In this document: piece by piece, positions 1 to 64,000 of the stretch | Numbering within the stretch: the stretch's first letter is position 1 | Layout of the letters: every line of letters starts with the position of its first letter | Assembly (NCBI GenBank): GCA_003427395.1 | Contig: BFEA01000012.1 | Span: 59,479-123,478 of the forward strand | Direction of reading: 5' to 3' | Origin: Chara braunii | Lineage: Eukaryota > Plantae > Charophyceae | Length of the DNA: 64,000 nt | Translations under genes and position numbers: made by a program | Notes under the pieces: generated by a model | What the model saw: only the letters and a program-made list of their open reading frames with translations | The model's database searches: none | What the model was told of the DNA's origin: nothing

Positions 1-13036: not shown

Positions 13037-13348
13037 TTGCGGAGCTACTCGCAACTATATCCTAGCCGACCATCGCAAGACCCTCCGTCTACGGATGGTC
13101 ATCAGGAAGTCGACTGCATCATCACGGATCGCAAGTACGGCAACAAGCCTCGACAGTACAAGGTTACCTTCAAAGCATGCGATCCTGACGACACTCGATG
13201 GATTTCACGAGCAGATTTGCAAGCATCCGCACCTCTGATCTACACTCACTACGAACAACAAAGACCAGCTAGGGAAGCTTCACGACTTGCCCCTCCCACC
13301 CGGACTTTGGTCCCTCCCTCCGACAGGCAGCTTCGCCCTTGCAAGTAA
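13037..13348 (+). pseudogene. Chromodomain remnant from the integrase C-terminus
   Basis: EVDCIITDRK...QYKVTFKACDPDDTRWISRADL lies directly before the PPT; RT, RNase H and integrase core are absent. Confidence 0.85.
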
Positions 13349-13360
13349 GCTCAGTCTTTC

Positions 13361-13373
13361 AAGGAGGGGGGGG
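13361..13373 (+). promoter_or_regulatory. Polypurine tract
   Basis: aaggagggggggg abuts the 3' LTR TG at 13374. Confidence 0.9.
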
Positions 13374-13794
13374 TGTGGCATACTGCGCACCACATAGGCC
13401 CAACCAGGTGATAAGTCAGGGCCCTCCAAACCCTGTGTCGTTCCAGCTTAAAAGCCTAAAAAGGAGGGTCATTTTCAAGCCCTCATAAAGTCGACCTTTC
13501 CTGAAACTTAGGCTCCAGACCAGGGATAAGCGCAGGCCACTTTTAGGCCCGTTTCAAGACAACCTTTTTTTGAACTTCAGCGCCAGGGTCTGGCACGATT
13601 CGGCATTGGCCAGAGCAGCCTCCCAGCCGGACCAGCACTATGTAGTACTGGTCCGGCCTGCAGGCTGCAGGCAGTTGAGGAGGCAGGAGGCAGTCTTCAG
13701 GATTCGGCCGCAGCACTCTGCAAGAGCGCTGCAGTAGTAGTAGCTAGCGTTAGGAGTGGTCTTCAACGCTTGATGCAGGAGCTTAGAGGAGCAT
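13374..13794 (+). repeat. 3' LTR, left part
   Basis: Matches 8887-9322. Confidence 0.92.
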
Positions 13795-15516
13795 TGTCGA
13801 GCGCATAGGTCCCTCACCACGCAGGGCGGGACCCTCCCGGCCGCGTCACTCAGGAGTTGGTCTACCTCGTCGCGAACACACATGGAGCTTCCACAAGACC
13901 GTCCGGCCGAGTGCGCCAACCGTACCTCTCGCGAGCCCCTACGACAAGATAGGGCCTACGCGAGGCACGACTTACTTCCACCTTGCGGGAGTTGTCACCT
14001 CCCTTCGGTGGGCGTATCCTCGCCGAGCTACCAGTCCACAGTACGAAAGCTAATCAGTTGCAATCGCAGAGGTGGACCAGCCGAGGGCATTTCTCGTTCG
14101 CTGTAGCATAGGGGGTACGCGCGGCCTCATGCCTGTATCGGACCCACACGCGAACCGACGCCTTGGGGGGCTGAGGTACCAAGCGCGACTCGTCGTCGGT
14201 CGACTAGGACGCATCCCACATACCACGCATTACACCACTTCACTCACATTTATAGAACGACACAAAACAAACAACACAACAACACTCCTAGTCCCTTTCG
14301 TAGTCCTCCCATAACCTTCTGACGCGGAAATCGGATAGGCGACGCGCGCAAGACTTAGTATAAAACCGCGCAGACGCAGGGCCTTCCCATATCGACTAGC
14401 AATGCATGAATACGCAAGCAGTCACAATGATGGCGTACTATACAGTGCCCATAATCAAGCGGTCCCTCGTGAATCTGAGTATCGCTTATGACACTCAAGT
14501 GTCAAATCGAAGTATCGTGAAGGTCAAGCCCTTCACGATATTGCACAGTTGAAGGAACAACCGTTCGGCCCCCGCTGCACCTTCGGCCCTTAGGCTGAGT
14601 GTCCCGGTGGGCAGGGCAAATAGGCTATGCGCAGGGGGTGATCCCTTCCGCGCGGAGTCTAGGACGTGGGATATCCTGGACAAGGACCTCGAATCCAAGC
14701 CCAGGACCAACGTCCGACTAAGAAACTTTTTTAAGAAGCAAACTGTAAAGGAAGTAAGCCTCCTTTCCTTTCTTGATCTGGACCCCAATTAAACCCTTGA
14801 GCGTGGGCTCCTTAGGCCACGTGAAACACCCAAACATAGGTATGTACGTACATATGTAGTGGGGAATACGTATGCGATGATCACTTCTCACAATCACGGT
14901 GGGACACCTCTCAGCCATATATCTGTGAGTGATCGTAGGCAATCAAATCCAAAGTCCGAATCACAGAACAAAACTGCAATCACACCAAAGATTCAACCAA
15001 AAGTCCACACACTACACGGGGTCAACTTCAACCATTCCCTATACTTATACCCCTTGCTTTAGGCATGCAAGCCCCAACCTTTGCCTAACCTTCCAGAAAA
15101 AATACTCAGCACTTTCGTTAAATGGCCATTCAATAAAAGTCCGGGTGAAAACCTTAACAAAACAATAGAAACCACCAGGGCTAAAACCTTTTAGGTCGGG
15201 TATTGAGAATGGATTGGAGTTGAGTCGTAAACCGACAAATCGGCAACCGACCTGTTATCGATGATAACAAAAGATGATCCTCGTAGGATCAAGCTGACTC
15301 TAGTCCGAATCCTGTAACACAAGACAGGCCAATCCCCAAGCTAAACCTATAAATCCACGGAGAATAACCTCCATAACACGATCTCACTCAACATCGTTCT
15401 TAATTAACTGAGTCTAAATTTATCCCTAAGCAAACATCTAAGGAAAAGGTAGATCCTAGCCGGATCTCCTCTATACAGAGTGGATCTTCAGAATCGTCAC
15501 TTGTCAAAATATAACC

Positions 15517-15915
15517 CATCTCCCTTAAACTAAGAAAATTTCTACAGCGCTTCCCGTAAGACTGAAATATTCTCTAACTCTTGAAAAGTCAGATTTTGTC
15601 TAACTCCCTGAATTAGTAAAAATTTGGGCAGCACTCCCTTTAGAAATGGAGACTTCCCAGATTTGTACTGAGTCAGATGCAAACTCAAAACAAAACTCGA
15701 GTCCAACTAAGACAATATTTAACTAACTCCTTAAATTTGTAAAAACTTGGGCAACACTCCCTTCAGAAAAAGAGACTTCCCAGATTCATACAAAGCTAAG
15801 TTCAGAACCTTAAATAACTTTGACTTCTCAAGGTGCGACTTTGTCTAACTCCTTGATTTAGTAAAAAATTGGGCAGCACTCCCTTTAGAAAATTAGACTT
15901 TCTAGATTTTTACCA
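15517..15915 (-). repeat. Second array in X2: 3-4 degenerate units at ~120-bp spacing
   Basis: ctaactcc..a.t.gtaaaa..tgggca.cactccctt.agaaa..agactt.c.agatt at ~15600, 15723 and 15845; homologous to 26680-26900. Confidence 0.8.
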
Positions 15916-16256
15916 AGCCATATATAAAAGTTAGACAAGGTAAAGTTTGAAAAGACAACCCAAGACCAAGTATAACAAATGATCCCAGAAAATGCAGAAA
16001 TCGACCTAAGTAAAATAAACTTAGCTCATAAAATGCAGGAATTGAAACTAACTCCTATGGCTCTAGCACTTGGCGAGCATCTAAAGCAACTACCTGTCAA
16101 CTGGAACTCAGACCAAGTACTAATCTCACTCAGCCACATGCAAGGCCAAACCACAAAGGTAAGTATTCTCACCAACCCAAAGTCAATCTTACCAAACAAT
16201 AGTTCATAGTCTTTCAATGATTTATCCCTTTATACCGACCTTACATAAGGCATAAA

Positions 16257-16985
16257 GCTAGACCACCCAAACTTATGGAACATGTCTAGCTCAACCATTG
16301 GATATACACAAACACAGGGCACTACAACTTTTCTCTTCCTTGGGCACGTGACTAGACCACCCTAGTCGCCCTGAACTGTTTAAGTATCCAAGTTTTATAT
16401 AATTATCTGCACTTCATCTTTTAAGGTAGCATATGACTGAACCGATCATCTTTAGCTCGAGGTTCAGCCTGCCCCTTCTTACCACAAGGTTTATTCTTAG
16501 TTAATACTCTCTTCAGTTTGTGATAAGCTATAGTCAGAACACCTAAACTTATGGAACAATGTCTGACTAACCAGTTCATAAATGAAGTAATAGTAAAATA
16601 TAGCCAAGTTATCACTTTTTGTTTCCAACATATGCGTGGCATTGGACCAAGACCACCCAAACTTATGGAACATGTCTCGTCCTCTGCCTGATTCATTTTT
16701 TCTTAATGGTAAAGTAGGAAGAGGTTGAGCCACCCAAACTTATGGAACATGCTCAGACCTCCTCGTTCAAAACCAAAAGAAACTGAAAAAACCCAAAATA
16801 AACAAGGCAACCAAGCCACCCACACTTATGGAACAGTGCTTGGTTCCCAAAAAGTCGACCACAGACAACCCTCACAAGTCAAAGCAATCAGACCACCCAA
16901 ACTTATGGAACATGTCTGGTTCTCCAGGCAATCGAAAAGTAAACATAGCACTGGGTCTCCCCCAACTTATGGAGACTTGCCCAGC
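16257..16985 (-). repeat. Hairpin array of X2 (7 units, core on minus strand atgttcc-ataagttt-gggtg)
   Basis: cacccaaacttatggaacat and variants at ~16263, 16540, 16653, 16730, 16818, 16893 and 16957, with co-varying flanks. Confidence 0.9.
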
Positions 16986-17323
16986 CTTTGATTGACCCAG
17001 TCAGACACAAGAAAAGCTGCCTTCCTCCCATCCTTCCCCCAGATGCAATCCCACAATCTGCTTGTAGTCAGACAATAAAACTGAAACTGACATTGCGCAT
17101 ACCTTCCTTTATTTAAGTCTACTTTAAGTCCTGAAAGTTAAACTCAAAATCAAAGTAAGGGTGCACGCAGTATACTCGGTCAAACAAGGAAAGCAATGGT
17201 TACCTCTAAAGTCCCTGCCTCCATAACTTCTCCTGAGTTCCAGCAGAGCTCCCGCAATCAGCGGGCTGACTTCCCACAGAGTCTTGTTGCAGTCCTACGA
17301 GTTGCAATCCCGCCTGCCGCCTT

Positions 17324-17812
17324 CCTCTCAGAACAGGACTGGACTTAGAGTAAGAAGGGCAGAAGGTAAGGGGTTTCAGACTCTCGAGATACAAGAAGTG
17401 GACAAACTCAACTCGCAGGAGAGGGCCTTGTTGTCTTCCATCGCCCGAGGGGCCCGCAATGGTGGCCAAAACTCGAAGCCGCTTGGTCAGCCAGGGTCAA
17501 AACGCCATTTGTTGACCTCCCCTTTTTAATGAGTCCCGCTACCTTGCCCGGCTCGAAACCCGGAGTATCCTCTTAGGACAGGACTAAACTTAGAGTAAGA
17601 AGGGCAGAAGGTAAGGGGTTTCAGACTCTCGAGATACAAGAAGGGGACAAACTCAACTCGCAGGAGAGGGCCTTGTTGTCTTCCACCGCCTGACGGCCCC
17701 GCAACGGTGGCCAAACCTCGAAGCCGCTTGGTCAGCCAGGGTCAAAATGCCATTTGTTCACCTCCCCTTTTTAACGAGTCCCGCTACCTTGCCCGACTGA
17801 AAACCCGGAGTA
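17324..17812 (-). repeat. ~245-bp tandem duplication in X2
   Basis: acaggact..acttagagtaagaagggcagaagg...aacccggagtat occurs twice. Confidence 0.9.
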
Positions 17813-20800
17813 TTCAAGCCATCAGTGCGCTTGCAACCTCGTGGCCCTTCCTCCAGCCACTTCGCTTAGTGGATGAACAACAATATGGAAGTATGCAGGC
17901 TAGTGGCCCTCCTTTTTGCCACTTCTTATCATCAGGAAAAAGAAACGCAGCAACCCTTAGGTAAATGCTCGAGTTTGCACCTCGCTTGCAACTTTTCTTT
18001 TTTCTTACTACTCTATTCAGTCAAATGAGTAGTGCCCCAGCTAAGGGTAAGTCTTCAACCTCCGCTGTCTTCAACCTCCGTTGTTGCCCCTTCACTGCCC
18101 CCCCCCCTTACCTGAAGTTTGAGCGGCATGCTTGCGTTCGAATGGTGTCACACAAGAAAACCGCACGAACTGGAGAGCACAGGGTGGCAAATTCAGTTTC
18201 GCTAAAAAGCAGACAACTGATAACAGTCACACGACGGTCGTCTTCCCCTCCTCCTACTTTGGACAGGCTCGCAGACCAATGCGCACGAACATATGTAGAC
18301 TTAAAACTCACCATCAATAGGAACTCGACAAGGCATACGTTCCATGAACAGAGCTCAGAAATCAACTCCGTCTCAGTCTTTGTCTCGTAGGTCATCATTC
18401 AAAACACCTTGACCCTCGTTATCACACAATTTACCACCATAGCTCTACTTTTGGTTCATCTCGCACCGCCATTCTTCCGAAGTAAGCGCCCCTTCTCCTT
18501 TTGGCACATGTGAGCATGCCCCTGACAGAGCTTCCCAACTGCGAGTTGAGAACGTATCTCCCGTTAGAAGATAGCCATGTGAGTATTTCGGTTGTAGGTG
18601 ACCTTCATGGCGACCAGGCCGTAACCTCTACGGCGAACATAAAAACTAAGCCGTGATGGTGGACGCAACGACGAACACAAGCCAGATTAAGCTAATAACC
18701 GTGATGATCAGCAGACGAACGAGCAACCATCCTCACGATGTCATCAGGTAAGAGCCCTCATTGCCTTCTTCCTTTCTTACTCCGACTACTGCTCCCCCAA
18801 CCATTAACAGTCTACGTATTTACCGTCCCTCCGTGGACGTCAACAGTCACAGCCATAATGTACGAAGTCGTCTACCCCGTAAATTATTGCCAAAAGGCCA
18901 AGTATGTATTCACTCCTTTCTATCCTCTCCTCCCTCTCTCTTGCATGGCTCACATGCTCATGCTATTCGTTTCTGTCGAACTTACGAAGTGGGAATAATT
19001 CTCCCGCTCTGGTATGGAAAGTTACACCGTCAATTTCAACCTCCTTGCCTAGCGCAACTTTTTTGTCCCGTTGTCGGCCCGAACACCCTTACAAGGGTAT
19101 TTGGGCGTACTTTTGCATCTCACAGAGGGTGCGTCTTCAACAATATCCGAGAGAGTGTCCCATTATCGAGTGACCACAACCAGCTCCCAGAGGTTGGGAG
19201 TGGCACTCGCATTTTTGATTAGATCAGAGGGTTTGTGAGCGTCCACTTTGTGGGCACGCATTAGTTCAAGTTTAGATGATTGATCAGTACAGATAACAAA
19301 CTGCTCGGCAGTCCCAGTTAGAAATAAGTTAGAATCTTGGACGACTCAGGCGTGAGTCGCAACCTTGGAGACGCTGACGGAGTCGCAGTCAGCGCAGAGT
19401 TTAACTATTGAGGCTGCGGCAAAAAGGGAAGACTTTTGGTTGACCTACTGAGAAGGCGGCATTTTGGGGCTGCACCGTATGGAGTGTGCAAGTACTAGGT
19501 CAGGCTATAATAAGTGTCGACGGTGGGAGCCGAGGAAAGCTTTAACTTGGTACGGCATGAGCAAAAGTCGGGGTCTTCCTAACCGAAGGGGGCAAAAGCG
19601 CGCTCGTTTGACGATTGTAAAGGGCTATGAAAGCCTCGGCCCGCGATCGCAGCATGGCGTGACAGTGCGTGTGATAGGCTGAGCGGTAACTTGTCCTCCA
19701 AGCAGCGAGTATGGTTGTGAGGGGCCTTGGGCTCAAGTAATAAGCCAAGCGGTGGTCTTGGCACACTTTTGCAGATCCGGGTAGGCTGCAACAGGCTGCA
19801 GTTACTATTCATATGGAAGACAGCGCCTGCTACACCCGGACTTGGGCCTAGCCCTATTGGTTAACGCATTGGACTTACAGCATGGAGGTCCTCGGATCGA
19901 GGCCAGCGAGCAGCAGAAGAGGAGCGAGGAGCGCGACTTGGAAGAAACTGAGGGGTTGAGGGTCCCGCGGGACTATCCACCTTCGTTTTGCGGGAAGATC
20001 CTACCACGGGCCCGATGGGAAGGATTAGGGGCAGGGTCCCGATGGTTCCTCCCCTCCCCTACTCCTTCTAGGTTTTATTAAATTATTATTATTACTATTA
20101 TTTTTCTTATTTCTTATTTAAAGTCCTGTCATGGGACGTGGTCTGGTACCGGTTTCGGGGCCGGTCGTGAAACCCCAAAAGCCTGGCTTAGTTGGTACAC
20201 CCATGAACTGTTGAAATACAGACCCGTGTTCGAATGCCAGCAGAGGGAACTTGATGGGTAAAAATCGGTTATTCTCCGAAGACCTTGGACCGGTCAGCTC
20301 AATGATGGTACCTCAGGGCCGTACAATGGCCCAGTCCTTCAGGACGTCCGCTAAAGTTGGAACGAACGGTGAAGGGGGACTGCGGGTGCGGACCTCCGAC
20401 TGACTTTCCCCGCTATATAACCGACCAGGTGGGTCGAAGCAGGTTGACGCCTTCCGGTTTATCATGAAACTGTTAGAAGTCTGACGCTACGAGGTGGCGA
20501 AGAGGAGAAACGGGGTGAAGAAAGGGAGAGCACAGGGAGTTGACGAGAGTAACGAGAGGAGGAAGGCTAGAGGATGAAGTGAAGGGGTTGGCAAGGAACA
20601 AGGGACGCTCTACTTCGCATCCGCCATCGGAGTTGGGCCTGCTGTATGGTCATACAGGCTCATATGGAAGTCGAAGCCTGAGATACGCGCGCTGGGAGTT
20701 GCGCTGATCTGGGGGAAGGAAAAGTTTGCCTCCCTCACAACCGTCATCCACACAGCATGGTTCGCCCCATCGCGAGCTAGTCATTATCGCAGTTGTGGCA

Positions 20801-21535
20801 ATGCTGCTCGCCTGGGTGTTGATCATGGTCTTCGTATGAGCAGTCAACAAGGTCATCACCCCGGTGCTCGCGTCCACTATTGTCCCTGTAGTTGCCATCG
20901 GAGCTCCGATGGTGGTCATCACCGCCAACATTGGTATCCCGTTGCGCATTCTCGTTCCAGTCCTTAAAGAGCGGATGCATCCGGTTCTCTTCCAGAGGAA
21001 GATTCATCCTCGTATTGCGTCTTTGGAAAGTCGGGCGGAGGCAGAGATCGGGCTACACGTGGCAGAGAGAGAATGAGAGAGGAGTGGAGTGAGGGAGATG
21101 TAAGAGACAGAGAGGTGAGAAGTTAGAGTACGGGTGTAGGACCAGAGAAAGAAAGAGGAATGAACGTAGACATGTATCCGCGCGAGGTGCATTCAAAGAA
21201 GGAAATGAGGTAGAAGATGACGAAGACGACAAATACGAATATGGTAAGGAAGAATGGAATGAATCTGGACGAGATCTCATGCCAGATACAGTCGACGATG
21301 GAGAGAGGTGAAAATTGAGGAGGCAGGAGTGGAAGAAACGCTTAACTCACTCGATTCTTATCGAAATCGAGTGAACTAAGGTTGTAGGTGGGGGTTTTCG
21401 GGGTGGGCGACCCCGAATCCGTAGTTAGTTTTGGTGTAAAACTAGTAGAAGAAGGAGTAACAGAGAAAAGAACTGTGCGAAAGGAGTTGACGAGGGAGAA
21501 AAGGGAATGGAGAGGAGTGCAAATCGAATTGATCG

Positions 21536-21858
21536 GCCGATTCTCGACCGTTTTCGACAAACAAAGATACTAAATGGGGGTTTGAGATCACTCTGGATTG
21601 TTTGGCCGCGTCAGAAGTTCAATCTGAACAGCGGAGTAATTAGTACGAGGTAAGAAGGCTGCGAGGNAGCAAAAGAGGGCGGGGGATGCTTGGATTTCGC
21701 CGATTCTCGACCGTTTTCAACAAACAAAGATACTAAACGGGGGTTTGAAATCACTCTGGATTGTTTGGCCGCGTCAGAAGTTCAATCTGAACAGCGGAGT
21801 AATTAGTACGAGGTAAGAAGGCTGCGCGGTAGCAAAAGAGGGCGGGGGATGCTTGGAT
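21536..21858 (+). repeat. ~162-bp tandem duplication in X3
   Basis: gccgattctcgaccgtttt...gggggatgcttggatt occurs twice. Confidence 0.92.
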
Positions 21859-24800
21859 TGTGCTAATGTATCTTTTCCTATTCTAGCGGGAGATACATTT
21901 TGGCTATGCATAGTTGTGAGTGTTGGAGCAGGGTCACGTGTTTCCTATGCGCGTGAACACTAGTTCGGTCCGTCGATACTTGTCCCGATCTCGTAGTTGT
22001 TCATCTCGATCCCGCTGGTTTTGTTGTACGTGCTCGAGATCGTCCTCAAAGTCCCGCTGGTGGGATCGCTGCTCGTCATCGCGATTTGGCCTTGCTTGGC
22101 ATCAAGATTCCGCTGTTGACCACGCTATTGCAGTGGCTCGTCGATCTAGGCGCTACATCCTCGGGGTAGTCGAGGCCGGGCTCTGCTGCCAGAGAGAGGG
22201 GGAGTGGGCACCTACCAATGAGCGAGCCTGCCCCAATGACCGGACAGATGCATGCCGAGGATAGAAGTCGTGCGAGGGGGAGTCGAGACAGGAAAAGGAC
22301 CGGAACGAAGAAGTGAAGGGGAGCCAGGAGGAGAAACGTGAAGAAGAAGCGAAGGAGACGGGGGGGGGGGATCAAGAGATAGCAAGTGCTAAACCTGGCG
22401 GACGTACCTTTCCTGATTCAAGCGAAAGACTCACTCTTGGGCGTTGTAGCGGGCGACCATAATGGCATGCATATTACCAGGTCTCGGGGAAGATTCATTC
22501 TCATTTTGCACATTTGGTGAGTAGTGGGGCGGGGCCCGTAACTGTCATCATCGCAAATCCCTACCCCGACGCTGGTTGTGTTTGCAAGGCAGTTGTTGTC
22601 ATCATGGTCCCCATGCTCGACGTGCCAGCTGTCTTCGTCAAGGTCTTCCTCGTAATACTGGCCTGCGAATCCAGTTCGCGGGGCTCGATTTTGCTCGCAT
22701 TACATCTCCAATTTGCACGTATCCTGTCGAGGTCTTGACCAAATTCGGAGGGAGTTGGATTATGGTAAAGGCGAAGAGGAGGTAAGCGCAGTGAGGGGAA
22801 AAGAGGGTGACACAAGCAAAGAGAAATGGGGAGTAGGAGGTGGTAGCACGTACCTGGTAGTGTATCTCCCCGTGATCAAGCAGAAGATTCATTTCGATTT
22901 TGCTCATCCTATCGATGGAAGTAGCGTGAGGCAGCGACAAGGTTGAAGACTTACCTGTATGGTGCGGTCTCCTGCAGTAGGAGTTCGGATGCATCTGGGT
23001 AAGTTCGGGCAAAGGATTCATTTACGTTATCGTGAGTAGGCTCAATAGTAATCAGAAAGGGACTAAGGAAGAGGGTACCTACCTTCGAAGACTGGACTTG
23101 AGTAGAGTTGGAGCCGTGAATTGCACAGTGAAGACTCGAATTGCAACTGCAGGGCTGCTGAGGGACGATCGAGAGGGATGCACAGCAGTCAGGCGCTGCA
23201 TTGGAGTCCTGCTGACAGGGAGGGTAACGACTGTTGAGTTGTTACTGATCTAGTTGCTGGGTTTCGGAGGTGTTTAACCTTGTTACACAGTTGAAGGCAA
23301 TGTTGTTATCTCACTACCGTGTATGCTGTTTTACTGTGGGTCTGATGTTAGTGCCGCTTTTTAGATGGTACAACTGATGAGCTAGAGTCTCATACATCTG
23401 CTGTTTGGTGAGGCCGCCGACACGGTTATTACTTACGGTCTGCCGTTGTAGAAATAAGCAGAACTCAGAAAACCCAGGTTGCTGCTGCGCCACTTCTGAG
23501 CAGTCCACTGCGCTTGTTATACTGTGCATTACGGAGCCAAATGTGCATTGCAGCATCGAACTAGTCCTACTATTGTGTGAGCCGCTGGTTCGCCAAGGTG
23601 TTGGGGAGCTTAGATTGCAAAGTTTGAGGCTGCCAGTCTCGTTGGTGGGCACTGGTCTGCTGCAGCAGTAGGTACTCAGGCTGTTCGGGGTTACATAGCG
23701 AAGTGTTGCTGCTGCGTAGGGCGTTGTCCTCACTGTGCACCATTGCTGTGCATCATTCCTGTTCCTCTTTACGACAAATTTGCTAGTTCGTTGCTGTATA
23801 CTTTTTGCGGTATCTTTTGGCCGCGGTTGTGCATTCATGGCGGATTACTGCTGTGCAGGGCGCCATTCTCAACTATGAACTGAGGTGGTGCGGAGCATTG
23901 TTCAGCACTACTGTTGAGCGCCGTCACTATTCCTTTCTTACGAAAAGGCCACTGGTTCTGGCATACCACTGTTATTTACGAAGTTTCTGCCACAAGATTG
24001 TGTTACTAGTAAACTGCGGTCGTACATCCAGGCTGCATTGCTGTTATGTTCAGTTGTTTGTTGGGCAGGCTGCGGCGGACTGCTGATTGATAGTCCACCT
24101 TGTTGTTGATACTAACGGACTATCGGTGATCCGTAAAGGTGCAATTGCAGTGTTGCCAACTCTTGTTGTTCGTTGGGAACCGCTGCTGTCATTCCTGCCT
24201 TCGTCTCAGCGGTCGTGCCCGTGGAACCCACTTAGGAGTATCCCAACGAAGTCTGGCCGTTGTGGAAGAAGTTGACAACCTGGGTGCTGCTGCTGTGGGA
24301 GGCAGTACTGTTCGCTGTACGCTGCTCCTGTGCGTCACAGCTGTGCTGGGCTACTACAGCCTGTTTCTGAATAGAGCACGGGGGTGTGCTCTATTCGAAA
24401 CGTGGGCCTTTCTAGGTTGTGTGGCTACATTTGGACGGAGGAAAGTACTGTAGCTTTGAGGGTGAGGTCAGACTCGGCAGAGGCGTTGGTGCTGCGACTT
24501 GGAGGGCAGTCAGGGGACTGTAGAGGCTGCATCCGACCGAGGTTTTGACTGTTTGCTGCTGCGTTTTTCCTGGCCATCATTGCGGGGCCCTCAGGAGCCG
24601 AAGGTAACAAGGCCCTCTCCTGCGAGTTGAGTCTGTCCCTCTCTTGGATCTCGAGAGTCTACTCTACCTCCTTCTACCCTTCTTACTCTAAGTCTAGTCT
24701 GAGGTTACGAGAGGAAGGCGGCAGGCGGGATTGAAACCCGTAATCCGAGCCAAGGCCTTTGAGGGAGGCACGCCCCACCGATTGCGGGAGCTCTGCCGGA

Positions 24801-25089
24801 GCCCAGGCGGGGTTATGGAGGCAGGGAACTTCAGGTATAAGCTTCGTCTGAAGCGTGGGATCCCTTCCCTAAACTATTATTCCTTTGGGCTATCTGAGAA
24901 CATAATTATGAAAGGATATTACCTTTTATTTTTTATTTTTGTTATGTATGTCAGGACATGCTTTTGAAAAGGTTAAATTAACAATTGTATATGAGAGATC
25001 AGATACACTTTAAGTGAATTCAAACAAAGGTGAATTGGGGGAAAGGTGGGAGGAAGGTGTTTTGCATGCTTTGACCGGGTCAACCCAAG

Positions 25090-26310
25090 GCTGAGTTCCC
25101 CTAGGTTGGTGTGGACTCAGTGCTATGTTTATTTTTGTTAGCTGGGCTGTCCGAATGACCTTTTTAGGATTGGGCCTACCCTAGGTTGGATGGCTCAGTC
25201 GCCGTTTCTTTAAGGGTTTCTGAACAGGGAACCGGACGCCCTAGTTTGGGAAGGTCGGCTTCCTTATGTTTCTTCTGTGGGTTCTTGAAACAGAATTGGG
25301 GCATTCTAGGTTGCGTGACCCCAGTCCTGTGTGTTTCTTCTGAGGGGGACAAAGGCATAAGGCTAAGCGTACCCTTAGGTTAGGGCGGCTCAGCCATAAG
25401 CTATGAACCAAATGGGTAACCAGAGTATAGAATTTGGTATATATTATTGAACTTATACCTTCTGACAGACCGAGCACCCTAGGTTGGGAAAGCTAGTCAG
25501 TATGTCGGGTAGAACAAAACGAGAAGAGAAATGAATGAAGAGTATAATGAAGGTAATTCGGGCAGGCTGAGCGTACCCTTAGGTTAGGGCGGCTCGGTCA
25601 TATGCTCGTGATAACAAAGGGGCAGAGAGTTAGTATAAATCTTTTTTTATTTTCCCTTCTAAACAAAAGGAAGAGTTGGATGTCTCCCGAGGTTGGGTAG
25701 GTCTGACTATCTGCCTAAGAAGAGAGAAAATCATAGAGTTTGTGCAAGTATTCATGGTTGCTTAAAATTGTTGTTACGGAGGCTAAGCGTACCCTTAGGT
25801 TAGGGCGGCTTAGCCATACGTCGTTGTACTCGTTCAGGCGGACCAGACGTACCCTTAGGCTAGGGCGGTCTGGTCGCATTGCCTTATGTGACCTAAATTG
25901 TATAGACTAACTAGGCGTACCCCTAGGTTGGGGCGGCCTAGTGATATGCCCTTGTCATTGATGTTATGTGGGTTGGACGTACCCTTAGGTTAGGGCGGTC
26001 TAACCATTTGTCGTTTGTGGTTGTCTAGGCAGGTTAAGCACACCCCTAGGTTGGGGCAGCTTAACCTTATGCCATATGTAACTTTGTTTAAAGCTGGCTA
26101 GGCACACCCCTAGGTTGGGGCAGTCTACCCTTATGCTTCATGTCGTCAGTTAAGCAGAAGCCAGACACACCCTTAGGTTAGGGCAGTCTGGTCATATGCT
26201 TTATATGTTATGTTGGGCACACCCTTAGGTTAGGGCAGCCCAGTTGTACGTGCTTTACTTCTTTACCTAGGCAGGCCAGGCATACCCTTAGGTTAGGGCC
26301 TTGTCTGACC
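25090..26310 (+). repeat. Hairpin array of X3 (~15 units, core gtacccY-taggtt-Rgggcg)
   Basis: The last nine units recur at ~60-bp spacing from 25780; outer stems differ between units but stay complementary. Confidence 0.93.
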
Positions 26311-26679
26311 ATATGCCATAAGAAAGGGGGACATAAAAGGGAAAAAGAACTGAGTGACTTAACGAACTACTTGGCTCAAAAATGATGTGGGATTGCGAGA
26401 GATGTTTGGTTGTGCATGCTTTGGGCTCTCACATTGGGGCATCTTTTGAATAGGTTAGTTGTTTTAGATGCTCGCCGAGAGCTGGAGCTATAGGTAGATG
26501 AGATGGATGATGGGAGGGAAGCTTGGGGCAGGATAGGACTGACCCTGCTAGGAATTAGGATCAGTGTCAGCTCACAATCTCATCTAGAGGTCGTGTAGAA
26601 TATCGCTGATTCTACTTACCAAGCAAGTGTCAGAAGTTAGTCCCAAGTATAGTTTTGCTTGGTCTATCTATTTTCAGCT

Positions 26680-26900
26680 TTGTAGAAATCTTGGCAGCCT
26701 CCTGTTCCTACGGGAAGCGCTGTCGAAATTTCTACAAATCTGAAAGAGTTAGTCAACTTTGGGACCATATGAATTCTGAAAAGACACTTTTCCTACGGGA
26801 AGCGCTGCCGAAATTTTGTAGAATTTAGGGAGAGTATTTCTGGCTATGAGAAACTTGGCAATCCACCCTGAGTAGGGGAGATGCTGCTGAAATTCTCCGT
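26680..26900 (+). repeat. Second array in X3
   Basis: tacgggaagcgctg.cgaaattt twice plus a degenerate third copy; reverse-complement homolog of 15517-15915. Confidence 0.75.
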
Positions 26901-29900
26901 AACTTGGCATCAATAAGGGAGGCTGAAAGTGAGGTTAGTAGAGGAGTTAGTCTATGAGCTGGAGCATGTTCTCCACTTGGAGTGAACATAGTAGTGGCTC
27001 TCTTTGACCCGTACTGTGATGCAGGTTTTCACATTCGATTGAAGGCTCGAATTGTTCGGCCTGATTCTACGAAAGGATCATTCTTCTGTTATCACTGATA
27101 ACAGGTCGGTTGCCGATTCGTCGGTTTACTACTCAACTTTCCAACTTCTCCTGCCTCTCAACCTAAGGCCTTCGCCCTTGCCAGGATTTATGTGTTTCTT
27201 TGAGTTTTCACCGAATTTCTTTATAAATGGCCATTTCGTAAAGACTGAGTACTTTTGTTGAGGCTGGGTGGGGAAATGGTTGGACTTGTGGGCATAAGGC
27301 AGGGTGTGAGCCGCAGAAGGCTGAAAAGTTGACCCCTTTAGTGTGTGTGATGCTGTTTGAATGTCGGATGAATGCAGGTATGTATGGGAGGAACTCGATT
27401 AAATATGTGGTGAATGATTATGTCTTGAGTTCAAATGAGCAAACCACACGACTGTCGTGAGAGTGAACTACCCCACAACCTTTTGTTTGAGTGAGATTGT
27501 CTTTTCCCATCCTGATAAAGTGATAGTCAGAGTGGGTGTACACACGGGTAATCAGGTTTTCACCTGCCAGCGTCAAGTACTCGCTTTTTCTTCTTCCTTA
27601 TTGTAGATTGTTTTGGTAGAACGATAAAGTTCCGGGCGGAAGGATTAACGTGTCGCTGGTGATGCGCCAGACAACTCACCACCGCTCCAAATTCCTTCCT
27701 GTCCTAGGGACCAATCTTACCCGCACCCTTTGGGATGCGCCGACATCACGATTGCTTACGCAAATCCGCATCGTTGGTCGGTATGCGTAGATTTTGCGTC
27801 CGCGCGGATTTATGTTAACCCATGCGCGTGACACTTACCAATTTCTGCGCTCGAAAGTTATGGGACGAGCGAAGAGGGCAAGCGCGCGTCACGGCTAGTA
27901 GACCCAAGTTTCGGCAGCGCGAAACGACGCAGGAGCAAAGGAATAAGCCTAGTCGGCCTATGGGGACCCATGTACGAGCCTCCAAAAGTCTCAAACATCG
28001 GGTTGCCCGTGGGTTTGAGTCTGAGCACCATCCGCACGCATCTTTCGCGTTGGCCTACCCTTCCCTTTTGGAACAACTATCAGACTATCTGCAGTCGTTT
28101 CCTCCTTAAGGTCTTCATGGTTGGACGTTGTAGTCCGTGGTAGCCGTCAAAGTCAAACCCCTTGATTTTGGCTACCACGACAACCCTAAAGCTGTCTACT
28201 CAACCCCTTTGCACAGGGTGCAGAAGAGGGTGTGGTCTTCAACCGCACATGGCGGTTGTCTGACGTCGAGAGATTACCCCTCAAAGCGCCTGTCAGCTGA
28301 CACTTCAGTGTCGAACTCGACCCTCGAGATTATCAAGGGCCGCGAGGTTACGAGTACCACATAGTACCCCATCACCGCGAATGCTTGCGTATGCCCGCAT
28401 GGCTGGTTGATATGAGGAGGCCATGCACTCGCACAACTCTTATACAAAAATCCAGCACGCGATACCTATCTGAGTCTTACGGCACAAAGTTATGGGTCGG
28501 ATACTGAAGGACTAGGAGTATTGTGGTGTTGTGGCGTCGTTTATGGTGTCTATCTTGTGTATCTCTGTATGTTATGTGGGGGTAGATGTGAGTGTTGTGG
28601 TGTACGCGTAGTATGCGTGATGCGTCCTAGTCGACCGGCGCCGAGTCGCGTTTGGGATCTCAGCCCCCCAGAACGTCGATTCGCGTACGGGTTCGATTTT
28701 CGGGCGTCCGACCGCACGTAACCCCCTATGCTACAGCGAACGAGAAACGCCCTCGGCTTGTCCACCTCTGCAATTGCATACGAAAAGCTTTCGCATGTGG
28801 TTCAGTAGCTCGACAGGGATACGCCCACCTAAGGGGTGGTGACAGCTCCCGCAGGCGGAGGTAAGCGGTGCCTCGCGTGACCCTGTCCTGTCGTAGGGGC
28901 TCGCGAGAGGTACGGTTGGCGCACTCGGCCGGAGCGGCAAACGCTCTCCGCGACAAGTCCTGCATAATCCTGCGTGACGTGGCCGGGAGGGTCCCCGTGC
29001 GGGACCGATGCGCTCGACACCGCAACACCTAACCGGCGCCCTTATCACAAAATCTAACTGCGCCACCAAACTCGCAACATTGCAAAACTCCCGTTTTGGA
29101 TCCTTCCTTGCCCGATTTCGTTGTGGAATGGCAAGATGCATGCTTTTTCACTCTCGTCTCCTTCTTTCCAAACATTTTTCGCGATATCCTTGCGCGCCCC
29201 GTTTCTCCATTAACCCAATTCTACTAACCCATCATCAAAACTGAATCTACAACGAATTCGCCAAGCCAAATAACCCCTAGTTCATATCTTCCCTCACCCG
29301 ATTTCGTCAAGAGTCGGGCGAGTTATTCATCTTTCCTTCCACCATTCTCCTTTGTTGCTCCGCCATCGCTACACTTTCTACACACTACTTTCTCTACTAA
29401 CCTCATAATCTATTAATCTAGCACTAAAACTAACAATGAATTTGAATTCGCCTGCGTCCTAAACCCCAATTTAGACTTTTCCCCGCTGAAACCGCCCTCC
29501 AAATGAGTGAGAACCGCCTTTCTTCCTCCTCACCATACTTCCCCAACACTCCTTTTTCATGGACGCATCCGGCGTGAAATTGCGCCTCGATTCATTCCTT
29601 CTTTCCCAGCACCGTACTCCCGTTTTCTTCCTTTACCCCGCCTCTATAGCCATTTTTTTTATCCCTTCAATGTTCCTACCGACCCGCCTGATTTCGTCAC
29701 GAATTGGGTAGGAACTCGAATCCTCTTCCCCCACGCTTCCGTCTAAGTCCGCCATCTTCGTCCGCATTTTTCGATTGCACCTTGGCGCGGATCCCACACA
29801 GGTTGATTCGTTTTTTTTTCTTCCTCGATTTACCTTGCTGCTTTCTGCACTCTTCTGTCCTCGACTTGGTGGCTGTCCCCTCCTCCTTCGTTGTCGGTCG

Positions 29901-31308
29901 CTTCCTGTCTGCGCCTAGGCACAACCCTACTTCTGTTGTGCAAGGTCGCACCTCCTCTACTCCCCTCCTTCCTGACTAGCGTTGCTTTCCATCAGTGGCC
30001 AACTACGCAGTGCTCCTCTCTCGATAACTGTCCAGCGGCCCCACAACGGCCGACTGTCTCAAGAAGCCCGGAAACGACCGGCGACTAGGCGGCCCAAAAA
30101 CCCACCGCTCTTATACTCAAGTCCCGACGGACAAGCTGCACTGCCGTGCTGCCGCAGCCTTCGCCGTGGTATCAAAGGCTCAATGCGCGTATTGGGCCTA
30201 CCACGCCCGTGGCCAACTCTTTTCGGGCCCCGAAGGCATACTCCCTCCCCCTCACGACTCTCTCTGCAGGCCGTGGCTCACGGGCGGTGTACCTCTTGGC
30301 TCGGATGGGCATACCCTCTCAACCTCTTTACAGCCAGTCAGCAGTTGGCGGACGACGCACCCACCGAAGGTCCCCCCCGCTGAGGTTTTACCTAGGTCAA
30401 ATGCACCACCAACTCGTATGCACATTGAACTCCTCGGTCCATGCTTCAAAGCGGTCAAAATAGAAAACCTTGCCAGCATCCCGATCATGCAAGGGACCCG
30501 TAGGTCAGCCAAAGGAGCGCGCTCTCAAGACCCTCGGCCGCCGTGACAACCTTTAAATCCGGCATCTCACCCGAGTAAGGAACGCTAGAATGCAAAGATA
30601 ATACTTCAATAAATAATAAAAAATTTAGAAACCTTTAATCGCCATATATGTCGAACGAGGAAAAGAGAGGCGCTAGCACCGTTCTAATGCCGCTGCCGAC
30701 AAACCAAAGGGGGATAGCCCCGCCGGGCCCTCAACCCCTCGGTCCCTTTGCGCTACTCTGATATCCCCGCGTAGCCGCTGCTCGATCTCGATCCCTGAAT
30801 CTCTTTGATGAAAGTCCAATGTCGTAACCAATAGTGCTAGGCCCGAGTTTGGGTCTAGTTTTGACGGATACCTAAATAGACCGATACTGTGCGACGCACA
30901 AACCTACCGAAACATTTTCGGAACCACATTGTTGTCGACGTCGTCCTCCGCACGTACGCACAAGTCACAGGCAAGCGCATCGATCAACGAGACCTTATCT
31001 TTTTAATCCTGGTGTAATAAAAAATAAAGATTTGGCCGGCGACCAACGCCGACTTTCACAATCATCAAAGGGAGAACAAATCATGCACGCCTCAAGTATG
31101 CGCGCCCACACACTCTCTTACTCTAGTCCACGCGCGCCTGAAGTATGCGCGCCCACACACTCTCTTACTCTAGTCAACAATTCAGCCAATCGTAAACCAC
31201 AGACACTGCCGCATCTCGCGCGATATACCTAAACTTTTAAATCAAACATATTTTCTGTTACTTGCAAAAACTAGGGCGGATACCCTTGTAAGGGTATTCG
31301 CACTGACA

Positions 31309-31427
31309 GCGTTGAGAGAGAGAGAGAGGTGGCGGGGGCCAGGGAGACTTACCTGTGGCGCCATAGCTCCAGCTTCGTCTTCGATGTACCTGCAACAAGG
31401 CGCCACCTTCATAGGTTAGTACTTGGC

Positions 31428-31494
<67 letters not shown>

Positions 31495-31855
31495 NNNNNN
31501 NNNNNNNNNNNNNNNNNNNNNNNNNNNNNNNNNNNNNNNNNNNNNNNNNNNNNNNNNNNNNNNNNNNNNNNNNNNNNNNNNNNNNNNNNNNNNNNNNNNN
31601 NNNNNNNNNNNNNNNNNNNNNNNNNNNNNNNNNNNNNNNNNNNNNNNNNNNNNNNNNNNNNNNNNNNNNNNNNNNNNNNNNNNNNNNNNNNNNNNNNNNN
31701 NNNNNNNNNNNNNNNNNNNNNNNNNNNNNNNNNNNNNNNNNNNNNNNNNNNNNNNNNNNNNNNNNNNNNNNNNNNNNNNNNNNNNNNNNNNNNNNNNNNN
31801 NNNNNNNNNNNNNNNNNNNNNNNNNNNNNNNNNNNNNNNNNNNNNNNNNACAGAC

Positions 31856-31947
<92 letters not shown>

Positions 31948-32298
31948 ATTCGGGATGTTGACGACATTTGGATACAAAATCAACCTGGGGACAGAGACAT
32001 TAATGGGAAACTATTTGAGATCGATATCAACGACATTGGTACTAGCGACATTCTCATCTTCTCCCTCGTCTTCGTCCAATCCCCCTCCTTTCATCTGTGT
32101 ATGAGCGGAGCCTGGCGCATTCTTTCTGTGTATAGCGTCAGGCCCCTTCACACCTGGCGAGGATGATGATGTATGTTTGGTCTGCATTGCGACATTGATT
32201 CGTCTGATCATTGGTATTTTAGCCTTCCGCCGCGCTATCCTGTACTATGTGAGAGAGGTCGTTTCTTGTTGTGGTCTGCACCGTTACGGTATGCAACA
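31309..32298 (+). repeat. 3' LTR, right part
   Basis: 31940-32298 matches 9858-10216 and ends tgcaaca, followed by the TSD tctag. Confidence 0.92.
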
Positions 32299-32379
32299 TC
32301 TAGTCGTAAGCCAGTTAGAACAAGCAACAAGAGAATTATAAATTCGAAGTATAAAATTGGAGGTAAATTGGGCATCCGC

Positions 32380-33315
32380 ATAGGTCCGGATCCCCGGTCC
32401 GGATACCAGTCCAGATCCCCTATACTGTCCGGAAAAAAACAAACAAACAAAAAACAAGGGTACATGGCAACATGCTTACAATACCTGAGTGACTGTTGTG
32501 CTACATCCTGTACTGCAGTGCGCACACTACGCACAGAATCTCATATGCATAAGCAGAAAATCATCTCTGTAGCGTCCCAATTTTAACAAATGTCCCAATG
32601 AACCCTCCTCCTCCTCCTCGTCATGTCCCCTTTCTTCTCCTCCTACGCCTCATCCTCAACTCTCCCTTCCTTTCTAGTCCTCGTCATCGTCAACTCCACC
32701 CTTCATTCCTTTCTCCCTCTCTTCCTCCCTCTCCTCCTCCCTCTCCTTCTGTCTTTTTTTTGCCAAATATTGGACCATTTTGCGATTTATGTGTGTCATC
32801 TTCACGCGAGGGCCATGCTAATCATCTCTGTATCGTCCCAATTTTAACAATTGTCCCAATGGACCCTCCTCCTCGTCAAGTCCCATTTCTCCTCCTCATC
32901 CTCCTACTCGTCGTCATCAACTCTCCCCTCCATTCTAGTCCTCGTCACTGTCAACTCCACCCTACTTTCCTTTCTCCCTCCCTTCCTCCCTGTCCTCCTC
33001 CCTCTCCTCCTCCTCCTTTGTTTTTTTTTCCTGCCAAATATTGGACAATTCGCGATTTTGACAAGGAGGAGGAGGAGGAGAAGGAGAGGAGGAGGAGAAG
33101 GAGAGGAGGAGAACAACAAAGGAGGGCGAAGTTGACAACGAGGAGGAGGAGAAGGAGACAAGAAAGAAAAGGAGGGCAAAGGTGACGAGGAGTAGGAGGA
33201 GGAGGACGGGAAAGGAGGGTGGAGTCGACAACGAGGAGGTTGAGGACAGGCCCGACAGGGAGAAAACACAAAACGGGGGGGTTGATGAGGAGCACAATGG
33301 CGAGGAAGAGAGAGA

Positions 33316-33392
<77 letters not shown>

Positions 33393-33536
33393 AGAGAGAG
33401 ACTGTGCGTGNNNNNNNNNNNNNNNNNNNNNNNNNNNNNNNNNNNNNNNNNNNNNNNNNNNNNNNNNNNNNNNNNNNNNNNNNNNNNNNNNNNNNNNNNN
33501 NNNNNNNNNNNNNNNNNNNNNNNNNNNNNNNNNNNN

Positions 33537-33602
<66 letters not shown>

Positions 33603-33972
33603 GCTTAGCGCGCCTGCCGCCCTGTTCCACACTCCTGTCCACGTGCTGGTCGCTGCGCAGCAGCTCGCTCCCCTCACGATGATCCACGTGCTGCTTCACA
33701 CGCTGCTTGCTAGCAACGGGCGATGGCAGAGCTCCAAGGACGCTGCACTCCTCCTCAAGACAACGGACGTACGATGCGGGGGGTGGCCCATACCAAAGGC
33801 ATTCGATTTCGCTGCGAAACCCCCCCCCAATGGTTCGATGCATGAAAAAACGCCCTGGGCCGCCCAAAAAAAATTTGGCCGTTTGGCAGGTGGCCGACCA
33901 TCCGGACCGGGATCCGGACCCCAGACCACGGACAGTCCGGAACCCTGTCCGGTGGTCCGGATCGTAGCCATG
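32380..33972. mobile_element. Possible non-autonomous DNA transposon with CCGGA-rich subterminal inverted repeats; left end truncated
   Basis: ggtccggatccccggtccggat (32383) is inverted relative to atccggaccgggatccggacc (33900); clustered tccgga motifs; no TSD found. Confidence 0.45.
32765..32864 (-). ncRNA. U6: U6 snRNA-derived copy within a tandem unit
   Basis: Minus strand reads gtccattgggacaattgttaaaattgggacgatacagagatgattagcatggccctcgcgtgaagatgacacacataaatcgcaaaatggtcca, then an A-run. Partial copies at 32559-32603 and 33033-33058. Confidence 0.88.
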
Positions 33973-34129
33973 ATCCCAAGTCTAGATGCATTTTGCTTTT
34001 GTATTTTGGTTCAGTAAAAAATTTGGAAGTCCACTTCCCTTACGGAAGTGCTGCCTAAATTTGGACTTGTGAAAATTAAGGGAATTCACCCAGTACAGGG
34101 GAGATGCCGTCAAAATTTTTACTGTTCTC

Positions 34130-34697
34130 TGGAGAGTCTTATCACATAGGTGCTCTGCCAGGACTGTGCTGCAATTCACCATACTTTCGGGCTTCTAGTA
34201 ACAACTAGCGGCTGAAGCTGGTCGGTGGCTGCATCTGTGGACGTGGATAGTGGATCGTGGATCGTGGATCGCAGATCGGCAACATAGGCAGAGAGAGAGA
34301 CGGATCTTTTGGTTTCAACGATAACCTCCTAGTGTCGTTCTTGGTTTCGCACAAACACAGACATAAAGAAGTGAAATGTGAGAAAAAAAACTATGTGTCT
34401 TTTTTTCATCTACTCTTCTACTTCTTTTTTGCTTTCTATGTATCCTTGTCGCGAAGAGACAGAAGGAGAGGCAACACCACCATACATAGATCTCTCCCTC
34501 TCTCTCTCTCTTTGTATCTCTCTCTCACACACACACACACATTACTGGAGAGTCTTATCACATAGGTGCTCTGCCAGAGGACTATGTCCTGCAGTTCACC
34601 ATACATTCGGGCTTGTAGTAACAGTTAGCGGCTGAAGCTAGTCGGTGGCTGCGTCTGTGGACGTGGATCATGGATCATAGATCGCAGATCGGCGACG
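34130..34697 (+). repeat. ~150-bp direct repeat pair (34130-34280 and 34545-34697)
   Basis: tggagagtcttatcacataggtgctctgccag...gatcgcagatcggc occurs twice. Confidence 0.85.
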
Positions 34698-35343
34698 TAA
34701 CTTCGAAGACTGTGCAATGTGGATCGAGGAACGCGATTTCAAAGGGTGCTGGTTTGTGGTTCATAGGTGGTAGCTTGGGGACTGTGTGAACGATTCGACG
34801 AGTGTGGACCGTAGAGCATAGGACGGGAGTACGTGCAGAGGTAGAATAGGATGTCTCGAAGATGCCATATAGAGCACGCATGCTAATGTACGGGCTTGGC
34901 TTGTTGATCATCGACATTCGGATCATGATCTTAGCGACAACACTGTAAGTACAACTAAGATATTTGCAAAGATGCTGATCCCCTGCACACATTTAAATGG
35001 TAGTTGGCAATGAGTAAACTACGCTGGGATATCGTTACGACTTCATTGATTGCAGGTGCTTAAGAGGTATGCAAGGCTGTCTTCTATCTAGCATGATTCA
35101 TGATGAAAGAGGTAATTATAATAGGCATTTACGACCAACTATTCCGCATCCTCGTACGGATCGAGAGAGCCCTATTATGCTTAGGATGCGTCGTAGGATT
35201 TACTTCCGTGAAGTAGCGGACATTTGGGAGGGATTAGTGCAGATTCTGGTGAACTATGAAGTCAACATAAACATCTCAAATAATAGCACATGACATAGTT
35301 TTGCAAATGAAAGTGACGGTTTTTCAAGTATAGACCAACGATT

Positions 35344-37522
35344 GGCGTCAGTTGCCGTTGCCAGATAAAACCCCGCCAACCACCTGGGAAGAGGTGATGC
35401 GACAACCCCTCTTCGGCAATAGAAACATTACCGATGGAAACGGGAGGGTATACCGCAACTCTGATTCCCCATGGAATAGCTGGGTTAAAAAAGGTATAGT
35501 AAGGATAAAGGATCTATGGGACCTGGAGAACAAAAACTGGAAAACAACACTGCAATTGAGGGTCACCCTGAGGTACTGTCATGATATTGAGAGAAACTAG
35601 GACGAACTGATTTTTGCGGTCCCTCTTGATTGGGCCCGCATTTTGCGTAAGGGGCCGCAGCTGATAGAAGGGGACTGGGTTGTGATTCCGGGAGAAACTG
35701 AGAGTGTGGGCTGCGTGGTGGAAGTACGGGCTGACGAATCCCTGGTCAGCCTCCTCCACAAAGGGAAGGACAATGTCCTCTCTAAGTACACCCCGTAGGT
35801 GGTGAGGTGGTGTAAGAATGTGAAGGTGCACAAAATCCGCGTGATGAAGTCGAAGGACCTATGGGTCGCCTTTCAACCCGAGACACCTCTGAAGAACTCC
35901 CCCTCGACCCGGCAGAATGGCACTGGAGGCCCAAACATCGACCGCAGGCCACGCCAAACAAACAACTGCTCAGTCTGACTGTAAAAGATACATACCGGCT
36001 ACTACGCCCGAAAGTGAATTTGAGGGACGTGGTGAAGGCCCGATGGCAAACCCAGCTGAATGTCGGAAGAGACTCTCTGCGCCCTATCAGATGGTTTACA
36101 ACTACAAAATCTAAACCGGCGAAGTTCGCCTCACTACAATGGCAGATAGAACATCGCTGCCTCCCGACAAATAATTGGCTGGTCGACCGCACACACCTGG
36201 AGCAGAGAGGCTTGGCGTTGCCATGGTGCAAATCCTGTCACAGCGCCTTCCCCTCTCGAAGATCTCGGAAACGATCGAACATATTTTCCTACAGTGCCCA
36301 GGAGCGGTACTGACATGGCGGTGGTGGGACAGGATATGGAACCTTTTGGACACCGGATCCACCTGGCCATGGGATTGGAGAGCACTGCTCTGCGAGGCTC
36401 GGACCTCCCCTACAGACAGAGACTTTGAGAACAACATGTTCAAGACAAGCAGGAGAGCCATCATCTGGGCACTTTGGCGAAAACGTTGCATACATGCTAT
36501 CGAAGGGGTCCGGATAGAAGGGGAGGAGGTGACAAAAATGATCAGACAATTTATTAACCAAGAACTCCTTACCCGGTGGCAGAAAGTCAAAAGCCAATTG
36601 GACTGGTTGGGCAGCGACCAAGGGGGATGGATGGCAGGTATCTGGGATGGGGGACAAGTACAGGGGCAGGAACGGGATGATTTCCAAAGAGATTACTGCA
36701 TAAATTTTAACGATTGGACCAAAATTGACCAGCGGATCCCTCTCCGACCACCCACAGACTTCCCCGACCCCTTCCCACCCCACCAGCTGGAAATGGTGGA
36801 CATGCAATGGTACGGTGCGGCATGAACAGACGTTGACATCAGCCTGTTCTCAGCTTGTCTCCATGATGCTATCCTGCTTGGCGGTAAAGAAAAAAGGGAG
36901 AATAAATCGGCAAGGGAAGGAAGGAAGGAATATGATCTCCTGAGACAGACACTTGGGAAGGGCGGACCCGCCCAGCAGGGTTGCTTTTCAGAATCTCGAA
37001 GTGGGGGGAACCAGGAAGGGAGAGCAGATATTTGGCGCCGGGTGCAAGGGGCTGGCAGGATTATACCACACTTCTCCGGACATGCTTTGAACTTTGCCTA
37101 TGTAAGGGGCCAGGATTGTACCACACGTTCTGATGAGATCCGATGCGCTTGGAATTTTGTCTATGCAAGGGATGCTGGACCCGGTTTCCGGCAGGTGCTG
37201 TTCCCTGCCAAAAGCTCAGACGCTCGGCAAGGGACCCGCCCAGCAGTTTGGTTCTTCAGAATTTGGAAGTGGGGGGAGCCAGGAAGAGAGAGCAGATATC
37301 TGGCGCCAAGTGTAGGGTGAAGAGGCCCCCCCCCTCCCAACCTCCTGCAGGATCGGGCCACACCCTTCTGATGAAGATCTGATGTGATTTGAATTTTATC
37401 TATGTAAGGGACACTGGACGGTTTCCAGCAGGTGTTGCTCCCCACCAATAGATGGAGCCCTCCCCAGGTGCTAGCGGTGTCTGCTCGTACCAGCACTGCT
37501 AGCACTGACGGGTGTGTTTCTT

Positions 37523-37552
<30 letters not shown>
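35344..37552 (+). mobile_element. 5'-truncated L1-clade LINE (ORF2 C-terminus, 3' UTR, poly(A))
   Basis: Frameshifted CKSC...ETIEHIFLQC zinc finger and IWALWRKR motif; poly(A) at 37524-37552; TSD accaacgatt at 35334-35343 and 37553-37562. Confidence 0.9.
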
Positions 37553-37555
<3 letters not shown>

Positions 37556-37617
37556 AACGATTTAGGGTAGAATTATTCAAGGCTACGACCGAGACGGGGT
37601 TTCAATAAGAATACAAC

Positions 37618-37655
37618 CTGTCTCTTATACACATCTAGATGTGTATAAGAGACAG
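37618..37655. other. Nextera mate-pair junction adapter (two Tn5 mosaic ends); assembly artefact
   Basis: Exact CTGTCTCTTATACACATCT followed by AGATGTGTATAAGAGACAG. Confidence 0.98.
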
Positions 37656-38903
37656 GTACTGATCTGGTAAGATATATCTCACCAACAAACCGGCTGCCCA
37701 TGGGAGCGGCAACTACACGGCCCATACAGGCGGCTTCGGCGGCACCAACAGACAGTTGGGCAAACAAAACAAGCAAGGTGGAGGAGGGGGTACTGGCGGA
37801 CACACTAGCTGAGGCGGGAACTTAGGCATGAACAACACACGATACAACAGGGCATGTAAAGGAAAACCCTACCAGCAGAACTTCGTTGACCCACAGTTCG
37901 AAGAAATGAAGGAGCAACAGAGGCAAGCACGACAAGAGAAGCAGGAAATGGAGGAGAGGAGACAAACTGAAGAAGAAAAGAAGGTGAGGGAGGATGGGGA
38001 AGCACACTGAAACCAAGATTTTGCTACGAGAGCGGAGGAGCTCAAACAGCAACTAAAGGCTGATCTGCAGGAGGAGTGGAGAGCGAACAATGAAGAAGCA
38101 CACAAGGAGGTGAAGGCTACAAGGAACCGAAGAACGCGTGACTCGAAGACTCGCAGGGAAGGAAAGGGTGATAATATCGATGAAGGGGCAGGAAGAGGCA
38201 CACATCCGATTCACGTGTGAGCTAGACCACAACGATGGAAATGGAGTCAGACACGGAGGTTAGTGACACTACGACTGTCAGAAGATGATTTTGTTCTATT
38301 GCTCCCCTACGGGTGGTTGCAAGGGCCTACCTGCCAATTGTTCAAAAGAAGGGCTGATCGAGTACTGTATATCAGCCATAAGATAAACTGGGCTAAGAAG
38401 GCTCTCGGCCTCGGGAGGATATGTGAAAAGAAGGGGATTGAGTACACAAAGAAACCTGAGGTTGTGGAGCTTTTGGCAAGGCAGTAGGTGCAGCAGTGGA
38501 CACAACAATTAAGGCCAAGGCCGACCCGACAGCGAAGGAGGTTATGAAAGATAAGGTGGTCCACCAATCGCCTGCTCTGCAACAACCAAGAGTGATTCTC
38601 CAATCGACACCAATCCAACCTACCAAAGACTCAAGTTGATGGTGTGCAGCCCCACAGGCGGTGAGCTTTGGGATACTCTGTCCACATGGCTTGAGTACCG
38701 TGCAGATTTACGGGGGCTAGGTATTTCTGGCGAAGTCCACAGGACGTTTTGTGGGTGGGCAAAACAGGTAGAGGGATTCCACATGTTGCTCTTGTGTGGG
38801 GTCATGTCAATCAAATGTTGAACTTTTTTTTGCAGTAATGTGATACTTTTGATGTTTCTGCACTGGCGTATGGCTGCCAGGATTGTGTGCCCCGCAGTTC
38901 ACC

Positions 38904-38978
<75 letters not shown>

Positions 38979-41900
38979 TTTCCTGCCCCACACCTTGCTC
39001 CCTCCTTTTCTCTCTGTGCCCCTCTCCCCAACGATCGAGCACCAACCACTTAGATACATGATATGATACTCTCCAACAAATTACCTAAAAAATCGAAAAA
39101 ACAGTTTTCAATGTCTCCGGGCGGCGTAGCACTGCCGGGAGCGCTGCGCCACCGTGCACCGCTGGTTGAAGTGCCGATCTCTGCAAAGGGCTGCGTGGCT
39201 AGGAGGCGCTGCCAGTTGAAGTTTTGAACCTGGCGAGATGGCGAGGAGGATGGCATCAGCATGGAAGTTGAGTTGAAAGGTGCGAAGGAAGGGGGATACG
39301 GGAGATAACGTGCATGGCTAGTTTGTTGTGTTTTTTCTTCGTCCCCTCTCCTGCCTGCTTGCCCTCCTTGCTTCTCAATAAACGTCTATGGAGGAGCCTG
39401 GTCATGGTGTTGGTATGTGGGTGAGAATGACCTCACTAGAGTGGTCCAAGTATTGTAATGCTACGCCCGGTTCTGCACTTCGCCCAAGTGGTGCTGCAGG
39501 CTAGCACGCTGGACGAAGGGGGGATGGCCTTTGAGAGGAGGCAGACATCTAAGAGAATTAGGTGAGGTGGTGGCCTTAGCTACTTTACCCTGCACAGCAT
39601 AGTGGAGGCTAGGCGTTTGACATGGGTTGAATAGGGGGGGGGGCAACCTCACCTGGATTGGGATGAGGGATGGTTTTCGGTCGTTGGAGGCAACATCAAG
39701 TTGGGTTTTCTAAAGCAGTGTCAGTCTAAGATTGACAGCAGCTGCAATTTCCTCACAAGGGGGGCGCTCGAGCGGAGGATGTGGCTTCAAGGGAGTTCTT
39801 CAGAGTCCCTCGGTGTTGATAGCCACCAAGCGTGGCATTCTTCAAGCAGAAGGCGGACTCGACGATGGATTGTTCATGGGATTCTGAGCTCGGCGCCTGC
39901 CTTGATAAAGCTAGTTGTGCCCTTTTATGTTTTGATCATTTCATTCCTATGGGCGCTGTGTCAGAGTTCCTCTTCAGGACGTGGTTGCGGGTTGCAAATT
40001 TAACCTCCTCAGTTCCTTTTCTCAAGTGCTTTCATCCCTCTCGTTAATTTCTTTTTTGATTAGTAGTCTGTGATGTTCGATCCAAGATCCAGTCGCGCTC
40101 GGGTTTTAAGCGTTCACGCTGCAGCTTGCACCGTGATACGCTCTGGTTCTCAAGGTTCCATGTCTAGGTTGCATCTTGATATCACACAACTTTTCATAAA
40201 CAGCTCGTGATAATCATAGCTGGGGACAATCATTGTGATGACGTAAGTTGCCTGTATTCCTTTGATTTAGTTCATGCACACCCCTGCCCTGCTATCGAAA
40301 GTTGATCTATAGAGGCTATTCAGTTGACATGATTCGAAAGTGGTTACGGTTTACTTTCTGCGAGGACAATTGGGGCAGTGTATCATTGGGTATTCTCTCG
40401 GCCTATGTTCTGTGACACTAGATGATCCTCAAAACGTTAATTCCAAATTCAAGCTTTAAAGTTCGGTTCTCTGATACCAAATTCCTAATTTCTAGTTTTC
40501 AAATTCCTAACTTTTGCGAGGCACAAGGCCTCGATAAGCCCTACTGGGCCCCAATTTGCAACAGCGTCGGCCGCCCTAAGTGAAGGCAGGCNCGACAGAC
40601 CCTAAGAGGCCTATTTTGGACTACTTCGCAACTGGGGAAAATTCAGGTAGTTGCGCAGCGCCAGTTGGTTGGAAGCGCCCAGGCCCTGTGCCTCCTTTAT
40701 CGAATGCATCTGAGTCAGGCCCTGGGCGAGATTCGCAGCATAGGCCCAACTCAGGCTGTGGGCAGTTGGGCACAGGTAACTGTCGGTGGCCCTGGGCCAA
40801 TTCGTTTGGTCTGAGGCTCAGCCNNNNNNNNNNNNNNNNNNNNNNNNNNNNNNNNNNNNNNNNNNNNNNNNNNNNNNNNNNNNNNNNNNNNNNNNNNNNN
40901 NNNNNNNNNNNNNNNNNNNNNNNNNNNNNNNNNNNNNNNNNNNNNNNNNNNNNNNNNNNNNNNNNNNNNNNNNNNNNNNNNNNNNNNNNNNNNNNNNNNN
41001 NNNNNNNNNNNNNNNNNNNNNNNNNNNNNNNNNNNNNNNNNNNNNNNNNNNNNNNNNNNNNNNNNNNNNNNNNNNNNNNNNNNNNNNNNNNNNNNNNNNN
41101 NNNNNNNNNNNNNNNNNNNNNNNNNNNNNNNNNNNNNNNNNNNNNNNNNNNNNNNNNNNNNNNNNNNNNNNNNNNNNNNNNNNNNNNNNNNNNNNNNNNN
41201 NNNNNNNNNNNNNNNNNNNNNNNNNNNNNNNNNNNNNNNNNNNNNNNNNNNNNNNNNNNNNNNNNNNNNNNNNNNNNNNNNNNNNNNNNNNNNNNNNNNN
41301 NNNNNNNNNNNNNNNNNNNNNNNGAGCTTTTGATGTGTTCTTATTTGGTGAAACTCGTGATGCAATTCTGCTTTTGGTTCGAGGTCACGACTATCTGGTC
41401 TCATGTGTATGATGCTGTCTGATTGCTGAAGTTCGCTATTGCTCATCTTCCTTGCAATTTGGTATGGGAGCTGTGGTACGGTGCGCTAATCTGGCGCTTG
41501 TCTTCTGCCTAATGCGGTACATGCACGCGGTGTGTGCGGTGAGTGACCGTGCCGTGGGACGTGCGTATTGAGGACGGCGAAGGCAAGAACAGGCGACCCA
41601 GGTGGAGAGGGGTTCGCCAGGAAGGCTATGCGGTGTAATGTGGGTTCTGGACAGTGTGATGAGAACTATCTGATGTGCGATTGGTGCTAAGGTGGAACGG
41701 CGTGTAATGCTGGTTGTGCCGAAGCAATGACTGGTCATCACAATCGGCGTCAGGTCATCAGGTCATCACAATCTGCGTCAGGTCATCACTATTTGAGGTA
41801 TGTTGCTCTTAACCTTACCTACCCTCTTCATCACTTCTTACCGTGAGGTTGTGTGTTCCGTCTTGAGAGTCCTCTCATTGTGAGGAGTTGAGTGCTCTCA

Positions 41901-42779
41901 ACCTTGAGAGTCGGCAATGTTCACGTGGAGCATCTGGGGGAAGACGGGCGGAGCTTCTTGAAGGGCCCTGGACGAAGCACTGGGTCACAGTCACCATGCC
42001 AACCCACAGGGAGTAGAGCACGCATGATTTGCTGCTTGTCCTTTGTTCGGCTCGCTGCGCTGTTAGATGGGTTCTGAGGGGCAGGCCAGCCCTATGTGGG
42101 AGACGAGAACCGGGCGTCTATAAATAAACACCGGCAGGGGAAACCATTGGCTGTGATTGTCATCCTGTTTGCAATGTTAAATAATTCCTGAGGACACTTG
42201 GGGGGGGTCTTTAAATAGCCTCTTGATCAGCCAATCGGTGTAAGGCTCACTGCACGCGAGGATAAACAATGCGCTAGAGCTGTCCAGCTCAGCAGGTATC
42301 GAGGCACAGGGGTGGGTCGATTGCACACCTTTAGACACGCACTGCTCTCTAGATGGCTTAGGGACGCTGACGTCAAGCGACATTCAAGAGGAACTAAGGG
42401 AGGGGTAGATCTCAGGTGATAAGTTCGGGAAAAATTCCATGCTGTCCCAATCCATACCAATGATTCTATTTTTATGTTTTGATTAGTTAGATGTACAACC
42501 ATTAACATATGACAGACAACATATTAGAACTGTTTTCTGTTCATTGTGCATTCTGTTCGAGAACTACTCAAACTAAAAATAGTTTTTATTTGTAGGAATC
42601 TGAACTTACCTGTTGAACCCGAATGGTTAGTCTCTGACATAGCCACCAAGTAATTATTTATTTATTTTTAGTTGGTTTGTGCACTATACTGCGGTAGGCA
42701 TCTAGAGTGTCCTAGTGCAGTTTGTGTATGGTGCTGTAGCTTATAAGCGACAGGGAGGTTCCAACCGAACGACCGACTC

Positions 42780-44690
42780 TTGCAATCGGCTAGACGCTCG
42801 ATTGCCCATTTGGCATTAGGACCAGAGGGCGACAAATACTTGTTCCGCCAGCAGAGAGAGAGGCAGCAGCAAAAGAGAAGAGCTAGGGCCGCAGAGGCAA
42901 GCAGGGCATTCGCAAGCGAGGCCGCTACTTCAGCAGTCATGGCCACTACTGCGCAGCAGACTTCTCAGACTGGTAGTTCAGGATCTGTAGGGTCAACGGT
43001 CGCGCAGACCTTGAGTCAGTCCACTGGCGTAATGGCAAGCCAGCCCTTAGTGATGACTCCCGAGGAGGTCGCCATACAGTGAGCTGCTGATCGTGAGGCA
43101 GAGCTACAACAGGCTTTAGGAGAGATTAAGGCTGAGAAAGAGAGAATGATTAGGAGAAGAGCCAGGATGTAGCGGAGGCAAGCGTACATTAGTGAGTTAG
43201 AGGAGATGGACCCAGCAGAGATGGAAGATGATGTGAGGACCATACGGTCGGTCTTGTTAGGTGTAGTAGAGATGGAAGATCACCAAATGGAGATCTTACA
43301 GGACATCCAACAGAGTCTGGCTGTGTTAGTCGGGCGAGTGCACGAGGCACCGTCACCGTCCGGGCCCGGTGCCTGGCCCGTTGTACATCCTCCTCCTTTT
43401 GTCCCACCAGTGACTGGGGTTTCCCCATATACAGCTCCAACATCGGTCCAGACCGTTTCCCTGGGTATGCCGTTAACAGGAGGGTTCTCAGCAGGTCCTA
43501 GTTTGCAGGTTCCTGTACAGACATTGTTTTCCCAACCTCTGTCTTAGGTTGCCGTGAGCGGGCAGCCTATTGTCTCGCAGCCTGCACAGCCACAGGGTAC
43601 ACAGCCCCGACAGTCAGTGCAACAGCCTGCTCCTCAAGGTCCACAGCCCAAAGTGATGCAGGGACCGGGACAAAGTCAGTGGGTACCAAAGACGGCCATC
43701 GCCGCTCCTAAACCCTTCACAGGGAATAAGAGAGGTGGCCGCACGAGGGCAGTGCCAGTCTATGTGAAGTGTAAACTTACCTAGCCGCACGAGGAAGTGC
43801 TTGTGGCTGCCTCCTATCTGGAGGGGAGTGCAGCACGATGGTTGAGTGGTTTAGTGCAGCTCCAGGGGTACGGTCATGACTTTCTCGCTTGGGCGGTCAC
43901 CCAAAAATTGGATGACTTCCTTAAGTTGGTGGAAGACAAGTGGCATGATCCGCAGGAAGCTCAAAAAGCTATTGATGCGATCCTGACACTGCACACGAGG
44001 CAATTTAAGTCAGTAAGAGAGGCCACTGACGCTTTAGAGCGTCTGATCTGTGTCCCTGGGGTTCGCTATGACCCCCAGGTTTTACTCACCTCCTACCTGA
44101 GATGCTTTCCTATGCCTTTCAGGAATCAGTTGGCAAGTGAGGCCAACATCAACATGCACAACTTCCCTTCGTTTAGCAAGAAGGCCCTAGACCTGGAAGC
44201 GAAGATAGGGCATGGTCAGACACGCACGACGGATGGTAGGAAGAAGTCACTGCCTCCTAACTGGAAGGCGAAGGGTCGCATTACGTTTGTCGATAACGAT
44301 CGATCAACCATCGACAACTTCCAGGAGGGAGCAGGTTCAGAGGCTGGCAGCGTAGAGGCTTCAGGGGGTGGAGTAGTCGCTACCGTAGCACAGAAAGGTA
44401 AGGCGATCGGTAGACGCCGAGGAGGTTTCTAGTCTAGGAGTCGAGTAGACCCCAATGCTCCTCCATGAGGGAAAGCGGGTCTTAGTGAGGACGTGTGGAG
44501 AGACAGGTACACCAGAGAGGCTTATAGTCGTTGTGGTCAATATGGCCATAATCAATTCAAGTGCCGCAACAAGAAGGTGACCGAGAAGATCCTGCCTTCG
44601 ATGGGGAAGGCGTTGGGATCCTCCACTCCCATTGGTAGCAATGTGGCCAGCAGTTCTGGCACCGCTCCGGGAAACACATCGGGCCAGTAG
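42780..44690 (+). pseudogene. gag: gag with stops and frameshifts
   Basis: Capsid-like AASYLEGSAARW; degenerate knuckle (Y)SRCGQYGHNQFKC. Confidence 0.8.
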
Positions 44691-45944
44691 GAATAATAGT
44701 TGTTCCTCCTAGGGTCGAGGTGGTGGACACACCCTCACCATCTCGAGAGATGGCCCAAGCTACTGACTCCATCGTCGTCCCGCAAACACGTTCAGACCCA
44801 TCGAGCCTTTGTTCGATGAATGTGTTTGAGTCCTTAGAGGAGCTAGAGGAGGAGTGGTCAAGATCAGACCCACTAGCTTCTTGGACGGCCTTGGTCAAAG
44901 CCCCTAAGGGTGAGATGTTCGTCAGCAAGGTGGTCATTGGCGGCCGCAAGGCCGGGGCCTATTATGACATTTGCTCGACAAGGAACTTCATTAGTCACGC
45001 GTGCGTTGAGAGGCTGCGCTTACAGGGGCAAGTGCAGCGCCTGAGTCGACCTGTGGAGTCGACCTGTGCCAACAAACAGCGCATGGTAGTCAACGACTAC
45101 CTCCAGGATGTCGAGTGTTGTTTCCCGTACGCGGGAGGGGAACTGAGACATCGTGTCTCGTTCCTAGTGAGCGATGATCTCCCCATGGATATCTTGTTAG
45201 GTATGTACTACCTCTCTGTGGCACAGCCCCAATTTGACTGGGACCGAAAAGTGGTCAAACACACTTTGCCAGGTGGAGGGACCGCCAAATTACGTAAGTT
45301 CAAAGCTAGTAGTCTGATCGAGTCCTATGGATGCATGTGTGAGGCCGCGTTTTATAATTACTATAAGCAAAATCAGGAGGAGGGTATGTATCTAGTTTAT
45401 GTCTCTGCTGCAGGCGAGCTGGTGAAAATGTCGCCGGAGATAGAGGGAGTAGTTGCTAAGTACCCTGATCTATTTTAAGAGCCGACAGGGGTTGTTGAGA
45501 GGGAGGTCGTCCACGCGATATAAATTATCCCAGGGTCTAGCATCCCAAAGGGTAGGATCTATTGGATGTCTTCAGGCGAGCTTGACGAGCTTCGCCAGCA
45601 ACTCAAGGTACTCATAGAGAAGGGGTGGATCCGACCGAGTGTCTCTCCTTATGGTTCTCCAGTCTTATTTGTACCAAAGAAGGGGGGCACTTTGAGGATG
45701 TGCATTAACTATAGGGGCCTCAATGCCATCATTGTCAAGAACCGAGAGCCCCTACCGCGCATCGACGACTTGCTAGATCAAGTGCAAGGGTGCCGGTACT
45801 TCAGTAAGATAGATCTGAAGTCCGGGTACCATCAGATTGCTATACGGCCCGAGGATCAGCACAAAACCGCATTTCAGACCAGGTACGGTCTATACGAGTT
45901 TGTGGTGATGCCTTTCGGCCTTTGCAATGCTCCTGGCACCTTTC

Positions 45945-47037
45945 TTTTTTTTTTCTTTAAACACACACACGCTGCCCAATCTATTCTGGGGGGCAACGGT
46001 CCGGTTGCTAATCACCGGCAAGCAGAAAGACAAAGTCCGAAAAGAAAAAACGAACAGAAGAAAAAAAAGGGGAGGGGGTATCCCCTCAAGCCCCCGTAGG
46101 AGACTGAGGGGCAGCGGCAGTGAAAAGAGGCGGGCGAACTCACAACCTCCTAGAGCCCCCTAGTGCCCCCACCGGGAGGCAACAACGCACCCAGTCATGA
46201 ACGCACCAACGAAGCAAAGGACCTGTGCTAGGACCACCCCTTTAACACTCAGGTGTCACCTGAGCATAAGGTTTTTTTGGATGCACCCATTACCCAAGAA
46301 GTAGCAGAGGGGTTGTCCGGGATGCACAAAGGTAAGGCGCCGAGCCCGGACGGTTTGCCGGCCGAGTATTTGATGATTGCAGCACGTCCTCTCCTTCCGT
46401 TTTTGTGTGAGGCCTTTAATGGTCTTTTCTCAGGAGGTGAGGTTCCTCCAACTACTTTTGGCCAGGCCACGATTGTCCTCCTGTACAAGAAGGGGAGTAT
46501 TGAGGAAGTCAGGAAATGGAGGCCCATTTCTCTTCTATCGGCGACGTACAAGCTTTATGCGAAGGTGCTTGCCAATAGGATTGTCGTGGTGCTACCCGCC
46601 ATTGTTCATTCTACCCAGACTGGTTTTGTCCCTTGAAGGCAGATCCTGGTGAACGTCCTCCTGGTTCGTCAAATCATGGAAAGAGCTCAGGATTTCCAGC
46701 CCCCGTTAGCTACTCTCTTCTTGGATTTTGAAAAGGCTTATGGCAGGGTCAAGTGGCCTTTTCTCTTGCAAGGTATGAGGTGTAGAGGTTTTGGGGAGGG
46801 CTTTGTGAAGGCTATTCAGGGGGTGCTGGGGATGGCAGTGGCGAGGGTACATGTTAATGGTTTCCTGTCATCTCCATTGAGGGTTACACGCTCTGTGCGA
46901 CAAGGTTGCCCCCTTTCCCCTGCTTTGTACATCTTGTATGTGGAACACTTGCATGAAATGATTCGGGGGGATGACCGAATTCTGGGTTTCGAGCTACCTG
47001 GAGGGGGCCAGGTCAAGTCCAATGCGTTTGCTGATGA
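45945..47037 (-). mobile_element. 5'-inverted, truncated L1-clade LINE inserted in the gypsy RT
   Basis: Poly(T) and minus-strand 3' UTR (45945-~46248), then a plus-strand LINE RT fragment (KAPSPDG, WRPISLL, LDFEKAY, RQGCPLSP, FADD). TSD cacctttc at 45937-45944 and 47038-47045. Confidence 0.92.
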
Positions 47038-47581
47038 CACCTTTCAGCATGCGATGAATCGGATCTTTCATGACTACTTGGACAAGTTTGTCATCGTGTA
47101 CCTCGATGACATACTTATTTTTAGTAGGACTGTCGAGGAGCAGGTGGCTCATTTGGACAATGTCCTCTGTCTCCTTCGTCGGCACAAGTTCAAGATAAAC
47201 GGGGAGAAGTGTGAGTTTGGCCGCACCCGTATCTTGTACTTGGGTCATGAGATTTCCGCGGAGGGTTTGAAAGGTGGCCAACATTCGTGATTGGCCGCGG
47301 AGGGTCTGTGACTGAGATGAGGTCTTTCTTAGGGATGACCGGCTACTATCGCAATTTTGTGAAGAACTATACCATAGTTGCCGCCCCTTTGACTAACCTG
47401 ACCCGCCTTGACACCCCATGGGAGTGGACAGACAGGTGCGAGGCTGCTTTCAGACATCTGAAGCGTGCGTTGACGCATCATGAGGTCTTGAAACTTCCTG
47501 ATCCTGACAAGCCTTTCGTAGTAACTACGGATGCTAGCCAATATGGCATAGGCGCCGTACTTGCGCAGCAGGAGGGGAAAA

Positions 47582-47953
47582 AGTTAAGGCCGGTAGAGTA
47601 TATGTCCAAAAAGATGCCCTCTCAGAAGTTGGCTAAGTCCACCTATAAGAAGGAACTCTATGCGATCTTCAAGGCGCTCACCCATTGGAGACACTATCTC
47701 CTTGGGAGGTTCTTCTACGTCAGGACTGATCACCAGACCCTGAAGTGGATGAGAACCCAGCCTGTGCTAGTTAAGGCCGGTACAGTACATGTCCAAAAAG
47801 ATGCCCTCTTAGAAGTTGGCGAAGTCCACGTATAAGAAGGAACTCTATGCGATCTTCAAGGCGCTCACCCATTGGAGACACTATCTCCTTGGGAGGTTCT
47901 TCACGTCAGGATTGATCACCAGACCCTGAAGTGGATGAGAACCCAGCCTGTGC
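47582..47953 (+). repeat. ~187-bp tandem duplication within RNase H
   Basis: agttaaggccggta...acccagcctgtgct occurs twice. Confidence 0.9.
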
Positions 47954-50900
47954 TCTCTGACGCTCTAAAGCGTTGGATTGAAGTCATAGAGCAGTATGAC
48001 TTTGAGCCCAATACATCAAGGGCGAGTACAACAAGGTTGCTGATGCGCTGTCGCGTAGACCAGATTTCTCTGGTGCGCTGATCACTGAGTTTGGGCTTGC
48101 GGACGATGTTACTCAATCTATGGTGGAAGCCTATCGCGAGGACCGGTTCATGTCTGAGATCATACGCAGACTCGAGGCGAAGGACAAAGCGACGTCTGCC
48201 GAGTTTGAGTTGGTCAACGGGCTGTTGTTCCTTGGCAGGGAATAAACGTCTGTGTGCCAGATAGGGAATCTTTGCGTAGTTTATTTTTAGGCGAGTGTCA
48301 TGATGCCACGGGACATTTTGGTTTTAAAAAGACTGCAGCCAATCTTCTGCAACGGTTCTGGTGGCCCGCGATGATGAGAGATGCGAAGCTGTACGTGGAA
48401 ACTTGTCAGGTTTGTCAGAGGGACAAGCCACGTACACATGCTCCTCTTGGGCTTTTGAAGCCCCTTCCGATTCCGGAAAGGCCTGGTGAAAGCCTGTCCA
48501 TGGACTTCATGGATACGCTGGTCACCAGCAAGAGCGGAATGAGACACATCTTTGTTATCGTGGATAGGTTTAGTAAGTACGCTAGGTTAGTTGCAATGCC
48601 AGAGACAGCGAAGACTGAGCATGTGATTAAGTTGTTCAAAGAGAACTGGGTTAGAGATTTTGGATTGCCAAAGTCTATAGTCAGTGGCCGTGATGTGCGA
48701 TTCACAAGTGAACTGTGGAAAGCCACAGCTGCTGAACAGGGAACGCAACTGCAGATGACATCAGGAAACCATCCCGAGGCGAATGGACAAGCAGAACAGT
48801 TGAACCGCGCTGCACAACACCTGCTGAGGCATTACATCAAGCCAAATCAGGTAGACTGGGATGAGAAACTTGCTCTCATTGCCAGCCTGTACAACAACAC
48901 AGTCCACAGCGCAACGGGCGTGAGCCTGAATAGTCTACTATTAAACTTTAGAGTTTGCTTATCGATATGAGCAGCTGATGCAGCAGGCTGTTGAACAGAT
49001 GCACAAGGCACAGGCGGCGATGATAGAGTCTGAGAACAAACACCGCCGCCCATCCACGTTTCAGGTAGGAGAGAGAGTCTGGGTCAAGTCCTCAGAACTG
49101 GGACAGGAGCACGGGATCTCCCGCAAGCTCATGCCACAGTACTTTGGACCATGGGAGATTCTGGATGTTGTTGGGAATGAACCGGATGGGCCGTCTTATG
49201 TTATTCGCATCCCCGGTCACTTACGTACGTACCCTGTTTTTCACGCTTCTAAGCTTGCACCGTTCAGAGAGACTGATTAGTTTCCCTCTCGTCGCTCTAT
49301 GCTGCCCCCAACCATGGATGGAGAGGTCGACATCGACGACATTGTTGATCATAGGGAGATGCCAGTTCCAAGACCAACAGGCAGAGGACGTTCTCCAAAA
49401 CCGAAACTGCAGTATCGAGTTCGGTTCAGACATCACACCGATCCAAAGGAGGATAGATGGTTTACAAGAGAGGAACTGATGCAGACCGCTCCACAGGTAG
49501 TCGTTCCCTATGAGAAGTCTCTGCAGAAGGGAAAGCGCCAGATTGTCGAAGACTGAACTTCTCAGAGGACTAGTGAAGTATGGAGGAGGGAATGTGAGGC
49601 ACAAGGCCTCGATAAGCCCTACTGGGCCGCAATTTGCAACAGTGTCGGCCGCCCTAAGTGAAGGCAGGCCCGACAGACCCTAAGAGGCCTATTTTGGACT
49701 ACTTCGCAACTGGGGAAAATTCAGGTAGTTGCACAGCGCCAGTTGGTTGGAAGCGCCCAGGCCCTGGCCTCCTTTATCGAATGCATCTGAGTCAGGCCCT
49801 GGGCAAGATTCGCAGCATAGGCCCAACTCAGGCTGTGGGCAGTTGGGCACAGGTAACTGTCGGTGGCCCTGGGCCAANNNNNNNNNNNNNNNNNNNNNNN
49901 NNNNNNNNNNNNNNNNNNNNNNNNNNNNNNNNNNNNNNNNNNNNNNNNNNNNNNNNNNNNNNNNNNNNNNNNNNNNNNNNNNNNNNNNNNNNNNNNNNNN
50001 NNNNNNNNNNNNNNNNNNNNNNNNNNNNNNNNNNNNNNNNNNNNNNNNNNNNNNNNNNNNNNNNNNNNNNNNNNNNNNNNNNNNNNNNNNNNNNNNNNNN
50101 NNNNNNNNNNNNNNNNNNNNNNNNNNNNNNNNNNNNNNNNNNNNNNNNNNNNNNNNNNNNNNNNNNNNNNNNNNNNNNNNNNNNNNNNNNNNNNNNNNNN
50201 NNNNNNNNNNNNNNNNNNNNNNNNNNNNNNNNNNNNNNNNNNNNNNNNNNNNNNNNNNNNNNNNNNNNNNNNNNNNNNNNNNNNNNNNNNNNNNNNNNNN
50301 NNNNNNNNNNNNNNNNNNNNNNNNNNNNNNNNNNNNNNNNNNNNNNNNNNNNNNNNNNNNNNNNNNNNNNNNNNNNNNNNNNNNNNNNNNNNNNNNNNNN
50401 NNNNNNNNNNNNNNNNNNNNNNNNNNNNNNNNNNNNNNNNNNNNNNNNNNNNNNNNNNNNNNNNNNNNNNNNNNNNNNNNNNNNNNNTTTGGTGAAACTC
50501 GTGATGCAATTCTGCTTTTGGTTCGAGGTCACGACTATCTGGTCTCATGTGTATGATGCTGTTTGATTGCTGAAGTTCACTATTGCTCATCTTCCTTGCA
50601 CTTTATACTAGTCTATTGCACTCTATAGTTCAAATCTTAATTTCCGCGGTCCCAACCTTTAAATCCTAACCTCTGATTTCTAAAGCGTAACTTCAAACAT
50701 CAAAATTCTGAAACTCCGAAACACCAATAATCTTCCCAGCTTCTTAGATTCCAGATCCCTATTTCCTGAAGTCAAAATCTAAATTTCCTACTTCCTAAAC
50801 TCTAAAAGTGCTAAATTCTCCATGTGTAAGGACCTGCCCAAACACAGACTGAGAGCACAGCTGACTTCTGAGTTTTGCCACTGGAATGGATGCCTTGCTG

Positions 50901-53238
50901 AGATTCCCGTTTTCTGCTGAATTTTCTAAGTCTGTATGTGTGCGTGCTTGCTGGTCTGCGTGCCTGTCTGAGTGCTTGACGGCTTGAGTGTGTGTGTGAC
51001 CCGCAAGGGTACTTGCTTGCTTGGGAGGCCCCGTAGGTCCGGTACTTACCTGTGGCCGTGACATTGAGGGTTGCAGCAGGGAAAACACTCAAGTAGCGGG
51101 AGGAGGCCTGCGACACTTAGAGCAGCGGGGAAAAAAACACTCAAGTAGCAGGTAGGCCGGTACCACTCAGGCAGCGCTACTGTCGGGGATTGGAGGCCGA
51201 GCAGAAGAAGGCAAAAGTTGGCATTTTTAGAGCCCCAGTTGTTGTTGGCTACGTCTAGGCGGGTACCACTCCAAGTAGACTGAATCTAGGGCCTGTACGA
51301 GCGATATCAGAGTCTGCAATCATGTTTCCCTCCAAAAGGGAGGAGGTACTGGCTGCTTGGAGGGCGCGCGAACTGGAAGTCACCGCCCAAGAGGCAAGTT
51401 GGCCGCTAAATCTCCAGGAGGAGCGAAGTGCTCCTCATTTCCTGTGTGCAAGTTTGGGCGACACACTGCTGGAGCGAGTGGTGGAGCAGCACTGCTGGGG
51501 AAGGAGCGCCCAGCTCTCCACCTTGGCTATGGTGGAGGAGCTCAGGCAGGAGCAGGAGGAAGAAGGAGGCTAAGGGGGAGGAGAGCCAGGGGTACTGACC
51601 TGGCTATGGTGGACACCATCTTCATCACCTTGGTGGGCGCTGTATCTGCAAGACCCCCGTTGGGGTAGAGCTACACCAAGAAGCTTCGAGGCACAGTCAG
51701 GCATGTCGGCCTGAGTGGAGGCAGCCATAGCTGTTTTCTGTTGTCTTTTGAACGTCATGGAAGGGCCCTAGTAGTCCGCCATAGCCTCAGTCTACGAAGA
51801 GGAAGCAGAAGGGCGGCCATGGCTATGGTGGACCTCAAGTTGTGCTGGCAGGAGAAGAGGATTCCGACATTGATTCTGGTTCTGCCATTCATCATTATTA
51901 TTATTTTTTATTGTTTGAATAAGAAAGGAGTAAAGGAGGAGTTTGGTTGGCGAGGAGAAGGGGGATTATCATTGGTCTTTGCTGGTGTACATCTTCTTCT
52001 TCTTCTTTCCCCCTCTCCCCTCTCAAGCTCATTCATTTCTTTTTGCAATCGAACGCCGTTGTACTTTCTTGTGATTTTCTATCGTAACACATGCCCAAAA
52101 TTCTTAATAAATCCTAATGGCTAGTCGTATCTGATCAAGTATTTTCTGCTGATTGACGAGGTTAATTGCTATGGACTGTGGATAGGCTTTCAGTCTTGTT
52201 TACTCGCACCATCAATTTATAGGGCCGTTTGTCGAAAACATTTTACAAATCTTTTACAAATATATTTGCCTTCTGATTGGGGTTTGCCCGTCAGGTTACG
52301 TCTAGAGCATCACCTTCAGGGTTGGGTCTCTCGGCCCAGAGGAGGGGAACCATATACAACACTAAAAAAGCAAGAACTCAAGTAGCGATTTACAACCAAG
52401 TGAAGAAATTGACAAAATAGAAGACAAACTGAGAGAAAAGCACGCCCAAGGCATAAAGAAGGAAAAATCAAAGTGGCGATTAACAAGGAAGTGAGGAAAT
52501 GGACAATGCATGGAGGAATGAGGCTCACAACAGTAATAGAAGCAAGAAGTCAAGTAGTTATTTACAACGAAGTGAAGAAATCGATAAAGCGTAGGGAGAA
52601 AGGGCGAGAAATCCTGGGAGGACCACACAAGGCGCAAGGTGTAAGTCCTTGAGAGGGTATGGGTGGATATGGGGGCTAGCTCTATTGTAGGCCTGTGGAG
52701 GATTTTCAGGTCATGCATCGGCCCTGGCGAGGACAGATAGAGACAAGGGGCGCTGTTTTCAGCAGGGCCTGGTCTTAGGTGGGCTGTCTCTGTTCGTTTT
52801 TTTTTCTTTTCAAAACGACACAGACCCCTTCCATTATGGGGGGCAGCAGTCTCTGTTGCTCATCACCGGCAAGCATATAGTTCAAGAAATGATACGGGAT
52901 CAGCTGTGGACAAAGGATAACCCAGGGGTTTCGGAGCTAACCCTGGCAGGGTTACCCCGCAGCAGGGTCAAGGGCATCTCGAACTCATGGACCTCCGTCC
53001 GATCCGGAGGCGGTGGAGGGAGGCAGGAACGCACCCAATCGCATCCTCTCCTAGACCAGGGGGGGGGGCATGCTATGACTATGTCCTTGCCCCTGACTCC
53101 ACCCAATCTCCTAGACCAGGGGGGGGGCATGCTATGACTATGCCTTTGCCCCTGACTCCCCCCTCCCCCGCTTCCCCCCCCCCACCCCAAACGGATCGTC
53201 ACAGCCAATGTTTACAACTAGTGCATTTCAATTCCTAA

Positions 53239-56200
53239 TGTTCCTCACTCCCTTCGACGGGCGTGTACGGGGTCCCACCACGAGAGCAGACAGCCGAAGG
53301 GAAGACGGTGGATAAACCGATCCTAAACCGATCCTCACTCCCTTCGACCCCATCCTGGTCAAGCTCGATGAGAGGGCAAAACTCAGCGAAGGCCTGACCT
53401 GGAGGGCATGGGACACAATCACAAAGTTGCCGTACAACGTGCTGAACGAGAGGTTCAGCACGTCCGACAGCATTGCAGATTCGCTGGCTGACATCATCAG
53501 GACCCGCCTATTGACCTCCAAGACCTCGCTGCAGGACGAGGCAACCCCCATCGACGTGGACATGGGAAGGGAAGATTCCGACATGGAGGATGAGGGGGAA
53601 GTAGAGAGGGAAGTGGACAACAAGATCTCCCCTGGGGGAGACGACGCTGGGCCTCCAACGAAGTCGGAGAGCAGCGCTGGGGAGTACGGCCTGAGCTCCT
53701 CAGCAGCCAGCGAGGACAGCAGGGACTCCGACACCGACAGCAGCAAGACCCAGGCAGCTGTGGACTGAATCAACTTACCACACTAGAAATATAACTCCAC
53801 CCCTCAAATTAATGAAATCACAGCACCAAGAACCAAAGAAAAACAGGTAAGGAGGAGAGGAAAAAAAAAAAAAAAAAAAAAAACATCAATAAGAAGCAAT
53901 GCAGAGCTACACAGCAATCAGGAACGAGCAGATCAGCCCACCCAGAATAAACTGGCACGCTAAAGGGCTTCAGATAATCAGCTGGAACGTCAATGGTCTT
54001 GGGAACATTCTGTTCGACAAAGACAAGCTCAGAGATATCCGGACAGGTCTGGTGGGGAAGGACATCCCCAAACCCGACCTCATACTCCTCCAAGAGACAC
54101 ATCTAACCAACCTGAACAGTCACCCGAAGATACAGCAGAGGATGGAGAGAGTTGTAGGAGGATGTGCAGTTTCAATGTGGGCCAACAGAGACGGTCAAAG
54201 CAATAGAGGGACAGCGATACTGATCCCAAAAACGTCGGAAATCCTGACCGAAGGACAGATCCTTAACAGCGAGGGAGATAGAGAGGAAGGGAGATGGTCG
54301 TGGATGGACATCAAGTGGCAAGGTGAGGATCTGCGAATTCTCAACCTGTACGCACCCAACACCGAATCTGACAGACTGATTTTCTTTGAGAATATCAAAC
54401 CCCTCATCCCCAACCCACAACCAGTAATCATTGCAGGGGACTGGAACACAACCCTAGACCCAAACCTGGATCGAATCTCAAGAACGGTACTAATGGGACC
54501 CACTAGAGTGGGCACCCGGATTCGAAACCTGATGACTGAATTCGAACTCTGCGACCCCCTCAGGTCACTGCACCCGGACAAGAGAATTTTCTCCCGAATA
54601 AGGAGAAACCAAGCCAACCGGACTTCGCTGTCCAGGATTGACTACTTGCTCATATCCGAGAGCTTACTCGGAACAGTCAAAGAGGCCGAAAGCCTCCCAT
54701 CAGCAGCCTTTAAAGGACTAGATCACAAACCCATCCAGATGCTGCTCAATTTTAATGTGCATTTCAAACAGGCCAAGGCTTCTTCAAGCTTAACAACTCG
54801 TTATTAAAAACCGAAAGAATGAAGGCGACAGTCCAAGAAAACTGGGCTATCAATAAACAGCGAGAATCAAGGAGAACAAATAGCCACCAATGGTTCATTG
54901 ACAGCTACACAGAACTAACACGATCAGTATCAGCGGAATCAAGAGATATTGCTAGAGACCGAAAAAGAAGAAGGGANNAACTCCAATTNGCGATGGTNGT
55001 CGCTGAAGAAAATCTGGCGGAGGACCCAACTAGTAGTTTCTACCAAGAACTACTAGACGACACCAAAGAGGAACTAAACGAATGGAGAAGATGGGAACTC
55101 AGAGTAGTTTCTGCCAAGAANNNNNNNNNNNNNNNNNNNNNNNNNNNNNNNNNNNNNNNNNNNNNNNNNNNNNNNNNNNNNNNNNNNNNNNNNNNNNNNN
55201 NNNNNNNNNNNNNNNNNNNNNNNNNNNNNNNNNNNNNNNNNNNNNNNNNNNNNNNNNNNNNNNNNNNNNNNNNNNNNNNNNNNNNNNNNNNNNNNNNNNN
55301 NNNNNNNNNNNNNNNNNNNNNNNNNNNNNNNNNNNNNNNNNNNNNNNNNNNNNNNNNNNNNNNNNNNNNNNNNNNNNNNNNNNNNNNNNNNNNNNNNNNN
55401 NNNNNNNNNNNNNNNNNNNNNNNNNNNNNNNNNNNNNNNNNNNNNNNNNNNNNNNNNNNNNNNNNNNNNNNNNNNNNNNNNNNNNNNNNNNNNNNNNNNN
55501 NNNNNNNNNNNNNNNNNNNNNNNNNNNNNNNNNNNNNNNNNNNNNNNNNNNNNNNNNNNNNNNNNNNNNNNNNNNNNNNNNNNNNNNNNNNNNNNNNNNN
55601 NNNNNNNNNNNNNNNNNNNNNNNNNNNNNNNNNNNNNNNNNNNNNNNNNNTGGGCCAGAATCTGATAGCAAGAGCGATCACCCGCCTGACCCTGTGCAAA
55701 AACGCCCAGGCCTCACTAATCGGACGGGCACTACTTATCAACACAGCGATCTTCTCTACACTGTGGTACTTGGCATCAATCTGGTCCCCCCCCCGACGAC
55801 GACCTCAAGGTGCTCAAGAACAGGGTGAGGTGCTATCTGTGGACAGGTGACCCTAACAGGACCACCTGCATCAACAGGGTCGCATGGAGCCACATCACTA
55901 GGAAGCCACAGGAAAGGGGCCTCAGGATAATCAACCCAAAACAGGAATCCATAGCACTACAGATGAAATGGATAGTCAAGATTCTCACCAGACAGTTCCT
56001 CCCGTGGACCCAAATAGCGCTAGACAGCATCAAAACCTAGCTCCCATCAACTCCCCCCCAAACATGAACGGCCTATTCTGGATTATGGCAAAGGACTGGA
56101 CAATCAAGTCCGGCAGAACACGCAAAAGAAACCCCACACAACACATTCCTGCACAGCCCAACACAAACACAACGCAGACAGTCAACAAATATTGGAGCCC

Positions 56201-57897
56201 CACCATCAAAGCATGGCGCAAAATGATGCCGAGCAAACACGGGGCACCTGGTAACAGAGAAGAAGTCCTGAGACAACCGCTATTCTGCAACCCCTGGATC
56301 ACTGACCCCAGTGGAACAACCTGGACCCTACGCCCTCGGGACCGAAGATGGTTATCGTGGGTAGAAAAAGGAGTGTGGCAGGTCAAGCACATCTGGGTAG
56401 AAGACCAAGGACGGTGGGCGACGGATCAGGAACTACGCACCACACTAAAAGGCTGCCACGCCCTCTCCGATAACTTAACAATGATCCAAAATAGCATCCC
56501 AACACAGTGGATCCCCCTCCTTAGTGAGGAATTCTCGTGGAAGTCCGGGGACAGGGGCATACCAGTCTCCCAAACCCAGCCTACCAGAGCATACAGATTC
56601 GTCGCTAGAACAAACCCACCCGGCTACCTATCCAAGTTCTACTCCTACCCGGTAGTAAAACACAGTACAAATGAAATGGAAGTCCAGAACAACGACCCCC
56701 AGAGCGAGATGCTAGAGACTTTCCGACTGAGAAAAGTGAGGGTATCAAAGTCCAAACCTTGGAAAATCTTCCGACCGGATCTAAGCATCTCAGAGCTAGA
56801 ATTCGACCCGAAAGAATGGACATGGAAACAAGGAAACTCAGGGAAGACGAGAACAATAGCAGAATACGATGTCAAATTCGGCTATGATCTAGGCCTACAG
56901 ACCTCAGACCCAGACCCCAGACTCAAAAGCAAATGGAGGGACATACTGAATCTGGACCCCTCGACCCTCATAACCATTCCGTGGACTAAATTCCTAACCA
57001 TTAGACCGGCTAGGATTCGAAGCATGCAATGGCTCTTAGCTCGCGCCTCTCTGCCAACCAATCAGTGGCTCCACAAGAGAAGAAAACACACAGACCCCGA
57101 CAACACTGATATATGCAGACTGTGCATGGACAACACTGTGGAGGACACTTCACTGCCTCTTATACTGCACAGAGGCAACATGGATCTGGAACAAAGTGCG
57201 CATCCTATGGACCTCTCTTTTCTCATCACTCCCCCCGGCCACAACCCCCCTGAACATCCTGCTCCTATCTAACGACACTAACAATCTCAGAGGAGCCAAG
57301 GATGTGTGGTTCCACCTTCTCAGAGAGCTGGCGCTTTGGGTAATCTGGAAGAGGAGATGCTCCAAGACGGTTGAAGGAACAAAGTTGCCTAGAGAGGAAA
57401 TGTGGGTTTTACTGCTGAGAATGGCGGAAACAGAGATTCGTTCCAGATGGCGAGAAATATCCATGACGACAAAAGGCAGACCAGAAAGGACAGCCACAAA
57501 GAGATGTAAATTCATAAGAGACTGGCTTCTACAGGGAAAGATCGCTACAGTGGTGGACAACAGAATGGTGTGGAAGAAGTGGCACAACACAAGAACAAGG
57601 TCCCATTGAAGAACTAACTGAGATTATAATCTCAACAGCCTAGACAACTCCCCCCCTTTCTTGCTTTATACGTAGTATCTGGCAAAGTCATTATAGATTC
57701 TGAGAGGAAAAGAGGTTGGGCAAGCTGAGCAATCAATGCTGGTCAGGGTTCCTTCGGCCAGACAGAAGGAAGCGTGTGGGTGTTCACCATGTATTTCATT
57801 CTCGACTTGCCGGTGGAAAGGAACCGGACTGGCGCTCCCCAGAATGGATATGGAGCCAGGACCATAAGGACCTGTTTAAAAAAAAAACAATAAAAAA
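53239..57897 (+). mobile_element. L1-clade LINE (ORF1 tail, ORF2, 3' UTR, poly(A))
   Basis: TSD aattcctaa at 53230-53238 and 57898-57906; A-tail at 57878-57897. Confidence 0.9.
53899..57609 (+). pseudogene. LINE ORF2: APE endonuclease, N gap where RT should lie, C-terminal zinc finger; frameshifted
   Basis: ISWNVNGL, LLQETH, NLYAPN, GDWN, SRIDY, DHKP; CRLC..E and LWVIWKRR. Confidence 0.9.
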
Positions 57898-58395
57898 AAT
57901 TCCTAAACTTCACTCCCTCCCTTCATTTGTCATCTCGTTTCAATCAAGTCACTTGCACCAGTCCCTTCCCATGTTCCAGTTTAGTTACTAACCTGTTTCA
58001 GATTGTTCCCCCTTGCCCTCCCATCCCACCTATTTACAACTTTACCTGCCCTCCCCCCCTCTCCCCCCCCCCCCCCCCCCAGCATTCCCATGCCCGACCC
58101 ACCTTTCCCACTCTATTCCCTTGCAGTACAGGTCAACCAAGTGTATATGGGTCCCCCTTACCATATATTTTCCAACCCTTCTACTTCGACAAGCTTCTAC
58201 AATTGATTATTTCACACTGCTAGTTGTACAGAGCCTGCCGTACACTATTGATTCTTTCACACTGCTAGTTGTACAGAGCCTGTCCTACACTATGTTACCC
58301 AAACCTTCTCCCGCCAGGATTGTCCATCCCCAGCCCCGTACCTCCGATGGGGGTCCAGGGGTGGGCACCCCCGACCTTGGGTCTGGAAGCAAACC

Positions 58396-58461
<66 letters not shown>

Positions 58462-58769
58462 AAAAAAAATCCCAAGAAAAAAAGTGAGGGGTGGGCAGCA
58501 ATGGCTTGCACCCTGTGGCGCAAAGAGCCACAAATGCAATTTTTCCCACCCCGAACTACCCCCTGGGGACACCATCCCCCGCCTCCAGGGAGGTGGGGTT
58601 GGGGACAGCAGGGGGCGGGAGTGGGGGTGGGGACGGGGACCAGGTCGGGCGCAGGGGTTGGGGGTAAGCACGAAGGTGGGTGTGGAGGTGGGCCCGGGGG
58701 TCAGGATCCCCGCACAGGGAAGGTGCAGGCATTGGAATCCCCGTGCAGGGGTGGGGGTGGGGGCGGGGG

Positions 58770-59050
58770 TGGGCGTCAGGGTCCGGGGGTCCAGGGGTCC
58801 AGGGGTCCACCGTTCGGGGTCCTGGGTCCGGGGATCCGGGGTCCTGAGTCTGGGGTCCGGAGGGATCCAGGGTCTGCAAGTCCAAGGATCCGGGGTTCGA
58901 GGTCCAGGGGTCAAGAGGTCCGGGGTCCATGGCTCCAAAGGTCCGTTGCTGCACCAGGGGTCCAGGGGTCGAGGGTCCGTGGTCCTGGGCGTCCAGGTTC
59001 CGGGGGTCCGGGGCCTGGGGTGCGGTGGTCCGGGGTCGAAGGGTCCGAGG
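58770..59050 (+). repeat. G-rich degenerate 7-8-bp tandem repeat (GGGTCCR)n
   Basis: Dozens of ggggtcc(a/g) variants. Confidence 0.85.
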
Positions 59051-62000
59051 TTGGGGATCGCTGCACAGCGGTGCAGGGGTTGATCGACAACCCCCACTGA
59101 CTCCCTAGGATCCCCTTGTGACAACCCTCTCCCGCTATCACAGCCTCCTACATTGAGTGTGGTCGTAGTTCGTTGTCCGAATCCTCCTCCAAGTTGTCCT
59201 GTTGTCCCCCTGGCATTGCGCGCCATGGCAGGCAGGGCCGATCCGTGTCCTCCAGCACTCGAGCTCTGAGAGCGTTCATTCTTCGATCCAAATGCTGCCA
59301 TGTGGAGCATTCATTGCCAGTCCCTAGGGTTTTCCCCTTGGCGCACCACATCCCTGTACGGCTTCCATACTCTTCTGGGGAAGGCCCATCCACTCCCTAC
59401 GTGCCGCCAGGCATCTGCAGCAATTGCAGTTCGAATATTTCCCAGTGCCATGGCTCTGAGGGACAAGGGCCAACCTTTGCGGCCCTCCAAGCTGCAGGCT
59501 ACCCTGAGCGCCCAGATAGCTGAGAGGAAGACGCCTCATATGACTTTCGTGGAGTAGGTGCCTTCCACCGTGGCAGCCACTCCTGCCAGAGCCCGCCCTA
59601 CCAGTACCACAGCCCTCTACTCATCACCGTTCCCAGCCCCCACCTCCCCTAGTCTTCCCCCTCCACAACTCCTAGAACTGCTGCTGGAGCAGGCAGTCCA
59701 TCCACAGGTGGGGTGGGGGGGTCTCAGCTTCCGCCCGACAGCGGGGGCATGTTGGCTCTGTCCGTGCTCACATTGCCGCCAGCCAGCTGTTCATGGCGAG
59801 GGCGAGCTGTAGATTTGTCCAGAGCAGAGCCGCGTGCTTCTGGTCCGGTAGAGCGTAGCATCCAACACGTGACCCTCCAGTGCTGCTCCGTCCACGATGA
59901 TGTGTTCCTGTCCCCAACCCAGCCCTTTGCCACCCACCGAGTGCGCATTTCCGTGGCCATGGGGACTAGCGGCAGCAGGGTGTGATAGACTACCTTTGTG
60001 GCTTACTTTTCCTCCGCAAGTTCTTTGCCCATCAGGCCCACATGGACGGGTCAACGGCCAGGTGCATGGGTCTCTTGTGGGAACAGAAGGGTCAGAAGTT
60101 TTTGCCTCCTGCTGAGTGGTCCTTCAGGACAGACCGAGCGCACCATATCCCCCTGCACCTGACCGTCTCTCTGTGGCCATCTCTCCAGCGGGCCTCCCAC
60201 AGCTGCTCCTCCTCCACCGTCCCAGCTCCACGCCGACACCTCATACCATCCCGGCTCCGCACTCCGCTCCATTCTAAATATTACCTCCGGGCTCTCGCCA
60301 TTGCTGAGTACCACCCACTCCCCTTCATACCGTCTAGGCTCTCGGAGTGCCACCAACCAGTTCTCCAGGATCGCATCCTTAATTTCTCTGTGGCATTCCC
60401 GTTTTCTAATCTGACTCCGGAGTTCCCTTAAAATTTCGTCCTCCTCCCTCCAGTCTCCCCTCCGCTGGTACCAGACATTTGCCACTCTCCATATCCCTGC
60501 TTGCAGCAATTGCTGATCTCCTGTTCGCCTGTTTGATCTCCTGTTTTTTTGGCTGCTAGAGCATTTGTTCGGTGCTCCTGGGGGCCGCTAGTTGGAGGGG
60601 GGGCGTTTTCTTCCATAGGTTCAGGGTCCGGGACCACAAATCCCCCTTCTTAATCCCTTCAATGAGCTGTGTGTGGACCAAGGCCATCTCTACCTCTGCC
60701 GGATCTATCCACGTGATTGCCGCCATCGCCTGGAGGGTTAGGATCTTCCACGGTTCCTCGTCCGCATCTAAGAACAGCCAAAAGATGGTACGGAGGTGTA
60801 ATGCCTGGACTCTGTAAATATTGTGCAGGGCGAGCAAGTCATTCTTCCAAATATACCTTCACAGCTCGCCACTGTACTTCCTCCATTCTCGGGATTCCGG
60901 CATGGACACCGCATCCGCGTACCAGAGGGTGGATGAGACATAGCCATTTGCCACGAGCACTCTTCCGAAGGACCCGATGTGAACTCCTGGCCCAGGTCGC
61001 CGTCCTGCGGAGGGCAAACTGCAGAAGGTTTTCCAGTTGCTCCCCGTCTGATAGTGCATTGGGGAGCTAAATTCCGGGGTAGGAACAGCTCCTCTTCCCC
61101 CCTGTCTGATAGTAAAGCTACCGGCTTGTGCCAGTTACATGCGCTCCCGCGTTGCGTTCGAATGTCCCGACCTGTTTCCTCAGGACCCCAACGCTCAAGC
61201 GGGTCAAGGCTGTGATAGCCCCCGTGTCGTCCGCAAAAGCGGAAACTTGAGATGAAGGCCACGCCAGAGCCTGAGACCAGTGAGCTGATGATATGCCCAC
61301 AGCATCTCATGCAACTGCTCGATCACATAGGACATATAGCGCGGGAGAAAGCGGGAAGCCCTGCCTCACTGAGCACGTGACATTCACTGGCGGGGATACG
61401 AAGCCATTCACCAGCAGTTTGGCTTCCACTGTTACCAGTAGTCAGCGGATGCAGTCCACCATCTGTGGCCCGACTCCCCTCTTCGCAGTCCTTCCAAGAG
61501 GAAAGGCCATGACACCTGGTCATAGGCCTTATTGAAGTCCAGGAGCATCATCCGCAGGGGGGGGTCCATCTGCGGACCCTGTTCCAGCACCTGCCTTGCC
61601 ATGATGACATTAATTAGTATTCTCCTTCCGGAAACAAAGCCTGTCTGTGTCTGGTACGTCAGCAAGGGCAAATCAGCGGTCATCCTATTGGCCGGCCAGA
61701 ATGCCAACTTCAGCCAGAAAAATACACCCATGGACAAGGAGAATTGCAGTATTGTGTTGATGGAACACAGCTGCTCCAGTTGGTCGATAAGGTTACTGCC
61801 ATCGACTTTTTCTGAGCATCTTTCCTGGTTCCTTCACTGTTGTTTTTTGCAGAAGCAGGGAGGGTCTGTGTGTGAGGTCTCAGCCACTCTCTTTTTCAGA
61901 GCATCTTCGATCATTCCTTGTCTGCTGTGTTTTGCACAAGCATGAAAAGGTTGCAGGTGAGTCAAAGCACCCCGACTTTATCTTGACCTCAAAAGTAAAC

Positions 62001-62444
62001 TCGCATTAACCTCATATTGACCTGATGTTAGCTCACAGTAACCTTGCACTCACTGGACACTGAACTCACACCAACTTCACAATGACTGCACGCTGATCTC
62101 ACATGGAGTTGCGTCCCTTGTCACACTACAACACAACTGACACCTCCATGCAATCACCCAGCCCAAGCATACACCTTGCAATGTTTCGTGTTCTCATGTT
62201 GTTGCTCTGTAATAAGTTTGCACAAACACCAGGCATTGGATGGATGATAGCTTGAACTCCAAATCTGTAATCATGAAAGAAGTGCATGTTTACATACTCT
62301 TTAAGTATCGAACCCTGCACACGATGCTTCTGCAGCAGCCCCCCCTCCATGTACAACTTGCAGCCCCAACGTGGTGACTGTCACGCTTCTCATCTCACAC
62401 GACAACGCATCTGACAGCTCACATGCAGTGACCCTGCCCTGATG

Positions 62445-62628
62445 TACAGCTTGCAATGTAACTTATCATACAATAAATATTTCCGTGAACATCAGCATAT
62501 CACACATGATGATCTGGCAGCACGAAATAAAGGGATACGGCTTGCAATGTAACTTATCATACAATAAATATTTCCGTGAACATCAGCATAGCACACATGA
62601 TGATCTGGGAGCACGAAATAAAGGGATA
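62445..62628 (+). repeat. 91-bp tandem duplication
   Basis: tac.gcttgcaatgtaacttatcatac...cacgaaataaagggatac occurs twice. Confidence 0.92.
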
Positions 62629-63500
62629 CTTTTAGGGTGTGATCCATCAAACCATGCTTACACTGCTAGCAAGAAAGAAAAGTCGGTGTATGCCGCTCAT
62701 CAGGCACATCTTAAGCTCAGGTTCACAGTTTAAAGTCACTTACAAGTCTTTCACCTTCGTGAAATTGAGCATTGGAATTTGTCCAGTGAGATTGTTGTTG
62801 TTCAGCTTGCTGGTTGACAGTCAAAAAACAAGATGCAATCCATGATGTAAGCAGAGCCCCATGCTTCACAAGGAGAAACTTCGAAGCAAATGCAGAAACC
62901 AGAGCTTCAGATCTTTTTTCTTTTTTTTCCTGAAGTGACTAAACAGATCATGAGTTCAAAGGAAAACGAAAAACGACGCTTAGTCACACTTTCGCCCCCA
63001 ACCAGTCTATATGGCATGCTAGATCGTCAACAGCCAAACAGAGTGGGACTGGCAGCCGCACCCCCTAGAGGTTGTGTGCCTCGTTCCACCACTCACCAAA
63101 TTTGAAAATTGCAGACATTTTACTAAAAGATACACTTGCGAAATGACATGACGTATCTGGAAACATTCTGCTACAAGAGACACTAGCCAAATGACCTGAC
63201 TGATAAGACTGCCCCTCCCTCCCACCCACCCCCCTTCATCAAATCACATCCTCCCCACCACAGAGCAAAAAATACAAACTGCACATATGAAGTTACAAAC
63301 GCATGACGACCAAATGGGCCCATCTGAACCCCCACTGCAGCTGCCACTCTTTCCAGGGAACTGATTGCGACCCACTGTGAGGCTTTCCACTGGGTACCTA
63401 CCGTCTTCGCCCAAATAGAACATACAGTCATTAGGGGTGTATCTAGACTCAAAGTTGAACCAAATGGATCGACAATGACCATATGTTCTATTCGAGTGAA

Positions 63501-63550
63501 GACGGTAGTAGACGGTAGTAGACGGTAGTAGACGGTAGTAGACGGTAGTA
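63501..63550 (+). repeat. (GACGGTAGTA)5 minisatellite
   Basis: Five perfect 10-bp units. Confidence 0.95.
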
Positions 63551-63959
63551 CTACCATGCTGATTCCAGTGCAGGCCTTCGAAACAAAACAGTGCTGACTG
63601 GGCCAAGGGCCACCACTCAGTCCCAGTGACGACGGGACCACCATCTTCCCCCCATTGAACAGAACGTACGGTCATTTTAGATGTGTATTTGGGGCAACAT
63701 TCCGTGTAAATAGTGCGATAATAACTATGCGTTCCATTCAGGTGCAATGAACCACTTGGTTTCACACTCCAATCATATGCACAGTGAGAGAAGTCCAAGG
63801 ATGGGAGACCAGATTAGCACAGCTTAAAAACTTCAATGAATGATCATATTTTACAAATTTAGAGTTCGGGTCACACAGCGCTCGTTCAGCGCAATAGCCA
63901 GCAGCTTCAGTCAGGTATGTAACTTGGTTCATTCCTCATGTCTCTCTCTCTCTCTCTCC

Positions 63960-63992
<33 letters not shown>

Positions 63993-64000
63993 TGTGTGTG

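Follow-up and report, generated by a model that had tools for sequence, protein, structure and literature searches.

An array of compensated hairpins in a large, repeated mobile element of Chara braunii

Introduction

Does a run of similar hairpins in the DNA of Chara braunii mark selection on a fold that presents one loop many times, and if it does, is the fold formed by RNA or by DNA, and in what kind of element? The question was raised by an earlier note, made from the letters alone, on a stretch of 64,000 nucleotides of repeat-rich eukaryotic DNA (the window). The selection on a repeated, loop-presenting fold proposed there was supported by arm swaps, covariation, the identity of the loop and the presence of arrays in two sister copies. 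That the array is real and under structural selection is well supported, and the element that carries it, element C, matches no family tested. The analysis rests on three copies of the element in the window and on public reads mapped to copy C.

Beyond yeast Ty1/Ty3, little is known of how LTR elements of plants, and the non-autonomous elements that travel with them, choose their own RNA. The array separates scaffold from read-out by natural variation, with up to 17 repeats per copy and, by estimate, hundreds of copies per genome, and this separation makes it a natural test system for a loop-reading protein. The element itself, abundant and unclassified, is flagged here in the complex alga most closely related to land plants; it would be of record size if it is an LTR and is of unusual anatomy if it is not. 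A new pair of RNA hairpin and protein, if true, would be usable as an orthogonal tag.

Table 1. Positions in the window of element C, its sister copies and their parts
Feature	Positions	Strand	Remarks
Element C (X3 of the earlier note)	19072..29019	+	9,948 bp, ends TGTCG...CGACA
Left subterminal hairpin	19077..19106	+	upper stem ACCCT-TACA-AGGGT
Promoter-like block, conserved	19850..20430	+	function predicted from motifs
Variable interior, read on the - strand	20500..24580	-	decayed Q/A/S-rich frame
Conserved block between interior and array	24571..24830	.	from family comparison
Hairpin array 1 of element C	25087..26314	+	17 units
Second, longer hairpin repeat	26672..26830	+	27-nt arms, apical TTCC-TACG-GGAA
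Conserved non-coding terminal domain	28298..29019	+	72% identical to sister copy
Sister copy, 3' part (B)	13795..19071	-	ends ...CTCGACA
Array in sister copy B	16252..16989	-	7 units, loop TAAGTT, U.G in upper stem
Degenerate unit of the copy B array	16431-16472		covariance-model match, E 0.14
Sister copy, 5' part (D)	29020..31308	-	begins TGTCAG
Sister copy A	2981..8886	+	left end TGTCGG, TAGC to its left
Array in sister copy A	8401..8887	+	6 units, loop TAAGTT

Layout of the array

Each unit of the array consists of an outer stem of 6-9 bp, an asymmetric internal loop that is mostly 3x2, an upper stem of 3-4 bp rich in C:G pairs, and the hexaloop TAGGTT. The loops of units 1-9 start at 25102, 25182, 25242, 25307, 25376, 25480, 25580, 25689 and 25796, and those of units 10-17 at 25856, 25924, 25986, 26047, 26111, 26174, 26226 and 26289. 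When the core pattern CCYTAGGTTRGG was searched with one mismatch allowed, 21 matches were found in the window against 1.17 expected, a number reached in none of 100 shuffles; 16 of the 21 lay within 25099-26297, every one on the + strand.

The repeated array of about 15 units described in the earlier note was confirmed with a count of 17, and the five stems quoted there (25780, 25841, 25909, 25971 and 26031) were all found in their places. The period of about 60 nt held at the two ends of the array, where the units are spaced by 52-80 nt, but not in the middle, where the spacing is 100-109 nt. The spacers had been called unique and AT-rich. They are indeed U-rich, yet they are not fully unique because they have a common start, ATATGC or TTATGC.

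Compensation within the stems

In the arm-swap test the 3' arms were exchanged among units 20,000 times, which asks whether an arm fits its own partner rather than the family consensus. Eleven of the 17 units have a register in common; their outer pairs were Watson-Crick in 66 of 77 cases, whereas swapping gave 43.5 on average and never more than 61. When all 29 units of the three copies were used and the register was chosen per unit, the count was 166 of 203 pairs versus 91.5 with swapped arms. Neighbours were compared among the eight regular units (25796-26226), the nine others being excluded for irregular register. A change was seen in 25 of 49 comparisons; the pair was kept in 23 of the 25, and both sides had changed in 18 of those 23. 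The claim that the outer stems differ and yet stay paired was borne out by the swaps and by these kept pairs. Identity across the same eight units fell from 0.96 for the loop through 0.87 for the upper stem and 0.58 for the outer arms to 0.47 for the flanks.

A fixed alignment of the 29 units showed changes on both sides at all eight outer pairs and at two of the four inner pairs. Covariation on this alignment was 0.506 versus 0.287, every slid register was worse, and none of 500 shuffles was as high, a result that is not a probability because related sequences can beat such shuffles. The pair that closes the loop is Watson-Crick in 28 of 29 units, being C:G in 14, U:A in 8 and A:U in 6. RNAalifold, unaided, predicted the same helices, with double changes in six of seven predicted pairs. 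The reported co-variation of the internal loop (GTA/CG versus ACA/CA) proved to be a linked variant of neighbouring units and not base-pair covariation.

The possibility was considered that the array has no function and that local duplication of units, together with template switching at imperfect palindromes, mimics compensation. Units were duplicated, since neighbours share internal-loop variants and spacer starts; the paired changes are nearly all transitions, as either process would produce, and the excess of G.T pairs described below is weak. However, three copies whose best blocks are about 70-78% identical have all retained the asymmetric internal loop and the loop sequence, and the kept asymmetry argues against palindrome repair, which would not preserve it. 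Loop and upper stem are also more conserved than arms and flanks, and the loop-closing pair took three Watson-Crick states. An array devoid of function is considered improbable.

Arrays in the sister copies

A covariance model was built from the 29 units of the three copies and used in a filter-free search of the window. Of the 37 matches with E no higher than 5, the 30 with E below 0.002 were all inside the three arrays and on the + sense strand of the element; 29 of them were training units and one, at 8856-8887 in copy A, was new. The last hairpin of the copy A array is cut by a Gypsy insertion. In three diverged copies the array has kept its place and its strand, and the first units of the B and C arrays are orthologous, with one compensated pair. 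The best blocks among copies A, B and C are 70-78% identical, and the presence of arrays in all three indicates that the fold is older than their split.

The loop is TAAGTT in copies A and B and TAGGTT in C. The fixed hexaloop of the earlier note is thus fixed within one copy but not across the family, where the 29 units comprise 14 TAGGTT, 10 TAAGTT and 5 variants. Each copy has homogenised its own loop.

Two unit patterns matched 0 stretches in viral contigs. Rfam covariance models gave nothing at gathering score over the array or element C, the best match over the array having E 2.4. No account of the element or the array was found in the literature covered; the Chara genome paper, its supplements and Repbase lay outside that coverage, and an earlier name is possible. 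The array is family-wide and apparently undescribed.

Ends, nesting and abundance of the element

The left end of element C is TGTCGG at 19072 and its right end TCGACA at 29019; the flanks are CCGT and CCGC, a 4-bp target duplication with one mismatch. A contig of DNA run X1 continues into other sequence exactly at the right end, 29019. Within element C no terminal repeats and no recognisable enzyme were found; no match was seen between its first 150 and its last 150 bases, and the common inverted repeat is just 4-5 bp. A comparison of the ends with the interior for an internal complementary region like that of DIRS elements gave no match above chance.

Parts D and B form one sister copy of 7,566 bp that is split by element C. 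Its flanks are ACGC and ATGC, and it lies within the 3' LTR of a Gypsy element. In the uninterrupted 5' LTR of the same Gypsy, ACGC occurs once, which identifies the flanks as a 4-bp duplication. Copy A resumes after 32303 and again near 33980, and its right end lies beyond the window. There are accordingly four levels of nesting at 2981-34140: copy A contains the Gypsy element (8887-32298, duplication TCTAG), which holds D+B in its 3' LTR, which in turn holds element C. A gag-like frame at 10874-11836 has 112 relatives, all from Chara braunii besides the window's own protein; when metagenome contigs were searched with the neighbouring gag protein, 389 matches to its pattern came up and 0 loci were confirmed.

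Summed contig depth in DNA run X1 rose from 12-45 across most of the interior to 3,400-15,000 at the array and 100,000-230,000 within conserved blocks. Dividing by the low-depth median gives estimates of about 90-400 for close arrays and of several thousand for right ends, which hold to an order of magnitude only. The depth suggests that the element is present in hundreds to thousands of copies in Chara braunii.

Anatomy of the element

The left subterminal hairpin has kept its upper stem in all three copies, and its lower stem is different but paired in each. Its CCCT/AGGG upper stem is that of many array units, and its loop has four nucleotides, not six. In the promoter-like block, two ATTGG motifs (reverse CCAAT) are common to the three copies, and a TATA-like motif lies at 20414. 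The TATA that had been placed upstream of the array did not hold up: the candidate, GGTATAAG near 24835, is without counterpart in sister copies A and B. No conserved TATA stands beside the array; the conserved CCAAT-/TATA-like block is near the left end instead. No AATAAA was found on the + strand of element C.

On the - strand, family conservation ends exactly at an ATG (24580-24578) in all three copies, and beyond it each copy has a different decayed, low-complexity frame, so that the interior of element C is nearly copy-specific. Donor-like sites in the interior number eight on the - strand versus one on the other. Among 26 interior frames of the three copies, none had a relevant Pfam match, and no transposase, integrase, HUH or RNA-binding domain was found. 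A search of 1.8 billion proteins with the interior protein returned a sole match, a repeat-driven chance match; two sets of protein candidates for the interior gave 0 of 32 and 0 of 942 that scored, and there was no usable Atlas match.

Repeats related to the second hairpin repeat are present in both sister copies. The terminal domain ends in a subterminal hairpin at 28990-29006. With this second hairpin family and the 720-bp terminal domain, the right half has the look of structured non-coding sequence over about 4.4 kb. Covariation within that domain (5 versus a shuffled mean of 3.2, largest 8) was within the shuffled range, and its pattern had 0 matches in metagenome contigs.

Several small features were observed within the copies. 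A block at 3860-3925 and 20180-20240 (+), common to A and C at 71% identity, has box A-/box B-like words and a tRNA-like look; neither ARAGORN nor Rfam found a tRNA there. A weak U6-like stretch (E 0.043) lies at 4006-4102 (+) within copy A, and visual inspection shows a shorter one near 20335 in C. Outside these, U6 snRNA-like copies that exceed the Rfam gathering score are present at 2457-2562 (+) and 32764-32864 (-), with a partial duplicate at 32540-32600 (-). A motif of about 45 nt recurs in the interiors of A and C (22488-22537, 22880-22932, 20998, 5027, 5743-5870 and 6427). Contig depth over it is near 70,000, and both strands have reads. Its - strand translation, which resembles KMRMNLLLEHG, stands next to donor sites and had no protein match.

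Elsewhere in the window, 40515-50604 is a Gypsy element with reverse transcriptase and integrase matches, PBS, PPT and a 4-bp duplication, into which a LINE-type reverse transcriptase fragment is apparently inserted at about 45950-47040. A LINE-like element with endonuclease and zf-RVT matches lies at 53893-57600 (+), and similar fragments occur near 35300-36800 and 60000-61700. The stretch 50605-52000 is a more distant relative of the element interior (71% over 127 nt to 18262-18383); it has a GACCC-GCAA-GGGT hairpin near 51000, and no array was found there. A short frame at about 62725-62820 (-) is like a plant leucine-rich-repeat exon and could be part of a host gene with introns that take in much of the window. 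The perfect 42-nt palindrome at 37616-37657 resembles a mate-pair junction adapter and is presumably an assembly contaminant. Two-copy tandem duplications of 91-245 bp with 93-96% identity lie at 992-1211, 4544-4823, 17323-17813, 21536-21859, 47582-47954 and 62445-62629; one has an N at the joint, and they are possibly assembly joins rather than biology.

Strand, transcription and the nature of the fold

Over 12 pairs in 29 units (348 cells), G.T exceeded A.C by 35 to 16 (p 0.011 at parity). Against the regional composition (0.63) the p value was 0.25, slid controls leaned to G.T too, and the excess could reflect base composition because the + strand is G/T-rich. The earlier note's G.T excess on the + strand is thus present overall but modest, being 18:8 in the array of element C alone, and not significant against composition; the units counted are also related to one another. 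With RNA parameters the + fold was the more stable in 18 of 29 units, including 11 of the 12 in copies A and B, whereas in element C the - strand fold was better in 10 of 17. With DNA parameters the sense fold was better in 13 of 29 units, neither strand being preferred. The + fold was preferred in six of seven windows of the second hairpin family, and folding of the terminal domain gave -137.1 on the + strand versus -118.0 on the - strand. Shuffle z scores were -6.12 for the - strand versus -1.58 for the + strand, and likewise -7.4 versus -3.7.

In the polyA runs X6 and X8 the first mate lay on the - strand over 24551-24791 (24.9 versus 0.66, and 49.6 versus 0.3), as did nearly all first mates over 24551-25032. 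The conserved block between interior and array is the sole part with one-sided polyA reads in both runs. Over the array itself these stranded runs gave about 3 and 7 reads, all with the first mate on the - strand. In most stranded libraries a first mate on the - strand denotes + strand RNA, and the X6 and X8 reads represent + RNA if their polarity, which is assumed, is the usual one. At three of four inspected sites these reads carry B-type letters, so divergence from C may be all that lies behind the drop in depth at the array. The depth of run X7 tracks that of the DNA, with no strand preference over the array (52.5 versus 48.9) and the opposite lean to its right (367 versus 238). Over the copy-specific interior X7 is one-sided, again with the opposite lean to X6 and X8, and molecule ends pile up at 24637. 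Both strands may be transcribed.

These reads bear on the reading that the hairpins are RNA that regulates expression, as a TAR-like, export or scaffold array near a transcript start on either strand, for example in the leader or an intron of a - strand gene starting at 24580. The array lies about 500 nt from the - strand ATG where family conservation ends, the donor-like sites favour the - strand, - strand folds are equal or better in C, and X7 supplies one-sided interior reads and the pile of molecule ends. Additionally, an upper stem with hexaloop and small bulge resembles HIV TAR and the iron-responsive element. Yet the donor sites that flank the array are not aligned between B and C, by which an array within an orthologous intron was rejected; 11 of 12 units in A and B fold better on the + strand, and no intact reading frame or RNA-binding domain was found. 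A regulatory RNA is rather unlikely on this evidence.

An unlikely alternative on the DNA side is that the hairpins act as single-stranded hairpins or cruciforms for a transposase or replication protein, or as duplex binding sites like the palindromes of Sireviruses. Subterminal hairpins with compensated stems stand at both ends of the element, DNA parameters show no strand preference, and the element is without an LTR pair and has a variable interior. The LTR palindromes of Sireviruses, in the excerpted account, conserve structure and not sequence (PMC4728375). However, a duplex site would keep its sequence, and here the outer arms are 58% identical yet paired; the tolerated G.T pairs, the U-richness of the spacers and, in the second hairpin family, a loop of UNCG type fit RNA, and neither a transposase nor a HUH protein was found.

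The fold thus probably acts as RNA rather than DNA, and the + strand is favoured as the RNA strand. For the earlier proposal of a + strand RNA, the G.T count and the folds of A and B stand in favour; the base composition, the folds of C and the X7 reads do not. Since inserted copies decay, the surviving pairing was most likely selected during replication, in single-stranded form, and selection on a single-stranded fold in the course of element replication is considered highly likely.

Proposed function

A free stem sequence combined with a fixed loop and internal loop is typical of hairpins that bind proteins, as established for MS2, TAR and the iron-responsive element. The reading preferred here, at somewhat less than an even chance, is that the array is an RNA handle, multivalent and specific to its subfamily, within the leader of a giant unit that resembles a solo LTR. 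The + strand transcript would display the same loop many times; a protein of the element itself, or of an autonomous helper, would recognise the handle, and the RNA would thereby be selected for copying. The stem would serve as a scaffold whatever its sequence, the read-out would consist of the hexaloop, the C:G stem next to it and the internal loop, and the change between TAGGTT and TAAGTT would act as a subfamily key. Repetition of the hairpin would provide avidity, and the array would be placed in the R/U5-like half of a giant solo LTR. Gag binding or packaging by the array is conjectural and presumes that the element is an LTR, which is plausible. No array-binding protein was found in the Pfam, protein-database and candidate searches of the element's frames.

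Kissing-loop dimerisation, also put forward in the earlier note, did not stand. A retroviral dimer-initiation hairpin is defined by a self-complementary loop, and UAGGUU and UAAGUU self-pair at two of six positions each. Other origins and partners of the loop were considered and rejected. TTAGG-like words of a telomere repeat occur in C-type units only, not in A or B; CTAAC, as expected of a branch-point array on the - strand, occurs in some C units only; and AACCTA, a distant complement with which the loop could pair, occurs once in C with no matching change in the sister copy.

It is highly improbable that the array is a source of hairpin small RNAs or a decoy for host silencing proteins. 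The LTR palindromes of Sireviruses are siRNA hotspots and predicted hairpin precursors in the excerpted account (PMC4728375), which would suit such a role. Here, however, the stem sequences differ among units while the loop is fixed. Moreover, stems of about 11-13 bp with an internal loop are below the length of a Dicer product.

Class of the element and comparison with known systems

A solo LTR is a serious candidate, at a little under an even chance. The ends (TGTCG...CGACA in C, TGTC...GACA in D+B) fit, as does the 4-5 bp duplication in C and D+B, each with one mismatch. PBS, PPT or gag-pol stood beside the ends in none of the two complete copies in the window. Lengths of 9,948 and 7,566 bp are outside the usual LTR range: in 15 plant species the median LTR is 552 bp, with peaks near 300 and 1,000 bp (PMC7251063), and the element is more than ten times this median. 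Candidate U3-R-U5 features are the CCAAT-/TATA-like motifs near the left end and the one-sided polyA reads at 24551-25032, with the AATAAA lacking as noted. Like a solo Ty3/Gypsy LTR, the element has TG...CA ends, a 4-5 bp inverted repeat and a 4-bp duplication as in the Gypsy of the window (PMC3601003, PMC7251063), and a variable left half with a conserved, structured right half. It differs in its 7.6-9.9 kb, the absence of a visible parent, the copy-specific interior and the antisense, spliced-looking gene. If the unit is an LTR, the array is placed where retroviral R/U5 stem-loops are (PMC3601003).

A non-autonomous, integrase-type DNA element is possible with a lesser probability, and the copy-specific interior suits a cargo-carrying DNA element. 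Ginger1 and GingerRoot share LTR-like termini, multi-kb size and a short duplication, and GingerRoot also variable cargo (PMC2836005, PMC6839031). Ginger1 needs terminal inverted repeats of 40-270 bp, compared with 4-5 bp here (PMC2836005), and a CCGG- or CCGT-specific duplication, compared with CCGT/CCGC in C, ACGC in D+B and TAGC left of copy A. GingerRoot needs a 6-bp duplication and inverted repeats of 100-150 bp, neither of which is seen here (PMC6839031). An integrase-like DDE transposase of either kind was found by Pfam in 0 of 26 frames, and the copies may be non-autonomous.

An undescribed class of mobile element is unlikely. Equally unlikely is the bolder conjecture that the 7.6-9.9 kb TGTC...GACA units are an undescribed element, neither LTR pair nor TIR transposon, with a swappable cargo gene on one strand and about 4.4 kb of structured RNA on the other, in which the loop UAGGUU/UAAGUU would co-evolve with a subfamily-specific binding protein as a natural MS2-style tag.

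Chlamys Penelope-like elements are abundant in C. braunii and form 5'-truncated partial tandems as pseudo-LTRs with an RT + GIY-YIG gene, whereas element C has defined ends, 4-bp duplications, no tandem copies and no RT (PMC8557442). For Retand, nothing on hairpins was found in the excerpt of PMC3290532. The RM of Sireviruses are short palindromes that have a CGG-CCG core, lie immediately before a conserved TATA and have been interpreted as cis-elements at the DNA level (PMC2829016, PMC4728375). They likewise are many symmetric motif copies in the non-coding part of a plant mobile element in which structure is kept and sequence varies. The units of the present array differ as interrupted hairpins without the CGG-CCG core or an adjacent conserved TATA, with an asymmetric internal loop, a fixed hexaloop and unit-by-unit compensation. 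The TRIMs Cassandra, Helenus and Ajax are below 1,000 bp and have two LTRs, PBS, PPT and a tRNA- or 5S-derived part (PMC10886601). They are comparable as non-autonomous LTR elements with sequence derived from small RNA, copy A having its weak U6-like stretch. A TRIM was rejected: the size and anatomy of the element differ, ARAGORN finds no tRNA, and the U6-like match is in copy A only.

HIV TAR, the iron-responsive element and the MS2 operator occur in single or few copies, with other loop sequences. The array shares with them a lower stem, a small bulge or internal loop, a short upper stem and a fixed loop, which in those systems is read by a protein; it differs from them in loop sequence and copy number, and it matches no Rfam family. 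CsrB/RsmZ, the Xist A-repeat and roX likewise present many loops on hairpins joined by unstructured, often U- or A-rich spacers. These are host non-coding RNAs, whereas the present array lies in a high-copy mobile element and has a loop without GGA.
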